DNA from: a virus
Taxonomy: Duplodnaviria > Caudoviricetes
Virus record (IMG/VR): IMGVR_UViG_3300010397_000013
Coordinates: 1-56,196 of that record
Reading direction: 5' to 3' (one strand)
DNA length: 56,196 nt
How positions within the stretch are numbered: position 1 is the first letter of the stretch; each line of letters opens with the position of its first letter. The translations under genes and the position numbers were made by a program. Below are positions 1-56,196 of this stretch, one piece after another. Under the pieces are notes generated by a model that was not told the origin of the DNA, did not search any database, and worked only from the letters and a program-made list of their open reading frames with translations.

Positions 1-123
1 TTCAAAGACGGAAACCCACTACGAACGTTTACATTTCCAGCGTATAAAATCTGGAACCTAGCGGCACACTTTAAAGACATCGTGGACTGTTTACTGGATT
101 CGATCATGATCATTTATCAAGAA
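1..123. repeat. Terminal direct repeat, copy 1 (identical to 56074-56196)
   Basis: 123 nt exact match between window start and end; indicates a circular or circularly permuted assembly of about 56,073 bp. Confidence 0.95.
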
Positions 124-282
124 GCAGATTTAGCAGATGTGATGGACTTCTTTGCCAAATCTTACAAAGGCAAAATATTGGCTGCTGAATGGTTCATAGA
201 TACACAAAAGCGGAAGGTAGTATTTAGACTGCACGTCGAAGATACTGTTCGTCAAAAAGCTCTCGCTTCTACCGAAAGTTAA
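1..282 (+). CDS. Hypothetical protein, 3' part of the join-spanning ORF
   Basis: Open frame from position 1 to TAA at 280-282. Confidence 0.7.
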   Translation, partial: FKDGNPLRTFTFPAYKIWNLAAHFKDIVDCLLDSIMIIYQEADLADVMDFFAKSYKGKILAAEWFIDTQKRKVVFRLHVEDTVRQKALASTES

Positions 283-284
283 CA

Positions 285-452
285 ATGACTTGGAAAGCAA
301 ACTACGATAACGATACTGGTCCTGGCGACGAGGGATTTTGGGAATGGTGGGATGTTACAAACGGTGACTATAACTTTAGATGCTTTAGTGAGATGGAAGC
401 GGATTGGTTGGTAAGTATTCTGAACTCGTTCGCGCCACACAGGACACCATGA
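285..452 (+). CDS. Small hypothetical protein (MTWKANYDNDTGPGDEGFWEWW...)
   Basis: 55-aa ORF read by hand; fills the gap between tightly packed + strand genes. Confidence 0.55.
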   Translation: MTWKANYDNDTGPGDEGFWEWWDVTNGDYNFRCFSEMEADWLVSILNSFAPHRTP

Positions 453-456
453 TTTT

Positions 457-693
457 ATGAAAAGCCGAACAATAATTATTGATGGATGTGTCGCGCAACT
501 CACGCAAGTGTCCAAAAAAGATTTTAAATTAACCTACGATGGTTATCAGACTTTCTTGCGAATTGATGAACGCAATCCAGTAACTCGACGCAAACGCATA
601 ACCAATCTGGCGCATAAAGCTTTCCGGGAATGGCTCAAAGTGTTAGCTTCAGTTTCACTTTCTCCAAAAAGAGTTGGAATCAAATCATCATGA
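457..693 (+). CDS. Hypothetical protein
   Basis: 78-aa ORF, ATGA overlap with the next gene. Confidence 0.55.
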   Translation: MKSRTIIIDGCVAQLTQVSKKDFKLTYDGYQTFLRIDERNPVTRRKRITNLAHKAFREWLKVLASVSLSPKRVGIKSS

Positions 694-1001
694 ACTTAAT
701 ACCAATAGCAACGCTAACAGGAATGGTTGTGGGTGCATCAATTGCGTCATTTGCCTTTAGGCGTGGAATGAAAATGGCTATGGAAGAATTTATGGCTAAG
801 CGACGCCATATCGACAAATTCTCTGCATTGCGCTTAGAGAACGCATCGGCTAAATGCTATACTTTAATGCGACAGTATGGACCAGATGTGACCCTTGATA
901 ATGCGTTGCAGGGTATTCGTAGTGGTGTTTCAGAAGCCGAACGCCAAAAAGCATATAACCAACTCATCAACGAATTAAACTGGAATCTGCCAAAGAAATG
1001 A
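690..1001 (+). CDS. Hypothetical membrane-anchored protein
   Basis: N-terminal hydrophobic helix from ATG 690; ATGA coupling at both ends. Confidence 0.55.
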   Translation: MNLIPIATLTGMVVGASIASFAFRRGMKMAMEEFMAKRRHIDKFSALRLENASAKCYTLMRQYGPDVTLDNALQGIRSGVSEAERQKAYNQLINELNWNLPKK

Positions 1002-1315
1002 ATAAGAGAAGTTTTTTAGAAAAGCTGTTTGTTGGTATTTGGGGCTTCCTGCTTGCGCTAATTGGAATAAAAAGACCTTCACTTAAGAAACATAAGGGAT
1101 ATTTTATCGCTGAATTTAAGGCAGCACCTCGTCCGATACCGAACACAGATGATATGATGATCATAATACATCCGAATGCTTTTGATTTTCTGTGCGCTTT
1201 TTGTGGAGAAACAGTAAACGAAAAAAACGGATTCTGTTTGGATGGCCGTTATAAATGGGCACACAAAGGCTGTCTTAACGTCTCCGCTTCGCCCACAACT
1301 CGCGGAAGTGGGTGA
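998..1315 (+). CDS. Hypothetical protein with Tat-like N-terminus and C-terminal Cys/His Zn-finger-like motif
   Basis: MNKRSFL + hydrophobic stretch; CAFC...HKGC. Confidence 0.55.
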   Translation: MNKRSFLEKLFVGIWGFLLALIGIKRPSLKKHKGYFIAEFKAAPRPIPNTDDMMIIIHPNAFDFLCAFCGETVNEKNGFCLDGRYKWAHKGCLNVSASPTTRGSG

Positions 1316-1316
1316 A

Positions 1317-4300
1317 TTACTTGGGCTTCTTGTTGGTGTCGTAGTTCTGAACACTCATCCCGAACAGCGATAAAATGGCAATGGCTGTTCCTGCTGTAAC
1401 TCCCTGCTCCTGCATCACGCTATAGATGTCACTCATTGACAACGGAATAACAGCATTCATAGCCACAGTCTTTGGTGTAACAGTTTCACCTACTACATTT
1501 TTACCAGTCAAAACGTCCACCACATCTCCAACCACAGGAGATAATTTAGTGCGCAAGAACCGAGCGATCAGGTCTGCGCTTGTGGGATGCCCAAAGGCTA
1601 CCTTACCCCGAATGGGTTCAACTTGGCCCTTACTGTTCACCATTTTCCCAGACGCCAAGCGCGATAGTAGGACGGTCACTTGAGATAATCCAGCGAGCGG
1701 ATCAACGCGAGTGTTTCCCCATTTCATCTTTCCAAAATCAGTAGATCGCGGGTCTGTGTTGATGCTGGCACCAGCAAGCTTTCCAAGACCATAAACAACC
1801 GCCAATCCGCCTAAAAATTTTGCATATTCCTTCGCTACCAAATACCGAGTCTGAGCAGATCCACGATAAGCCGGTTCACCGGCCAAAAGCTGAAACCGAC
1901 TCGCCACCAATCGGGGCGCAAAGAATGCCGTGCTTAGAGTTTCAGCAGCACCCGCTGCCTTCCCCAAATTGCCGCGTCCCGTAGCGATGTTGATATAATT
2001 GGAAATGGCTTCCAGTTCTGCTGGTGTAGCAGTTTTTCCAGAGGTTAAGCTTTCGTGAAGTGCATCGAAAGTATCTGCCCGAAGCCTGTTCAGGAATGTC
2101 ACGTAAGCACGCCCTGAAGCTGCAACCCCTGGAATTTTGCTGGCCAATCTCGACATGAAAGCTTCTTCCATGCTCGTCAGCCTTGCACCTTCACGCGGAG
2201 CCAAGAACAACTTAGATTGCGCATACAACTTTGCGTTTGGACGTGCGGCAATTTCTGCCTCAACTGTGGCAGCGTTTTTCTCTGAGAGCAGAGCCTTGAA
2301 CATTGGCCCAAGTGCTTTTGCTGCTCGCACTGGATTGCCAAGTGAAATGAACCCACCTTGCCGGAATACCGCTGATACATCCCAACTGGTCATTATTGCC
2401 CGGCTGAGATTGAGGGCCTCTTTTGTTCCCATCCAAATCTTTTCCGCTCTTGATTTGCGTAAATAACGTTCGTGCTCAAGGCCGCGATTGAACCTTTCAC
2501 GTAACAAATTAACTTCAGCTTTTGCGGAAGCTGTTATCGGGTCCAATGCCAATTCGCGCTTGATTCTCCGAGGCGAAAAATCACCAGCAGCCAATCGTTC
2601 ATTTAATTCCGCCCTCTCGGTAGCCAATCTGGTTTTAAGGGATTGGATGGCAATTTCTTCCGGGGTCTTTTTTGGTTTGGCCTCATTGCGTAGCCGCTGC
2701 TTGATTTTGTTCAGTTCTGCCAACTCTGCGCGTTTAGCTGAAAGTTCAGGCAACACAGACTTTCCCGGAGTTTTCTTGGCTTCAATGTCACCTTCATTGA
2801 TCTGGCGCGTAACTTCTTCGATGCGCTTATCAATCTCCCCAATTTGTTTCGTTTGCTCTTTGACTCGTTTGGCCTCTTGCAGAGCAGCATCAAGGTTTTT
2901 AAGGTGGGCAATCTGTTCCCGGATTGCTGTTGCTCTCGATTTTAGCGCGTTAAGCTTTTCACTTGCTGGCAGTGGTGTTCCAGCAGGCTTTCCGTAGTCG
3001 CCTTTCCTGGCACGTTCAAGCGCGGCTTCTGCTTGAACTGAATTGCGTTCGGCGGCAGCAATGGCCCTTTCAAGCCGTTGTTCAGGAGTTAATGTCTTAT
3101 CTCCAAAAATTTCATCATTCTCCTTCTTTAGCCTGTCGATTTCTGCTCGTTGAGCAATTGATTCAGCATCAGACGGCGAAACTCGCTTGCCTTTTACAAT
3201 GCGTGTCTTGGTGGCGTTCTCAAATCGCAAATCAGCAATGCGATGCTTATTGCGGGTCTTAATGGCATCCAACGTGGACTTCAACTGGCTGGCCGGATCG
3301 CTGGTAGTGATTCCAAGCTTTTTACTCAGTTCATTTATTTCCTTCGTTCGTCGTCGGGATAGATCGGTTTGTTCAACCCGCTGCTGGCCTGTGCGCAATC
3401 CGGCTTCACCTTTTTGGAGCCGTTCGAGCGTGGAAAGCTTCCGTTCTTCTTCTGACGCTTGAATTAACCGCTTACGAATTGGATCTGATGTGGCGGCTTT
3501 AAATTTACCGTATTGCGTCCAAGCATCACGCGCCTCAACAGTGGTTATTTCGGGGATAATATCTTTCAGGATGCCATGAACAGCATCAGTGATTTCGTTG
3601 CCTAGAATAGTTTTTGGATCTCGCCCCTTACCCGCTTCCTCTTTCAAAAAGTTGCTGGCTAATTCTCTCGCATAGCGTCCGATGTCAGCGTCGTCTGCTT
3701 CATCTGCAACAGCTTCTTTTAATCCTTCGGTGATTGCCTTGCGTTCATCGGCTGTCGATGTGATGGCTTTTTTGATTTTGTCTGCGGTCGCTTTGCCACG
3801 TGCTTTTTCCAGTGTTGATTGTTCATCGGCCAAAACCTTTTCGCTGGCGGCGCGGATTTCGTTGATGTGTTCTCGTGCCCATTCACCCAAGTCTGCAATC
3901 ATTGAGTCAGTCCACTTTGCCACATCCGTCAATCCGCGAGTAAGTTTAGCCGCACCATAGATTGCAGCATCGCTAAGAATAGTGGGGTCAATACCCGCTG
4001 AAGTTCTACCAAGTCTTGCCTTTAATCGCGCAAGGGCTTCATCACCCTTTTTATCCATGTATTTTGCAAATCGTTCAGCCTGTGCTATGACTCCCGGTGC
4101 ATAGGATGGCTGTTGTGCAACTGTGGCCCTGGCTTCCGCTAAAGCTTTGTCCATTTCAGCTTTAGCAACTCGCTCATTGGCAGCAGTTTCAGCTTCAGTA
4201 GCCTTCCTTTCGGCCTCAACTAATTTTTGGTGCAATTCGGCAATTTCAGCATGTTCCTGTTCAGTTAATGGCTCGAATCCTTTTGCTGCTCGCTGCCTTG

Positions 4301-5822
4301 CTTCCATCGCTGCTAGAGTGAAATCCTCCTTCATTAACCGTTGGCGCATCTGCCCGCTCCGTCCCCATTCAGTTCCAACTTTTTTAGCAACCTGCTCAAT
4401 TTTGTTTAACTTATTTTCAAAAAAGGCTGCTCTAGTTTTGGCATCTTCGACATCAGCCATTCTTCCATCTTCGTACGCTTGTGCGCCGTCGCGAGTCGCC
4501 TTGGCGTACTCGTTTTGTAAATCCACGTAACGATGATCAAGAGCCAATACTTCATCGGCATTAATTTGGGTTTTACGTCCTTGCTGTAGATCGTCAATCA
4601 ATCGGTCCTGCCACTCTGGCTCCAAATCAATGCGAGCCATGACGCGATCCCAAACCACGGCATTTTTGAGACGCTGTGGCGCAATTATTGGGGATAAGCC
4701 GCGAGATTGGCGTTCGGCATCAACGGCGGCATTCTTTACTCCAGTAGCGGTTCGGCTGGTTGGAGTGAACTCACTTGGTACTGCCCCGCCCATGCCGATG
4801 ATTTCTGACTCCTGAAGCCCTGGCTGTGGGGTTTGCTCAGTTGGTGCAGGTGGTGCAGGCTGAGTCACGTCAATTGCTGGTTCAGTAGAAGGAGCAGGAG
4901 CAGCTTCTACTGTTTCAAGCTTAGGTGCTTCCGGCGCTTTCCCCTCTTGCTCAAGACGGTCCAGTGTGGATTCGGAGACGGCGAGTTCACCAGCCAACTC
5001 AGCCTTTTGTTCCGCAATATACTTTGCGCGTCTTGCGCTTTCAGCCATTTCAGCCTCAGTCACATCGCGCAATGGCGGCAGTAATCGCGGAGCATTCTCT
5101 TTTGGAAGTGGAGCAGTCTTTGCCCCCTTAGCTATCGCCAATGGAATACCAAGTTGTGCCGCTAATCCAACTGTAGAAGCTATCAGTTCGGGGGTATCCT
5201 TTGCCTGCTTCACTCTTTCCACTGCTTCTGGGATCGATTCAACCATCGGAGCGGCAAAGAGTGGTGTGGCTAATCCCGGCGATCTTACCACTGGTCCCAT
5301 ACTAAAAGCCGCGGCTGGATCGGTAGTGGCACTGAGAACTTCTCCAGCCGCCTTTTGCAATCCTTGGCCAACACTTCCTTCTGAAGCCTTACCAAGCGGG
5401 GAAAGGAATTCAACCGCTCTTTGAGCCTGCTCAGGACTTACGATTGGTTGCTGAGTCAAATCTGGCGCATTCTCAGGTGTCTTTGGAATGCCGGGAATAA
5501 AGCCCAGCATCCTACCCACGCCTTTGCTGGCTACACCCAATGCTGAACGTGCTACTGTCCAAGGTGCTGTGCGATGGAGAATATCAGCACCAGTTTCAAG
5601 TCCAGAAAGAATGGATTGGCCAGCATCCAGTCTTTCACCTTCTTTGCGAGCCTGTTCCAGTTGTACAGTTCTTACCAGCGCACGAGTCTTCTGCATCGAC
5701 TCGGCAGCTTTTTTGTATTCGTCGGGTTCGGCTACTTGATCGAAAATGTCCGATTTGGCTGGCGCAACCTCATCAAAAATATCCTGTTTCGGCGCTTCGA
5801 GTGTATCGAAGATGTCATTCAT
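1317..5822 (-). CDS. Large internal virion / DNA-ejection protein (1501 aa)
   Basis: Largest ORF, helical and Ala/Glu/Lys-rich; N-terminal DIFD repeats; last gene of the tail module, as in podovirus ejection cassettes. Confidence 0.7.
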   Translation of the reverse strand: MNDIFDTLEAPKQDIFDEVAPAKSDIFDQVAEPDEYKKAAESMQKTRALVRTVQLEQARKEGERLDAGQSILSGLETGADILHRTAPWTVARSALGVASKGVGRMLGFIPGIPKTPENAPDLTQQPIVSPEQAQRAVEFLSPLGKASEGSVGQGLQKAAGEVLSATTDPAAAFSMGPVVRSPGLATPLFAAPMVESIPEAVERVKQAKDTPELIASTVGLAAQLGIPLAIAKGAKTAPLPKENAPRLLPPLRDVTEAEMAESARRAKYIAEQKAELAGELAVSESTLDRLEQEGKAPEAPKLETVEAAPAPSTEPAIDVTQPAPPAPTEQTPQPGLQESEIIGMGGAVPSEFTPTSRTATGVKNAAVDAERQSRGLSPIIAPQRLKNAVVWDRVMARIDLEPEWQDRLIDDLQQGRKTQINADEVLALDHRYVDLQNEYAKATRDGAQAYEDGRMADVEDAKTRAAFFENKLNKIEQVAKKVGTEWGRSGQMRQRLMKEDFTLAAMEARQRAAKGFEPLTEQEHAEIAELHQKLVEAERKATEAETAANERVAKAEMDKALAEARATVAQQPSYAPGVIAQAERFAKYMDKKGDEALARLKARLGRTSAGIDPTILSDAAIYGAAKLTRGLTDVAKWTDSMIADLGEWAREHINEIRAASEKVLADEQSTLEKARGKATADKIKKAITSTADERKAITEGLKEAVADEADDADIGRYARELASNFLKEEAGKGRDPKTILGNEITDAVHGILKDIIPEITTVEARDAWTQYGKFKAATSDPIRKRLIQASEEERKLSTLERLQKGEAGLRTGQQRVEQTDLSRRRTKEINELSKKLGITTSDPASQLKSTLDAIKTRNKHRIADLRFENATKTRIVKGKRVSPSDAESIAQRAEIDRLKKENDEIFGDKTLTPEQRLERAIAAAERNSVQAEAALERARKGDYGKPAGTPLPASEKLNALKSRATAIREQIAHLKNLDAALQEAKRVKEQTKQIGEIDKRIEEVTRQINEGDIEAKKTPGKSVLPELSAKRAELAELNKIKQRLRNEAKPKKTPEEIAIQSLKTRLATERAELNERLAAGDFSPRRIKRELALDPITASAKAEVNLLRERFNRGLEHERYLRKSRAEKIWMGTKEALNLSRAIMTSWDVSAVFRQGGFISLGNPVRAAKALGPMFKALLSEKNAATVEAEIAARPNAKLYAQSKLFLAPREGARLTSMEEAFMSRLASKIPGVAASGRAYVTFLNRLRADTFDALHESLTSGKTATPAELEAISNYINIATGRGNLGKAAGAAETLSTAFFAPRLVASRFQLLAGEPAYRGSAQTRYLVAKEYAKFLGGLAVVYGLGKLAGASINTDPRSTDFGKMKWGNTRVDPLAGLSQVTVLLSRLASGKMVNSKGQVEPIRGKVAFGHPTSADLIARFLRTKLSPVVGDVVDVLTGKNVVGETVTPKTVAMNAVIPLSMSDIYSVMQEQGVTAGTAIAILSLFGMSVQNYDTNKKPK

Positions 5823-6817
5823 TAAAAACTGAATCCAGCATCACGCGCCATTTTGCGAGCTTTTTCTTTATCGCCGCCAGATTGTTTAAGGAAATCTATT
5901 GCAGCTTCACGAGTTAATGGATTGAGTGACGAAGATTGTAATCCGGCAGGCGGTGCAACTAATTTGTTTTGAGTTGGGATTGGCCTAACGCCCATGCTCA
6001 AATCTTTCAGATAAGCATTGATGTCAGAGAGTTCTTTGGCGTGTGCGGTTCTCTCTGTTTTATCTGTGGAAGATTTCAAAAGTGTCTGCAAAATTCGTGC
6101 TCTTGATTCAGCCATTCTGCCCATCTCGTTTGGGGTCAATTCTGCCACTGTCTTGCCTTTATCCTTACGCTCGAAGTGGCCAGTATGGGGATTTACCACG
6201 TACTTTTCACCTTCCAACTCAATGATCTTTGGTAGGTTTTCGGCCTGCTCCTGAGATAGTGCGCTTCTCGGAACAATATGGACCGCATTACCTCCAGTTG
6301 GCGTAGGAGCAATAACCGCATTCACCATGTCCTTACTTCCTGGCACTGCGAAGTTTGTCATGTAGGGGCTTGCCGCACGCGGCGGTGGTGCAATCGCCCT
6401 CATATCTGGTGCGAAGCTCTTATCTCCTGGCTGACTGAAATAACTGAAATTCTTATACGCAGCTTCACGCGGGTCCATGCCTGACCGTCGCGCTTCATCC
6501 ATACGCATCACGCCCAACAATCTTCGTGCTGCCGCAACATCCTGAACCGCTTGTGCTACGCTGGTTGCGTGTTCGTAAGTCTGTTTCAGGAATTGCTGTT
6601 CGCGCCGATTGCGCTGTTCTTCTGCTGCTTCTTGTGGCGTAGGTAACGCCATTGGCTGTGCCCCCGGTGGTGGGATCGGAAGTCCACGCCGAATTATTGG
6701 CACAGGCGGCATTGGTGCCTGAGTCATTGGAGGATTCTGAGGCGGCACTTGGCCAAGACTAGGCGCACTAAAATCAGGCACTTCTGGTCCAAGATCGATT
6801 ACGTCTTCTTCTGGCAT
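5822..6817 (-). CDS. Putative internal virion/ejection protein (Pro-rich N-terminus)
   Basis: 331-aa ORF, translationally coupled to the 1501-aa gene. Confidence 0.55.
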   Translation of the reverse strand: MPEEDVIDLGPEVPDFSAPSLGQVPPQNPPMTQAPMPPVPIIRRGLPIPPPGAQPMALPTPQEAAEEQRNRREQQFLKQTYEHATSVAQAVQDVAAARRLLGVMRMDEARRSGMDPREAAYKNFSYFSQPGDKSFAPDMRAIAPPPRAASPYMTNFAVPGSKDMVNAVIAPTPTGGNAVHIVPRSALSQEQAENLPKIIELEGEKYVVNPHTGHFERKDKGKTVAELTPNEMGRMAESRARILQTLLKSSTDKTERTAHAKELSDINAYLKDLSMGVRPIPTQNKLVAPPAGLQSSSLNPLTREAAIDFLKQSGGDKEKARKMARDAGFSF

Positions 6818-6820
6818 AAC

Positions 6821-7960
6821 CTAATACCAATCTTCCGATCCGTAATTGCTGTAACTCGGAGGGGCATAGTTCCAAGTGTCTGTGGCTTGATTTGCATAAG
6901 TCCATTCAGGGACATCAGGGTAAGCAGCCTGATCAATAAAAAACATATTTCTGCCAGGCACTCCAGTTGGGATCATGGTGTTGTAAAAAGGATCATCTGG
7001 CCCACCAAATCCGCCGTAACCTGGCCTTTCTGGTCTGACATTCGTTGGGTAGGCATTTCCATTATCGTCATACCACAATCCACCACCGCCTCCGCCAGAT
7101 GGTGTAAATGGATTCGGCGGCATTGATGCGCTTGAACTACCACCGCCTGAAATCGGTTGTGCTCGGTAACCATAACTTGGACTTCCACCCCCTCCACCAC
7201 CACCACCGCCCCGATTGAAATTTCTAGCTGCATCCAAGACTAGCCGTGCTCGTTCAATATCCAACTGTCCAAGCTGCACCTGCCTGCGAAGTTCCAGTTC
7301 CGCTTGTTGCAAACTCAATTGGCCTCGCTGCACAGCGGACAAAATTTGTTGGCTAACATCGTAAGGCTGTGGCACTCGACCATGAGCACCAGAAAGTAAT
7401 GAATTAGCGATTTGCGCACGCCGTTCAACATCGGATTGTCTTAGTCTCCCCGTTGTTTCCGATCCAGCGTAACTGCCGGGAATGCCTCGCGCTGTGGCAA
7501 GTTCAGCGCCTTGCATGGTGACATCATAATTGGCCTGCGCATCATTCGGGTTCAATAATCGCATGGTCGCGCCATACACGGGATCGCTTTGCTGTGCTCC
7601 CCGGTAATAATCCAAGTTGTATTGGTTTACCTGATTCCCAACCCCAATGGCATTACTGACTTCATCTCCTGAAGGCTGAAAAGAAACTGGTTGATACGAA
7701 TTTGGTTGTGTGGCGGTTCGAGAAGCTATCTCTGGATAAAGCTCAGGATACATTTGTTTGGCGGCAGCAATTTGCTGATCCATCGGTGCTGGATTAAATG
7801 GATATCCTCCGCTTGCGCTGTATGGATTGGGTGGCCTTCTCAGAACGTTAGGTCCTGTAGATCCTGGAACAAATGGCATGTATGGCTGCGCAAATTCTCC
7901 GGGATTATCAACTGTGCCGCCAATTGGTTTGCCGGTCTTAGGATCGTAAAATGTTGCCAT
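6821..7960 (-). CDS. Putative internal virion/pilot-like protein (Gly/Gln/Pro-rich)
   Basis: Low-complexity composition and position downstream of the adaptor gene. Confidence 0.55.
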   Translation of the reverse strand: MATFYDPKTGKPIGGTVDNPGEFAQPYMPFVPGSTGPNVLRRPPNPYSASGGYPFNPAPMDQQIAAAKQMYPELYPEIASRTATQPNSYQPVSFQPSGDEVSNAIGVGNQVNQYNLDYYRGAQQSDPVYGATMRLLNPNDAQANYDVTMQGAELATARGIPGSYAGSETTGRLRQSDVERRAQIANSLLSGAHGRVPQPYDVSQQILSAVQRGQLSLQQAELELRRQVQLGQLDIERARLVLDAARNFNRGGGGGGGGGSPSYGYRAQPISGGGSSSASMPPNPFTPSGGGGGGLWYDDNGNAYPTNVRPERPGYGGFGGPDDPFYNTMIPTGVPGRNMFFIDQAAYPDVPEWTYANQATDTWNYAPPSYSNYGSEDWY

Positions 7961-7961
7961 A

Positions 7962-8993
7962 CTACTGCATGTTGATGTTCACCCGCGCCAAGTCAGCACT
8001 GCCAAACGGTTTAAAGCTAACTGCTGGCCGTAGTGCGCCTTCGTAATGGATTAGTTCACCATTCAACAATCGGATCGCGTCCCGATGATGTTTGATAGCC
8101 AATTGCGCGGCTCCCGGATTGTCCATAATGCTATATCTGATAGAAATACATTCCTCAATGATCGCTTCAAGGTTCCCTACTGGCACCAGATAGTCTGTAT
8201 CCACAGCAACCGGGATGTATTCCAGTTTGGCAATCGCTTCGATTTGCAGCGGTGACGTGCATGGTATACAGCACTTCTTCGGCATCCCTACAATCTGATA
8301 ACGCCGATAGGCAGCAGTGGTTTCTCCTGGCTGCATGGTGAGTATCAATCTCTCGTTCCCATCGGTATCAACTTCATAAAATCGCACTACCCCAATCGTC
8401 ACATCCTTTTGCAATCCAGTTAGACTGTTCAGGATTTGGCTGTCAATGAATGGAGCAGTCAAAACCAGAAATTCGCCAGTGACTTCAACCAATCCGTCAG
8501 CCGAATAAATGGTGTCATCGTTCTGGTCCGTGCCTTGAACCAGCACACGCTTTCCGGCATCAGCGGCATTGGTCAGGTAAACTCGAAGCGTGCTGCCGGC
8601 TACTAAATCGGAGAAGGTTGGGAATGTGCCGCGTTCATAGCCTTGCAGCCAATTCTGCCCACGCCGATTCCTCGGCTGAGGGCCAATGCCATAATCCAAG
8701 AATTCAAAGAATTGATTCTGAATTGGCACAGGGCGTTTGCACACCGCAATATTCTCAAGTCGCGCAACTTCTCTTGGTGTCGTGATGAATGGATTGCAGG
8801 TTGTATCGACGTTGAAAACCATCTTCACCCATGAACCATACCAGCCAGTATCTCCCTGCTCGACTGAGTAGGTCAGTTTTTGTTGCGCTGCATTCACTGC
8901 CGCTGCGCAGCCAGATAGATCGGACTGACACGTACCGATGGCCGTGGGGCCACGAGAGGTTCTGAAATCCAGCAAGCGCGTTCTAAGTGGCAT
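7962..8993 (-). CDS. Putative head-tail adaptor / tail tubular protein A-like
   Basis: 343-aa ORF; helical termini around a beta-rich core; position in the tail module (function inferred). Confidence 0.5.
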   Translation of the reverse strand: MPLRTRLLDFRTSRGPTAIGTCQSDLSGCAAAVNAAQQKLTYSVEQGDTGWYGSWVKMVFNVDTTCNPFITTPREVARLENIAVCKRPVPIQNQFFEFLDYGIGPQPRNRRGQNWLQGYERGTFPTFSDLVAGSTLRVYLTNAADAGKRVLVQGTDQNDDTIYSADGLVEVTGEFLVLTAPFIDSQILNSLTGLQKDVTIGVVRFYEVDTDGNERLILTMQPGETTAAYRRYQIVGMPKKCCIPCTSPLQIEAIAKLEYIPVAVDTDYLVPVGNLEAIIEECISIRYSIMDNPGAAQLAIKHHRDAIRLLNGELIHYEGALRPAVSFKPFGSADLARVNINMQ

Positions 8994-9240
8994 TACTTAT
9001 TTTCGATCTTTCTTATTAGGCCATCCGTACCACCACACCATATTGTGGAAATCATCGAACATCTTCAAAAGCTCTACGACTTGAGCATCGAACACACACG
9101 ACCTCCACTTAAAACCATGATCCGAAATCATTTGCATCTCGCACCTCAACAGGCCGAAGCGCAAGACCAAGAAACAGCGCACCTGCAACAAGAAAAGGCT
9201 AAACTTATGAATGAAAGAACGAAGTGGTTTCATGTTTTAG

Positions 9241-9396
9241 TTAAGCATAGTAATCCGGCTTGCGCTTCTTTTTCAAAGGTTGGCCTGTGTGATAATTTTG
9301 GCCCGTACTCGCCTGGCAGACTGCATAAGCATTCACCCCCTTGCCTTTGCGCTTCACCTTCTCCACGCATCTTGCCACTTTGGTTCCTTTAGGCAT
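9241..9396 (-). CDS. Small basic protein (MPKGTKVARCVEKVKRKGKG..., 51 aa)
   Basis: Read by hand; start overlaps the end of 9389..9688; Lys/Arg-rich. Confidence 0.6.
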   Translation of the reverse strand: MPKGTKVARCVEKVKRKGKGVNAYAVCQASTGQNYHTGQPLKKKRKPDYYA

Positions 9397-9688
9397 TGGC
9401 TGCCTCCATCAGTTTTAGGACTTCATCCTTTGGTGATTTCGGTCCAAACAAACCCATGTTGTCACCGTAAACCACCATGATCGCTTGCTTCTTGAAAAAT
9501 GCTTCCGTGAATGGTCCACCCACCACGCTGCTCACCGCCTGCTTACTCATGTTCAGTTCTACAAAACGGTGCGCCAATTCCATCGACTGAAGTTGATTCT
9601 CAAATACCTGATGCAGCGCCAATGGTTCTTGTGGGCGATGACGAGTTATCATTTGGCAATCCATACGCCTTTCCTTTGGGTTTGTCAT
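9389..9688 (-). CDS. Hypothetical protein
   Basis: 99-aa ORF coupled to neighbours. Confidence 0.55.
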   Translation of the reverse strand: MTNPKERRMDCQMITRHRPQEPLALHQVFENQLQSMELAHRFVELNMSKQAVSSVVGGPFTEAFFKKQAIMVVYGDNMGLFGPKSPKDEVLKLMEAANA

Positions 9689-10638
9689 GTAGAAAGTCTG
9701 AAGGTTGGGTTTGGCGCTCCCGGATGGTTGTCGCTGTAATTCAAATCATCCAAAAACATTTCAATTGTTCCGCCTGTGTGATTGATCGTGATTTGCCGTC
9801 CCGCATTCGCTGCCTCCACAAGGGCCTGACTTCCATACGTTCCAGTCGTTCCCGGAAATTCAATGGTTGTTCCACCTGAATGACGGATGTAATAACCCTT
9901 GTTCGCAAAGGCGATATTCAACAACCAGAATGCATTATTTCCGTAGCGCAACGCTCCATTCACATAGCTTACTTTGTATGTTCCCGCTGGAACAGTCCCC
10001 CATGATGAAGCGGCATTACTTGTAATGATGGGTGTGATTGTTCCGTAATCAATTGCACCGTCGATATGAATCGTGAACTGTTTGCGCTGATACGCACCCA
10101 CTGCATCTGTGGCTTGAATAAAGAAACTAAAATCCCCTGGCACCGTTGGTGTGCCCATGATCTGTCCCGGTCTGCCTCCACCAAAACAGCCTAACGTTAA
10201 TCCAGTTGGGAGCAATCCAACAAATGGCGTTATTGGAACACGAAAATCATAAGGCACAACCCCCAAAGTAACACAGCCTATTGGTAAAAATGGGAATCTC
10301 CACGGCACGCCACCAATGGCTCGAACGGTAAAATCGTACGGCACATTTAGTTGTCCGTTTGGAAGTCCATTGGTTAAAAAGCAAATCTTCCCTACCCTGG
10401 CCCTTGAACAAGCCAAGTTGGTTGCCAAATAATTTGCTTCAACTTGAGTTCTTCCAATTACGATATTGGCTGGCACAGTCCATGTGAACGGCAACCCATC
10501 TACGCAAATCACATCGCAAGACACTGTCTGATTGTAAAAAAAGTTTGGTGGACAATTGGGAGGACACGGATCGCAATCCGGTGGACAATTCGGTGGTGGA
10601 GGACAGTTAGGCGGACATCCTGGCGGCAGACAACTCAT
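9685..10638 (-). CDS. Cys/Pro-rich virion protein with putative Ig-like domain
   Basis: N-terminal CPPNCPP repeats; LPNG...Y...A.GG..P and LPTGLTL...I.GTPT..G...F...ATD pattern typical of putative Ig (He_PIG-like) repeats. Confidence 0.6.
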   Translation of the reverse strand: MSCLPPGCPPNCPPPPNCPPDCDPCPPNCPPNFFYNQTVSCDVICVDGLPFTWTVPANIVIGRTQVEANYLATNLACSRARVGKICFLTNGLPNGQLNVPYDFTVRAIGGVPWRFPFLPIGCVTLGVVPYDFRVPITPFVGLLPTGLTLGCFGGGRPGQIMGTPTVPGDFSFFIQATDAVGAYQRKQFTIHIDGAIDYGTITPIITSNAASSWGTVPAGTYKVSYVNGALRYGNNAFWLLNIAFANKGYYIRHSGGTTIEFPGTTGTYGSQALVEAANAGRQITINHTGGTIEMFLDDLNYSDNHPGAPNPTFRLST

Positions 10639-11105
10639 GGCTCACCTCCAAGCACACATTCCTGTGCTTTTCGTAACGCGCACAACTGCGCATCGGTCTG
10701 AGAAATGTCAGAGCAACAAAATTGTGTGCAAGCCAAGTCTTGACCGCCGATGCCTCCACACTCGCCTAATGGTGGATTGGTGACACGGTAAGTTGCGGTC
10801 GCGCAAAATATGACTAAATCTGGGTCTTCACTTGAATAATTACTCGTAGGATCATCTAGGCAAGGTAGGCACGACTTCAGAACATTAGGACAAACTGGTT
10901 GTGGACTTGGTTCGCCTGTTGGGAGTTGTTGCATTACAGCAAACGCAACATCACTTACTAATGTTAAGGTTGGCTTATTTGGTGCAAAAGAAACATCACT
11001 TTGAATTTTTTGCGTAGCAAAAACAGAAAACGAGACATCGCTAGTAATGCTGGAACTTTTAGGTCCAACAAATGAGACATCACTAGTGGTTGTTTTACTA
11101 GGCAT
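10635..11105 (-). CDS. Virion protein with four SDV(S/A)F repeats and Cys-rich C-terminus
   Basis: TTSDVSF, ITSDVSF, IQSDVSF, LVSDVAF; ATGA-coupled to the next gene. Confidence 0.6.
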   Translation of the reverse strand: MPSKTTTSDVSFVGPKSSSITSDVSFSVFATQKIQSDVSFAPNKPTLTLVSDVAFAVMQQLPTGEPSPQPVCPNVLKSCLPCLDDPTSNYSSEDPDLVIFCATATYRVTNPPLGECGGIGGQDLACTQFCCSDISQTDAQLCALRKAQECVLGGEP

Positions 11106-11484
11106 CCAGTCCCTCCCTCAAACTGCCGTCAGCATAAAGTCTGTATCCAAATCTTTTACCACCATGCTCTAACCCCACACCATACCATAAACATTCTGCT
11201 GCGTCGTTCGTCTTGTCGTGCGTGGCGATGCTCTTTTGCATCCTCCGAAACCACACCAGTTTTCCTTGCTCGCCTGTTGAGAATTTAGTGGTCCCATCAA
11301 GCTTAATACGCCCAACCCTCGGCTGAACCAGCAGCTTGGCAAACCCCAAATGCAACACAAACGAATCCAGCAAGTCTTTCTGAGGCACCAAATGGCGCGA
11401 AAGCAGTCCGGAACCATTTTCGCGCATCGATCCAGCAGTTGCCGTCCACGCGGGCAGAAACGGTTGCGGAGTTGTCGGTTCCAT
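11098..11484 (-). CDS. Hypothetical protein
   Basis: ATG directly follows the previous stop; 3' end overlaps the next start. Confidence 0.55.
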   Translation of the reverse strand: MEPTTPQPFLPAWTATAGSMRENGSGLLSRHLVPQKDLLDSFVLHLGFAKLLVQPRVGRIKLDGTTKFSTGEQGKLVWFRRMQKSIATHDKTNDAAECLWYGVGLEHGGKRFGYRLYADGSLREGLDA

Positions 11485-11982
11485 TTACACCTCATCCCAC
11501 TGAACGCTGATAGTTTTCTGGTTTCCGTTGGCCTCTGGAGTCAACAGGCTACTAACGGTCTGAGAACGCCAATAATCAGTGAATCCTGGCGCAATGATAC
11601 TTCCCCCGGCGCCCCCGCCGATATAAAGATTCGTGGACCCTGGCAAGCTGGTTTGAATAGCTCCATAATTCAACAATGCCTGAGATGGCTGAGCATACGT
11701 TCCCTCAGATGGAAATGCCGTAGTGTTTGAATTTAACTGTTCGCCAGCCAGATAAACTCCAGCCGATTTCCATAGCTTGAAGTTGCTCAGACTGGTTGAA
11801 CCACCCATAGCCGTTACCTGCATTCGCACCATCTTTGAAAATGCGTTAGTGCCAATGATAACAGGATGATTGGCGGCGACAATATTGGGTTGATCAACGC
11901 TCCCGTAACTCACATTCGAGATGTTGCTGGTGACTGTTTCTCCAGCACCATTGCTCTCTGAAAATACTACCGTTGCTGCCAT
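11485..11982 (-). CDS. Putative structural (beta-rich) virion protein
   Basis: 165 aa, Ser/Thr/Gly/Asn-rich, within the tail module. Confidence 0.55.
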   Translation of the reverse strand: MAATVVFSESNGAGETVTSNISNVSYGSVDQPNIVAANHPVIIGTNAFSKMVRMQVTAMGGSTSLSNFKLWKSAGVYLAGEQLNSNTTAFPSEGTYAQPSQALLNYGAIQTSLPGSTNLYIGGGAGGSIIAPGFTDYWRSQTVSSLLTPEANGNQKTISVQWDEV

Positions 11983-12002
11983 AATTTATCTTTCGTTGAA
12001 TT

Positions 12003-13769
12003 CTAACACACAATTCCTTGATAGGGTTGCTTGCCTTTGTCCAGTGCATAAACAAGGATGCCTCGGACTCGGCACCAACCTTTGATTACGAGCTTGATTT
12101 GAAATTGGTATGCCAAAGTGCTTGGCCGCCCACTTACCTTGATGCAGCTAGGAGTTGGCTTCGGAAGCATCATAGTCGCTTTGAAGCTTTCACAGAATGG
12201 CTGTGTTGGATAAGCGCACGGATCATCGGCATCCTCCGTGCAATCTTTAGCTGTGCATTCCTCCCACTGCATCCATGGCAAAAAACAGGGATACTGATCT
12301 GGACGGTAAAGTACTTGGAAGGAAACGCGGCCTAACATTTTATCGATCCACAATTCCATCGTGTCCAATTCCTTCAATCTGAACACATCACCCCAAGTAA
12401 AGCTTGGTGTTTCAATCACCATCTCAATGCGCCGATCACCCACATCAAATCGTTGATCGCTGGTCAGCTCCCAAACTTCAATCTCGTTTGTCTGCGATGC
12501 CACGACTGCAAAGGCTCTCTGCAATCCACCAAAGTCACCTTCAAACAGTTGTAGCACATTGACACCTTGAAGAAGTCCTTCCCATGCAGGGGGCAACTTT
12601 TCTTCAAGAGTGCTAATCAAATCGAAATCCAGTGGGAGGATAGCTCGGTGCGCTACACCCACAGGGGTAAGAAAAGGGAGTGCTGTTTGCAATAAGCGAT
12701 TGTTGAATTCTATCCCACTGGAATAGCGGAGCAAAGCTCGGTCATTGAATCTCAATATCCGGTTCTCGTTTCGGCTGATAGGGGTGTTACCCCATTGTTG
12801 GAAGTATCGCAGTGAGTACGTGAGGCTGCGAATGCCCGGTTCAAGGGTCTGATAAAACAAGTCCCCATTCACCACTACATCACTTCTGTCGCCAACTGGC
12901 CCATATCGGATCTGTGCCACAGTTTGAAGCGGTTGTAGGTTGGCGAAGTTAGGGTTCGTCCAATCATCCCGCGTCACCGGCACATTGCAGCGATAGATCG
13001 ACTTGGTAGTGCCAATCAATAATCGTCCCTGACCAAGCGTGGTGTCGAGTTCCGCTGTATGTGCCAGCATCCGAATATTTCCTGCACTGGATGGAACTGA
13101 AAGCCCGTCACCGGCCAAGGCCATTGGATTCTCGGTTGTGGCAATGATGCTTTTTCCGGGGCCAGTAATGTCACCAGCGATGTAGAATCGACCGCGAGCA
13201 TACCAGATGCGCCCCATGTAATAGTCCATGGCGGTTGCTGGCGGGATTTGATTTCCGGGATTACCGGGCGCGATGAATCCATTGGATTGAGTCAACGCAA
13301 CATCATTCCAAAACAACGGGTTCGTCACCAAATCCCCGGCTTGAATGACGAGTATCTCTTTGCCGGTTGCGTAGTCTGAACCTTGAGTGAAATGGTAAAG
13401 TGGTTCTGTAGCTGGAAGACTTTTCCCGAACGCTGTGCTTAGATTTGTAAGGGCGTAGGTGTCGAGATCCACCTTCCAAATTTTGCCGCCCACTCCAAGA
13501 ATCAAATATGGATTAGCATCTGAAGATGGCTGATACATCCAACCACCATTGTAAAGCCCACTCCAGCTAGCGCCTTGAATCCTTGGCGTTTGGCCTGTGC
13601 GAGTGTTGATGCCTCCACCTCGCACTGTGCCATTATTGAGCATAGCGAGTTGATTGCGCTTCAATCCATGTGGATTGTTCGGACCAGCGATAGTAGTAGG
13701 ACGACTTGAGTCTATGCCCTGACTCCAATCAAGAGAGCCATCAACCAACCGGATACCATCAGATGCCAT
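12003..13769 (-). CDS. Tail nozzle / tail tubular protein B / P22 gp10-like stabilisation protein
   Basis: 588 aa, beta-propeller-like spacing of aromatic and Gly residues; C-terminal FQIKLVIKG.CRV.G pattern; first gene of the tail module. Confidence 0.6.
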   Translation of the reverse strand: MASDGIRLVDGSLDWSQGIDSSRPTTIAGPNNPHGLKRNQLAMLNNGTVRGGGINTRTGQTPRIQGASWSGLYNGGWMYQPSSDANPYLILGVGGKIWKVDLDTYALTNLSTAFGKSLPATEPLYHFTQGSDYATGKEILVIQAGDLVTNPLFWNDVALTQSNGFIAPGNPGNQIPPATAMDYYMGRIWYARGRFYIAGDITGPGKSIIATTENPMALAGDGLSVPSSAGNIRMLAHTAELDTTLGQGRLLIGTTKSIYRCNVPVTRDDWTNPNFANLQPLQTVAQIRYGPVGDRSDVVVNGDLFYQTLEPGIRSLTYSLRYFQQWGNTPISRNENRILRFNDRALLRYSSGIEFNNRLLQTALPFLTPVGVAHRAILPLDFDLISTLEEKLPPAWEGLLQGVNVLQLFEGDFGGLQRAFAVVASQTNEIEVWELTSDQRFDVGDRRIEMVIETPSFTWGDVFRLKELDTMELWIDKMLGRVSFQVLYRPDQYPCFLPWMQWEECTAKDCTEDADDPCAYPTQPFCESFKATMMLPKPTPSCIKVSGRPSTLAYQFQIKLVIKGWCRVRGILVYALDKGKQPYQGIVC

Positions 13770-13813
13770 TGACTCTGAAAGTAATAGGGTTCACCTTCTG
13801 CGCAACTTAAAAT

Positions 13814-15592
13814 ATGGCAAAGCCACAACCTTCCTTCCTCAAGTACGGCATCAGGTGGAAGCCTACAACTCCAGACTTGGAGATAGAGTTTTACTGCATG
13901 AGGAATTATGTGCAGTGGGATCTTAATCAGTTTGAACACTACAAAAACGCTCAGAAATTGTTATGGCCCACCCACGATCATCACCGCTGGTCTGACTTGA
14001 TTCTAAGCACAATCCTTCAGGAGAGACTTACAATCGTTACTGGCCCAAAGGACACAGGCAAAACAACCGTAGCTTTGGCAAAGTTTGGACTTACTGATTA
14101 CTTCGCAAACCCAAACAACACCTTAATACTCGTTTCATCCACGGAATTAAGGGGGTTGGAGACAAGGGTTTGGGGTGAATTAAAGAAGCTGTTTACGGAA
14201 GCAAAAGAAATTCACCCATGGCTTCCCGGCAAAGTTGTCGATTACATGCATGGATTGTTCACCGATGATCTTGGCGAGAATTGCCAAACCAGAGACATCA
14301 GGAAAGGGATGCTTTGTGTTCCGTGTGTCGGTGGCTCCGGTGAATGGGTAGGTATTGAGAAGTTTTGCGGCATCAAGCAGGAGCGCAGAAGACTGTTAGC
14401 CGATGAGCTTCAATTTATGAAAGCTCCATATTTGAATTCAGTCGAGCACTTGGATAAAGGGGATTTCAAGTTCGTGGGGTGCAATAACCCAATCGGGCAA
14501 GGCGATCCAGCGGACAAGATGTCTGAACCAATTGATGGATGGGGCACTGAGCCACAGACTGAAAAGACTGAAGTTTGGAAAAACAAATGGGGTGGAGTCA
14601 CCATAAACCTTGATGGCCGAGACAGTCCAAACAACGATGAGCCAAAGAACAGATACCCATACCTGATTAACGATGGTGATATTCAGCGCACCCTGAAGCG
14701 GTGCGGGCCAGACTCAAGCGCCTTCTGGACTCAGGTCATTGGTAAAAGGAAAGTCGGGCTACTGGAGCACCGGATTTTAACCTATGCTATGTGCAAGACA
14801 TTCGGTGCGTTTGATGAAGTCATCTGGAAGAATGGCGTTGGGTTCAAGATTTACGCCATTGACGCCAGCTATGGCGGGGACCGTTGCGTTGGTGGATTTG
14901 CTGAAGTCGGTGAAGATGTTAACGGGCAATGGGTCATCGCGTTCAGCACTCCGGTATTGATCCCTATCAAAATGAGCGAACTGGAGAACAAGATCGCTGA
15001 GGATCAAATAGCTGAGTTTGTAAAAGCAGACTGTGATGTGAACGGCATTCCGCCAGAGAACGTTTACTTCGATGCCACCGGCAGGGGATCGTTGGGCACA
15101 AGCTTTGGAAGACTTTGGAGTGCCCAAGTAAACCCTGTTGAATTTGGTGGAACACCAACACCACGGCCCGTTGCTGGAGATTTGTTCATCCTTGATCCAC
15201 AGACCCGCCAGAAGCGGCTAAAGCGTTGTGACGAACACTATTCAAAGCGAGTCACAGAATATTGGTTCAGTGTTCGCTATCTGGTTGAGGCCAGACAGAG
15301 CCGAATGATGCCAAAAGAAGTGGCCGAAGAATTTGGAATGCGTGAGTGGTATATGGTTCGAGGGGACCGACGCGAGGTCGAAACTAAGGAAGAAACCAAG
15401 TTGCGAATGGGTTGTTCCCCTGACTTGGCAGATTGGGCCTGCATCATTGTAGAGGGTGCAAGACGCAAAGGATTCGTGATCAAACATGGCCAAGCAGTCA
15501 CGCTTGGACCCAAAAGCGTTCAGTGGAAAGACGATCTCCGTAAACGCGCCGAAGCCATCCGTAACAGATATGAGTTGAATTACTCAGTCTGA
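13814..15592 (+). CDS. terL: Terminase large subunit
   Basis: Walker A GPKDTGKT, Walker B LLADE, coupling motif GCNNP, nuclease acidic residues (AIDASYGGD, FDATG, SPDLAD). Confidence 0.9.
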   Translation: MAKPQPSFLKYGIRWKPTTPDLEIEFYCMRNYVQWDLNQFEHYKNAQKLLWPTHDHHRWSDLILSTILQERLTIVTGPKDTGKTTVALAKFGLTDYFANPNNTLILVSSTELRGLETRVWGELKKLFTEAKEIHPWLPGKVVDYMHGLFTDDLGENCQTRDIRKGMLCVPCVGGSGEWVGIEKFCGIKQERRRLLADELQFMKAPYLNSVEHLDKGDFKFVGCNNPIGQGDPADKMSEPIDGWGTEPQTEKTEVWKNKWGGVTINLDGRDSPNNDEPKNRYPYLINDGDIQRTLKRCGPDSSAFWTQVIGKRKVGLLEHRILTYAMCKTFGAFDEVIWKNGVGFKIYAIDASYGGDRCVGGFAEVGEDVNGQWVIAFSTPVLIPIKMSELENKIAEDQIAEFVKADCDVNGIPPENVYFDATGRGSLGTSFGRLWSAQVNPVEFGGTPTPRPVAGDLFILDPQTRQKRLKRCDEHYSKRVTEYWFSVRYLVEARQSRMMPKEVAEEFGMREWYMVRGDRREVETKEETKLRMGCSPDLADWACIIVEGARRKGFVIKHGQAVTLGPKSVQWKDDLRKRAEAIRNRYELNYSV

Positions 15593-15603
15593 AATGGCAT
15601 CCA

Positions 15604-16326
15604 TTGGCCATGGCAATGCTTAAGAACCGGCAGATGCAAGTCCCAAACGGGATGAGATTCACTCAGCCTGAAACCAAATGGCACTCTACGCCATGGTCCT
15701 CATTCGATACCATCGTCAATGCCGTGATTGCACATCGCCTTGGGAATCCTGCTTTGGCTCGAAAGCACAAATGGGCCACTGACTACGAGAGCGTTGCCAA
15801 TGAAGTTGATAGGTTTAACGCCGCCATCTGTGAGTCCAAGGGTTGGACCGAATTTATTATTCCTGCACCTACGGAGTCTCCACCCCCAAAATTCAAAGCC
15901 CTGTCACCTTTCGCGGGAAAGCAACTAAGTGCTGCGGCGGATAAGGTTAAAAAGGTGTGGCAGGGCGTTCGTAGTTTGAATGACTGGATGGATTCAAAAG
16001 CGCCGGCAGTTGGAGGGATTTTATCCCAAAAAAGGGCTGAAATTTGCATCAAGTGTCCAGTCAACGGCCAAGGAGGACTTGAAGAATGGTTTACCAAACC
16101 CGCTAGTGAAATCATAAAACGGCAGTTTGAGCGAGCATCAGATCGCAACTTGAAAACTACCGTGGACGAGAAGCTCGGAGTTTGTCAGGCGTGCCTTTGT
16201 CCGCTCAAGTTGCTCGTCCATGTTCCTCTGGAATTCAAACTTGCGCACATGGGTCTGGAAACCCGAAAAGCTCTGGACTCACGCTGCTGGATTTTGGCGG
16301 AAGAAAAAGAGCGTAACTCTGCGTAG
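15604..16326 (+). CDS. Cys-rich hypothetical protein (CxxC, CxxCxC)
   Basis: 240-aa ORF after terL; CIKCP, CQACLCP, CW. Confidence 0.65.
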   Translation: MAMAMLKNRQMQVPNGMRFTQPETKWHSTPWSSFDTIVNAVIAHRLGNPALARKHKWATDYESVANEVDRFNAAICESKGWTEFIIPAPTESPPPKFKALSPFAGKQLSAAADKVKKVWQGVRSLNDWMDSKAPAVGGILSQKRAEICIKCPVNGQGGLEEWFTKPASEIIKRQFERASDRNLKTTVDEKLGVCQACLCPLKLLVHVPLEFKLAHMGLETRKALDSRCWILAEEKERNSA

Positions 16327-16356
16327 TGCTCCACGTGGAACAATCGAAGGACTATC

Positions 16357-16623
16357 ATGGAAAATAAATTCTGCAAAGACTGCCGCCATCTGGTAAACCG
16401 CACGCCAGGACTTGGGTTCAACGATCCGAGGGGCGATTTCCGTTGCGCCAAAAGCCCACTGCTTCCGGTGTCTTCCCTTATCCTTGATCCTGTGAGTGGC
16501 GCAGAGCCTTACCAACTCGCTTCACTGATGCGCTTCGACGAGAAGCTTTGCGGACTGGAAGCACGATGGTTCGAGCCATCAAATGAACAGAACCGCCCCG
16601 GATTTGGAACGTGGGGCAATTAA
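16357..16623 (+). CDS. Small Zn-finger-like protein
   Basis: CKDCRH...C...CG..ARWFEP; AAGGA RBS upstream. Confidence 0.6.
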   Translation: MENKFCKDCRHLVNRTPGLGFNDPRGDFRCAKSPLLPVSSLILDPVSGAEPYQLASLMRFDEKLCGLEARWFEPSNEQNRPGFGTWGN

Positions 16624-16641
16624 GTTTTCCACGAATGTTAG

Positions 16642-17265
16642 ATGCGTATAGCCATAGTGTATATCCACCCAACGGTTTCGGATCATATTTATGTGCCAAT
16701 GGCAAAACGATTCGTAAACACCTATATCAAGAATCCTCCCGGTGAATCAGATCATACTGTCCACGTTGCCATCAATGGTAGTATTGAAATTGGAAAATGG
16801 TGCCAGAAATTATTCGATCCTTTGCCATGCCAATTTTTCCAGCATAATAATGCCGGGAAAGACATTGGTGCCTACCAAGCTGCCGCTGATGCCATTGAGT
16901 GTGATTTGATGATTTGCATGGGATCTCCTATCTATTTTCACAAGGCCGGATGGCTCGATCAAATTGTCCGTGCATATGAGTCGTATGGTCCTACCGTTTA
17001 TGGGGCTTGGGGGTTTCAAGTTCCCAGGCAGCATCTTCGCACCACGGCATTCTGGCTTCCGCCAGAACTTCTAAATTCCTATCCAAAACGAGTCGCCAAC
17101 CATGACCGCTACAACTTCGAGCATGGCGAAAACTCTATCGCTCTATGGGCCAAGTCTAACGGGTTTGATCCGCTTATGGTGACGTGGGCTGGAGTTTATG
17201 AAATTCAAAATTGGCAGAACATATCACGAGAAGAATCGCTGTTCATTGACCAACATTGCCCATGA
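16642..17265 (+). CDS. Putative glycosyltransferase-like protein
   Basis: HNNAGKDIGAY resembles the NxGxDIG motif of RgpF/GT-A-like proteins; context of sugar-modification genes. Confidence 0.5.
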   Translation: MRIAIVYIHPTVSDHIYVPMAKRFVNTYIKNPPGESDHTVHVAINGSIEIGKWCQKLFDPLPCQFFQHNNAGKDIGAYQAAADAIECDLMICMGSPIYFHKAGWLDQIVRAYESYGPTVYGAWGFQVPRQHLRTTAFWLPPELLNSYPKRVANHDRYNFEHGENSIALWAKSNGFDPLMVTWAGVYEIQNWQNISREESLFIDQHCP

Positions 17266-17921
17266 AGCAAGTCGCCGTTTACTATCACAGCCTTCTTTCC
17301 AGCAAAGAACGCCACATAGATACCGATTACGCCATAAGTCTGATTGAAGTTCAAATGATTGCGATGAAAAAAAGCGGGTTGGCGGATTCTGCTACATCGA
17401 TCTATATCGGAGTAAATGGAAGCGATACCGATGCGATGGCCATTGCATGTTTATGTCCCACTAAGGCCACAATCATTTGCCATGGTCAGGGCGCTACTAC
17501 TGAGATACCAACTCTGAACGTACTCCGAAGCTGGGCAATCGACCACCCCGGTTGGTATGTGCTCTACCATCATTCCAAAGGCATTAGCACTCCAAATCAA
17601 GCTGACGGATGGAGGCGGCGCATGGAACATTACAACGTATGGCAATGGCGTAAGTGCATTGCTGCGCTCGACAAAGGTTCTGATGCTTGTGGTTGTCACT
17701 GGCTCACCCCGGAACAACATCCTGGCACTATTCTTACGCCCATGTTTGGCGGAAATTATTGGTGGTGTACCAGTGAATACGCCGCAACTTTACCCCCTCT
17801 GCCGGAACCCATTTGGGCAAACCGATATGAAGCGGAATCGTGGATCGGGCGAGGACCAAAACGCCCAAAGATAACAGATTTTTATCCCGGCTGGCCAACA
17901 CTTGAAGATTTAAAACTATGA
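17262..17921 (+). CDS. Putative glycosyltransferase-like protein
   Basis: YVLYHHSKG, GNYWW, RYEAESWIG motifs as in RgpF-like phage proteins; ATGA-coupled. Confidence 0.5.
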   Translation: MKQVAVYYHSLLSSKERHIDTDYAISLIEVQMIAMKKSGLADSATSIYIGVNGSDTDAMAIACLCPTKATIICHGQGATTEIPTLNVLRSWAIDHPGWYVLYHHSKGISTPNQADGWRRRMEHYNVWQWRKCIAALDKGSDACGCHWLTPEQHPGTILTPMFGGNYWWCTSEYAATLPPLPEPIWANRYEAESWIGRGPKRPKITDFYPGWPTLEDLKL

Positions 17922-18517
17922 AAGATAAACAGTTGATGACTCTGGACGAACTTGCTCACATTGAGACGGATTACAAGCTTTGGACTGACAAGCGTTCAGG
18001 GGACGGTATGGGATACCTTCCTGTTTATGAACGATATTTTGAGAAGTTGCGCCAGCAGCCGATTCATCTGGTTGAAATCGGAGTCAACATGGGGGCTTCC
18101 ATTCTTCTCTGGCTTGACTACTTCCCAAATGCGCGAATCACCGGCGTTGACATCGAAAAGAGAGAAAATCCGACGCACGAACGTTACACCTTCCTGCAAG
18201 GCGATCAGATGGACAAAAATTTCTGGCGCACATTCATCGAGAACCAGCCGAAGATCGATATTTTGATCGATGATGGAGGGCACCGCAACGACCAGATTGA
18301 AACTACTTATTGGTGCCTCTGGCAGCACCTTAAACCCGGGGGGCTTTATTGCATCGAAGACCTTGGCGCGGCTTACGTTCCTGACTGCAATCGTCCTGGA
18401 TTCGGAAACACCATTGACTTCGTGAAGCTGCTCTGTGATCGAATCAACATGAGCCGAGGTAATATGGAATCGCTTCACTTCTACCGGGAGCTTTGCATCA
18501 TCACAAAACGCCCATGA
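17918..18517 (+). CDS. Class I SAM-dependent methyltransferase (sugar O-methyltransferase-like)
   Basis: LVEIGVNMGAS, GVDI, IDILIDDGGH, LKPGGLYCIED. Confidence 0.85.
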   Translation: MKDKQLMTLDELAHIETDYKLWTDKRSGDGMGYLPVYERYFEKLRQQPIHLVEIGVNMGASILLWLDYFPNARITGVDIEKRENPTHERYTFLQGDQMDKNFWRTFIENQPKIDILIDDGGHRNDQIETTYWCLWQHLKPGGLYCIEDLGAAYVPDCNRPGFGNTIDFVKLLCDRINMSRGNMESLHFYRELCIITKRP

Positions 18518-19191
18518 CCGTCCAAGTGATCGCAAGTTACTTCAGGGAGGAATTTTTGGCCCCCCTTTTCTTTTTACACTATGATTGGGCGGATTCTATC
18601 ACTCTCATTACTCGACGCCGAGACGATCATCTATTCGATGACGAGGATAAAACCAATTGGGTTAATGAAGCAGTGAGACAGTCTATGTCTGATTGGGTGG
18701 TTTTGGTGGACATGGACGAGTTCATTTTCCCCACACCGTATGGACTAAATCCCCGCGTAGTTTTAGAGCAGGAGGATGGATCACTAATTTATTCCCACAT
18801 GGTGCGGGTCTGGAGGCACAAGAATGACTCAGACATAGATAGAACCCGGCATCCTGTCCCACAACGACTCCACGGGATCACAGATTTGCAAGACGATGGC
18901 GGACACATTAAGCCGTGCGTGTTCCGACCTAACACAACGATTAAGATGGGGGCGGGCAATCACAATATTGAATCTGAAACGCCACTCTTGGTTGGCCGGG
19001 AATGGTCTGGTTCACATTGGGCAAATGCTGACCCTTGTTTCTGGGTGGAACGTGAGACACGGGATCGTGGACCACGATTGACGCAACGCAACAAGGAACG
19101 AGGTTACGGCACGCACACGCTCCGAACCAAGGAGCAAATATTGGATGAGTGCAAAGCTCACGAAAACGATCCGAAAATCATCTCTATATGA
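18514..19191 (+). CDS. Glycosyltransferase family 2-like protein
   Basis: DWVVLVDMDEF (DxD), GNH motif. Confidence 0.7.
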   Translation: MTVQVIASYFREEFLAPLFFLHYDWADSITLITRRRDDHLFDDEDKTNWVNEAVRQSMSDWVVLVDMDEFIFPTPYGLNPRVVLEQEDGSLIYSHMVRVWRHKNDSDIDRTRHPVPQRLHGITDLQDDGGHIKPCVFRPNTTIKMGAGNHNIESETPLLVGREWSGSHWANADPCFWVERETRDRGPRLTQRNKERGYGTHTLRTKEQILDECKAHENDPKIISI

Positions 19192-19394
19192 GCAACCTAA
19201 CTGACGAAGATTTGTTAAAAGCCATTGAAAGTGGACTGGTGCCAATAGGATTTCTATACCGCCACAAAACCACTAGCAAAGACGGCACTTGCTCTCCCGG
19301 TGAATGGGAATGGTATGAACCCGGAAGTCCCGGACACTGGCATCGAGGTCCAACATTCCGAACTTGCATGGAGAATCTATTAAGACGTGATTGA
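19188..19394 (+). CDS. Hypothetical protein
   Basis: ATGA-coupled small ORF. Confidence 0.5.
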   Translation: MSNLTDEDLLKAIESGLVPIGFLYRHKTTSKDGTCSPGEWEWYEPGSPGHWHRGPTFRTCMENLLRRD

Positions 19395-19444
19395 CGCCAA
19401 GCCTGCTCAAGCGTAAGGGTTAGGTCATTGATCAGTAAATCCTT

Positions 19445-21844
19445 ATGAAATTTGGATCAGCGGAGAGTATAGAGTCGTTGTGCTGGCAACTGCGGTTAGC
19501 TGACTTTCCTCGATCCCAGAATCGTGCCCTGATCGATGAAGCATTCAATGGCGCACCTCCATACACCGATCAGGAACGACGAGATAACGGCATCAACGTC
19601 AATGTCAACTTTCTGGAAGGCACAAAGCTAGCCTTAGATGCCCGTCGCCAATATAACAATGCCCTCCTTAAACCGGGACGATTCTACACTGCCAAAACTG
19701 ATTACGGTCCAAAACATAAACGGCAGGATTATTCCACTGTAGTCAGCACTCAGGTAAACCGGATCATGAAGAATAATCCGGTCTATTACGAAACTCTGCG
19801 TTCCAAGATTGCTCTTTGCGTTCTGCACGGCATTGGCCCTGCCGCTTGGGGTGATCGTGACGGATGGTGCCCTGATGCGCTCGGTGTTGAAGATGTGTTT
19901 GTTCCATCGAACACACTTCTCACCATGAAGAACCTGCCATTCTTCGCCATCTACCGCGCTTACACCGCCAACCAACTTTCAAAACTAATTCACGGTCCAC
20001 AAGTTGATCCTGGCTGGAATGTTGATGTAGCTGAAGCCGCTATCAAATGGGTGGATCAAGAGGCGCAAATATTGATGGGCACAACCTGGCCTGAAATCTG
20101 GTCGCCAGAGAAGATGGCTGAACGAGTCAAGGGCGATGGTGGTTTGTATGCCTCAGATGCAGTTCCTACGATCAACTGTTGGGACTTTTATTTTTGGAAC
20201 GATAACGACAATGTGCAGGGTTGGAACAGGCGCATGGTGTTGGATGCTTATCAACCTCCTGGCATTGGTGGTGTCACACCAAACAGTGTTCCATCACGCC
20301 GTCGCAACAGTAAAGGGGAAGAACTTAGCTCAGACAAATTCATCTACAATCCTGGTAACAGAAAATACGGCTCGCGCTTGTCTGAACTGGTTACCTGGCA
20401 ATTCGCGGATCTCTCTGCCGTTGGACCCTTCCGATATCATTCCGTGCGCGGCCTTGGCTGGTTGCTCTATGCCGTGTGTCATCTTCAAAACCGGTTGCGC
20501 TGCAAATTCTCTGAAGCTTCTTTTGAAACGTTGATGATGTACATGCGGGTAGATTCACTGGATGACGCTGAACGCGCTTTGAAGGTGGAATTGATCTCAC
20601 GCGGTATCATCGACAACACAGTGAAGTTCATTCCACAAAATGAACGCTGGAATCCTAATCAAGCCTTAGCAGAAGGTGGATTGCTTCAAAACGCACAGAT
20701 CATCCAAGAAAACGCTTCGTCCTATCGGCCTTCACAGAACTACTCAGATCCCGGCAATGTCGAGAAGACCAAGTTTCAAGTGATGACTGAGTTGAACACT
20801 CAGACTGCTCTGATTTCCTCCGGGTTGCTTCAAGCTTATCGTTATCAGAAATCTGAGTTCATCGAAATCTTTAGACGATTCTGCAAGAAAAACTCGCGTG
20901 ACCATGAAGTGCGCGAGTTCCGCAATAACTGCCTTCGTGGTGGTGTGCCGGAAAAGATTCTGGTGCCAGAAGCGTGGGAGATTGAGCCTGAACAAGTCCT
21001 TGGCGCTGGCAACAAGACGCTGGAAATGGCCACGACTCAGTTGCTCATGCAGTATCGCAATCTCTACGATCCAAGTGCGCAACGGCGAATCTTGCGTGAT
21101 GTCACTCTAGCCATCACGGATGATCCGGCGCGTGCTGATGATTTGGTGCCAAATGAACCTTCAACCAGTTACGCCACAGACGACGCTCAACGCGCTGCTG
21201 CTGTGCTTTTGGCTGGATTACCGATGGCGTTCAAGGAAGGCGTGGCTCATGATGAGTATGCCACCGCGCTCCTTAACTCCATGCAGCATGAGATTGGAAA
21301 GATCAAAGCCATGCAAAACAACATGGCCACACCCGATCAAATTGTTGGATTGCTGGCAATTGCTGGTGAGGATATTGAAGGCAATCCTGTTGGTGGAAAA
21401 AACGGCAACGGCGTAGCACAGCATTTGATCAAACTTTCCGAAGATCCTGAGTCACGTCAAACCGTTAAGCAGATGCGGGATGTGCTTGGTAAAGCCCTGA
21501 ACGAAGTCAAAGGTTTTGCGCAACGAATACAGGAACAACGCAAGGCTGTGGCAGAACAAAATGGACAAGCCGGAATGTCTCCAGAATCTCTGGCCAAAGT
21601 TGAAGAACTTAAACTCACTGCCGAGACCAAGCGCGAGTCCGCCCGCCAAAGCCACGGAATGAAAGTTGCCCAAAAACAGGTCGCCTTTGACCAAAAAATG
21701 CGCGAGCAACAGGATCAGCACCGTATGGACATGGAACGCCAAGCCGCTGAGGTGCAAGCGGACATTGCTGCTAAAGCCGCCCAGACCGCTGCGGAAATTG
21801 CTCGACAGGAAGCCAAACCCAAGGAATCATCCACGGCAGAATGA
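19445..21844 (+). CDS. Portal protein
   Basis: 799 aa, between TerL and scaffold/MCP; long Gln/Ala-rich C-terminal coiled coil (barrel) as in P22-like portals. Confidence 0.75.
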   Translation: MKFGSAESIESLCWQLRLADFPRSQNRALIDEAFNGAPPYTDQERRDNGINVNVNFLEGTKLALDARRQYNNALLKPGRFYTAKTDYGPKHKRQDYSTVVSTQVNRIMKNNPVYYETLRSKIALCVLHGIGPAAWGDRDGWCPDALGVEDVFVPSNTLLTMKNLPFFAIYRAYTANQLSKLIHGPQVDPGWNVDVAEAAIKWVDQEAQILMGTTWPEIWSPEKMAERVKGDGGLYASDAVPTINCWDFYFWNDNDNVQGWNRRMVLDAYQPPGIGGVTPNSVPSRRRNSKGEELSSDKFIYNPGNRKYGSRLSELVTWQFADLSAVGPFRYHSVRGLGWLLYAVCHLQNRLRCKFSEASFETLMMYMRVDSLDDAERALKVELISRGIIDNTVKFIPQNERWNPNQALAEGGLLQNAQIIQENASSYRPSQNYSDPGNVEKTKFQVMTELNTQTALISSGLLQAYRYQKSEFIEIFRRFCKKNSRDHEVREFRNNCLRGGVPEKILVPEAWEIEPEQVLGAGNKTLEMATTQLLMQYRNLYDPSAQRRILRDVTLAITDDPARADDLVPNEPSTSYATDDAQRAAAVLLAGLPMAFKEGVAHDEYATALLNSMQHEIGKIKAMQNNMATPDQIVGLLAIAGEDIEGNPVGGKNGNGVAQHLIKLSEDPESRQTVKQMRDVLGKALNEVKGFAQRIQEQRKAVAEQNGQAGMSPESLAKVEELKLTAETKRESARQSHGMKVAQKQVAFDQKMREQQDQHRMDMERQAAEVQADIAAKAAQTAAEIARQEAKPKESSTAE

Positions 21845-22041
21845 ACCGCCGAAGTTTCTTCCAAAAAGCTGCCGCCTTCGTCGCTGGGACTTTATTGGCG
21901 CTCAAGCTTAAATCAGAAATGTTCCCACAAAATGAACGCTGGAATCTAAACCAAGCCATGACGGAAGTGGACACTCCATTTAACCCCATAGATTACATGG
22001 GCCATTACACTTGGGAAACCATTAGCTTGAAGATGGACTGA
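21841..22041 (+). CDS. Small protein with Tat-like N-terminus containing a portal-derived segment
   Basis: MNRRSFF + hydrophobic stretch; PQNERWN shared with the portal. Confidence 0.55.
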   Translation: MNRRSFFQKAAAFVAGTLLALKLKSEMFPQNERWNLNQAMTEVDTPFNPIDYMGHYTWETISLKMD

Positions 22042-22066
22042 ATGATCACTGTTTAGAATTTAAGAC

Positions 22067-22330
22067 ATGATGTCGCCTAAAGCCAGATTCAATGCCAGTC
22101 CAGACCGTCGCTCTTTCCTTAGTCAACTTGTAGTCAACCCAACCTTCCTTGATGCCATAGATTCTGCCCTGCTCCAATACGGTGAAACCTTGGACGATCA
22201 ACAAGCTGCTGCCGTTGAAAGTGGAGTACGCCAGAAAGGTGCTCGCGAATTTGTTAAAGTGCTCCTGAACCTTTCCAAGACCATAGACATTCCACCACGT
22301 CCCGATCACGACAATCTGAAACGCACATAA
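22067..22330 (+). CDS. Small head-module protein
   Basis: 87 aa between portal and scaffold. Confidence 0.65.
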   Translation: MMSPKARFNASPDRRSFLSQLVVNPTFLDAIDSALLQYGETLDDQQAAAVESGVRQKGAREFVKVLLNLSKTIDIPPRPDHDNLKRT

Positions 22331-22332
22331 CT

Positions 22333-23667
22333 ATGCCAGCCGAAGCCCCCGTAGCTCCTGCCTCTGTTGCTGATGCCGCCGCTGATGCCGCCGCGCTTGG
22401 CGGTTCACGTTCAGGCTCATCTTTTGGCACAGGCAAAAACCTTGAAAGCTCCTTTTCCACACTCGACAAGTTCGCCAAACCACCATCTCATGAACCGGGG
22501 ACAATCCCACCGCATCCATCTCAGAAAGCTAAAGAAGCCGCCAAACAAGAACAGCCTCCTGAAAAAGCCAAAGAAACTCCACCACCTAAACCGGATGAAA
22601 AGGCAGCAGAAGAACCAAAGACCGATGATCCCGCCAAGCAAGTAACCGATCCAAAGGCTGTCGAACAAAAGCAAAAGAAGCCTGCTGATTTCCTACGTGA
22701 AAAGCTACAAAAAACTGAACAGGAACGTGACACGTTTAAGGCTGAGTTGGAGAAGGTCAAATCCATCAAGCCAGAGGACAACCCGGAGATCAAGTCACTC
22801 TCTGAACGCCTTGAATCCGCCCTGAAAGAGAAGCAGGCACTTGAAGATGAATTTCGTTACGTCAGTTACGAGAAGTCGCCTGAGTTCAAATCCAAGTATC
22901 AACAGCCGTTCAACGATGCCTGGAATCGGGGCCGGCAAATGTTGTCTCGCCTGAAAGTGACTGATGCTGAAGGTAACAGCCGAGCCGCTACTGCTGATGA
23001 TTTTGATTCGATCATGCAAAACTACCTGCACGATCCCGAAGCTGCCGCCACTCAACTCGAACAGATGTTTGGTTCACGCGCCAGTTTGGTCACTCCGCAC
23101 ATGCTTGAAGTGGAGAAGGCTGGGCACGCCATGAACGGGGCAATTGAAGAATACAAGAAGGTAGGCGCAGATCGTGAAAAGCAATATCACGAAACCAGTT
23201 CCAAAGTTTCCAAAGAGATCGAGTCACACTGGCAATCCGCCACTAAGCCTGAATCTGTCCCGGACCAGTGGAAACCGTTCGTGCTGCCTAAGGGCCAAGA
23301 CAAAGATGGCAAACCAATCGACGAAGAAGGTGATAAGATGTTGGAACGAGGGCTAGCTGAGTTCGACCGTGCTGCCAGAGAGAATGCACGTGATCCAAGC
23401 CTGTCCAAAGAGCAGCGTGAAGCCATTCTTGGCCGTGCTGCTGCCATGCGCAATAAAGCGGCAAGTTTCAATCGGTTGGTGCGCGATGTTAAAGCCGGAC
23501 AAGCTCGCATTGCTGAACTGGAAAAGGAACTGGAAGGCTTTAAGAAGTCTGAACCTGGCACAGCGGAAGGTGATTCTGACGCCACTAAGACAGTCGGTGC
23601 TGCCGCCGATACCATGGAAGGCGTGCTTGGTTCACTTGAGAAACGTGCGCAACCGAAGTTCCATTGA
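22333..23667 (+). CDS. Putative capsid scaffolding protein
   Basis: Disordered Pro/Lys/Glu N-terminus, long coiled coils, upstream of the MCP. Confidence 0.65.
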   Translation: MPAEAPVAPASVADAAADAAALGGSRSGSSFGTGKNLESSFSTLDKFAKPPSHEPGTIPPHPSQKAKEAAKQEQPPEKAKETPPPKPDEKAAEEPKTDDPAKQVTDPKAVEQKQKKPADFLREKLQKTEQERDTFKAELEKVKSIKPEDNPEIKSLSERLESALKEKQALEDEFRYVSYEKSPEFKSKYQQPFNDAWNRGRQMLSRLKVTDAEGNSRAATADDFDSIMQNYLHDPEAAATQLEQMFGSRASLVTPHMLEVEKAGHAMNGAIEEYKKVGADREKQYHETSSKVSKEIESHWQSATKPESVPDQWKPFVLPKGQDKDGKPIDEEGDKMLERGLAEFDRAARENARDPSLSKEQREAILGRAAAMRNKAASFNRLVRDVKAGQARIAELEKELEGFKKSEPGTAEGDSDATKTVGAAADTMEGVLGSLEKRAQPKFH

Positions 23668-23957
23668 TCATGGTCTGGATCGTGTTCATTCTGTTTTCGT
23701 TTCCATTCGTTGCAATTGTTTGGTTCGAGTTCTCTCTGTTATTCAAACGCATCAACAACGCCGATGCCCGCATTCTGCGCCTTGAACAAGTCGAAGATCG
23801 CCGCCATGCCTTCGATAAAACCATGGCAGACAAGGCGAGCGATACTATCAAGCTAAGGTGCAAACCAGATCCCACTTGTAAACACTGTCATGGACGTGGA
23901 CATATCGGGAAAAATACTGAAACGGGTCTTTTCATCGTTTGCACATGCTGCGGATAA
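23664..23957 (+). CDS. Membrane-anchored Zn-finger protein
   Basis: N-terminal TM helix; CKHCHGRG and CTCC. Confidence 0.6.
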   Translation: MIMVWIVFILFSFPFVAIVWFEFSLLFKRINNADARILRLEQVEDRRHAFDKTMADKASDTIKLRCKPDPTCKHCHGRGHIGKNTETGLFIVCTCCG

Positions 23958-23963
23958 ACTTTT

Positions 23964-24380
23964 ATGACTGAACCAACAATCAAACGCGGTCCCGGAAGGC
24001 CGCCAAAGAATCCTGTAATCACCGATGAAATGCACGCCGAATTAGCCAAGACGGTGCCGCCTGCTATGCCGGATATAGCCGAAACACTCCCAGCATTACT
24101 AGAAACCAATTCATCAAAAGTAGAAACGCCAGAAGCCATCACGCTTCCATCTCTGATGTCCGAACTATCCATCATCGGTGACATCCTTTCCAAACGGCAC
24201 AAGAACGCCATGGTTGGTTTGCGCTATTCACCATCCAGCACCGGATTCTACATCTTCAGTGAATACTCTACCGCTGAAGGCAAACTAAACCGATACACCT
24301 CGCGCAAGATCACTGATTCACTCACACCAAAAGGGCTGGCCATGGTCATTGAGGAAGTGAAAAGTGGAGTGGGGATTTGA
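23964..24380 (+). CDS. Hypothetical protein with AT-hook-like motif
   Basis: KRGPGRPPK at the N-terminus. Confidence 0.6.
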   Translation: MTEPTIKRGPGRPPKNPVITDEMHAELAKTVPPAMPDIAETLPALLETNSSKVETPEAITLPSLMSELSIIGDILSKRHKNAMVGLRYSPSSTGFYIFSEYSTAEGKLNRYTSRKITDSLTPKGLAMVIEEVKSGVGI

Positions 24381-24745
24381 ATAATCCTTGGTATAAACTT
24401 ATGGAAACACTTGCTTCTGCTCTCATTGGTCACATGGTAGGCGATTATCTAATGCAAAACGATTGGATGGCCCTCAATAAAAAGAAACATTCTTGGCCGT
24501 GCTTTGTTCATTGCCTCCTTTGGACTCTTTCAGTATTCAATTTTACCCAATGGGGATTGATTCCCTGTGCGTTCTTGTTCGTTACGCATTTTATTCAGGA
24601 TCGAACATACATTGTGAAGTGGTGCATGGAGCACGCAGGCCAATCTGGATTCACTCAACCGCCATTTGCTCCTTGGTCACTAATCGTCGTAGATAATACT
24701 TGGCATCTTGTCCAAATCTGGTTTGCTTGGAAATATCTAATTTAG
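24377..24745 (+). CDS. DUF3307-like membrane protein
   Basis: GHMVGDY.MQNDWMA..K, H...W, TH..QD, DNTWH motifs. Confidence 0.75.
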   Translation: MNNPWYKLMETLASALIGHMVGDYLMQNDWMALNKKKHSWPCFVHCLLWTLSVFNFTQWGLIPCAFLFVTHFIQDRTYIVKWCMEHAGQSGFTQPPFAPWSLIVVDNTWHLVQIWFAWKYLI

Positions 24746-24778
24746 TTGACTCAAACCCGTTAATTTGCTTCAATCGGC
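24746..24778 (+). promoter_or_regulatory. Putative promoter (copy A of a duplicated element)
   Basis: TTGACT-17-TTCAAT with upstream TG; contains TTAATTTGCTTCAATCGGC, also found at 25158-25176. Confidence 0.5.
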
Positions 24779-24829
24779 CCCGTCTCAGGAATGGTTCTTG
24801 GGACTATTATTATTATCGGTTTACAGATT

Positions 24830-25147
24830 ATGAAACTACGATTCGAGGTCAATCAAGCCGAAGCTTTCCGCCGAGGCATCAACATCGAAAAATCCATCGT
24901 CACAATTGACGTTGATCCTTCCAGCCTAAATCCGTTCCAACGAAGCATCATCGCGGATCGACTCAGAGGCATTGATGTTTGCAGGCTTGAACTAAATGCA
25001 TTCAACAAATTTTCTCCGTTAACTCGATTCGACGCCGAAGCCAAACGACATTATCCCAAACATGTTATAGCCAATGATGCAACCCTAGACGCACTCATTG
25101 ATGCCATCATGGAGGATGACAAAGTTATTTCAAAGAAAAGTGATTGA
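24830..25147 (+). CDS. Hypothetical protein
   Basis: ORF from ATG 24830, downstream of the putative promoter. Confidence 0.6.
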   Translation: MKLRFEVNQAEAFRRGINIEKSIVTIDVDPSSLNPFQRSIIADRLRGIDVCRLELNAFNKFSPLTRFDAEAKRHYPKHVIANDATLDALIDAIMEDDKVISKKSD

Positions 25148-25176
25148 TTCTGAACGCTTAATTTGCTTCAATCGGC
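25144..25176 (+). promoter_or_regulatory. Putative promoter (copy B)
   Basis: TTGATT at the same spacing to the identical 19-mer. Confidence 0.45.
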
Positions 25177-25377
25177 GGTGACGTGCAGTGAAGTGCATAA
25201 ACCTAAATTCTAAAATTTGCCCCGTCGACGACACCAGAACAAAGGAAGGCCAAGAACGAATACGCAAAGCAATGGCGCTCAAAGTGGACCGCCGAACAAA
25301 AACAAATAGACAAAGAAAAAAGGCTGGCAGCATGGAACGCATTATCCGAAGCGCAAAGGCAGCAAAAAAGAGATGCA

Positions 25378-25848
25378 ATGAAGGTTCGTTTCGACAAAAA
25401 CAAAGCTGCAATACTTGCAAATCGGAAAGGATATTACCACAAACGACAATTAAAAATCAAAGATGGACTATGTGTATCCACGTCAAATTGCACAGAACCA
25501 TTGGTAGGGAAAACAAGATTCTGTTTGAAGCACTGGTTGATAATTGTAGCCAATTCAAAAAGAAGGAAAAATGACACCAACCGAAATAGGTGCAAATGGA
25601 CTGAGCTTTTACTGTTGTGGAATCAACAGAAAGGGCTTTGCGCCATCACTGGAGTTGTTTTAACTCCGGGAATAAATGCTGAACTAGATCACATTGTTCC
25701 CGTTTCAAGAAATGGAACAAACCATATATCTAACCTTCGGTTTGTACATGAATCGATCAATCAAATGAAGGGCAGCAAACTGGATAGCGAATTCAAAGAA
25801 GTGTGCAGGTCGCTAATCCAAGGATTAACCAATTGGACAAACTCCTAA
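25378..25848 (+). CDS. HNH endonuclease
   Basis: CAITG...LDHIVPVSRNG...SNLRFV...N.MKG. Confidence 0.85.
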   Translation: MKVRFDKNKAAILANRKGYYHKRQLKIKDGLCVSTSNCTEPLVGKTRFCLKHWLIIVANSKRRKNDTNRNRCKWTELLLLWNQQKGLCAITGVVLTPGINAELDHIVPVSRNGTNHISNLRFVHESINQMKGSKLDSEFKEVCRSLIQGLTNWTNS

Positions 25849-25857
25849 AATAATCCA

Positions 25858-25886
25858 TTGACAGTTTTGGTGTAGCGTAGTAGTCG
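25858..25886 (+). promoter_or_regulatory. Putative promoter for the capsid leader
   Basis: Perfect TTGACA at 25858-25863; weak -10. Confidence 0.45.
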
Positions 25887-25889
25887 GTG

Positions 25890-26110
25890 TATCAGACGGT
25901 CATTGACCGAGCGAGTGCTGAGCACAGGTTGGCTGAGATACCAACCCTCCGTGGAACCATCAACCACGTTAATAAAAGACGGACATTCTAAATTCTAGCG
26001 ACTGCAAGAAGTCGCAGCCTGAGCGTAATTACGAACGCAGGGGCGGTGAGGGCAGAACTCCCGTAGCAGATTAACCCTAGCAGGGCAATTGTGCTAACTG
26101 CTAACACTTA
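25890..26110 (+). ncRNA. Structured leader / candidate ncRNA upstream of the MCP
   Basis: About seven consecutive hairpins in a non-coding gap. Confidence 0.5.
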
Positions 26111-26123
26111 GAAAGAATTTTTT

Positions 26124-27797
26124 ATGCCCGGTTGTCCAGACCCTACAGTGATTTCGGCCTGTAATTTTTCACAATTCCTCGTGGATCAAATGCCGGTCTA
26201 TGATCGTCTCATTTTGGAAGATATTACGCCAGTGGACTCATGGATACTCAATATGAAGACTGGAACTTTTTCTTCATATAGTGGCGTAGAGCACACGTTA
26301 GACCGTTTCAATGACGTGTGGCCCGACACCACCAAGCAATGGGATCGCACCCAATCCGGTAATTGCCTTGGAACACCTTGCGATAAGGCACGTCATAGCA
26401 TCGGCTGGGGCGCTACTCGGTTGAGTTACTTCCTTGAGGAACAAAGCTGGAAGACTCCATTGCTTTGCTACGACCAGGAGATGCACATCACTCATGCTCG
26501 TGAACATTTCCGCCAGATCATCAGCGACATTCTAAAGCCTTCGACTGCCGCGATTATGTCCAGCTTCATGCGCAAACGCGCCTTGATCAACGCTGGCAAG
26601 AAATGGGCGGCTAACAAAACCCAAAGCGATTTCACATTCACATTCTCAGTTGGACCAAATGGCGATGAAGAAATCTTCTTTGACACATCGGTAGCACCGA
26701 ACATCGGCGGCACAGACGCCACTGGCCTTGGGTTGCTTACTCCACAGATGTTGCAACGCCGGTTTGAGCCGCTCATGCGCATTGGTTACGGCGGCAAGAA
26801 TCCATTCAAAGAAACCGCTCCGTTCATTGAGTTGGTAACAGACATTGCCACTTGCTGGAGCCTTGATCGATTAGGTGGATCGGTTGGTGTTGGTGGAGGC
26901 AATAACCCCAATGTGCAAGCCAACTGGCGCTTTGAAGAATGGGGTTCAGCCAATAAGTATTGGCGCTATGGCTACTCCGGGCAGCTTGGCAACTTCATGG
27001 TTCGCACCGATTGGGCTGGCCTGCGCTTCAATTACAAGCAGGACTTGGGCGCTGGCAGTGCTCCCAATCGTTACCGCTATCAGGTTGTGTTGCCCTACAA
27101 GAACGTGCCTTCTACGGGTGCTGGCGGGGCTGCTGGTCTGCGCCGTATCGCTAATCCTGACTTCGACGCTGCGCAATATGCGATCAGCTACATCTGGCAC
27201 AAGATGGGTATGGAAGCCTTGGTTGCCGATGCTACTCCGGTTAATCCTGAGATGCCATATTCCAGCCGTAACTTCGGCGGCAAATGGCAGTTCGTCATGG
27301 ATAACCTTGGCGAAGACGAAAATGGCCGCGCTATCGAGAACTTCCTGCGCAACAAAGGAATGTTCGTGGCTGACTTCAAACTGGCTATTCGCCCGTTGAT
27401 GACCGAGTTCGTGGAAGGCATCTTCCATAAACGCGAACCGATGTGCGTCTATGTCGTGCAGCCGTGCAACAGCGACCCTGGCTATCCTTCTCAAGATTAC
27501 AATTCGGCCAATGGCGATTGCGACACCACCTATGAGCTTACGTTCACCCCGAACAAAGCAATTCATGGGGACGGCAGTGCGCAGACCTACGAGATCGCTC
27601 AGGACACCATTGTTTGCGATGGTTCACCCGTCAGCCATGCTGCTATTACTGGCACCACTACATTGGCGGCATTGGTGACACAGTTAAACACTTACGCTGA
27701 CTTCCTTGGCACATGGTCCGTTTCCGGCAGCAACATTGTCGTGGCCGGCACGACTTGCGCTAATCTGGAAATGAACTTCCTGGAGCACGTGGCTTAA
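26124..27797 (+). CDS. Major capsid protein
   Basis: 557 aa after the scaffold, with apparent bias to C-ending codons, own promoter/leader and downstream hairpin; C-terminal extension may be a decoration domain. Confidence 0.75.
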   Translation: MPGCPDPTVISACNFSQFLVDQMPVYDRLILEDITPVDSWILNMKTGTFSSYSGVEHTLDRFNDVWPDTTKQWDRTQSGNCLGTPCDKARHSIGWGATRLSYFLEEQSWKTPLLCYDQEMHITHAREHFRQIISDILKPSTAAIMSSFMRKRALINAGKKWAANKTQSDFTFTFSVGPNGDEEIFFDTSVAPNIGGTDATGLGLLTPQMLQRRFEPLMRIGYGGKNPFKETAPFIELVTDIATCWSLDRLGGSVGVGGGNNPNVQANWRFEEWGSANKYWRYGYSGQLGNFMVRTDWAGLRFNYKQDLGAGSAPNRYRYQVVLPYKNVPSTGAGGAAGLRRIANPDFDAAQYAISYIWHKMGMEALVADATPVNPEMPYSSRNFGGKWQFVMDNLGEDENGRAIENFLRNKGMFVADFKLAIRPLMTEFVEGIFHKREPMCVYVVQPCNSDPGYPSQDYNSANGDCDTTYELTFTPNKAIHGDGSAQTYEIAQDTIVCDGSPVSHAAITGTTTLAALVTQLNTYADFLGTWSVSGSNIVVAGTTCANLEMNFLEHVA

Positions 27798-27808
27798 AAC
27801 CGTCCGTG

Positions 27809-27844
27809 AAGGGGTTGGGTGCTTGATAAGTGCCCAACCCCTTT
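27809..27844 (+). terminator. Strong hairpin after the MCP
   Basis: AAGGGGTTGGG...CCCAACCCCTT inverted repeat. Confidence 0.7.
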
Positions 27845-27890
27845 ACACAATGAAACCGCTTCTAATCAAGTGGATGGAAGCCCCAAAAAT

Positions 27891-28181
27891 ATGGCTGATT
27901 TCTATAACGACGAAGCCGGTCCAAGCGAGGCACAGGAAGCACCCGAATCTGTGGAAGACAAGGATGAAGGAGAACAAACCGCGCTGGTCAACCAATCACT
28001 GTGTCCGGGGATGAAGGTTGGATCTAAGTTCGAGGTCGAAGTGGTTAGTGTTCTCGATGATGAGTACGAGATTTCATATCTCAAAAAAGACGAAAAAGAA
28101 GAAGAAAAGCCAAACCGATCCACCATGGAAGAATCAGAGGATCGGTTAGGGGCCATGGCTGTTCCACCATCGGAGGCATAA
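27891..28181 (+). CDS. Acidic hypothetical protein
   Basis: Glu/Asp-rich ORF from ATG 27891. Confidence 0.65.
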   Translation: MADFYNDEAGPSEAQEAPESVEDKDEGEQTALVNQSLCPGMKVGSKFEVEVVSVLDDEYEISYLKKDEKEEEKPNRSTMEESEDRLGAMAVPPSEA

Positions 28182-28182
28182 C

Positions 28183-28572
28183 GTGGCCTGCGATATAACA
28201 ACCTTGCTTAGCAATGCCAGTTGTTGGCAGTGCTTACCCCCAGGACAATGGAACCTGATCCGGCTCAGCTTATTGTGCAGGATCGCAAATGGAGATGATA
28301 GCGTGTGTGATGTTGAAACTCTTTTGGCGGAAGCATCCTGTTTCCAGTGTTTACCGGCAGGTCAGCAGCAATTGATCGAACTTTCATTACTCTGCCAAAT
28401 TGCCACTAATGGCGGCGGGGGTGGTGGAGGTTCAGACTTCAATTCTGATGGCGTCATTGACCCTGTGGCTGCACCAACCGATCCTACAAAAACAAATCTC
28501 TACACCAATACCGCTGCTGGCACATTGTGGATATGGCCAGCCGGGGGAGCAGCGTGGCAGCAAATAGTCTGA
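28183..28572 (+). CDS. Cys-rich protein with an internally duplicated ~40-aa domain
   Basis: CD..TLL..ASC.QCLP.GQ..LI.LSLLC.IA occurs twice. Confidence 0.7.
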   Translation: MACDITTLLSNASCWQCLPPGQWNLIRLSLLCRIANGDDSVCDVETLLAEASCFQCLPAGQQQLIELSLLCQIATNGGGGGGGSDFNSDGVIDPVAAPTDPTKTNLYTNTAAGTLWIWPAGGAAWQQIV

Positions 28573-28577
28573 TTTCT

Positions 28578-30425
28578 ATGAAACACAAAATCTGGTGGTT
28601 TTTAGCAGGTATCGTGTGCTTGCTATTTGCGGTAGAAGCAATTCCAGCACCAAGCCCAACCATTTACGTGCCTTGGCCAGCAGTGATTGGAACGAATGAA
28701 ATTCAGGTCAACACAAGCGCGGCTACCAGCAAGATGCGCATTGGTCCCGCAACCCCCATCAGCCAAATCGCCTCCAACGCCGCGCAGAATGTGGTGAATG
28801 CGAGTGCGGTTTGGACGAACGATGGTTCAATCACGTATCCGATTGTCCAACAAGCAGTCTATATACAGTCCGAAAAAGGGTTATGGATTGGTGACAGCAA
28901 TGCTCTCAGAAATTTGCTAGGCTCATGGACATCTTCGGGACAAACCATCTCGTCTGTCCTGAGCGGGGATAGTGGGCATCAGTATAATGGATTCACGTTT
29001 GGTTACGCCAACAGCGGAACGAATGTTTACATCCAAGCAACAAGCTCGTCAGGTGATCCGCACATGGACTTCCTGATGTACGTAAACACCAATAACGTTG
29101 GTCACAACTACGATCTGGACATAGACCTTAATCGTAGTTTGATCGGTTTAAGTTCCACCGATAGCCAGAGCCGTTTTGTTATCGCAAACGGTGATGCGTT
29201 CTCAACCGGCAATATGCTGTTGGCGACGTTGAGGGGAATCTTGAAAATGGCACTTGGAACCAATGGGTCACTCTTTATCGCGGGTACAATCACCAACACC
29301 GCCCTCTCGCCATCCAAACTCGTTGCCACCGGCACCGGCACAAACCTGACCAGCAGCGCCTATGGCGACAGCGACATTGCCGGATGGCTTGCGACCAGCA
29401 ATAGCTTCGTCAAGATTCAAAACGGCACCGCGAACGCGCTGATTGAAACCAACTCTACGTTAATCGGCGCGGTGGCTCGCCCTGCCACTGGCGCAACCAC
29501 GCCCGCATTCGCCGTGGGCAACACCAACCTGAGCAGCACCAACCTATATGTAGGCACAAATGGTAATGTGGGGATCAATACGAATGCGCCCTCAGTGCCG
29601 CTCGAAGTTACCGGACCAAGCGGCACCGCAAATATTCTTACCGTGACAAGCAATGGAAACCCCATTGTCCATATTGCACCCTACGGTATTCGTGTTCGTA
29701 CACCATCATCAAACCCAAGCATCCCTGAAATTGCCTCCATCTCAGGCACCAATACTGGAATTTCATTTAATACTTCGGCCCCAAACATAACGTTCTTAGT
29801 GAACAGCGCACAGGCAGCAATGGTTGACGCAACAGGATTTGGAGTTCTTTCTGGTGGTGCATTTACTTTTGTAAACAACTCCTCAACGATCAACGCCAAT
29901 CCTGGCACAAAGATTGTCTCGCCACGTTTAGGAAGCGTGATAGTTAGCAATGCAGTGGCTCTAACAGCTTACAGCCTCGGCGGAACCATTTGCGTGTCGA
30001 ATAACCCGATAGCAAGTGCAGGTGCCTCACAAACCAACCTTATCACTTTTACGGTTAAGGCGAACACTCTCACCAACAACGGAGACCGCATCAAAGCCCG
30101 ATGGTCTGGTCGATTTGGTGCGACCGCAAATACCAAAGACCTTTTCGTAATCTTTGGATCAGAGACAATTCTGGACACTTCGGCACAAATTGTGAACTCC
30201 GGTGCATGGACTGTCGAAGCGGAGATAATCCGAACAGGCAATACCTCTCAAGCCGCTTCTGCTGAGTTTCACGGTGCGGGTGTTACTCTTTTCACAACTG
30301 CTGCGGCAGTGGATTTAGTTCAGACCAACGGTATCGCAACTGTGCTCAAAATGATGAGCACGGCTGCTGGAGATGGAGACGTAACAAACAGGACCATGAC
30401 AGTTGAATTTTACCCTGCACCGTGA
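28578..30425 (+). CDS. Tail-fibre/adhesin-like beta-rich protein with N-terminal signal-peptide-like segment
   Basis: Asn/Thr/Ser/Gly-rich; GNVGINTNAP fibre-type motif; MKHKIWWFLAGIVCLLFAVEA N-terminus. Confidence 0.65.
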   Translation: MKHKIWWFLAGIVCLLFAVEAIPAPSPTIYVPWPAVIGTNEIQVNTSAATSKMRIGPATPISQIASNAAQNVVNASAVWTNDGSITYPIVQQAVYIQSEKGLWIGDSNALRNLLGSWTSSGQTISSVLSGDSGHQYNGFTFGYANSGTNVYIQATSSSGDPHMDFLMYVNTNNVGHNYDLDIDLNRSLIGLSSTDSQSRFVIANGDAFSTGNMLLATLRGILKMALGTNGSLFIAGTITNTALSPSKLVATGTGTNLTSSAYGDSDIAGWLATSNSFVKIQNGTANALIETNSTLIGAVARPATGATTPAFAVGNTNLSSTNLYVGTNGNVGINTNAPSVPLEVTGPSGTANILTVTSNGNPIVHIAPYGIRVRTPSSNPSIPEIASISGTNTGISFNTSAPNITFLVNSAQAAMVDATGFGVLSGGAFTFVNNSSTINANPGTKIVSPRLGSVIVSNAVALTAYSLGGTICVSNNPIASAGASQTNLITFTVKANTLTNNGDRIKARWSGRFGATANTKDLFVIFGSETILDTSAQIVNSGAWTVEAEIIRTGNTSQAASAEFHGAGVTLFTTAAAVDLVQTNGIATVLKMMSTAAGDGDVTNRTMTVEFYPAP

Positions 30426-30427
30426 GC

Positions 30428-30970
30428 TTACGGCTTCCATGTTTCAAATCTGACCACATCGCTAACGATGGTTTGGTCAACTCCAAATTGCGCCCCAAGT
30501 TCCTCTTGGCTGTAATCGCCAGTCGCATACAGTGCTCGAATTTGTTCCGCTTTCTGCATCGTCAGCTTTGCCGAGTTGCACTGTTCCCCAACATGTCTTG
30601 GGGGCTTTACAAGTCGCCCTTTTCTCATGGCGTCCATGGTATTATCCATGTGTGTGCCAAGGAAAAGATGATCCGGGTTTACACAGCGGCGGTTGTCGCA
30701 TTTGTGGAGCACAAAAAGATCGCCGACCTCTCCGTGGTGCAGGAACCAAGAAACACGATGGACGTAGAGCACTCCACCCAGGCGCCCATTCTTGCTGATT
30801 ATTGCGTATCCATTGGGGATAAGACAACCTGCCCACTCCCAACATTTTCCAAGTTCGGGAGTGTGGGGTTGAACCGCTCCATCCTTATTCGCCTTACTCC
30901 AAAAGCGGTTGAGAAACGTTTTGGAAAATCCTTGAGCTTGCAGGAACTCCTGCGTAATTTCATTTCGCAT
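30428..30970 (-). CDS. HNH homing endonuclease with C-terminal HTH
   Basis: CWEWAG, HRVSW, VLHKCDNRRCVNPDHL.LGT..DN; SQEELGAQFGVDQTIVSDV helix-turn-helix. Confidence 0.9.
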   Translation of the reverse strand: MRNEITQEFLQAQGFSKTFLNRFWSKANKDGAVQPHTPELGKCWEWAGCLIPNGYAIISKNGRLGGVLYVHRVSWFLHHGEVGDLFVLHKCDNRRCVNPDHLFLGTHMDNTMDAMRKGRLVKPPRHVGEQCNSAKLTMQKAEQIRALYATGDYSQEELGAQFGVDQTIVSDVVRFETWKP

Positions 30971-31065
30971 TCGATCAGTTTGGTTGATTGTTTGTCACGC
31001 CTTCGGTTGTTCGTTCAACGCGAAGGCACTTTTATTATGGCTCAAACTGAAGCATTTTCGCAAGC

Positions 31066-31383
31066 ATGAAAACTCTCCTTGCCCTACTCCTAACCGCGCT
31101 CTCGTGCTTCGTGGCACAGCAACCGCCTACGACGTGGAAAGCCTACTTTTGGGGCGGAAACCAATACCGCCCTGTGGCGGCAGACACCAGCTTCGCTTTC
31201 CGCACCGAGGGCAGCAAAGACGCCTTCTGTGCTTTCTTGATACTGGTCCAATTCCCAGGGCCACAGCGCAGCCGACCCCGCTTACACGGCAGCATTTCAG
31301 GCAGTGGTGGCGAACGTGATGCAATCTGGCCTAGCACTTTCTGGAGGAAGTTTTTACGACACGGGAGTGGCGATTATGCCTAA
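31066..31383 (+). CDS. Putative secreted hypothetical protein
   Basis: MKTLLALLLTALSCFVAQ signal-like N-terminus. Confidence 0.45.
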   Translation: MKTLLALLLTALSCFVAQQPPTTWKAYFWGGNQYRPVAADTSFAFRTEGSKDAFCAFLILVQFPGPQRSRPRLHGSISGSGGERDAIWPSTFWRKFLRHGSGDYA

Positions 31384-31425
31384 CACTGGAACGGCTCACT
31401 TTGACCTGAACAGCTTCATCGCCCA

Positions 31426-31773
31426 ATGACCGAGGACGAAACCAACTGCCAGCGGTTGTCGAAACTCGAAGCCGAGTTGAAGGCCGAACGTGAGTTGCGC
31501 CTTGCCTTGCGCGATCTGTTTGACGAACGTGATAAAGCCAACAAAGAAGCGATCAAAGCCGCCTTCGCGTCGGCAGAGAAAGCCAATGACAAAACCGATC
31601 AAGGCTTGAAAGAATACAAACTTGCCAGCAACGAATGGAGGGCGACGGTGAACGATCTCGTCACCCGCATCAGCGCAAAGGGTGAGGGACTGCATCAAGG
31701 TTGGGCTTTCCTTTTGGGTTTAGTCGGTCTGGCAGGAACAATCACCGCCATCGTTTTGGCGTTTAGAAAGTGA
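31426..31773 (+). CDS. Coiled-coil protein with C-terminal TM (lysis-region membrane protein)
   Basis: Coiled coil plus WAFLLGLVGLAGTITAIVLAF. Confidence 0.65.
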   Translation: MTEDETNCQRLSKLEAELKAERELRLALRDLFDERDKANKEAIKAAFASAEKANDKTDQGLKEYKLASNEWRATVNDLVTRISAKGEGLHQGWAFLLGLVGLAGTITAIVLAFRK

Positions 31774-31780
31774 GAAAATT

Positions 31781-31930
31781 ATGAGCACTATACTTTTGGC
31801 ACTCTGGGTGATCTTGTTTGGCGTCATGGCACTCTTTCCATCGCAAGTGCCGAACTGGATTGTGCCATTCACAGCCATCGCAGTTGGCCTTATCGTTCTT
31901 GTTGGTGCCTGGCGAAGTCCAAAAACTTGA
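31781..31930 (+). CDS. Small two-TM membrane protein (MSTILLALWVILFG...)
   Basis: 49-aa hydrophobic ORF read by hand. Confidence 0.55.
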   Translation: MSTILLALWVILFGVMALFPSQVPNWIVPFTAIAVGLIVLVGAWRSPKT

Positions 31931-32036
31931 TGCGTCATGGAAGAACCGCACAAGGACGTGCCGAAACGCTCCAAGGGCGACAAGGACTTTATTTCAGAGT
32001 GCCAATGGTGGGTGAGAGAAGGTAAAAAAGAACACG

Positions 32037-32321
32037 ATGAAAAGCATAAAAACGACAATCGGCGGAGCGTTGGGGACGTTAGGGACAAGCCTTAGCGGTG
32101 TTGCGAGCATCAGCGCCATGTCTCAGTTTAATGGAAGTGGCAACATCACTAAGTTTACAATGGCTTGTGTAGCGACTGGCACGCTGCTTTCATGCCTTGG
32201 GAAGTTTTTCACCGCCCTGTTTGCAGCCGACAACAGCGAAGTTCAACGACGCTTAGTCGATCACGATGCGCAGATCGCCCAAATTAAAGAGGACACAACG
32301 CATACACAAAAACCGAAATGA
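32037..32321 (+). CDS. Putative holin
   Basis: MKSIKTTIGG..., two hydrophobic segments, A.D then a charged tail. Confidence 0.55.
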   Translation: MKSIKTTIGGALGTLGTSLSGVASISAMSQFNGSGNITKFTMACVATGTLLSCLGKFFTALFAADNSEVQRRLVDHDAQIAQIKEDTTHTQKPK

Positions 32322-32545
32322 CCCCATTGCAAGTATCACCAGCGCCATCGGTGCTTACTCCATCTGTTCACCGCCTTGATGAACATGGACGCAAGGCGAC
32401 CTTCATCATCGGCCAATTCGGCGCTGTGATCCCCGCGCCAAGCTGCAACAAAACTTTCCTCAGCAACCCAAAAGCGAGTCCGCTGCCTGTCGCATGTGGG
32501 CTTGAAGTAAGCTGTGTGCCTGCCTTAAAGGTTGCTGGGGATTAG
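32318..32545 (+). CDS. Hypothetical protein
   Basis: ATGA-coupled 75-aa ORF. Confidence 0.45.
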   Translation: MTPLQVSPAPSVLTPSVHRLDEHGRKATFIIGQFGAVIPAPSCNKTFLSNPKASPLPVACGLEVSCVPALKVAGD

Positions 32546-32547
32546 AA

Positions 32548-32754
32548 ATGTTGGTCATCTCCAGAAAAGCGAATGAATCATTCACCATCGGCGACAGCAT
32601 CACTGTAACCGTCTGCAATATTCGTCTGGACCAAGGCCAACCCATTGTCCGAATTGGGATTGACGCTCCGAAAGAACTCGCTATACATCGCTCCAATGCG
32701 AAAGCTAAGTATGAAAAACCTTCTGACCCTCCTTTTACTGGCAGCCACGATTAA
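32548..32754 (+). CDS. csrA: Carbon storage regulator CsrA/RsmA homologue
   Basis: MLVISRKANESFTIGDSITVTV...VRIGIDAPKELAIHR matches the CsrA consensus. Confidence 0.9.
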   Translation: MLVISRKANESFTIGDSITVTVCNIRLDQGQPIVRIGIDAPKELAIHRSNAKAKYEKPSDPPFTGSHD

Positions 32755-33196
32755 CCTTTTGGCACAGGAACCGCCGATACCCCCACCGCCACAACCACTA
32801 TTGAACGCTGGAGGCAACGCAATTCCAGCCCCACCGATGCCAGTGCCGCCAGAGCCGGCAACACCCGGAACCGCTCATCAGTGTTGGCAGACGAACATTG
32901 TTTTCATTGACACAAACCTTTTGCTTGGCACACGCCTAAACCAAAAAGTGATGACGGCTGGTGTTGAAATCGTCCCTAAGCACTGCCCTAAAATCTGGTA
33001 CTTCGGCATCGTTAACGAAGAACGCCGTCAATGGTGTATCCACGAACATGAAGCAGCGGCATTCGAGGCCAGCCAGTTCGATCCCGGACTAACTCAGTTG
33101 TGGCGCACGAAATATTTCGTTGAGGATTTAATGGTGGTGAAACTTAAAAAACCTACACCGCGCCAATGGATCATCCCCGCACAGGTTTCTAAATGA
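32711..33196 (+). CDS. Putative secreted Pro-rich protein
   Basis: MKNLLTLLLLAATINLLAQ signal peptide. Confidence 0.6.
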   Translation: MKNLLTLLLLAATINLLAQEPPIPPPPQPLLNAGGNAIPAPPMPVPPEPATPGTAHQCWQTNIVFIDTNLLLGTRLNQKVMTAGVEIVPKHCPKIWYFGIVNEERRQWCIHEHEAAAFEASQFDPGLTQLWRTKYFVEDLMVVKLKKPTPRQWIIPAQVSK

Positions 33197-33504
33197 TCCG
33201 CGCACTGTTCATCTTCTTCACTTGTGGCGCGTTTGCACAGACGTTCGACGTAGTGCCAACTCAATGGACTTTTTCGCAGGTTGGCCAGGTGATGACCGTT
33301 CAAGCGTTGTTCCAATCTTCGGTGCCAGGCAGTTACTACTTGCTTCGTTCAACTGATTTAAGTTCATGGACAACCGTGGCTTGCCTTTCGGCCACGAACT
33401 ATGCCTTGCGCCAGATCACAACTCAATGTCCGATGGATACAACGCCGCGAAGTTATTTGCGTGTTGTGCGTGGGGGACTTACGGTAGGTTGTTGCTGCAA
33501 ATAA
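33193..33504 (+). CDS. Putative secreted small beta protein
   Basis: Signal-like N-terminus ending AFA-Q; Y.L.RSTDLSSW motif. Confidence 0.6.
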   Translation: MIRALFIFFTCGAFAQTFDVVPTQWTFSQVGQVMTVQALFQSSVPGSYYLLRSTDLSSWTTVACLSATNYALRQITTQCPMDTTPRSYLRVVRGGLTVGCCCK

Positions 33505-33536
33505 AAATGGTGAGACAGGTTTTACCCCATCTCACC
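33499..33536 (-). terminator. Intrinsic terminator closing the pentamer array
   Basis: Minus strand GGTGAGATGGG-GTAAAA-CCTGTCTCACC followed by ATTTTTATTT. Confidence 0.8.
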
Positions 33537-33744
33537 GTACCCGACCGGACCCCGCCTAACAAAACAATACCGAACCTGACATGGCCTGACCATACCCCAA
33601 TCAACCTGACCAAGGCCCACCATTTCTCGCCATACCATAGAATTCCACTCCACAGACTACCGTTCCTTACCGGCCCGAAGGCCCGTACCGCACCTCGACA
33701 GAACTTAACCCAACTCACCAATCCATACCTTTACTTACCATGCC
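33522..33744 (-). repeat. Phased 5-nt GGY-NN repeat array (candidate guide RNA)
   Basis: 12 units (33744-33685), a UUCG hairpin, then 30 in-register units (33671-33522), of which 21 start with GG and 18 with GGY. Confidence 0.85.
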
Positions 33745-33750
33745 TCTAAA

Positions 33751-34392
33751 TCAGTCTTCCAACACTTCAAATCCAACAACGTTGAAACGTCCGAATGAAG
33801 GACGGAAATCTCCAAGTCCAATCAGCTTGCCAGCCGCCGCAATCGTTGAGTTGAGAAGTTGAGGCTCAATGTATTCCGGCAGGTTGATCATCAAAATGAA
33901 CTTTGCCTTCCAACCTTCACGCATCGCTGGACGCGAACGGGTAATGGCGTTTCTCTGAATACAAACCCTTCTGCGATCCATGTAATCCCACTCTTTAACC
34001 CCAAGACTGGCGAGTGGAGTGAGTGAAATCACAGCCGCCTTAAACAAGTCCGCTGCCGACTTACGCGGGGACCGAGGGTCTTGTTGGAACTTGGCGGCAC
34101 CAACAATCGCACCTCGCAGATATTCACCGGGAATTGCCAACTCGCCTTCATCTGTTCGATAGACGTAGCTTTCAACGTCATCAGATTTTTTCTCTGCACT
34201 TCCTTTCTTGGCCTTCGATTTCGACTCAACCGATTCGCAGTTCCACCGATGGAACAAGATTGGAGCCGTGCCTTCAATTGTGATTTCACACCGATAAGGC
34301 ATCATCATTTCAATGCCATTTGCTGCACCGTTACTTGGAGACTCACCACCTATTGCGCCAACGATTCTATTTTTCTCTAATGTTTTTGCCAT
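33751..34392 (-). CDS. Stand-alone Cas7/RAMP-like RNA-binding protein
   Basis: RAMP-type layout: N-terminal strand EITIEGTAPILFH, LAIPGEYLRGAI (cf. IPGSSLKGA), C-terminal Gly-rich loop GKLIGLGDFRPSFGRFNV. Confidence 0.75.
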   Translation of the reverse strand: MAKTLEKNRIVGAIGGESPSNGAANGIEMMMPYRCEITIEGTAPILFHRWNCESVESKSKAKKGSAEKKSDDVESYVYRTDEGELAIPGEYLRGAIVGAAKFQQDPRSPRKSAADLFKAAVISLTPLASLGVKEWDYMDRRRVCIQRNAITRSRPAMREGWKAKFILMINLPEYIEPQLLNSTIAAAGKLIGLGDFRPSFGRFNVVGFEVLED

Positions 34393-34395
34393 AAC

Positions 34396-34450
34396 TGACC
34401 ACGCCCATCCAGACCGAAGCCGATCACGCCTAACAGGATCACGCCGAAGC
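34396..34450 (-). repeat. Short 5-nt-phased array in the 5' UTR of the Cas7-like gene
   Basis: gcttc ggcgt gatcc tgtta ggcgt gatcg gcttc ggtct ggatg ggcgt ggtca, directly before gttATG. Confidence 0.6.
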
Positions 34451-34578
34451 CCATGGGAATTTTAAGAGCACCAGACCGCCAAAAGTTGTAGCGCCTCGCT
34501 TGGGAAGCGAAGCCAATTGACGACTGGTGCAAATTGTTTTGGTTTGCATAACGGGCTACAATCCGTTTAACAGTTGCA

Positions 34579-34607
34579 ATTTCAGCAGAATACCGGTAAT
34601 AAGTCAA
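34579..34607 (-). promoter_or_regulatory. Putative promoter of the Cas7-like operon
   Basis: TTGACT-17 nt-TGAAAT with an extended TG. Confidence 0.5.
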
Positions 34608-34624
34608 TAATAAACTTTGGAAAT

Positions 34625-34813
34625 ATGAAAATAACCCTGCTCCTTCCACTCCTCTGTCTCTGCTGCACCTCTTGCAGCACAACGAACATCTCGAAGCTCG
34701 CCGAGCAGTTAAAGAACGACCCCGCGACAGTGGACCTCAACGTAACGACTATCTGGGGTTCGTTTCAATTCCATCGCTCGTTCCCAACGAATTGGGTGCC
34801 GCCGAAGAAGTAG
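34625..34813 (+). CDS. Small lipoprotein
   Basis: MKITLLLPLLCLCCTSC lipobox-like signal. Confidence 0.6.
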   Translation: MKITLLLPLLCLCCTSCSTTNISKLAEQLKNDPATVDLNVTTIWGSFQFHRSFPTNWVPPKK

Positions 34814-34814
34814 G

Positions 34815-35380
34815 GCACAGGATGCATTTTTGCGGAGCGTTAACCACTGACTATCATCTTACTCCCCGAATGAGGAGAGATCGAACCGTGATCCGATCTC
34901 ATTCGCCCGTCACGGCGAACAGCCTGTATTAAATTGGTGGCTGCTCGTTGCTTTACCCCGGTTTTTCTCCGGGCAAGCAGCCATTAAAATTGATGCGGCA
35001 TCGAACCCTTGTTCGTTCTCAGCTTGGCTAACCCGCCATGCCGCGTGGCGTTCTCGTTTCGCGCATTTGGCTCGCACTTACCTTACCTTCATGGAGCGCG
35101 TGGAATCAGGTCCACTCTGCTTTGATCCACTACTGCATTGAGCCATTGGTAATTTATTCACAGCCAGCGCCATGTCATATCACAATGAAACCGGGCTGCG
35201 CATTTCTGCGCTCTGTTAATTTCAATCCGCACCCTGCAACTCAATGCGGGGTGACATCTTTATCGCTCTCTGGCGCTGGCTGAAATTTGGTGGCTCCCCC
35301 CGCTTTTCACGAGAATCCCGCGAACAGCCAGCCTAGGACTCTCGTTCGCAGTCATCGGAATTGCACCGATAGTAGCCATA
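34815..35380 (-). ncRNA. Cluster of structured RNA modules, two ending in ACCA
   Basis: No convincing ORF; multiple stems separated by AT-rich linkers. Confidence 0.55.
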
Positions 35381-35386
35381 AATGGA

Positions 35387-35929
35387 TTACGGCTTCGGGG
35401 TCGGAGTGCCAGCAACCAAACCAAGGTTCGCCGCATTGGCTCCAATCACACTGAGGCGGACTACATCGCTGATTTCCTCAACGCCCTCTCCGAGGTCGGC
35501 ATCGGCCTTGACCATGACTTCCGTATCACCCGGATCATCGCTGCTGATCAGGTCAGCGGACAGGCCGTCATCGGCAACCTTCACTTGGCTGCTTCCACTG
35601 ATGACTGTCCATGAAGGTGAGCCATCCAGTTTGGCAGGTTTGCCGGTAGCGGTGACGGGTTTCAACGTAACGTTTACTTGCTGCTCATTTGTTATTCGAA
35701 TTTCCAGGGGCATTTTTATCTCTTTCTCTTTTGGTTTTGGCTGCCCGACAGACCAACCGAATCGAACAGTCCGTGTTTTTGTCTCACTACATCCAAACAA
35801 CCGGCAAAGCCAGTTTTGGAAATTTGTCTTTTTCACAACGTGCTCAATCTCGGCGATTGATGCATCAACTTCAATCACAACTTTAGGCATAGCAACACTC
35901 ACTCTACCTGCTCGCGCCCTTCTCGGCAA
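35387..35929 (-). CDS. Ig-like domain protein (possible internal start at 35713, MPLEIRITN...)
   Basis: Beta-strand-rich C-terminal 108 aa; purine-rich tract before the internal ATG. Confidence 0.6.
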   Translation of the reverse strand: MPRRARAGRVSVAMPKVVIEVDASIAEIEHVVKKTNFQNWLCRLFGCSETKTRTVRFGWSVGQPKPKEKEIKMPLEIRITNEQQVNVTLKPVTATGKPAKLDGSPSWTVISGSSQVKVADDGLSADLISSDDPGDTEVMVKADADLGEGVEEISDVVRLSVIGANAANLGLVAGTPTPKP

Positions 35930-36134
35930 CGGTGGGGATCTCCTCCTGAATCCTCGTGTTCCACGCCTTGATCGCCTCGCGTCGTGTCGCGAATGTCAAC
36001 ATGGATTGATAGCCTTGGCAGTGCTCAGTATTGCAACCGGCAGATTTGCGCACATCACCAAGCAACTCCGATTCTTCAATTTGAACATCGTTACTGCCGC
36101 AGAATGGACATGGAAGTAATGTTTCTTCGCTCAT
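35904..36134 (-). CDS. Lar-family (restriction alleviation-like) Zn-ribbon protein
   Basis: LLPCPFCGS...C...C...EAIKAWNTR. Confidence 0.75.
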   Translation of the reverse strand: MSEETLLPCPFCGSNDVQIEESELLGDVRKSAGCNTEHCQGYQSMLTFATRREAIKAWNTRIQEEIPTVAEKGASR

Positions 36135-36503
36135 TTTGGCATTGGTTTATGAATGTCTCGTCTTGGTCCCCGCCATTGATACAGTCCCATCGGTGAACTA
36201 ATCCAACCGCCTTCAGCATTGTCGCCGCCCAATGGAATCCACCACATCCCTCCCCCGCGTGCCTACTCTCCCTATCATGCTTAGATTGAACTGCCATGAT
36301 AAGTTCGTTGTATTTGGAATTCGTTTCACCATTTTTTAATCCCTCCAAAACTTCAATCGCTAGAATTAAATTTTCACGCGCAATCTGCGCATCATCATAG
36401 CGACGTTTCCTTAATTTTGTGGATATGCTTTTGTGGTATTTGTCTGTTGCGCTAACGATCAAACACAGTTCATACTTTCGCAAAAGCTGAAGCATTAGCA
36501 CAC

Positions 36504-36692
36504 TCATATTTGAAAATCAATCTGCGGTTCTCTTTTTTTGAAAAATGTTTCTTCAACGGACTCACCTTCGATCAGGCGATGGATATAACAAAACAGGATA
36601 GCCATCAGCAACCCACGTGGGAGTTTTACATTCCATTCAGCAATCTCCCGCTTCGCCACATCAAAGGCGTGCTTGCGTGTTAGAGTTTTCAT
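36504..36692 (-). CDS. Hypothetical protein
   Basis: 62-aa ORF in a packed minus-strand operon. Confidence 0.5.
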   Translation of the reverse strand: MKTLTRKHAFDVAKREIAEWNVKLPRGLLMAILFCYIHRLIEGESVEETFFKKREPQIDFQI

Positions 36693-36864
36693 TCTGGATC
36701 TTCAAACAGGCATTATCCGCGTATTGATGGCCAAACTCCATTCGCACCATCTCAAGAGCTTCCCTGGCGCTGTGCGCAGTGATTTCAACGACACATTCTG
36801 CGCCACGATTTACACAGTAAACTTTGCCTTTGATCAACGGGTTAAGTTTGACGCGGGAGATCAT
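36661..36864 (-). CDS. Hypothetical protein
   Basis: ATGA-coupled ORF. Confidence 0.5.
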   Translation of the reverse strand: MISRVKLNPLIKGKVYCVNRGAECVVEITAHSAREALEMVRMEFGHQYADNACLKIQNENSNTQARL

Positions 36865-37053
36865 GGCAACACTGGTTCAACTCGCACCTCAACCTGAATC
36901 GCGTCGGGCTGTTCATCAGTGTAAGTGCAATGATTCAGCGCCTCTCCCTTGGACATACAAAGCTTTCCTGTAATCTGCCCATTGGGATAAAGATTCATCC
37001 AGAACGTACGCTTGAAAGCTGGATGCTTTTGAATTGTTGCATTCATGCCGGGA

Positions 37054-37275
37054 TCACCGTCTCTTTCCAGATGCCGCCTTTCGACTTGGCAATTCTCTGA
37101 CTTCAACTTTAACGATTTTACAGTAGCGCGTAGTGACTCTTGCCTGCACCATCTCTTTTGCCTTAACCATAGAGTCAAACAAGGCAGGACCGCCCGGCTT
37201 AATGTTAAGCAGGAGGTAAGGCGTATGAAACTTTGGGCTTCCAATCCGAATAGCAAAGTAAGTTTCTTTAATCAT
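37054..37275 (-). CDS. Hypothetical protein
   Basis: Start overlaps the end of the RusA-like gene. Confidence 0.5.
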   Translation of the reverse strand: MIKETYFAIRIGSPKFHTPYLLLNIKPGGPALFDSMVKAKEMVQARVTTRYCKIVKVEVRELPSRKAASGKRR

Positions 37276-37666
37276 GTATCACCTCAATCTTGATTACCGT
37301 TCCCTCCTGCTCGCGCTCCAGCACCTTCACTTGGCTGACTTCAAGCGCAATGTCTTGCGCTCTGTCGTTCGGGATGATTTGCGCGTAGCGGCAGCAATCG
37401 ACAAAATATTTTGGGCAAAGATTGTCTGGATCGATGAGCCTCCGTCGATAAGAGATAATGCTGACCCGAAGGCGCTTTGCGTTGCCTGCTTCTCCTTTTT
37501 GCGTTGCCAAGGATTCATCGCAAAAAGGGCGTTCAGACTCGGAACGGGATGCTTCACAAACAGAGCGATGTCCTTCATTTATTCTTTCAACATTTCTCGC
37601 CAGCGTGCTCTTGCTGGCACCAGGAAAACGGCGTCGAAGTTCGTCTGGAGTGATCTGATTACTCAT
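37268..37666 (-). CDS. RusA-like Holliday junction resolvase
   Basis: RRRLIDPDNL..KY.VD......IPND pattern. Confidence 0.7.
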   Translation of the reverse strand: MSNQITPDELRRRFPGASKSTLARNVERINEGHRSVCEASRSESERPFCDESLATQKGEAGNAKRLRVSIISYRRRLIDPDNLCPKYFVDCCRYAQIIPNDRAQDIALEVSQVKVLEREQEGTVIKIEVIHD

Positions 37667-38097
37667 TTAATTAACTTCTGCTTTGCCGCATCTGCTTTTA
37701 CCTTCTCTGCTTTAGCTGCCTCTCGTTCCGCCTTTGCATCTTCTCTGGCTAGACAACGAATCGTCTCAATTTTCTCATTATTGTAAACAGCGTCTTCTTT
37801 TTCTTTTTGAGTTGGCCCCGAACCCAATGGTGTTCCTTCAAGAAGTATCTCCACAAAAAACGCAGTGAATGTCTTCGCATAGTCCCGATCACTCCAAGTG
37901 AGAGGATTGAGGACTTTTCGCGAAAGTTTTATCGCCGCATTTTCAATCTCTGTGCGAGATGATGACGCTGGGATCGGATCTGTAAACCGAACCTTGGCCG
38001 GATCTTTAGCCACCACAACACAGAGTTCATTATCACGAAGAATCTTGATGTCCTCTGCGCTCATGGAGTTTTCCGGCAGAATAATAATTGGCTTCAT
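37663..38097 (-). CDS. Hypothetical protein
   Basis: 144-aa ORF, first gene of the minus-strand operon. Confidence 0.65.
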   Translation of the reverse strand: MKPIIILPENSMSAEDIKILRDNELCVVVAKDPAKVRFTDPIPASSSRTEIENAAIKLSRKVLNPLTWSDRDYAKTFTAFFVEILLEGTPLGSGPTQKEKEDAVYNNEKIETIRCLAREDAKAEREAAKAEKVKADAAKQKLIK

Positions 38098-38269
38098 TTA
38101 ATTTTCAGCGTGAACGAAAATGGTTTGTTTCAATCCGCGCCCCATAATTACAGGGCGATAACTCACGCGAGCGAGAATGCCGAAATCCAAACTCCCTGTC
38201 AACAAATATTTTTACTTTCGTCAATTATTTTTCTTGACCCTACCCAGAATGAATGATTTGCTTGCATCT

Positions 38270-38440
38270 ATGACCGTAAGAGAAGAAGCGCGACAGTCTG
38301 AAAAGCAGAACCTTGCAAGGCTGCTTAAGATTCACGGTGGCAACATTGCAGCCGTCTCAAAAGAAATGGGATACACCCGAACTGCCATTATCTGGAAGCT
38401 TCGCAAGTACGGCCTTTACAAACCCCTGAGGCGAGCATGA
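38270..38440 (+). CDS. Fis-type helix-turn-helix protein
   Basis: EKQ.L..LL..HGGNIAAVSKEMGYTRTAIIWKLRKYGL. Confidence 0.8.
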   Translation: MTVREEARQSEKQNLARLLKIHGGNIAAVSKEMGYTRTAIIWKLRKYGLYKPLRRA

Positions 38441-38793
38441 CCCAACCCCAACTCAACGCACTGAACCTTTTCTGCGCAGAGAAGGTGATGGGGTGGCATC
38501 GCACCACTGGCTTTCTTGGCGAAAGCCGCTTTGGAATCACTTCTGATGGAGAAATTCTGATGCGCGGCACCGCCAACACTTCACCTATCTGGTCCCCCAC
38601 AACCGATCCCGCACAGGCCATGCTGGTGTTTGAGAAGTGTGCCCTGAAATTAGATTGTAATTTCAGAATTGAATATTGGTTATCTGGCAAATACCACTGC
38701 CTTAAATCTGATGAGCCTAATTGCATGATAATCAGCGCCGAAACACTCCCTCTTTGCATCGTCAAATTCGCTGAGAAGATTTTTAATAAATGA
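38437..38793 (+). CDS. Phage protein (AEKVMGW / WSPTTD family)
   Basis: AEKVMGW, WSPTTD..QA..V and AET.PL.I motifs. Confidence 0.65.
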   Translation: MTQPQLNALNLFCAEKVMGWHRTTGFLGESRFGITSDGEILMRGTANTSPIWSPTTDPAQAMLVFEKCALKLDCNFRIEYWLSGKYHCLKSDEPNCMIISAETLPLCIVKFAEKIFNK

Positions 38794-39191
38794 AAACTAA
38801 CAATGTTATGACTCCACGACGCAAACAGATCCGCTACATCACTGAATCCGAAATCATCGACGTTATCGACAGGGCACAAAAAGAAGCAGGCCGATGTTTG
38901 GTTGGCGCAATCGAGAATGATCGGATTGCCGACGCCCATTACAGATCCATCCCGGAATTGAAATCCAAACTGGCCAAGGCAACATTAAAGCGTGAACAGG
39001 ATGATTTAAGGCGCAAAATCCACGATGCGGGAAAGGCAGCAGAACATGCCCGCGAGCAAGCAAAAAAACTCTCTCGCCGCCGTCACACACTGGAAGATGC
39101 CACTATCCCAAGGCTTGGAGTTGCTCTGGCAGAAATGCGAACCATGATCATGCAACCGATCACAACCGACCCCGGAGTTGTGCTGCACTGA
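38790..39191 (+). CDS. Coiled-coil hypothetical protein
   Basis: ATGA-coupled 133-aa ORF. Confidence 0.6.
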   Translation: MKTNNVMTPRRKQIRYITESEIIDVIDRAQKEAGRCLVGAIENDRIADAHYRSIPELKSKLAKATLKREQDDLRRKIHDAGKAAEHAREQAKKLSRRRHTLEDATIPRLGVALAEMRTMIMQPITTDPGVVLH

Positions 39192-39587
39192 AATGAAAAC
39201 CTTCCACGCCAAAGATTTTAGCAGTCCACTGGCCCTTTTTGGTTCACCAGCATTTTGGAACGTTGAATTACCTTGCGAAATAGACACTGGCGGCGGCTCC
39301 ACATTTACTATGACCAAAGATAACATTGAAGCTGTTTGCCTTGGCTGCACCATGGCGTCAAGCTGGCCGAAGAAAGAAACAAATGACACCTGACGAAGCA
39401 ATTACCAACTTGGAGCAGATGCAGAAGCAAATCATCCACGGCTCAAATGTTTTTGGTGAAACAGCGCAAATAATCAAAGAGGCCAAAGACTTGATCCAAC
39501 ATTTTGGATGGACCAGCTGCGAGCGCAGTGACGTAGTCACCAACGCGGAGAGATGGCTTCAGGGAAAGCGCCCGTTAAATACATGAT

Positions 39588-39734
39588 ATGACTGACACTG
39601 AATTGTTAGACAAAGCAAACCACATGACCACCCTCAATCACATCGGGAGTGCGCCTGAACCGATTCACATCCTAAACTTAGGAGCCGGTGTACAATCCAG
39701 CCACTCGCCACTTTCGGTAGAGTGGGGGTGTTAG
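39588..39734 (+). pseudogene. Possible truncated remnant of a PAPS-reductase-like / adenine nucleotide alpha-hydrolase gene
   Basis: 48-aa ORF containing HILNLGAGVQSS, then an early stop. Confidence 0.4.
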
Positions 39735-40043
39735 AGCCAGAATAAATTGAGTATCGTATGCGCAAGCTTTCATCGAAACTTCCGATGTGCTGCCTCCCGT
39801 GGGTGACGCAACAGGTTCCTCGCCTGTCTCGATTTCCCTTGGCCGGGTTAGGCAGCACATCAGAGGATTCGGTATGCTTCATAAGCTAATCACGGTCACG
39901 GATCAAACCGCCTTCCACTGGTATCCACTATTCCCATTTTGGGTCTATCCATTGCGTTGCCCTTGGGGACATGGGCCTGTATCGCAGGCTGACTTTTTAG
40001 CCCACGAACCACGCGAAGGGATTTGGTTTGGGAGGAATTGAAC

Positions 40044-40589
40044 ATGAACGATCTTCAGTTCAAGGTCATCCCCACGCTCTATAACGGCATTGAGTTTCGT
40101 TCCAGGCTCGAAGCGCGTTGGGCGTTGTTCATGGATCTAATCGGGGTGAAGTGGGCCTACGAACCTGAAGGCTACCAAATTGGCGGTGACAAATACCTGC
40201 CCGACTTCTTTCTCTACCGCCAGAATTGCTTTTACGAAATCAAACCCGCGTGGCCAACCAATCAAGAGGCCAAAAAGTGTGAATCCCTTGCAATGGCAAC
40301 TGGCCGCAAAGTCTTCCTTCAGCATGGACCGCTTCTTGTTCCAACTGGTGATGTTAATGAAGGGGCACTTGCGTACTGGCGATGTGATGATGGAATGCCG
40401 GGGAGTGACATAACCTACCTTTGGGCTGAATGCAAAAAATGCGGCTATTGCGAACTGCAATTTGAGGGACGATCCGCCAGGAACTCTTGCCGCCATTACG
40501 GGCCAGAATCCAACAAGGAATATAACGAAGATTCCCCTAAGTTGGTTCGAGCCTACCACCTCGCAGATTCAGAAAGATTCGGAACATGA
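40044..40589 (+). CDS. PD-(D/E)XK-type nuclease-like protein
   Basis: FRSRLEARWA, YEPEG, YLPDF, YEIK. Confidence 0.75.
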   Translation: MNDLQFKVIPTLYNGIEFRSRLEARWALFMDLIGVKWAYEPEGYQIGGDKYLPDFFLYRQNCFYEIKPAWPTNQEAKKCESLAMATGRKVFLQHGPLLVPTGDVNEGALAYWRCDDGMPGSDITYLWAECKKCGYCELQFEGRSARNSCRHYGPESNKEYNEDSPKLVRAYHLADSERFGT

Positions 40590-42532
40590 CAATTCAAGAA
40601 GCCCTACTTCAACAAAACCTCTCTTATGACGGCATAATTCACGAGGACGGCAAGCTTCACAGGTTCGGCACCAAAGACGACAAGCCGGAGGTGCCATGCT
40701 GGTACGTCTTTCACGCCCTGCCAAACCAAGTTATCGCCGGAGCGTTTGGCTGTTGGAAGCGGCAGGTTAAACAGCGATTCTGTTCGCGGGAACGCTCGTC
40801 CATGCCCGCCAGTGAATGGGCGGAAGTGTGCAAAGCTCAAAAGCAGGCTGAGGATCTTCGCCGAATCGAAGAAGAACAGAACCACTCCAGGGTGCGCGCC
40901 GAATGCAAAATCATTTTCTCAGGTTCTAATCACCCCAAATTGCTCGCCCACCCCTACCTGAAGAAGAAGGGCGTCAACGCTTACGGTAATCTGCGCCTAT
41001 CAACCAGCAACTTGACCCCCGGCTGGCTCGCGCTTCCCTTGATCGATACTGATGGGGTAATTCACAGCGCCGAATTCATCGCTGATGATGGCACCAAGCG
41101 AATGTTCTACCAAGGGCGTTGCCAAGGATGCTGGTTCCCGCTGGCGGACGCCCCGGATGGGCCAATCTGCATCGTGGAAGGCTATGCCACCGGCGCAAGT
41201 GTCCATCAAGCCACAGGTTGGGCCACAGTCTGCGCTCGCAATGCCGGAAACCTGATCCCAGTCGCGCAATCCATCCGTAAGCTTCATCCAAACCGAGCCA
41301 TCATCATCGCCGCCGATAATGACCAGTTTACAGAGGGCAATCCCGGCATAACCAAGGCCACTGCCGCCGCAAAACCAATTTCCGGCACTGTCGTTTACCC
41401 GCAATTCTCGGACGAATCGCTCGAACACAAGCCCACAGATTGGAATGACTTACATCAATTGACCGGATTGGCAGAGGTGAAGCGTCAGATCGTTGAAGGA
41501 GCCAAGCTTGGCGGTGATTGGGATTTGTTGCTGGAGGATGCCGCCGATACCATGACCGAAATCATCCCTGAACCGATTCAAATCGTGGAGGGATTGCTGT
41601 GTGTGGAGGCGAAATTGGTCATTGGCGGGTCATCCAAGACCTACAAAACGTGGATCACGATGGATATGGCGATTTCATTAGCTACCGGAGCCAATTTCCT
41701 TGGCCGGAAGTGCAAACAACAGCGCGTTCTCTATGTTAATTTCGAGTTAAAGAAGAACACCTTCAAAACTCGCCTGCAAACTATCGCCAAAGCCAAGGGT
41801 GTTCACTTCGATTATCGCCAAATGGTTCATCTTTCCCTCCGTGGGCTTATCTCCCGACTTACCCCCAAGCAAATCGTGGACAAAATCGTTACCATGGCCG
41901 CCACCCGCAAGGTTGGGGTGGTAGTAGTTGACCCCATTTACAAGCTGAACACCCAGGGGAAGGACGAGAATTCAGCCGGGGAACAAACTATCCTGCTCAA
42001 TGAACTCGATAGAATCACCACCGAAGCCAAATGCTCCCTGATTTTCGATGATCATTTCTCAAAAGGCTCGCAATCTGACAAAGACCCACTAGATGCTATC
42101 CGAGGCAGTAGCGCCAAGGGCGGTGACGTGGATGCCGCTTTGATTATCCGCAAACACAAGATAGAAGGATCATTTTCTGTCGATGTAGTTCACCGGGAAT
42201 TGCCGCCCGTGAACCCATTCGTCATCACTTGGCAATATCCTCTATTCCATCCCAATGAGGATTTGGATGCTGCCGACATGAAACAACCCAAAAGGGGCGG
42301 CAGACCACCCACTACTGACCCAATGGAAATACTGGAGGCTTTTAGGGATACAACCCCCCTCAATGGAACCACGATTTCAGAGTTAAGCAGGAAGGTTGGC
42401 ATTGCCCGTCAAACAATCCAAAACCATCTATCCTTCCTCCGATCCAAATCATGGATAGCAACTTCCGGTGAGGGAGCACGAGCCACCCAACACATCACCC
42501 AGGAAGGACTTACTCGCCTTCAAAATATATGA
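40586..42532 (+). CDS. Primase-helicase (Toprim + RepA/AAA_25 helicase + C-terminal HTH)
   Basis: IVEGYATG, AADND, TDWND; Walker A GSSKTYKT, VVVDP; C-terminal TISELSRKVGIARQTIQNHL. Confidence 0.9.
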   Translation: MTIQEALLQQNLSYDGIIHEDGKLHRFGTKDDKPEVPCWYVFHALPNQVIAGAFGCWKRQVKQRFCSRERSSMPASEWAEVCKAQKQAEDLRRIEEEQNHSRVRAECKIIFSGSNHPKLLAHPYLKKKGVNAYGNLRLSTSNLTPGWLALPLIDTDGVIHSAEFIADDGTKRMFYQGRCQGCWFPLADAPDGPICIVEGYATGASVHQATGWATVCARNAGNLIPVAQSIRKLHPNRAIIIAADNDQFTEGNPGITKATAAAKPISGTVVYPQFSDESLEHKPTDWNDLHQLTGLAEVKRQIVEGAKLGGDWDLLLEDAADTMTEIIPEPIQIVEGLLCVEAKLVIGGSSKTYKTWITMDMAISLATGANFLGRKCKQQRVLYVNFELKKNTFKTRLQTIAKAKGVHFDYRQMVHLSLRGLISRLTPKQIVDKIVTMAATRKVGVVVVDPIYKLNTQGKDENSAGEQTILLNELDRITTEAKCSLIFDDHFSKGSQSDKDPLDAIRGSSAKGGDVDAALIIRKHKIEGSFSVDVVHRELPPVNPFVITWQYPLFHPNEDLDAADMKQPKRGGRPPTTDPMEILEAFRDTTPLNGTTISELSRKVGIARQTIQNHLSFLRSKSWIATSGEGARATQHITQEGLTRLQNI

Positions 42533-42867
42533 AAAGCACTCAGCTTTCAGTCGCTTTCTGCATAGCAACCTCGCGCCCTCGTTCGGTTTGTGCGCCAACC
42601 CAAGTTCCATTGGCATTGTCAAAAACAATCGCTCCGGTTTCTTGCGCCCGCTTGAATGCCCAATCCCAAAACCAAGGCTCACCCAAAAGCCACTTACATA
42701 CATTCCGAGTTTTCATATTTGAATGGAACCCTGCGATCTGGCCAATGCGCCTTCGGTGGCATCTTGGACAATTCAAATACAAAACGAGATTTAATCACAT
42801 CACCTTCACGTAGTTTTCGCATAGGAACTACTATTACACCTATAGGTAACATGTCAACACTAGACGC

Positions 42868-43017
42868 CTGCCGGAAACTGCCGAAAAGTATATTTTCAGC
42901 ACTCAGTGCCAACCTGTTGACTGCTGCCTGCCGAAAACCTTACATAGTAAGTTTTCGGCAGTCGGCAGTCGGCACTGCCGATAATGAGAGTAAAAACACA
43001 AAAAGGTTTTCGGCAGG
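42868..43017. repeat. Iteron-like direct and inverted CTGCCGAAAA repeats (candidate replication origin)
   Basis: About 8 copies of the TGCCG(A) core in both orientations downstream of the primase-helicase. Confidence 0.65.
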
Positions 43018-43077
43018 TAATCACCCCATGACCAAAACCCTGGAAATCTACGATCAAAACCAGAAAGGAAACCAACC

Positions 43078-43938
43078 TTGAATGAGTTACACCTTTTTGC
43101 TGGATGCGGGGGAGGAATCATGGGCGGACTCCTTCTCGGCCATACCTGCGTCTGTGCTGTCGAGATTGAACCTTACCGCCGAAAAGTCCTGCTACAACGA
43201 CAACGGGACGGAATCCTGCCAAGGTTCCCTATTTGGGATGACGTGCGAACCTTCGACGGAACTGTATGGAAAGGAAATATTGACGTTGTGGCAGGAGGGT
43301 TCCCTTGCCAGAACATCAGTCCTTCCGGGGATCGCACAGGACTTAAAGGAGCCAAAAGCGGACTCTGGAAACACATGGCTCGAATCATTTGCGAAGTTCA
43401 ACCCGGTATCGTGTTCGTGGAAAATTCGGCAGCTCTCACTGTTCGAGGACTTGGAACCATTCTTGGAAATCTGGCCGAAATGGGGTTCGATGCGAAATGG
43501 GGAGTGTTGGGAGCTGCCGATGCCATCTGGCTTGAAGGAACTCCGATCTTTGATCACGAACGCCTTCGATGCTTTATCAAGGCTGCCAACACCAACCGTC
43601 TGCGGGAACTACAATCGAAAAGGAGCAAGCCCTACAAGCGGGGATGGACTAGCAACGGCACTCCGGCGCCTGCCAACTCCAACAGCGTCAGACAAAGGGA
43701 CAATTCGCCAACTTCCAAAACGAATAAAATACACAGCCAAGGGAACACTTCGCCATTTGAACGCAGACGGAATCGAGTCTCAATGCAGACTTCAACAGCA
43801 GATTGCGGCTGGTGGACCCATGAACCCGGAGTGGGTCGAATGGTTCATGGGATGGCCCATCGGAATGACCGCATTGCAGCCATTGGAGATGGCCAAGTTC
43901 CAGCAGTGGTTAAACTCGCATGGGAAACTCTCTCCTGA
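43078..43938 (+). CDS. DNA cytosine-C5 methyltransferase, main chain
   Basis: Motif I LFAGCGG, IV GGFPCQ, VI VENS, VIII HERLRCF, X-like RIAAIGDGQVP. Confidence 0.9.
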   Translation: MNELHLFAGCGGGIMGGLLLGHTCVCAVEIEPYRRKVLLQRQRDGILPRFPIWDDVRTFDGTVWKGNIDVVAGGFPCQNISPSGDRTGLKGAKSGLWKHMARIICEVQPGIVFVENSAALTVRGLGTILGNLAEMGFDAKWGVLGAADAIWLEGTPIFDHERLRCFIKAANTNRLRELQSKRSKPYKRGWTSNGTPAPANSNSVRQRDNSPTSKTNKIHSQGNTSPFERRRNRVSMQTSTADCGWWTHEPGVGRMVHGMAHRNDRIAAIGDGQVPAVVKLAWETLS

Positions 43939-43945
43939 ACAATGA
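43082..43945 (+). CDS. Overlapping alternative-frame methyltransferase subunit (TRD / motif IX-like)
   Basis: LPTPT twice; MNPEWVEWFMGWPIGMT; open for 287 codons. Confidence 0.7.
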   Translation: MSYTFLLDAGEESWADSFSAIPASVLSRLNLTAEKSCYNDNGTESCQGSLFGMTCEPSTELYGKEILTLWQEGSLARTSVLPGIAQDLKEPKADSGNTWLESFAKFNPVSCSWKIRQLSLFEDLEPFLEIWPKWGSMRNGECWELPMPSGLKELRSLITNAFDALSRLPTPTVCGNYNRKGASPTSGDGLATALRRLPTPTASDKGTIRQLPKRIKYTAKGTLRHLNADGIESQCRLQQQIAAGGPMNPEWVEWFMGWPIGMTALQPLEMAKFQQWLNSHGKLSPEQ

Positions 43946-44115
43946 CAAAGACTTTAGAAATCTACGATCAAAAGACGGCTGAGATCCGAGCCTTTGAAAA
44001 GGAGGTTAAAGACCTTGGTGGTTATGTGACTGATTGCGGATACCCAAAGGACAACTCAACCCTCCAAATCAACGCCTGGATACCGGACCAACCGGAACTG
44101 GAATTGAAACCATGA
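43942..44115 (+). CDS. Small hypothetical protein (MTKTLEIYDQK..., 57 aa)
   Basis: ATGA-coupled at both ends. Confidence 0.6.
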   Translation: MTKTLEIYDQKTAEIRAFEKEVKDLGGYVTDCGYPKDNSTLQINAWIPDQPELELKP

Positions 44116-44296
44116 ACGACTGTCAACAACTTATCGAAATTGCCAAACTTAGCCATGCCCTCTGCGCAACTGCCGATTGTTCGCATCCATGGGCAAAGGA
44201 TTTCAAAAATCAATTGCTGGTTAAAATAGCCAAGCTTCCATCACACATTCGAGATGAAGTGATCAATCCAAACTACAACCCATCCCAACCAAAACC

Positions 44297-44509
44297 ATGA
44301 ACCTTACTCCCGCTGAAACTTGGAATGACTTACGACCACCACGGCTTGATTACGATCTTGAAACCAGACTTCTATTTATCCGCCAGATCCAAGCCGATGC
44401 GCTTAGGTGGGCTGTTTATGAGATCCAAGATTTCAGTGACCCAAAACTTGGAATGGATGCCATCCTTAAAAAAGCCAACCAACTCGACCCGGTGAGGGAG
44501 AAGTCATGA
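44297..44509 (+). CDS. Hypothetical protein
   Basis: ATGA-coupled. Confidence 0.55.
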   Translation: MNLTPAETWNDLRPPRLDYDLETRLLFIRQIQADALRWAVYEIQDFSDPKLGMDAILKKANQLDPVREKS

Positions 44510-44670
44510 GATACAAAACCGTCCATGATAGCGAATGGGTCAAACCGCGCATGAAAAATTACCTGATGAAATGTTGCGACTGTGGCCTTGTCCATCGCCT
44601 CAACTTCAAAGTCATCAAACATGCTCGCGGTCACAAAGTCCTTTTCCAAGCCTCTCGACTAAAACCTTAA
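44506..44670 (+). CDS. Small CCDCGLVH-motif phage protein (54 aa)
   Basis: MRYKTVHDSEWVKP...CCDCGLVHR read by hand; ATGA-coupled. Confidence 0.65.
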   Translation: MRYKTVHDSEWVKPRMKNYLMKCCDCGLVHRLNFKVIKHARGHKVLFQASRLKP

Positions 44671-44857
44671 CCCAACTCCTGCTCTTTGTGAGAACTGAAC
44701 TTAACATTCCACCGGGTATCACTCTCAATACTCCATTGGATCGCGAACAAGCCGAAGAAGTCATGGGGTGTGCGGAATATGAAGAAGCTTATCGCATTGT
44801 CGCCCACCACAACGGTGAAATTGATGAAATGTTCCGTATCTTACGAAAGGAATCCCT

Positions 44858-45223
44858 GTGAACGAAATACCCCAATCCTTTAAAGAGGGCGTCTTCAATC
44901 ACGTCCTTATCTATTCCACTCAACCTGAGTCTGAAAACACTCCATTAGCCATCTACGAGAAATCCGATAACGGCAAACCTCGCGGCTTTGAAGTCGTTCG
45001 CTTCCAACTGCGCAAATCTGAATCCGTAACTGTCAAAGGAATCCGATACGATTACGAGGATAGACTTGTTTACCCATCAAACGAACAATGGGGGACTCAT
45101 GGTTTCTCCTGTGTCAGCCGCCAAGCTGCTGAAATTAGGCTCCAAACCATGATTGCAGAGGGTATCAAAAGAAACTCAAGTGCGGACAAGGTGCCAACCA
45201 CGCCAGACACTACAGCACCCTAG
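44858..45223 (+). CDS. Hypothetical phage protein
   Basis: IYEK...FEV...YPSNEQWGTHGFS. Confidence 0.6.
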   Translation: MNEIPQSFKEGVFNHVLIYSTQPESENTPLAIYEKSDNGKPRGFEVVRFQLRKSESVTVKGIRYDYEDRLVYPSNEQWGTHGFSCVSRQAAEIRLQTMIAEGIKRNSSADKVPTTPDTTAP

Positions 45224-46022
45224 AATCCTTGTTTGGAGACGTTTTACCAAAAACTGACCTCTCTCTAAAGTGGGTGGTAGAATAACGCCTCACCGGGGGT
45301 CAAAAGGGGCTTCCCACTCCCACCCCGTAGCCACCCTCTGGCCAAGAAAAGAGATTCCTTTGACAAACAAGCAGTCTGACAACCTGTTCAGCAAGCCAAC
45401 ACTCTCAGACCTGACTTGCTCTGTCAAGCACCATAGCCATACCCATAGAACAAACCATACCGGGTTGATCGGTTCTCCACACTGGTCAAACCCGTTTCAC
45501 TTTAAGCTTGACAGAGTTAGAGTAAAGCCCCTTAACTATCCCCCATTGAGAATGAGTCAATTATGACTCAAGTGAAGTTGATAAGAAGTGATGATAAATG
45601 AGACATTATGTCACACTTCATCCGTACAGTAAAACACCCATCGACCTTGCGATCAATGGGTGTCTCGTAACGCAGGTCGCAATGACTAGGCGACCCGTGA
45701 ATCTTTTCTTACAGTTGATGCATAAACCATATCGCAGCGCAGGCAACACTAAAAATGATTGTCAGTGTGATTTCCAGCCAAGGGATGGGAGCTTCGTTCT
45801 TAGTCATTTTATTTCCTTCGTTACACCCGCGCGTAATTGCGCGGACAACTACACAAACGAAATCATAGTCTGACTTGGAAAGATCCGAAGCATACTCTTT
45901 TCGCATGCTGAGTATGTCTTTTGGTTATAAGTATGTCTGACTGTTAGCAGGGGTATGACAATCAATGTCCTACACCTCAATGTCACGTACCAGCGGAGAT
46001 TTAGTGTATGACATCGTATGTC

Positions 46023-46301
46023 CTACCCCTCTTTGCTTGGCTCAATCGGCCCTGTAGAATCAACCTTTTTACGCTTTGGTTCGGTCGATTTGATGCTTTG
46101 GGAGGTGTTGGCGGGCAAGCCCCTCATAACTCGCTTCATTCTCTCCAGGTCGCACCATGATCGTGCAAGCATGGCAATTACTCCAGGTTTAGCATCTTTG
46201 GCCCTGACAGTTTCCATGATGCCAGATTGCAGTTCCAGGGCTTCTTTATAGGGCTTTGATGCGCTTTGGAAGCTCATATGGGCGGCAAATCTGGACGGCA
46301 A
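46023..46301 (-). CDS. Hypothetical protein (possible terminase small subunit)
   Basis: Isolated helical 92-aa ORF beside a large non-coding region; function is a guess. Confidence 0.4.
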   Translation of the reverse strand: MPSRFAAHMSFQSASKPYKEALELQSGIMETVRAKDAKPGVIAMLARSWCDLERMKRVMRGLPANTSQSIKSTEPKRKKVDSTGPIEPSKEG

Positions 46302-46419
46302 ACGTCATTTAGTTTGAAATTCCCCTTTCCACTTGGATATGTCAAATCGTTTGTATGAGTGACGACTTGACCGTTGTCCGTTCGGGAATTAACTCGGATG
46401 AAATGAAAGTGACAAGACA

Positions 46420-46830
46420 ATGACTAAATTCCGAAACGAGTCTATCCAATCCATTACATTGGCAAACAAGTTGCGATTGTACGCAGCAGGCAACACCTGC
46501 ATAACAGATCAGGCTATGTTGATGGAAGCAGCGCAAAAGCTAGACGCATTCCAACAACTTCAACTCAACAATCAGGCTTGGCAAACCGATTTGCGAAATG
46601 TCACAGAGGAGCGTGACCGGCTGGCGCAGAAAGACCGGCTCAAGACCACTGAATATAACATTTTGGTTCATGAGAATCGTAAATTACGCGAGGCATTGCA
46701 AGCGGCTCTCAATGATATTGATTTAGCGGCCAAGATATTCAGCAAGCAATACCATTCGGCTGCCACTGAATTGGCCGATCATGCAGAGATTTACCGCGCT
46801 GTTCTGAAGGGAGTTGCGAGTAACTCATGA
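46420..46830 (+). CDS. Coiled-coil hypothetical protein
   Basis: 136-aa ORF. Confidence 0.6.
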   Translation: MTKFRNESIQSITLANKLRLYAAGNTCITDQAMLMEAAQKLDAFQQLQLNNQAWQTDLRNVTEERDRLAQKDRLKTTEYNILVHENRKLREALQAALNDIDLAAKIFSKQYHSAATELADHAEIYRAVLKGVASNS

Positions 46831-46996
46831 AATGGTACTACGAGATTGCTGGCGGACATACTCACGTCCGAGTTTTCATGAACGGCGGAAAGTGTGGGGA
46901 CTTGTGCTTTCGCAATGAAGAATTTGCGCTTATCAGGAAGTCTTGTCCGTGGATTCGGTTTATTCCATTAGCAGACGCAAGAGCGGATGGAATTGT

Positions 46997-47203
46997 ATGA
47001 ACCTTGTAATGCTTAAAGAGGAAGGGTGTCGGGACGTTTATATCGACCCGCAAACCGTTGAATCAGTGCAGGCTGCCGCAGGCGGAAAAGAATCAATCGT
47101 GTATCTGAAAAGCGGACGAAAGCTGATCGTCACTGGGCGGAGCGCTGAAATAATCTGTAAACTTAAAGGCATACATTCATGGCGGGACGCGATAAATCTG
47201 TGA
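46997..47203 (+). CDS. FlbD-like small protein
   Basis: VYIDPQTVESV...SIVYLKSGRKLIV....EI pattern. Confidence 0.5.
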   Translation: MNLVMLKEEGCRDVYIDPQTVESVQAAAGGKESIVYLKSGRKLIVTGRSAEIICKLKGIHSWRDAINL

Positions 47204-47663
47204 AAGGCGAGATCGCGGAGTTTCGGCGCTGGTTAAATGCTCGCGATACTGGAGATTCGCACCATCGACATTTGCGTTACAGGCAACGAACGCGCCTTTA
47301 TGGTGACTACCTGTATTTTCAAGATCGGGACCGATTCAACGTCGAAATGGCACAATGGAAAGAGAGAGAAAAAAAAGAATGGACTTAAACGAGCCAACCT
47401 TTAGCGAGCCAATCGGGCGAATTGTTTATACCTCTTTCGGTTGCCTAAAAATGGGAACGATTGTCGATGCAAACCTTTCTGGTTGCCCGGCATACTACAA
47501 AATTGTTTACGAAGATGAGCAGGTGCATACTGTCACGCCGGCATTTGTTCATTTCACCCCGCAAGACGCAATGAAAGCGTGTGAAGAAAACGCGGAGTAT
47601 TGGGCGAATAAAGCCCAGCAAATTGAGAAAGATTTAACAGCCGATTAGTCATCGGCTTGTCAC

Positions 47664-47702
47664 GAGACCCCGGAGTGCTTTCGAGTGCTTCGGGGTTTTT
47701 CG
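47664..47702 (+). terminator. Intrinsic terminator
   Basis: GACCCCGGAG...CTTCGGGGTT stem followed by a T tract. Confidence 0.7.
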
Positions 47703-47880
47703 TGTACAAGAAAAACACCCCGACGAAATGAATCGACCGGGGTGACTCAAGAAAAGATTTATTTATTGAGCATACCTAAAAGGCATAGTGCTTTGGTTCA
47801 ATGTTTATAGGGTTTAAATGAGTTATGTAAAGATTGTGCCAAGCGAGTATACTTTTTTGGCATTAGACGGGATTGTGGGA

Positions 47881-48168
47881 TTATGATTGAATCGGGATTG
47901 ACCGCCCGCCTTTGTGCCGATCATGCGAAATTTCGCATTTTTCAAGAAAGTCGGCTTTTTCCTTTATTTCAGATGCCCTGCATGTAACATACTGCTCAAA
48001 AGCCCAACGCAAAACATCGACTTGGCTTTTCGTAATACAGTCAACCAAAGATCCAAAATCCGCTTGTGAAAGTTTACCACAAAACGAGTCTTGAATTAGT
48101 GTCGCCCAATAATTTGGGTTTTTCAATGCGGCAATATTTGCCGATTCTGGCCATGAGTCAAGCCCCAA
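47881..48168 (-). CDS. Hypothetical protein
   Basis: 95-aa ORF; SQVDVLRWA resembles IQADALRWA of 44297..44509. Confidence 0.45.
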   Translation of the reverse strand: MGLDSWPESANIAALKNPNYWATLIQDSFCGKLSQADFGSLVDCITKSQVDVLRWAFEQYVTCRASEIKEKADFLEKCEISHDRHKGGRSIPIQS

Positions 48169-48291
48169 AACAAAAACACCCCGGCGAAATGGAAAACAAA
48201 AAAATAATAAAAATAGTTGAAGATTTTTCTTTCCAATCGTATGGGTCTACGCGTTTGTATAGGTGTGCAACGGAATTCGGTAAATCAATTT

Positions 48292-48360
48292 AGCTCGCCT
48301 CTCAGCTTCTTAAGCAGTGTCGCAAGACATTCCCGTTGCACGGTGGGGGGTGAGCTTTTT
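48292..48360 (+). ncRNA. Compact four-way-junction RNA / leader
   Basis: 13-bp closing stem with G-U pairs, three inner hairpins including a GCAA tetraloop, T tract. Confidence 0.55.
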
Positions 48361-48376
48361 AAGTGCAAACGGAATT

Positions 48377-48871
48377 ATGAGAACAAACTACCGACCCGAC
48401 TTGGGCGAATTGCCCGACAATGAATCAGAGCCTATCGCCAGGCACCAGCGCAAGGCGCCTGGAGCACCCGAAATCTTTGCCGATGTCAAAAAAGCCCTTG
48501 CCTTTGATGGCCACAGTCCAGAGCGGAGAGAGTACGAAGCTATCGCGTTGATCGGAATTCATTTCAACGGTCTTGCTCGTCGTTCCTACGAGCAAGGACT
48601 CGCCAAAGCCGCCGACATCGCGCGCGCCCATAAGGAAGCCCCAGAAGCTAATGCCCGACTGATTGCGGCCGCTCCCAAATTGCTGGCGATGTGCCAAAAC
48701 GCCCTGGAAGCGCTGGAAGGATTGAGTGAATCAAACGCGTGCATGTCAGACTTTGAACGCGCTTGTATTCCAGCACTCAAAGCAGCTATTGGCCAGGCAA
48801 TATCTAAAACCTCTGCTCTTGACTATCCCGAAACAAACTATAACCGGATTAGCAATCCTGACGGTGTGTAA
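48377..48871 (+). CDS. Hypothetical phage protein (ANARLIAAAP motif)
   Basis: Common phage motif EANARLIAAAPKLL. Confidence 0.65.
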   Translation: MRTNYRPDLGELPDNESEPIARHQRKAPGAPEIFADVKKALAFDGHSPERREYEAIALIGIHFNGLARRSYEQGLAKAADIARAHKEAPEANARLIAAAPKLLAMCQNALEALEGLSESNACMSDFERACIPALKAAIGQAISKTSALDYPETNYNRISNPDGV

Positions 48872-48874
48872 GCC

Positions 48875-49249
48875 ATGAATACCTTGCGATCCAATCGAAT
48901 CTTCAAGGTTGATACGTACGGCTCAATCCATGCCGCCAGCGGGGCGGCAATGGACTACGCCAAGCAATTTAGCTGGCCCTGGCGGCATCGCTTCAATCAA
49001 CCGCTGCTCTGGGTGAAATACGACAATGCTGTTGACGGGTACGTGATTGAACCGAACCTTGAGCCAGTGCAGAACCTGGCGTGGAATGACTTGGTTGCTT
49101 ACGAATTGAATCAGGCTCAAACCGAGATGCCAAATCAATGGGATGCCGCAACCCGTCCGCAGCTTGAATCACTGGCAAATAACGGCAGTTATGGTCAGCG
49201 GCTTATTGCTAGTCGTTATTTGCGCGATATGGAAAAGGATCATCAATGA
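48875..49249 (+). CDS. Hypothetical protein
   Basis: Packed ORF. Confidence 0.55.
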   Translation: MNTLRSNRIFKVDTYGSIHAASGAAMDYAKQFSWPWRHRFNQPLLWVKYDNAVDGYVIEPNLEPVQNLAWNDLVAYELNQAQTEMPNQWDAATRPQLESLANNGSYGQRLIASRYLRDMEKDHQ

Positions 49250-49797
49250 GCAACTGCCACAAATGCGGCTGCGAAATAGACGACATGGCGGAATGTTGTC
49301 CGGGTTGTCTAACAAGTGTTAATTCGCTAGTTGCGGCAATCGAAGGCAATTACAGCGGCATGTCAAAAGCTGATTTGGTTCTGACCTGCAACATGCTTCT
49401 CAAGGGCCGAGAGGCGTGGAGAAAGGAATATGACAGTCTCAAGGCCAGATTGGACAATGCGTCATGTCTATTGGCTTGTCCAGGCCGTGGAGATTGCGAG
49501 CATTTTATAGGACTGCCGAGCGTATTTGATGAGCACACAACAGACACTTACGGCAAGCCAAATGGTTGGTGCTGGTTTTGCTGGTGGGCTTATAGGACTC
49601 ATAAAGCAGAATCTCAGTCCGAAACCGAAGGTTTGCGTACTGCTCTCCGGAGTGTGGCGCGACATCGAATGCCCGACGGGACGCTTTGCTGGTGCAATGA
49701 ATACTTCCATGCTCAGGCCTTTGCTGGCTTTGCGCATTCTCCTTCTTGTACCGTTGCCCGGCAAAGTTTGTTCGTGCAAGACGCCACAATCGCATGA
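49246..49797 (+). CDS. Cys-rich hypothetical protein
   Basis: Several CxxC / CxC clusters; ATGA-coupled. Confidence 0.55.
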   Translation: MSNCHKCGCEIDDMAECCPGCLTSVNSLVAAIEGNYSGMSKADLVLTCNMLLKGREAWRKEYDSLKARLDNASCLLACPGRGDCEHFIGLPSVFDEHTTDTYGKPNGWCWFCWWAYRTHKAESQSETEGLRTALRSVARHRMPDGTLCWCNEYFHAQAFAGFAHSPSCTVARQSLFVQDATIA

Positions 49798-50260
49798 AAA
49801 TCACACTCCAACAAGCCAAGCAACTTGAGAAGCGCATTGGGCCTCGTGTCTGGGACGGGCTGCTTTTCAATCGAGACGGCATCACGAATCCTTTGCTGAC
49901 GGTTTTACCGAATAATGTGGGCACGGAGATACGTCGCATACTGGAAATAGCAGACCGACCACATTGCGGCGCTTGCCAGCTTGAAATGACGGCAAGCAAT
50001 TCAACTATCGTTCCTGAAATGTTTCTCTGCGATGCGTGCGCCAAGCTGCACGGATATTTTAAATCATGAATTCGCGCCATGAAGCCGACAACTCAAAAAC
50101 GCACCTGTCCGGCTGGAGCGGTCAAAGCGTGCTGGGAAGCTGACATCGGAACAGCAATGGACGTGGTAATCCGACTCTCAGACAATGACCGATACGACAG
50201 CAAGAAATTCGTGCGCGAAGTGATCCGTAAACTTAAACCCTGGGGTCAGAGCTAGCTAGG

Positions 50261-50638
50261 ATGAAACACTACCAAGTTGAAGTCGATAGGAACGGTTGCG
50301 AGCGTTGCGGCGCTGGCAAGTATTGGGTAATCGTGGCCAACGGAGTTGCGGGCGGGACTTCGTACGAAAACGAGGAAGAGACGGCAGAGCTTTGCAACGA
50401 TCTGAACGAGGCTTTTGAAGCGGGGATTGCTTCAATGGAATCCATTGTGGCATCGGCAACCATGATAGCCCATTACGCACGGCGGACCGATGAAAGTGCC
50501 AATGCCGAATTGAGTGCCAAGCTGATTTACAAGGAGCTTGAATCAGCACTGGCAAAATGCGACGTCCCGTCTTTGACTGGGGATTCCGTTCACTGGGCAG
50601 CATTCGGAGACTCACCACTAACGTCAGGCATCGAATGA
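50261..50638 (+). CDS. Hypothetical protein
   Basis: 125-aa ORF, CxxC. Confidence 0.55.
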   Translation: MKHYQVEVDRNGCERCGAGKYWVIVANGVAGGTSYENEEETAELCNDLNEAFEAGIASMESIVASATMIAHYARRTDESANAELSAKLIYKELESALAKCDVPSLTGDSVHWAAFGDSPLTSGIE

Positions 50639-50868
50639 AACAGCCGATGATTATTCTGCCATGCCCATTTTGTGGCTCAACTAAAATTACAATCGAATGG
50701 GAGCCATGCCCGCCGCTCGACTCAACAGAGACAAATCGCCGATGGTTTGCAGAGTGCACGCAATGTTCCTGCCAGGGGCCGTTTTGTCAGAAAGAGCCGC
50801 AAGTTATACCAGCGTGGAATAAGCGCACAAAATATGCCCTGCTTGCTATGGCAACCCCACAATCATGA
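50635..50868 (+). CDS. Second Lar-family Zn-ribbon protein
   Basis: LPCPFCGS...CTQC.CQGP...AWNKR. Confidence 0.75.
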   Translation: MKQPMIILPCPFCGSTKITIEWEPCPPLDSTETNRRWFAECTQCSCQGPFCQKEPQVIPAWNKRTKYALLAMATPQS

Positions 50869-51393
50869 ACTACCCTGAAGCAATCTGGTGCGATACCGAT
50901 CTCGTCGGCGATGACAAGCCGCATGACGGCTGGCAGAAATACGGGCGTTTGCCCAAACAGCCCAACGATTACGGCGTAAATTCCGGTTCGATGGTTCGCA
51001 AGGAAATTCATACCGTAATTCGCAGATATAGCCAGGAAAGCAACATGACCGGACAATGACAGCATCCGTGAAATCTTATGTTCCGAGAAGGTTACAGTCC
51101 CAAAAGGACGGCGGTTCATCACCGTAGGCCGAGAAATGGCGTGTAATTCGCCAACCGGAACACCATCCGTGAAATCTCTAATACGCGTGAGCGTGACAAT
51201 GAAAGTCAAAGACATAAGCAGGGAGAGGGTTATTAGTGAACTTCTAAACGCGGTAGAGAACGCAGACACGACGTACAAAGTTCTTTCTGAAACGGAGTGC
51301 ATTCCGGCTTGGCTACGGAAGACGATGCGCAAAGAATGGATTAAAACCAAAAAGATCCTAAGGCAAGCCGAGGCCGTAGGAATTTTGTTTTAA

Positions 51394-51430
51394 ACACCCC
51401 CCGTTCTGGCGCAAGCTGGCCGGGGTTTTT
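51394..51430 (+). terminator. Intrinsic terminator
   Basis: CCCCG...GC-GCAA-GC...CGGGG followed by TTTTT. Confidence 0.6.
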
Positions 51431-51469
51431 GCTTGACGATGGCCGCAATGTTATGCAACCGTTGAAACT

Positions 51470-51628
51470 ATGCGTAAGTACTACAAGCCAAAGCCAGGGG
51501 TGCCCAGGGCCGTAAGTCTCTACATGGCTGCTCTCGGTCGCATGGCTAGCAAGACAAAGAAGCGCGAGGCCGCAAATAAACGGTGGGAACTGGAGAAAGA
51601 AAAATCAAATGAGCTACATAAAGCCTAA
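51470..51628 (+). CDS. Small basic protein (52 aa), possible DNA-binding regulator
   Basis: MRKYYKPK...YMAALGR...AANKRW read by hand; preceded by TTGACG and a repeated operator-like motif. Confidence 0.55.
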   Translation: MRKYYKPKPGVPRAVSLYMAALGRMASKTKKREAANKRWELEKEKSNELHKA

Positions 51629-51861
51629 AGAATGGACAACGCTACCTGTGCGGACCTGCCAAACATTGCATTATTGCTGTATTTGTAAGCAGAATATCCG
51701 CTTGGTAGAAAAATACTTTGACGGCGGAATCAGGCGACGAGCACACGAAACATGTGTTCTTCCAAGTGTATTTAATGAATCTTTTAACGGGAAAGATTAA
51801 CTAATAGTGAAACATCACAGCATTAGTTTTACTAAAATGTTTCAGAACCACAAAATAACTG

Positions 51862-51890
51862 TTGACGGTATATGCAACCGTTGCTAATGT
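51862..51890 (+). promoter_or_regulatory. Promoter of the recombination operon with an operator-like spacer
   Basis: TTGACG-17-TAATGT; spacer contains TATGCAACCGTTG. Confidence 0.6.
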
Positions 51891-51967
51891 GAGGGCAGAT
51901 ATGAAAGTTTTATTTGCAGTTCGCAAGGGGAAGGAGCGTTAGCTAAGAGAGTGAGGGAGAAAAGTTT

Positions 51968-52936
51968 ATGACAATGACAATCAAGAAGGCATCACGAACA
52001 GGTGTAAAACCGCTGATCGGATTCTACTCTGAAAGCGGATGCGGCAAAACAATGTCGGGCCTTTTGCTCGCTCGCGGCTTAGTTGGGCCATCTGGCAAAA
52101 TCGTAATGATCGACACCGAGAGCGGGCGCGGGAGTCTCTATGCTGACGTGATTGAAGGAGGTTATGATGTGCTCGAATTGCGCGAGCCGTTTAGCCCAGA
52201 ACGATACATTGAAGCAATCAAGGCCGTCGAAGACTCTGGGGCGCAAGTTGGAGTGCTTGATTCAGGATCTCACGAGTGGGAAGGACTTGGGGGGGTCATC
52301 GACATGGCTACACAGCGCGAGGCCAAGAGCGGTAAGCCCGGACTGCACAACTGGCGCGAGCCGAAGATTGAACACCAGAAGTTCATGCTTAAGCTTTTGC
52401 AATCGCCGTTGCCGTGGATCATTTGCCTTCGGGCCAAGTTCAAGACGCGCCAAGGCAAGAATGCCCAAGGCCGAACGGAGATTGTTAAAGACGAGCATAC
52501 TTCCCCAATTCAGGCGGAAGATTTCATCTTTGAGATGACGTGCCACGGCGAGGTCATGCCGGATCACACGTTCAGGCTGACGAAATGCAGCCATCCAGCC
52601 TTGAGGCAGGCCATGCCTAATAATGAGCTGACCACCATCGAACACGGCAAGAGGCTGTCTCAATGGTGCGCTTCGCCCGGTGGCCCTGGCCCGCAAGCGA
52701 ACGGCAACGGCAAAAGTGAATTGCTTTCCAAACTCCGGGACATGACTGTCTCAATTCACGGCTGGCAAAAGGGAATGAAGCCTGCGGAATGGCAGGCGCT
52801 AAAGCCGAAATTGGGTCAGTGGCTTTGGGATGAGGGGATTCTATCGGACACTGAATCGCTCGACAATTTGGACTCAGGGAGATTGTTCGAGGTCTGCGAT
52901 AATGCGGAGAAGAAACTTTCCGTTACTGCTACATGA
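51968..52936 (+). CDS. Sak4-like AAA ATPase / recombinase
   Basis: Walker A SESGCGKT, IDTE, VLDSGSHEW. Confidence 0.8.
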   Translation: MTMTIKKASRTGVKPLIGFYSESGCGKTMSGLLLARGLVGPSGKIVMIDTESGRGSLYADVIEGGYDVLELREPFSPERYIEAIKAVEDSGAQVGVLDSGSHEWEGLGGVIDMATQREAKSGKPGLHNWREPKIEHQKFMLKLLQSPLPWIICLRAKFKTRQGKNAQGRTEIVKDEHTSPIQAEDFIFEMTCHGEVMPDHTFRLTKCSHPALRQAMPNNELTTIEHGKRLSQWCASPGGPGPQANGNGKSELLSKLRDMTVSIHGWQKGMKPAEWQALKPKLGQWLWDEGILSDTESLDNLDSGRLFEVCDNAEKKLSVTAT

Positions 52937-53838
52937 AAACAAAAACAGCCAATTTAATGATTTGCAAGAAGTTCGATGAATGGATTGCAACAATCACCGA
53001 TCCTGCCGTAAAGGAAAAGGTAGAGAAAGGCTCAATTCTAACAGGGGGCGCAATAGCGTCCATGCTCTTGCGTGAGTCAGTAAATGACTTCGATTTTTAT
53101 TTCAAAGATCAGGACACGGCGAAAGCAGTAGCAGAATATTATGTTGCCGTATTCAATCAAAACCCGCCCCCGCGTAGTAATGTAAAACCCGTAACGATCA
53201 CGGTGGAAACATCATCTGATAGGGTAAGGATAGTAATTAAGTCTGCGGGCATTGCCGGGGAGTCGCAGCAAGCCACTACCTACGAGTATTTCGAGGGTCG
53301 CCCCCCGGAGGCGAGCGAGGATTACGCGACAAAGGTAATAGAGGCAAAAGAGCAGGCCGAAGAAAAACCCGATTACCGCCCCGTTTTTTTATCGGACAAC
53401 GCCATTACGCTTTCTGGGCATGTGCAACTTGTGATCCGTTTTTTCGGCACCCCGGACCAAATCCACGAAAATTACGATTTCGTCCATGCTACCAACTACT
53501 GGACATCTTGGGATCGCAAAATAAGCCTGAAGGCAGAAGCCTTGGAATGCTTGCTAACTAAGGAATTGCGCTACACAGGCTCGAAATATCCGATTTGTTC
53601 ATTGATTCGAGCGCGAAAGTTTATTCAGCGAGAGTGGACGATCAACGCTGGGCAGTATCTTAAAATCGCGTTCCAAATCAATGCGTTGAACCTAAAAGAT
53701 TTTGATGTGCTACGGGAGCAGCTAATCGGAATGGATGTGGCCTATTTCATGCAGGTATTGGCTTTGCTGAAAGAGAAAGACCCCAGCAAGGTGAATACGG
53801 CCTATTTGGTGGAAATTATTGATCGCATCTTTGGATGA
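52933..53838 (+). CDS. Pol-beta-superfamily nucleotidyltransferase-like protein
   Basis: LTGGAIAS...NDFDFYF (GG + DxD); NAITL, YDFVH. Confidence 0.6.
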   Translation: MKTKTANLMICKKFDEWIATITDPAVKEKVEKGSILTGGAIASMLLRESVNDFDFYFKDQDTAKAVAEYYVAVFNQNPPPRSNVKPVTITVETSSDRVRIVIKSAGIAGESQQATTYEYFEGRPPEASEDYATKVIEAKEQAEEKPDYRPVFLSDNAITLSGHVQLVIRFFGTPDQIHENYDFVHATNYWTSWDRKISLKAEALECLLTKELRYTGSKYPICSLIRARKFIQREWTINAGQYLKIAFQINALNLKDFDVLREQLIGMDVAYFMQVLALLKEKDPSKVNTAYLVEIIDRIFG

Positions 53839-53839
53839 T

Positions 53840-54739
53840 ATGCAGACCCCTTTCACTAACGCCCACATCATTGGATCGGTTCGCCCTGCTGACTATTGCA
53901 AGGCACCTAATCCGAGAGGGCACAAGGAATTTGTGATGAGCCGGGGTGAGTTGATGGAGTTCAACCGCTGTCCGCATCGTTGGTTGCGCGGTTATCAGTC
54001 AGACGAAACCAAATCAACCGAATGGGGGACACTGATGGATTGCCTTGTCTTGACTCCGGGCCAGTTCGACAAGGAATTTGCTGTTGCGCCACAGACTTAC
54101 GAGAACAGCAAAGGTGAAGAAAAGACGTGGAACTGGAACGCGAACACCTGCAAGGAGTGGCGCGATGAACATCAGGGATTGACCATCATTAAGACTGATT
54201 GGCTGGAACAGGCTAATCAAGCAAAGCGTGTATTGGCCGAAGATCCTCAAATCGTCGCGCTCCTGATGTGCAGTAAAACTCAAGTGATGGGGGTGGCCGA
54301 GTATCACGATAAAGAGACAGGAATAACGGTGCCAGTTAAAATCCTCGTGGATATTGCGCCAGAGATTGGTTCATCCTACCAAAATTCATTAGCCGATCTT
54401 AAGACCTGCGCAACCGCAAGCCTACGCGCATGGACGCGAGCAGTCTTTGACCACGGTTATCACGTTCAAGCCGCGTTTTATCTGGACGTATGGAAAGCAG
54501 CCACAGGCCAAGACCGCGTTGACTTCCTGCATGTGTTACAAGAATCGTTTCCGCCTTACGAGGTCGGCAAGCGTCTGCTTTCTCAAGAGTATATCGAGCT
54601 TGGCCGACTCACTTACACAGCAGCCATGCAGCGATATTGTCGCTGTTTGGCTGACAATGATTGGCCTGGATATGACAGCAAAGCAATTTTCAACGGCTGG
54701 AACTTGGTTGATGTAGAAAGCTGGATGATAACCCTATGA
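53840..54739 (+). CDS. RecE / exonuclease VIII-like PD-(D/E)XK nuclease (DUF3799-like)
   Basis: WGT..DC..L, K..VD, ADLKT, YHVQAAFY, WPGY. Confidence 0.8.
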   Translation: MQTPFTNAHIIGSVRPADYCKAPNPRGHKEFVMSRGELMEFNRCPHRWLRGYQSDETKSTEWGTLMDCLVLTPGQFDKEFAVAPQTYENSKGEEKTWNWNANTCKEWRDEHQGLTIIKTDWLEQANQAKRVLAEDPQIVALLMCSKTQVMGVAEYHDKETGITVPVKILVDIAPEIGSSYQNSLADLKTCATASLRAWTRAVFDHGYHVQAAFYLDVWKAATGQDRVDFLHVLQESFPPYEVGKRLLSQEYIELGRLTYTAAMQRYCRCLADNDWPGYDSKAIFNGWNLVDVESWMITL

Positions 54740-55047
54740 CAAACACAGAAAAAATCATTGAGGCGTGGCAAGCAAACATCCTTGAACTGCAACAGGCTAT
54801 TAAGTGGGCGCAACAGCATCGGGAGGCGTTAGATAGCCAAGAGTGTAATCCGATGGCTGGCGGTGGTTATGTATGGCTTAACACCTACCCATCAGATCCA
54901 AAACAATTCGCCAAAGCCATTGGCGGAACGTGGATTGATAAAAATCAAGAATGGCAACTGAAGCGGGATGACAATATCAGGATCAGGATTAACCCAGGCA
55001 AGCTGCCCAACCCAGAACCCACTGAACGAATCGTCAACCTTGAATAG
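54736..55047 (+). CDS. Hypothetical protein
   Basis: ATGA-coupled. Confidence 0.55.
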   Translation: MTNTEKIIEAWQANILELQQAIKWAQQHREALDSQECNPMAGGGYVWLNTYPSDPKQFAKAIGGTWIDKNQEWQLKRDDNIRIRINPGKLPNPEPTERIVNLE

Positions 55048-55125
55048 CTATGAGCAACCAAAGCAAGCTCGCAAAAGAAGCTTACAAAATGGCCGATGCC
55101 ATGATCGCCGAACGAGAAAGGAACC

Positions 55126-55440
55126 ATGAATAGCAAATTTAACTGCCCAAGTTGTTCCTTCCCGTTGGAGAAGGACATATTCACCAGAGCCAAAAAGGTT
55201 GACGGCCAATACTTCCAAGTCTGGTGTCACAATGTCAAATGCCCATCTGATGTAGCGCAAAAGGATGGTGGTAGCGCCGAAACCGAAGAAGCCGCCTATC
55301 GCAACCTCTGCAATGCAGTGGACAACGAAACTGAGCGCCTTGGCCATTTCACGGATGAGACTGAGGAAGACCGTAAAGAACACATTCGGATGGACACAGG
55401 CGATCATCTTGAAGACTTGAGAAGGAGCGGGGGAGCATGA
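55126..55440 (+). CDS. Zn-ribbon hypothetical protein
   Basis: CPSC...C....C; AAAGGA RBS. Confidence 0.6.
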   Translation: MNSKFNCPSCSFPLEKDIFTRAKKVDGQYFQVWCHNVKCPSDVAQKDGGSAETEEAAYRNLCNAVDNETERLGHFTDETEEDRKEHIRMDTGDHLEDLRRSGGA

Positions 55441-55763
55441 AACCTCAATCTGTAACAGACTTAGAGATGTCCTTTCCTGCTAGGATAGAGCATTTAATGC
55501 CGCCCTACTCCGAGATACCGCAAGAGTTCAAGGATGGCCACACCAAATGGAACAATCTGTTTAGTGACTGGTTCTTTTCTGGGTTGTCGTCATTGTCTAT
55601 TACTCCCAAAGAAGGCATTAAACTGGAAGATGCACGGCGGCACCTGCACTGTGTCATGGGATCGTTTGAGCCAAAACACGAACATAAAGAAGCCGCGTGC
55701 GCTTACCTGATGAGCCTTTGGTTTGAAGACGCAAAATGGGAAAAGAAAAAACAAACTCCATGA
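55437..55763 (+). CDS. Hypothetical phage protein
   Basis: WFFSGL, SFEPKHEHKEA..AYL motif. Confidence 0.65.
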   Translation: MKPQSVTDLEMSFPARIEHLMPPYSEIPQEFKDGHTKWNNLFSDWFFSGLSSLSITPKEGIKLEDARRHLHCVMGSFEPKHEHKEAACAYLMSLWFEDAKWEKKKQTP

Positions 55764-55950
55764 TCCCACTCCATCAACTTCCGTTGTCTCGCTGGCGAAA
55801 GATTATGCGAACTAAACCTACCACAGACAATTCATGGCAGAATTGGCAAGCGTCCGAGCGCCTGCGCAATAAGCGCATTGAATGTCTGTGGCGAATCGTG
55901 TGCTCCTGTGTGCTGTTAGTAGTTGCGTTTTTAATTGTGGGAGGGTGTAA

Positions 55951-56196
55951 GTGAATCTAAGTAATTTAGCAGTAGAGGAAATTGCTTTTGAGTCGAAGAC
56001 TCCAGATCGTGGCTATACCATTCGAGCATCATATCTTAAAGAGCCTCACAGAGGGGACGCTCTTATCGAAATATTCAAAGACGGAAACCCACTACGAACG
56101 TTTACATTTCCAGCGTATAAAATCTGGAACCTAGCGGCACACTTTAAAGACATCGTGGACTGTTTACTGGATTCGATCATGATCATTTATCAAGAA
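55951..56196 (+). CDS. Hypothetical protein, 5' part; continues across the join to the stop at 282 (about 134 aa, MNLSNLAVEEIAF...)
   Basis: GTG at 55951 overlaps the previous stop; the frame stays open through the repeat and is in frame with ORF 82..282. Confidence 0.7.
   Translation, partial: MNLSNLAVEEIAFESKTPDRGYTIRASYLKEPHRGDALIEIFKDGNPLRTFTFPAYKIWNLAAHFKDIVDCLLDSIMIIYQE
56074..56196. repeat. Terminal direct repeat, copy 2
   Basis: Identical to 1-123. Confidence 0.95.

Follow-up and report, generated by a model that had tools for sequence, protein, structure and literature searches.

A phage VIPR locus carrying a guide that matches CBASS oligonucleotide-cyclase genes

A minus-strand locus in a 56-kb phage genome that has terminal repeats (IMG/VR record IMGVR_UViG_3300010397_000013; the whole stretch analysed, hereafter the window, comprises 56,196 nucleotides) pairs a single gene with a run of G-rich pentamers, and raises the question of whether a phage can encode an RNA-guided system built on a Cas7-like protein and, if so, at what its guides are directed. 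A preliminary description, made from the sequence alone, had proposed that the gene encodes a stand-alone Cas7/RAMP-like protein, that each subunit binds a constant GGY and displays two variable bases, and that the system resembles the recently described VIPR (Viral Interference Programmable Repeat) systems. VIPR is in print in three 2026 bioRxiv preprints (10.64898/2026.04.26.720920, 10.64898/2026.04.26.720927 and 10.64898/2026.10.15.759431), and each of the tests suggested in that description that could be performed on sequence and predicted structure gave a positive result.

The gene, which we designate vipr, is an ORF of 213 aa at 33751..34392 (-), and GG first appears 7-8 nt after its stop codon. 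While the preliminary description had treated the downstream repeats as one phased array of 223 nt, the array is not in one register but consists of two parts. Unit 1 (33747..33683, minus strand) contains 13 pentamers, in which position 4 is G in 13 of 13 and position 5 is G in 8 and T in 5, whereas unit 2 (33669..33520, minus strand) contains 30 pentamers, of which 20 end in GG. Over all 43 pentamers, position 1 is never G (T 30, A 7, C 6), positions 2-3 are mixed, position 4 is G in 36 and position 5 is G in 31. None of 20000 mononucleotide shuffles of either unit reached the observed in-phase GG count. When both strands of the window were scanned in 200-nt windows, the eight strongest period-5 GG signals all lay on this array, with a top power of 2.31 against a 99th percentile of 0.36 and a median of 0.04, making this by far the strongest 5-nt GG periodicity in the window, and three other weakly periodic places proved not to be arrays.

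The two units are separated by a 12-nt hairpin, GGCC-UUCG-GGCC, at 33672..33683 (-), which shifts the pentamer phase. The same kind of hairpin stands at the matching places in 8 of 9 close-relative loci (numbered here with the prefix L; none was present in L005), with stems that vary in a compensatory way (GGCC/GGCC, GGGC/GCCC, GGCU/AGCC, GGACUC/GAGUCC) and loops of GAAA, GCAA, UUCG, UUUU or UGUU. This element is described only from these ten sequences, as a generic pattern search for small hairpins was too noisy to be used as evidence (156 hits against 111 on the opposite strand). An intrinsic terminator at 33499..33536 (-), with an 11-pair stem at 33536..33509 containing 6 G-C pairs followed by AUUUUUAUUU, closes the locus, and the last pentamers of unit 2 overlap its stem.

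Support for the elements upstream of vipr was more uneven. The short upstream array of the preliminary description amounts to only 4 consecutive NNNGG units (TTCGG, TCTGG, ATGGG and CGTGG) at 34418..34399 (-), ending 6 nt before the start codon; relatives carry longer upstream arrays at the same place (for example L004), and 44 of 81 homologous loci have an upstream array, but the function of this copy is uncertain. A structured leader RNA at 34468..34530 (-), in which an outer helix (GCACCAG/CUGGUGC) encloses a hairpin with a UUCCC-type loop, was not significant when folded alone (z -1.4). However, RNAalifold on the window and 8 close relatives gave 21 pairs, 14 of them with compensatory changes, and covariation thus supports the element, although L007 lacks it. 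No Rfam family matched it, and a search of 33000..35000 returned three matches with E > 1, far below their gathering scores. The candidate promoter at 34579..34607 (-) (TTGACT, 17 nt, TGAAAT) was not reported by a consensus scan and is inferred only; its TTGACT at 34607..34602 aligns with TTGAC upstream in the relatives L002, L004 and L005. One transcript probably runs from a promoter near 34600 to the terminator at 33509, carrying the leader, the vipr gene and the 3' array.

We then asked whether the protein belongs with the Vipr proteins. Pfam found no family, PHROGs gave only an unnamed family (phrog_4652), and megablast of 30000..40000 against named phages found no match. In contrast, the only PDB sequence match was the SUSP1 Vipr protein (36pp_D), with an E of 1.1e-6 for the single sequence and 1.1e-17 for a 65-sequence profile over positions 32-206, nearly full length, and BLASTP to the SUSP1 gene product gave 26% identity over 184 columns (E 1e-11). 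The AlphaFold model (pLDDT 93.3, pTM 0.85) has a predicted RRM/RAMP fold, and its best Foldseek hits in the PDB copy searched were Csm3/Cas7 chains (6ifl_F, E 5.8e-7, TM about 0.5; 145 chains at E <= 0.001), the backbone RAMPs of class 1 CRISPR systems (Csm3/Cas7 of type III-A, Cas7 of type VII, gRAMP/Cas7-11). The glycine-rich loop GLGDFRPSFGRF aligns with GVGDWRPRFGRF of SUSP1, while the thumb is assigned by inference, the beta-hairpin at 137-157 carrying R154, which corresponds to SUSP1 thumb residue R138.

The cryo-EM preprint (10.64898/2026.04.26.720927) reports for SUSP1 that each subunit binds the constant GGY and displays NN, as the preliminary description had guessed, and the residues involved, together with those that hold the DNA strands, are conserved here: SUSP1 H17, R138, D177, W178, R179, E71, K33, R39 and K82 correspond to H48, R154, D195, F196 (aromatic kept), R197, E90, K63, K69 and K101, although M72, C173 and T175 are not conserved (Y91, I191, L193). 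Among 65 diverse relatives, R154, D195 and R197 are at least 90% conserved and P155 and G201 are invariant. Adjacent same-strand pentamer arrays were found in 74 of 81 homologous loci, with 192 counted runs near the gene, 21 elsewhere on the same strand and 2 on the opposite strand.

The closest named relative, a 60%-identical protein of phage DSL-LC04 (OR003939.1), is annotated as a 'helix-turn-helix transcriptional regulator', and it could be envisaged that the gene encodes an ordinary transcription factor and that the G-rich repeats are an oddity of the 3' UTR or terminator region. However, this is contradicted by the absence of an HTH or any other Pfam family, by the predicted fold, by the homology to a solved Vipr protein and by the arrays that travel with the gene on the same strand, and we consider it very unlikely. 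Only the fold is shared with the class 1 CRISPR effectors: sequence identity to them is 12-16%, the step along the RNA is 5 nt rather than 6 nt, the guide is non-contiguous, no CRISPR-like direct repeats and no tandem repeats other than one 12-mer occur in the window, and no cas family appeared among the about 45 window ORFs scanned by Pfam or PHROGs, a scan that was not exhaustive.

As in the SUSP1 and Pseudomonas fulva prophage ('type II') VIPR systems, the locus is phage-encoded and its YNNGG arrays lie in the intergenic DNA flanking vipr on the same strand. In contrast to those systems, it has long uninterrupted runs of 13 and 30 units instead of separate ~100-nt vrRNAs of 9-16 units, each with a pseudoknot tail; no such tail was found here, although none was sought, and the structured elements are instead the short tetraloop hairpin and the covarying 5' leader, two RNA features specific to its sub-clade. 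The preprint states that array architectures differ between types. The scaffold is also looser, position 1 being A in 7 of 43 units and 15 of 43 units not ending in GG. Furthermore, there is no accessory vap gene: no ORF lies between the vipr stop codon and the terminator, and the neighbours are on the other strand. None of the close relatives L001-L009 and L012 appeared among the loci with a downstream ORF, though that search is confounded by long open frames across G-rich arrays, and its clear cases, AAA_24 ATPases in sister clades, are probably just the next phage gene. A vap gene is typical but not universal, as some Vipr genes are reported to stand alone (10.64898/2026.04.26.720920), and since the main text of that preprint names six vap families for seven types, a vap-less type would fit this locus, although this is our inference.

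By homology with the solved SUSP1 system, one Vipr protomer binds each pentamer, burying the G-G-pyrimidine scaffold and displaying the two variable bases, and the filament then pairs with double-stranded DNA, reading two bases and skipping one, and blocks transcription. This published rule offered an opportunity to search for targets. Six 18-base seeds built in this manner were scanned against IMG/VR and gave 2, 4, 5, 1, 0 and 0 hits. The hits of the two unit 1 seeds (2 and 4) extended only at chance level, the seed over units 10-18 of unit 2, which with hindsight straddles a guide boundary, gave 1 chance hit, and the seeds over units 13-21 and 19-27 gave 0. Full patterns of unit 1 and of the later part of unit 2, with up to 3 mismatches, gave 0 hits in five genomes. 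Thus no target was found for unit 1 or for the remaining 18 pentamers of unit 2 (33520..33609, minus strand; one or two further guides, as guide boundaries inside unit 2 are inferred only from where the target match and the homology to relatives end), and only one of at least three guides has a target. Self-targets in the window and in all of the loci collected were at the level of shuffled controls.

Only the 5 hits of the third seed extended beyond it, and all lay at the same site of one gene family, the CBASS oligonucleotide cyclase (CD-NTase), which was identified by PADLOC ('Cyclase', E 1e-99 to 1e-146) and by Pfam SMODS and DncV-like NTase in 4 of 4 tested. The genes sit beside SAVED-HNH or patatin effectors and E2 genes. 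The guide comprises twelve pentamers at 33669..33610 (-), with a perfect core in the last 10 (33659..33610), and when read with one skipped base per unit it matches the antisense of the K-P-I-S-I-I-I-T-T-L coding site. The skipped bases fall on codon wobble positions, as the preprints report for natural targets, so that one guide covers widely diverged cyclase genes. The guide of the window scores 21/24 informative bases in 7 of 8 cyclase loci, mismatching at its first two units, while the same guide in the relatives L001, L003 and L135 scores 23/24 and in L012 21/24; 200 permuted guides for each version reached at most 19. L001 and L003 carry GC GC where the window has AA AC, and GC GC matches the next two Ala codons of the target.

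It remains possible, although we regard it as unlikely, that the match to cyclase genes is fortuitous or non-functional and that the true targets of all guides are elements absent from the collections searched. One 18-base seed is expected to find roughly one chance hit in this collection, the five viral-collection hits are homologous genes and count as one event rather than five, the pattern is somewhat low in complexity (AT AT AT, GT GT), and, besides its two 5' mismatches, the guide in the window contains several scaffold units that are not GG (TAGTC, AATTC, CGAGA, TGGGC). However, the match extends to 20-22 fixed bases in the window and in relatives and is specific to the one-base skip. 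When 4979 ten-unit guide windows from 117 sources were scanned against the five target loci at a threshold of 18 of 20, skipping 1 base gave 71 hits, while skipping 0, 2 or 3 bases gave 1, 0 and 0, and shuffled and reversed guides gave 0 and 0. The guide is also kept in five diverged loci, including L012, whose Vipr protein is 70% identical and which holds the guide at a different array position. The variability of NN against scaffold positions among these five guide versions is partly circular, and an analysis of the most NN-conserved window of the cyclase is circular, as the sequences were chosen by matching the pattern or the target; neither is used as evidence. In an independent collection, exact 20/20 matches occurred in 3 of 401 Planctomycetota genomes, all at the same cyclase site, and in a sample chosen without the pattern 3 of 151 genomes held this cyclase family, of which 2 had the perfect site.

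We read the locus as a complete, stand-alone VIPR system that the phage uses to shut down a CBASS operon, either in the host chromosome or on a resident mobile element. This is inferred from a sequence match, for a phage whose host is unknown and an array not shown to be transcribed, processed or bound, and we consider it only somewhat more likely than not. A Lar-like restriction-alleviation gene lies 1.5 kb upstream on the same strand. On the other hand, CBASS proteins are probably present in general before infection and the phage has no integrase or resolvase hit, so that transcriptional silencing after entry may come too late to protect a lytic infection.

A less likely alternative is that the guide serves conflict between mobile elements in the already published way, being aimed at CBASS operons of rival prophages or satellites, to cripple a competitor or its superinfection exclusion, rather than at host immunity as such. 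All five targets in the viral collection lie on contigs classed as viral, next to WYL regulators and type I methyltransferases, as in mobile defence islands, and the preprints report satellites, prophage regulators and other VIPR systems as natural targets. Moreover SUSP1, which like this phage appears to be virulent, needs VIPR against an element that becomes active after infection. In contrast, the same perfect site also occurs on large contigs of bacterial genome assemblies (the 3 of 401 genomes above), with one cyclase of the unbiased sample on a contig of at least 1.5 Mb, though that copy is the imperfect one. In practice the two readings overlap, as in both the thing silenced is a CBASS cyclase.

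The more far-reaching possibility, which we put forward only tentatively, is that a virulent phage carries a protein-plus-RNA silencer aimed at a host immune gene rather than at another virus, its guide reading only the first two bases of ten to twelve consecutive codons of the most constrained peptide of CBASS cyclases (KPISIIITTL[AA]). One 60-nt RNA could in that case switch off a whole clade of CBASS operons across phyla, whatever their synonymous drift, and, being antisense to the cyclase mRNA, the guide could also bind the transcript. The tetraloop-punctuated multi-guide arrays and covarying leader of the sub-clade would then be a distinct way of making several guides from one mRNA 3' end. 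This would be the first RNA-guided, sequence-programmed anti-CBASS counter-defence and a new use for VIPR; the main texts of the preprints do not mention this target class. The phage anti-CBASS proteins Acb1 and Acb2 appear rather to degrade or sequester the cyclic nucleotide signal after it is made, and the phage-borne CRISPR-Cas of ICP1, directed at the PLE defence island, probably cuts DNA using acquired spacers, whereas transcriptional silencing of the cyclase gene is proposed here.

VIPR has so far been tied to fights between phages, satellites and prophages. The present locus is a clean, minimal example, with one gene and probably one transcript in a complete and otherwise almost unannotatable phage genome, and it belongs to a very large environmental clade (5648 homologues at E <= 0.001 in a word-indexed search; 1567 cluster representatives). 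Its value lies in the predicted target. If a phage VIPR silences CBASS, RNA-guided systems would be used by viruses against bacterial immunity itself, the wobble-skipping code would be a device for hitting conserved protein motifs across diverged genes, and guide catalogues of environmental VIPR arrays could be read as maps of which defences phages most need to disarm.

An ORF of 213 aa was located on the minus strand, running from 34392 to 33751, and GG was found to appear 7-8 nt after its stop codon and to recur every five bases thereafter. The array is in two registers. The first (unit 1, 33747..33683) comprises 13 pentamers, in which position 4 is G in all 13 while position 5 is G in 8 and T in 5. 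It is followed by a 12-nt hairpin, GGCC-UUCG-GGCC (33683..33672), which shifts the phase, and then by a second unit of 30 pentamers (unit 2, 33669..33520), 20 of them ending in GG, which runs into an intrinsic terminator at 33536..33509. Over all 43 pentamers, position 1 is never G (T 30, A 7, C 6), positions 2 and 3 are mixed, position 4 is G in 36 and position 5 is G in 31. None of 20000 shuffles of either unit reached the observed in-phase GG count. When both strands of the whole window were scanned for period-5 GG signals, the eight strongest all lay on this array, with a top power of 2.31 against a 99th percentile of 0.36, while three weaker places proved not to be arrays. As expected where two of every five bases vary, the array was not detected by Tandem Repeats Finder.

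Upstream of the gene the evidence is weaker. The short upstream array of the preliminary description amounts to only four consecutive NNNGG units (34418..34399), and the promoter it proposed was not found by a consensus scan, although a TTGACT at 34607..34602 lines up with TTGAC in relatives. Between the structured leader and these four pentamers (34420..34455, minus strand), the 9-mer GGCGTGATC occurs twice, 20 nt apart, and may represent a decayed array, an operator or chance. A small ORF on the plus strand (34625..34810), with no Pfam family, diverges from the vipr promoter region, and its N-terminus looks like a lipoprotein signal (MKITLLLPLLCLCCTSCS). The window itself is a complete virus record of 56196 bases with direct terminal repeats (123 bp, exact), and the phage is almost unannotatable. 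Of about 30 ORFs of 130 aa or more that were scanned, only three gave a match, namely a primase-helicase (40586..42532), an AAA_24 ATPase (51968..52936) and a PDDEXK-like DUF3799 protein (53819..54739), while the 1501-aa ORF at 1317..5822 and the other large ORFs matched no Pfam or PHROG family. No tRNA genes were found.

The 213-aa product has no Pfam family and falls in an unnamed PHROGs family. A sequence search of the Protein Data Bank, however, returned exactly one protein, the 'SUSP1 Vipr protein' (36pp_D), with an E of 1.1e-6 for the single sequence and of 1.1e-17, over nearly the whole length, for a profile of 65 diverse relatives. BLASTP against the SUSP1 gene product gave 26% identity and an E of 1e-11. 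The AlphaFold model is confident (pLDDT 93.3, pTM 0.85), and its best Foldseek matches, in a PDB copy that ends before the VIPR entries, are all Csm3/Cas7 chains of type III-A, type VII and gRAMP complexes (E about 1e-6, TM about 0.5, with 145 chains at E <= 0.001). The SUSP1 residues reported by cryo-EM to hold the scaffold bases and the DNA (bioRxiv 10.64898/2026.04.26.720927) correspond in the pairwise alignment as H17 to H48, R138 to R154, D177 to D195, W178 to F196, R179 to R197, E71 to E90, K33 to K63, R39 to K69 and K82 to K101. Among the 65 relatives, R154, D195 and R197 are at least 90% conserved, and P155 and G201 are invariant.

The preliminary description named VIPR-type systems, which exist in print. 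VIPR systems are described in bioRxiv 10.64898/2026.04.26.720920, with a structural companion (10.64898/2026.04.26.720927) and a later preprint (10.64898/2026.10.15.759431). These report a small RAMP protein and vrRNAs of 9-16 YNNGG units with a 3' tail, in which one protomer binds each unit and the target is read as two bases followed by one skipped base, usually the codon wobble position, resulting in transcriptional silencing. The systems are mostly on phages and proviruses, fall into seven types and have six vap accessory families.

The family is large, with 5648 proteins at E <= 0.001 among 5859 candidates in a word-indexed collection, the best 120 of which are 76-92% identical, and 1567 representatives of 50% clusters at E <= 0.001. 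One of these representatives (P0124) is 336 aa long and matches the query in three stretches, and may be a duplicated or fused Vipr. We retrieved 80 loci from IMG/VR, the named phage DSL-LC04 and 35 loci from species-representative genomes, the latter mostly Planctomycetota assemblies and at most 64% identical. In 74 of the 81 viral and phage loci, at least one NNNGG run scoring 6 or more was present on the same strand within 1500 nt downstream or 600 nt upstream of the gene, with 30 having a downstream run only, 23 upstream only and 21 both. The counted runs were 192 near the gene, 21 elsewhere on the same strand and 2 on the opposite strand. Some relatives (loci L032, L033, L034 and L038) carry very long arrays, with runs of 57-90 pentamers and several runs per locus, more than 1 kb in all, interrupted by a conserved non-repeat segment of about 85 nt, which differs from the tetraloop punctuation of the window's sub-clade. 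The 60%-identical homologue in DSL-LC04 (OR003939.1, 3965..4582), which has three pentamer runs upstream of it (3673..3925), is annotated in GenBank as a 'helix-turn-helix transcriptional regulator'. The fold does not support this annotation, and together with the homology it indicates a mis-annotation.

The close relatives (70-86% identity) share two RNA features with the window. The first is the punctuation hairpin, a small hairpin set between two GG motifs that cuts their arrays, of which there is 1 in the window, 2 in L001, 3 in L002, 2 in L003, 2 in L004, 0 in L005, 1 in each of L006, L007 and L008, and 2 in L012 (L numbers denote retrieved loci). The stems vary in a compensatory way (GGCC/GGCC, GGGC/GCCC, GGCU/AGCC, GGACUC/GAGUCC) and the loops are GAAA, GCAA, UUCG, UUUU or UGUU. 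The second is the structured leader, which holds an outer helix (GCACY.../...RGUGC) around a hairpin. RNAalifold on nine sequences predicted 21 pairs, 14 of them with compensatory changes, while L007 lacks the element. None of the relatives L001-L009 and L012 has an ORF of 90 aa or more starting right after vipr, and in the window nothing lies between the stop codon and the terminator. The sub-clade is therefore a stand-alone vipr with a multi-guide 3' array. In contrast, in the sister clade found mostly in Proteobacteria (L101-L105, L040, L046, L050, L069 and L075), the gene starting right after vipr is an AAA_24 ATPase (E 4e-39 to 5e-48), which may be an accessory gene or simply the next replication-module gene, whereas the window has its own AAA_24 gene far from vipr.

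Targets were sought using the published conversion, in which each scaffold becomes one wildcard. No self-target was found in the phage, or in any of the loci collected, beyond the level of shuffled controls. Six 18-base seeds were then scanned against IMG/VR. The two unit 1 seeds gave 2 and 4 hits, none of which extended beyond the seed, and three of the seeds from unit 2 gave 1 chance hit, 0 and 0. In contrast, the seed from units 3-11 of unit 2 gave 5 hits, all of which lie at the same place of one gene family, with four of the five extending to a tenth unit. The hit gene is a CBASS oligonucleotide cyclase. PADLOC calls it 'Cyclase' with E from 1e-99 to 1e-146, and Pfam finds SMODS and DncV-like nucleotidyltransferase in 4 of 4 tested, one also with an AGS_C domain. 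Its neighbours are SAVED-HNH or patatin effectors, E2 proteins, a WYL regulator and type I methyltransferases. The guide equals the antisense strand, and on the coding strand the paired bases are the first two of the codons for K-P-I-S-I-I-I-T-T-L, while the skipped bases are the wobble positions.

To assess whether this match was specific to the code, 4979 ten-unit windows from the arrays of 117 sources were scanned against the five target loci with a threshold of 18 of 20 bases. A skip of 1 gave 71 hits, while skips of 0, 2 and 3 gave 1, 0 and 0 hits respectively, and shuffled unit order and reversed guides each gave 0. The 71 hits come from the window, L001, L003 and L012, plus one chance-level hit shared by the loci L076 and L077. 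For the twelve-unit guide, the window scored 21/24 on 7 of 8 cyclase loci and 19/24 on the eighth, L001, L003 and a further guide-bearing locus, L135, scored 23/24 on 7 of 8 loci (22/24 or 21/24 on the eighth), and L012 scored 21/24 on 7 of 8 (20/24 on the eighth), whereas 200 permutations per guide reached at most 19. L001 and L003 have GC GC where the window has AA AC, and GC GC matches the two Ala codons that follow in the target. After the twelfth unit the window and its relatives are unrelated, which puts a guide boundary there and gives a guide length within the published 9-16 units. A scan for the guide itself found five distinct versions in all.

The site was then sought in an independent collection. 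One of three genomes carrying Vipr homologues, a Frigoriglobus assembly, was found to hold an exact 20/20 site. The same assembly holds two Vipr loci (L106 and L107, 64% identical to the window's protein) as well as the CBASS cyclase with the perfect site (L131/L140), although the arrays of L106 and L107 did not show the cyclase guide in the scan of ten-unit windows. Among 401 Planctomycetota genomes, 3 hold the site, all three matches being exact and lying in the same cyclase motif, while the backwards pattern gave one hit at up to one mismatch. In a sample of 151 genomes searched with the cyclase family rather than the pattern, 3 have such a cyclase, of which two carry the perfect site and the third has 15 of 20.

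Membership of the locus in VIPR is as firm as sequence analysis can make it, and the cyclase match is, in our judgement, real, being long, specific to the code, wobble-aligned, repeated in an independent collection and retained in five diverged loci. That it serves to silence CBASS, however, is inference, and several things speak against it. The host of the phage is unknown, no integrase or resolvase was found, so that the phage is probably lytic, and CBASS proteins are likely in most cases to pre-exist infection. In addition, the window's guide has two mismatched units at its 5' end and several non-GG scaffolds, and the five viral-collection targets may sit on rival prophages. This last point leads to the main alternative, the published role of VIPR in conflict between mobile elements, with a CBASS operon as the thing hit. 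SUSP1 gives a precedent, as it needs VIPR during lytic infection against an element that acts after infection (10.64898/2026.10.15.759431). As the guide is antisense to the cyclase mRNA, and VIPR is reported to pair with RNA, though assembling incompletely on it (10.64898/2026.04.26.720927), binding of the transcript is a possible extra. A 75-aa Lar-like restriction-alleviation protein (Pfam PF14354, E 6.6e-9; phrog_599, E 3.1e-11) is encoded at 35904..36131 on the minus strand, 1.5 kb upstream of vipr, so that a second likely counter-defence gene sits close by, which fits a counter-defence neighbourhood but proves nothing.

A full-text literature search for the full name of the system together with 'CBASS' found no paper, and neither 'CBASS' nor 'cyclase' occurs in the main texts of 10.64898/2026.04.26.720920 and 10.64898/2026.10.15.759431, although their supplementary target tables may list such targets. 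The preliminary description of a phased pentamer array beside a Cas7/RAMP-like gene is confirmed, and its interpretation as a VIPR-type system is supported. While systems of this kind have already been described, if only very recently, the present locus carries a specific and testable new hypothesis about what such systems are used for.

What the first reader, a model, noticed from the sequence alone, without database searches (positions are those of the whole stretch)
34815..35380. About 570-nt cluster of structured RNA modules with tRNA-like 3' ends
On the minus strand, GC-rich modules are separated by AT linkers. (A) 35377-35288: GGCTACT...GGGAGCC-ACCA with a T-arm-like ATCGG-TGCAATT-CCGAT placed 5'. 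(B) 35282-35161: perfect 12-bp CAGCCAGCGCCA/TGGCGCTGGCTG enclosing GCGCA-GAAA-TGCGC. (C) TGGCTC/GAGCCA module. (D) 35044-34991: GCGGCAT/ATGCCGC-ATCA. (E) 34982-34935: GGCTGCT/AGCAGCC-ACCA minihelix-like. (F) a multi-hairpin module at 34925-34815. None is a canonical cloverleaf. They may be tRNA mimics or decoys (e.g. against anticodon nucleases), degenerate tRNAs, or RNase P-processed sRNAs. The cluster sits just upstream of the Cas7-like operon on the same strand.
Basis: partly seen in the sequence, partly recalled or inferred. Interest (0 to 1): 0.72.

Follow-up and report, generated by a model that had tools for sequence, protein, structure and literature searches.

The report
Phage RNA decoy mimicking CRISPR repeat
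The supposed cluster of tRNA-like RNAs in this soil phage is not tRNA-like, but one of its folded modules carries a lone copy of a bacterial type I-C CRISPR repeat, most likely an RNA decoy against host CRISPR immunity, and it sits next to a recently described virus-borne RNA-guided (VIPR) system.

Summary
Only modules B, E and D fold better than shuffles. The tRNA reading fails: ARAGORN finds 0 tRNAs, Rfam finds no tRNA, and a 7-bp stem followed by NCCA occurs at near-chance frequency.

Module B is a 122-nt domain closed by a perfect 12-bp helix. It displays a solitary type I-C CRISPR repeat (35219-35255): a 9-bp hairpin plus the handle CGGATTGAAAT. It shares 29 of 37 positions with repeats of real I-C arrays (Cas5d-Csd1-Cas7-Cas4-Cas1), mostly in soil Acidobacteriaceae.

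A second solitary repeat (38127-38161) lies at the head of the same leftward gene run. An unrelated phage contig carries at least two, possibly three or four.

The downstream "Cas7-like" gene is a Vipr homolog (PDB 36pp, E=8e-10), with its GGYNN vrRNA tract and terminator further downstream.

Best reading: an RNA anti-CRISPR (Racr-type decoy). It is a candidate only: it falls below the published 90% identity cut-off, and I have no expression or activity data. Modules A and C-F remain unexplained.

The parts
35161..35282 (-). Module B: 122-nt domain closed by a perfect 12-bp helix (arms 35271-35282 and 35161-35172). It encloses the solitary CRISPR repeat, a GCGCA-GAAA-TGCGC hairpin and a small third hairpin.
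   Evidence: Inverted repeat I13, 100% complementary. MFE -50.2 kcal/mol, z -4.95, 0/200 shuffles.
35219..35255 (-). SRU-35k: solitary type I-C CRISPR repeat-like unit, GTCACCCCGCATTGAGTTGCAGGGTGCGGATTGAAAT. It is a 9-bp stem with one C.A mismatch, a 6-nt loop, and the 11-nt handle CGGATTGAAAT.
   Evidence: Rfam CRISPR-DR9 18 bits, E=0.7. A 19-nt pattern taken from it hits true I-C arrays. 29/37 positions identical to the host repeat, and no second repeat within +/-100 nt. Top hit of the host-only model R2: 25.5 bits, E=1.3e-4. 83% identity over 33-35 nt to the listed repeat copies in 5 host genomes.
35198..35211 (-). GCGCA-GAAA-TGCGC hairpin, 7 nt after the repeat handle. It occupies what would be the spacer position.
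35288..35377 (-). Module A: stem-closed domain ending GGGAGCC-ACCA. It starts 10 nt after the stop codon of the upstream gene. Identity unknown.
   Evidence: z -1.68, 11/200 shuffles as good. The closing stem needs one mismatch.
35065..35150 (-). Module C: TGGCTC/GAGCCA-closed region. Not distinguishable from chance folding.
   Evidence: z -0.97, 32/200.
34991..35044 (-). Module D: GCGGCAT/ATGCCGC helix followed by ATCA, with an inner CGAAC-AAGG-GTTCG hairpin. Identity unknown.
   Evidence: z -2.54, 3/200.
34935..34982 (-). Module E: perfect 7-bp GGCTGCT/AGCAGCC helix followed by ACCA, with an inner CCCGG-AGAAAAA-CCGGG hairpin. Identity unknown. Its ends resemble those of module A.
   Evidence: z -4.33, 0/200. 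Direct repeat D12 with the end of module A. Exact AGCCACCAA occurs only at 34934-34942 and 35287-35295.
34815..34925 (-). Module F: run of four hairpins. Identity unknown.
   Evidence: z -1.73, 11/200.
38127..38161 (-). SRU-38k (outside the finding): second solitary type I-C repeat-like unit, TTATCGCCCTGTAATTATGGGGCGCGGATTGAAAC. Its handle matches the host handle at 11 of 11 positions. It lies 29 nt upstream of the ATG of ORF 37663-38097 and is enclosed by a GCGUGAG/UUCACGC helix.
   Evidence: Rfam CRISPR-DR9 29.3 bits, E=1.5e-4 in a 601-nt search. Host-only model R2 23.6 bits, E=4.3e-4 over the whole window. Fold. 27/37 positions identical to the host repeat.
38174..38202 (-). Possible leftward promoter: perfect -35 TTGACA (38202-38197), 17-nt spacer, weak -10 CATTCT (38179-38174), just upstream of SRU-38k. 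A Fis-type HTH gene diverges on the plus strand.
   Evidence: Read. The consensus scan did NOT call it. HTH_8 hit on 38177-38440(+).
35387..35929 (-). Upstream protein gene (about 150-180 aa) whose stop codon lies 10 nt before module A.
   Evidence: Homologs in 9 viral loci and 44 metagenome loci. None of them carries the non-coding region.
33751..34392 (-). vipr: 213-aa RAMP (Cas7-like) protein of a VIPR system.
   Evidence: phmmer against PDB 36pp_D 'SUSP1 Vipr protein', E=1.1e-6. A profile of 16 homologs gives E=8.2e-10 and aligns the GDFRPxxGRF motif. phrog_4652. 102 relatives confirmed in viral contigs, best 80 kept as loci.
33509..33744 (-). vrRNA region: GGYNN 5-nt tandem-repeat tracts (33744-33715, 33676-33642, 33611-33567, 33561-33522). 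It ends in an 11-bp hairpin plus ATTTTTATTT terminator (33536-33509).
   Evidence: Strongest GG-periodic tract in the whole window. Tracts listed. Terminator, z -3.77. The same kind of tract lies on the vipr strand in 75 of 80 related loci.

Best explanation
The finding lies in a ~1 kb untranslated stretch inside a leftward (minus-strand) run of phage genes. That run starts near 38200 and ends at the terminator at 33509-33536.

The one part I can identify is module B. A perfect 12-bp helix closes a 122-nt RNA domain. That domain presents a lone copy of a type I-C CRISPR repeat: the repeat hairpin followed by the 11-nt 5'-handle sequence.

Inferred mechanism, by analogy with the published RNA anti-CRISPRs RacrIF1 and RacrIC1. 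The transcript is bound at the hairpin and handle by the host's repeat-binding Cas5 (Cas5c/Cas5d). It may recruit Cas7 and Cas8c. Because a hairpin sits 7 nt after the handle and the closing helix follows, no normal guide-length filament can form. Cas subunits would be tied up in useless complexes and kept from the host's own crRNAs.

A second solitary repeat at 38127-38161, at the head of the same gene run, would do the same early in infection.

Shown here: the repeat mimicry, its solitary state, the I-C identity of the matching arrays, and the stable fold. Inferred: transcription, Cas binding and inhibition.

The other modules (A, C-F) are not tRNAs. They have no identified counterpart. They may be stabilising or processing domains of the same transcript, or RNAs of other function.
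For: (1) A 19-nt pattern from the phage hairpin and handle hit 37 stretches in 185,579 species genomes. Twelve are arrays of 2-62 copies at a 70-74 nt period, and 2 more are array edges. They come from 8 genomes: 6 Acidobacteriota (Terracidiphilus, Acidobacteriaceae), 1 Macondimonas, 1 Hydrogenophilaceae.

(2) Genes beside these arrays are Cas5d, Csd1 (Cas8c), Cas7, Cas4 and Cas1, which is type I-C (L120, L096, L111).

(3) A covariance model built from 8 host repeats only ranks the two phage units first and second in the window (E=1.3e-4 and 4.3e-4). The next hit has E=0.063. SRU-38k was not used to find the host repeats, so its score is independent. So is its Rfam CRISPR-DR9 hit (E=1.5e-4).

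(4) The only two exact GGATTGAAA in the window are these two sites.

(5) The stem is kept through changes. Three of 9 pairs change on both sides across host and phage units, and 98.4% of cells are paired, against 33-47% when the partner is slid.

(6) Both units are solitary. Flanks of +/-100 nt score at shuffle level.

(7) The module B fold has z -4.95. SRU-38k is also enclosed by a helix.

(8) An unrelated phage contig (0 of 78 ORFs similar) carries the same repeat family at 5178-5212 (33.7 bits) and 3575-3615 (22.3 bits), plus a weaker 6929-6964. All three are on the plus strand, where most long ORFs of that locus lie, and the first two sit in gaps between ORFs. A search of that whole contig gave 4 matches at E<=0.05, one of them on the other strand.

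(9) Published precedent: solitary repeat units in viruses act as RNA anti-CRISPRs, including a type I-C one, RacrIC1 (PMC10651486; passages read).
Against: - No expression data. No RNA run is listed for this sequence.
- Identity to the closest repeats found is 29/37 and 27/37, or 83% over 33-35 nt. This is below the 90% identity rule of the published SRU finder.
- SRU-35k's own match to the host model is partly circular, because the host repeats were found with a pattern taken from it.
- On the minus strand the SRU-35k stem has a C.A mismatch. On the plus strand that position would be a G.U pair.
- No promoter-like site is called within 250 nt upstream of SRU-35k. The site upstream of SRU-38k has a weak -10 and was not called by the scan.
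- None of 254 spacers from the host arrays match the phage.
- The vipr gene was not found in 301 Acidobacteriota genomes, so the host is not established.
- The non-coding region has no homolog in 89 viral and 44 metagenome loci. No covariation test of modules A-F was therefore possible.
- Five of the six modules remain unexplained.
Confidence: 0.5

Rival explanations
1. Processing signal. The solitary repeats are cut by host Cas5c to punctuate or stabilise the phage's polycistronic transcripts. The lone repeat serves as an RNA-processing site rather than, or as well as, a decoy.
For: In the two unrelated phages the best-scoring units lie between ORFs, on the strand of the flanking ORFs. SRU-38k lies 29 nt before an ATG. 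L182 5178-5212 lies between a stop codon and the next ATG. L182 3575-3615 lies in a gap between ORFs. There are several copies per genome.
Against: No transcript data. It would work only in hosts with type I-C. SRU-35k is not next to a start codon. Published solitary repeats tested so far act as inhibitors (PMC10651486). The two roles do not exclude each other.
Confidence: 0.12
2. Hijacked guide. The repeat plus the ~34 nt after it forms a crRNA-like RNA. It loads host Cascade and directs it to a target, such as a rival phage or a host gene, as in viral mini-arrays or CreA-type RNAs.
For: The handle is intact: 10 of 11 positions in SRU-35k and 11 of 11 in SRU-38k.
Against: There is no second repeat within 100 nt. 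The 36 nt after each unit match nothing in the window or in 89 viral loci beyond 11-14 nt chance hits. BLAST of the gap against 5 host genomes listed only repeat matches plus two short matches elsewhere in the gap at E 0.01-0.08; 145 further rows were not shown. The 'spacer' of SRU-35k is itself a hairpin inside a closed domain.
Confidence: 0.08
3. Mostly non-functional spacer DNA. The region is a junction between two gene modules. It carries chance hairpins and a decaying piece of a host CRISPR array picked up by recombination.
For: The region is unique to this phage. Its flanks (p180 and vipr) are never neighbours in the related loci held here. Modules A, C and F do not beat shuffles. A 24-nt stretch (34795-34818) resembles the coding sequence of an NlpC/P60 motif.
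Against: Two separate units both keep the hairpin and the handle while the loops differ, with changes on both sides of pairs. A perfect 12-bp closing helix has a rough chance of about 0.006 in 1 kb (my estimate). B and E have z below -4. The same repeat family recurs in an unrelated phage.
Confidence: 0.15
4. VIPR-linked RNA. The gap is the leader or regulatory RNA of the adjacent VIPR system, or an unusual upstream vrRNA.
For: The published description says vipr genes are typically flanked by long intergenic regions that encode non-coding RNAs, and that SUSP1 has one vrRNA upstream (PMC13142463, section 4). A short GG-periodic tract sits at 34386-34415.
Against: No GG 5-nt tract lies in 34815-35380 on either strand. 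The closest vipr loci have upstream gaps of only about 400-600 nt. They share no sequence beyond 34458. No solitary repeat is found in 89 related loci.
Confidence: 0.08
5. tRNA mimics or tRNA-like decoys, or RNase P-processed RNAs with encoded CCA ends.
For: Module E is a perfect 7-bp helix followed by ACCA. Module A ends GGGAGCC-ACCA. The 9-mer AGCCACCAA occurs exactly only at these two ends. D and F share a GGTTCGAT motif (D1).
Against: ARAGORN finds 0 tRNAs. Relaxed runs give calls that do not match the modules. No Rfam tRNA or tmRNA match at E<=10. Stem+NCCA occurs 254 times against 215 +/- 16 expected. There is no cloverleaf, no anticodon arm and no 7-nt T loop.
Confidence: 0.05

Closest known systems
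RacrIC1 and other RNA anti-CRISPRs (Racrs; Camara-Wilpert et al. 2023, PMC10651486; passages read)
   Same: A lone CRISPR repeat-like unit in a viral genome, outside any array and away from cas genes. It has the hairpin and handle of a defined subtype (I-C). It lies in an intergenic position on the strand of the neighbouring genes.
   Different: - Only 73-78% identical to the closest repeats found, below the 90% cut-off used to define candidates.
- Enclosed in a long-range closing helix (12 bp and 7 bp).
- Two copies in one gene run.
- No known acr gene beside it.
- Activity untested.
Viral solitary repeat units (SRUs), described bioinformatically before Racrs (cited as ref. 4 in PMC10651486; that paper itself was not read)
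   Same: Solitary, intergenic, repeat-like. One copy (SRU-38k) lies just downstream of a promoter-like -35 element.
   Different: The promoter is not confirmed by the scan. SRU-35k sits deep inside a 1-kb untranslated stretch.
VIPR systems (Vipr protein plus vrRNA; PMC13142463, sections 4 and 16 read)
   Same: The neighbouring gene is a Vipr homolog, with a GGYNN tandem-repeat RNA region and a terminator downstream. It is phage-borne.
   Different: The finding region itself has no GGY/NN periodicity, so it is not a vrRNA. No vap accessory gene was identified. 'Racr', 'solitary' and 'CRISPR repeat' are absent from PMC13142463. 'Racr' and 'solitary' are absent from 10.64898/2026.10.15.759431, which mentions anti-CRISPRs once, only as a contrast.
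Type I-C CRISPR arrays of Acidobacteriaceae / Terracidiphilus MAGs (L096, L105, L108, L118, L120, L126)
   Same: Same stem core (CACCC..GCA / TGC..GGGTG) and same handle, CGGATTGAAA(C/T).
   Different: Single copy, no spacers, different loop, weakened sixth base pair, no cas genes.
tRNA genes and tRNA-like stable RNAs in phage tRNA clusters (the T4 example is recalled from memory, not checked here)
   Same: Helix followed by NCCA at the ends of modules A and E.
   Different: No cloverleaf and no hit from tRNA detectors. The feature is at chance frequency.

Membership tests
RNA anti-CRISPR (Racr) / viral solitary repeat unit | Sequence and secondary structure resemble the CRISPR repeat of a defined subtype | tested here: met
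   Hairpin plus 11-nt handle. 29/37 and 27/37 positions identical. Host-only model E=1.3e-4 and 4.3e-4. Matching arrays lie beside Cas5d-Csd1-Cas7-Cas4-Cas1.
RNA anti-CRISPR (Racr) / viral solitary repeat unit | At least 90% identity and 90% coverage to a known repeat (SRUFinder rule, PMC10651486 methods) | tested here: not met
   Best identity is 83% over 33-35 nt, or 78% and 73% over 37 nt. Only the repeats recovered here were compared. The published repeat database was not available.
RNA anti-CRISPR (Racr) / viral solitary repeat unit | Solitary: no full or partial repeat within 100 bp | tested here: met
   Local alignment to both 100-nt flanks scores 17-19 of 37. This equals the shuffle mean of about 18 (92-280 of 300 shuffles as high).
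RNA anti-CRISPR (Racr) / viral solitary repeat unit | [quoted passage not shown] | tested here: met
   No ORF with a homolog overlaps either unit. PADLOC gives 0 hits for 10 neighbouring proteins. Note that a Vipr RAMP gene, which is not a cas gene, lies 830 nt downstream.
RNA anti-CRISPR (Racr) / viral solitary repeat unit | Promoter within 250 bp upstream | tested here: inconclusive
   SRU-38k: perfect TTGACA 36 nt upstream but a weak -10, and not called by the scan. SRU-35k: no site called within 250 nt upstream on the minus strand.
RNA anti-CRISPR (Racr) / viral solitary repeat unit | Binds Cas proteins and inhibits CRISPR interference | not testable with these tools
   Needs expression in a type I-C strain and pull-downs.
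tRNA / tRNA-like RNA | Cloverleaf recognised by tRNA detectors | tested here: not met
   ARAGORN finds 0 genes. Relaxed thresholds give only noise. No Rfam tRNA or tmRNA match at E<=10.
tRNA / tRNA-like RNA | Acceptor-type helix followed by NCCA, beyond chance | tested here: not met
   Present in E (perfect) and A (one mismatch). But there are 254 such sites in the window against 215 +/- 16 in shuffles.
VIPR vrRNA | 9-16 tandem YNNGG (GGY/NN) units followed by a structured tail, next to vipr | tested here: not met
   No GG 5-nt tract lies in 34815-35380 on either strand. The tracts lie at 33522-33744, downstream of vipr.
VIPR system (for the neighbouring locus) | Vipr RAMP homolog plus adjacent GGY/NN repeat RNA | tested here: met
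   PDB 36pp_D E=8.2e-10 with a profile. Tracts on the vipr strand in 75 of 80 loci, on the other strand in 9 of 80. A vap gene was not identified.
CRISPR mini-array | Two or more repeats separated by a spacer | tested here: not met
   The two units are 2.9 kb apart, with genes between them.
CsrB/Rsm-type protein sponge RNA | Many GGA motifs in hairpin loops | tested here: not met
   9 GGA in 611 nt, equal to the genome mean of 9.2 +/- 3.7. None fully unpaired, most within stems. No Rfam Csr/Rsm hit.

The most novel reading that the evidence does not exclude
The leftward gene run of this phage is an RNA-based counter-defence and competition island. It would hold two helix-clamped type I-C repeat decoys, a structural variant of Racr too diverged to be caught by the published finder. 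It would hold several further stem-closed RNA domains, including ACCA-ended minihelices, that act as decoys or processing substrates for other host RNA-binding defence or processing proteins. And it would hold a VIPR system, all co-transcribed. Dispersed lone I-C repeats at gene boundaries in unrelated soil phages would then mark a general way in which phages exploit host Cas5c, both as a sink and as an RNA-processing enzyme.
Probability: 0.15. Interest if true: 0.8.

Novelty: new member of a known kind. Interest (0 to 1): 0.58.

Why it matters
RNA anti-CRISPRs have been tested for only a few subtypes, and candidates are found by a strict 90% identity rule. Here two diverged lone type I-C repeats keep only the stem and the handle, and are wrapped in closing helices. 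They occur in a soil phage, and a further set occurs in an unrelated phage. This suggests that repeat mimicry is more widespread and more diverged than current finders report.

The repeats also hint at a host group for an otherwise unplaceable phage: bacteria carrying this I-C repeat family, mostly Acidobacteriaceae among the arrays found.

The same gene run carries a VIPR system. One operon would then combine a weapon against rival mobile elements with a shield against host CRISPR. This co-location is not mentioned in the two VIPR preprints I searched.

The finding also shows that 'helix plus CCA' is a poor cue for tRNA mimicry.

Tried and rejected
- tRNA, tmRNA and ribozymes: ARAGORN default and relaxed; Rfam at gathering score and at E<=10. 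Nothing usable. The weak 'permuted tmRNA' calls appeared only in a lowered-threshold mitochondrial mode and were dismissed.
- Homologs of the region: blastn against the phage collection, 89 viral loci and 44 metagenome loci. None found, so covariation analysis of modules A-F was impossible.
- Exact 18-nt phage pattern in viral contigs: 0 hits.
- Expression: no RNA holder listed.
- Spacers: none of 254 host spacers match the window or the viral loci.
- Targets for the 36 nt after each unit: none.
- Modules C-F against 301 Acidobacteriota genomes: 22 genomes with hits at E<=0.05 per genome, near the ~15 expected. One of these is the unpublished G157, on which no claim rests. The recurrent 24-nt match (34795-34818) falls in the coding sequence of the NlpC/P60 motif VPYLFGGT. 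tblastn shows only 8 residues of similarity (E=7), so I read it as coincidence or a tiny remnant.
- A degenerate second repeat 71 nt after SRU-35k: considered by eye, rejected by alignment.
- Csr/Rsm sponge idea, prompted by a phage CsrA gene: rejected.
- Integration into host arrays: no integrase among the 15 ORFs of 300 aa or more scanned with PHROGs. This is weak negative evidence.
- Vipr in Acidobacteriota: 0 of 301 genomes, so it gives no support for the host assignment.
- The SRU-38k handle-plus-stem pattern in 301 Acidobacteriota genomes: 4 single matches. One lies in an I-C array and one looks like a repeat at a contig edge, both of a 32-nt repeat variant. This is suggestive only.
- Supplementary tables of the Racr and VIPR papers (candidate lists, VIPR types) could not be seen. 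They may already list this contig or its vipr clade.
Full report
**Setting.** The window is a complete 56,196-bp viral record with direct terminal repeats. Its only near-identical holders are soil metagenome runs. The finding (34815-35380, minus strand) lies between two genes. One is a protein gene ending at 35387, which has homologs in 9 viral and 44 metagenome loci. The other is a 213-aa gene at 33751-34392. The 101-aa TTG ORF between them has an implausible sequence and no homolog. The untranslated stretch is therefore 34393-35386, about 1 kb.

**Observation.** Against 200 shuffles, module B (z -4.95), E (z -4.33) and D (z -2.54) fold better than chance. A, F and C do not (z -1.68, -1.73, -0.97).

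No frame in the region has a relative. None of 32 frames hit 136 loci. The 7 longest give nothing in Pfam or PHROGs beyond one hit at E=0.18.

Folding energy does not choose a strand. The plus strand has z -5.29 and the minus strand z -2.27, with 20 shuffles each.

**The tRNA reading fails.** ARAGORN finds no gene in the window. Lowered thresholds give calls on both strands that do not match the modules. Rfam finds nothing at gathering score. At E<=10 over 34500-35600 it finds no tRNA, tmRNA or ribozyme.

A 7-bp helix followed by NCCA occurs 254 times in the window, against 215 +/- 16 in shuffles. What remains is that A and E share similar ends. The exact 9-mer AGCCACCAA occurs only at those two places (repeat D12). 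I cannot explain this.

**What module B is.** The permissive Rfam search gave one lead: CRISPR-DR9, 18 bits, E=0.7, at 35220-35255. I took the 3' half of that hairpin plus what follows as a 19-nt pattern and scanned one genome from each of 185,579 species.

The scan returned 37 stretches. Twelve hold 2 to 62 copies at a 70-74 nt period, and two more are array edges. The 23 remaining single hits are near the ~17 I expect by chance (my estimate). The arrays come from eight genomes: six Acidobacteriota (Terracidiphilus, Acidobacteriaceae), one Macondimonas and one Hydrogenophilaceae.

The genes beside the arrays are Cas5d, Csd1, Cas7, Cas4 and Cas1, which is type I-C. The host repeat is GCATCACCCGGCAGCGATGCCGGGTGCGGATTGAAAC. 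The phage unit is GTCACCCCGCATTGAGTTGCAGGGTGCGGATTGAAAT (35255-35219). It has the same 9-bp stem apart from one pair, a different loop, and a handle identical at 10 of 11 positions. Overall 29 of 37 positions match.

BLAST of the whole gap against five of these genomes listed this unit aligned to their repeats at 83% over 33-35 nt, plus two short matches elsewhere in the gap at E 0.01-0.08. A further 145 rows were not shown.

**A second unit.** The only other exact GGATTGAAA in the window is at 38128-38136, also on the minus strand. It belongs to TTATCGCCCTGTAATTATGGGGCGCGGATTGAAAC (38161-38127), whose handle matches the host handle at 11 of 11 positions.

- Rfam CRISPR-DR9 scores it 29.3 bits, E=1.5e-4, in a 601-nt search.
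- A covariance model built from the eight host repeats alone ranks the two phage units first and second in the window (25.5 bits, E=1.3e-4; 23.6 bits, E=4.3e-4). The next hit has E=0.063.
- The score of the first unit is partly circular, because the host repeats were found through it. The score of the second unit is independent.
- Across host and phage units, 3 of 9 stem pairs change on both sides. 98.4% of cells pair, against 33-47% with slid partners.
- Both units are solitary: their 100-nt flanks score at shuffle level.
- The model finds nothing at E<0.29 in 89 related viral loci, and nothing at E<=1 in 44 metagenome loci.

**An independent case.** The same 19-nt pattern hit one other viral contig, L182. 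It shares no protein with this phage: 0 of 78 ORFs at E<=1e-4.

It carries units of the same family at 5178-5212 (33.7 bits, E=1.6e-7), 3575-3615 (22.3 bits) and, more weakly, 6929-6964. All three are on the plus strand, where most long ORFs of that locus lie. The first sits between a stop codon and the next ATG, and the second in a gap between ORFs. A search of the whole contig gave 4 matches at E<=0.05, one of them on the other strand.

**Architecture.** SRU-35k sits inside the 12-bp closing helix of module B. A GCGCA-GAAA-TGCGC hairpin lies 7 nt after the handle. SRU-38k is likewise enclosed by a GCGUGAG/UUCACGC helix that closes about 12 nt after the handle. It lies 29 nt before the ATG of the first gene of the leftward run.

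A perfect TTGACA lies 36 nt upstream of SRU-38k, but its -10 is weak and the scan did not call it. A Fis-type HTH gene diverges on the other strand.

**The neighbour.** The 213-aa protein matches 'SUSP1 Vipr protein' (PDB 36pp) at E=1.1e-6. A profile of 16 homologs matches at E=8.2e-10. VIPR systems were described in 2026 preprints (PMC13142463, sections 4 and 16 read). They comprise a phage-borne RAMP protein and vrRNAs made of 9-16 GGY/NN units plus a structured tail.

The strongest GG 5-nt periodicity in the whole window lies just downstream of this gene (33744-33522). It ends in an 11-bp hairpin and T-run. Such tracts lie on the vipr strand in 75 of 80 related loci, and on the other strand in 9 of 80.

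The finding region has no such tract, so it is not a vrRNA. The closest vipr loci have upstream gaps of only about 400-600 nt and share no sequence with it beyond 34458.

**Mechanism.** Solitary repeat units in viruses have been shown to act as RNA anti-CRISPRs that sequester Cas proteins in aberrant complexes. A type I-C example, RacrIC1, was validated (PMC10651486; passages read).

By analogy, I propose that module B and SRU-38k bind host Cas5c at the hairpin and handle. The structure immediately downstream would prevent a normal Cas7 filament. Only the mimicry, solitary state, fold and subtype are shown here. Transcription, binding and inhibition are inferred.

**Weak points.**
- Identity is below the published 90% cut-off.
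- There is a C.A mismatch in the SRU-35k stem on the sense strand.
- No promoter is called near SRU-35k.
- No host spacers match the phage: 0 of 254.
- vipr was not found in 301 Acidobacteriota genomes. The repeat family also occurs in two proteobacterial genomes. The host therefore remains open.

**Rivals.** I weighed five alternatives:
- a Cas5c processing signal for phage transcripts;
- a hijacked guide (no target found);
- a VIPR leader;
- inert junction DNA;
- the tRNA reading.

Modules A and C-F stay unexplained. They match nothing in 301 Acidobacteriota genomes beyond chance-level hits. They are not GGA-rich.

**Verdict.** The finding is real as a structured, untranslated region, but wrong as to tRNA likeness. 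It contains a new, diverged candidate of a known class (Racr, type I-C), with an unusual clamped architecture, a twin copy and a VIPR neighbour.

Noticed in passing
window 33509-34392 (-): A complete VIPR locus: vipr gene, about 220 nt of GGYNN tandem repeats, and a strong terminator. The plus-strand ORFs 33366-33749 and 33193-33504 overlap the vrRNA region and are probably spurious. No vap accessory gene was recognised.
   Followed up: partly
window 38127-38161 (-): A second solitary type I-C repeat-like unit with a perfect 11-nt handle. It lies after a TTGACA element and 29 nt before the first gene of the leftward run.
   Followed up: yes
L182 3575-3615, 5178-5212, 6929-6964 (+): An unrelated IMG/VR phage contig carries lone I-C-type repeats of the same family: two well-scoring ones in gaps between ORFs and a weaker third. 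A search of the whole contig gave 4 matches at E<=0.05.
   Followed up: partly
window 32548-32754 (+): A phage-encoded CsrA homolog (Pfam CsrA, E=4.7e-18), about 1 kb from the VIPR locus on the opposite strand. No Csr/Rsm-like sponge RNA was found nearby.
   Followed up: partly
window 34795-34818 (-): The 24-nt GTGCCCTACTTCTTCGGCGGCACC is 92-100% identical to the coding sequence of the NlpC/P60 motif VPYLFGGT in 9 of 301 Acidobacteriota genomes. Only 8 residues are similar, so it is a coincidence or a tiny gene remnant.
   Followed up: partly
window 35219-35255, 38127-38161; L182 5178-5212: In all three phage units the sixth stem pair, G-C in host repeats, is weakened to C.A or U.G. The meaning is unknown.
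   Followed up: no
window 34931-34942 / 35284-35295 and 34982 / 35377: Modules A and E share similar ends: (T)ATGGCT(A/G)CT ... AGCCACCAA(A/T)TT. Module C also starts AATGGCTC and ends GAGCCAAAT. This may mark a small family of hairpin cassettes.
   Followed up: no
L136, L137 (Acidobacteriota genomes G271, G068): A 32-nt I-C repeat variant (GTCGCCC...GGGCGCGGATTGAAAC) resembles SRU-38k more than the 37-nt variant does. The two phage units may mimic two repeat variants.
   Followed up: partly
window, whole: The 10 largest ORFs scanned (317-1501 aa), presumably including the structural genes, have no PHROG match at E<=0.001. The phage is far from described families.
   Followed up: no
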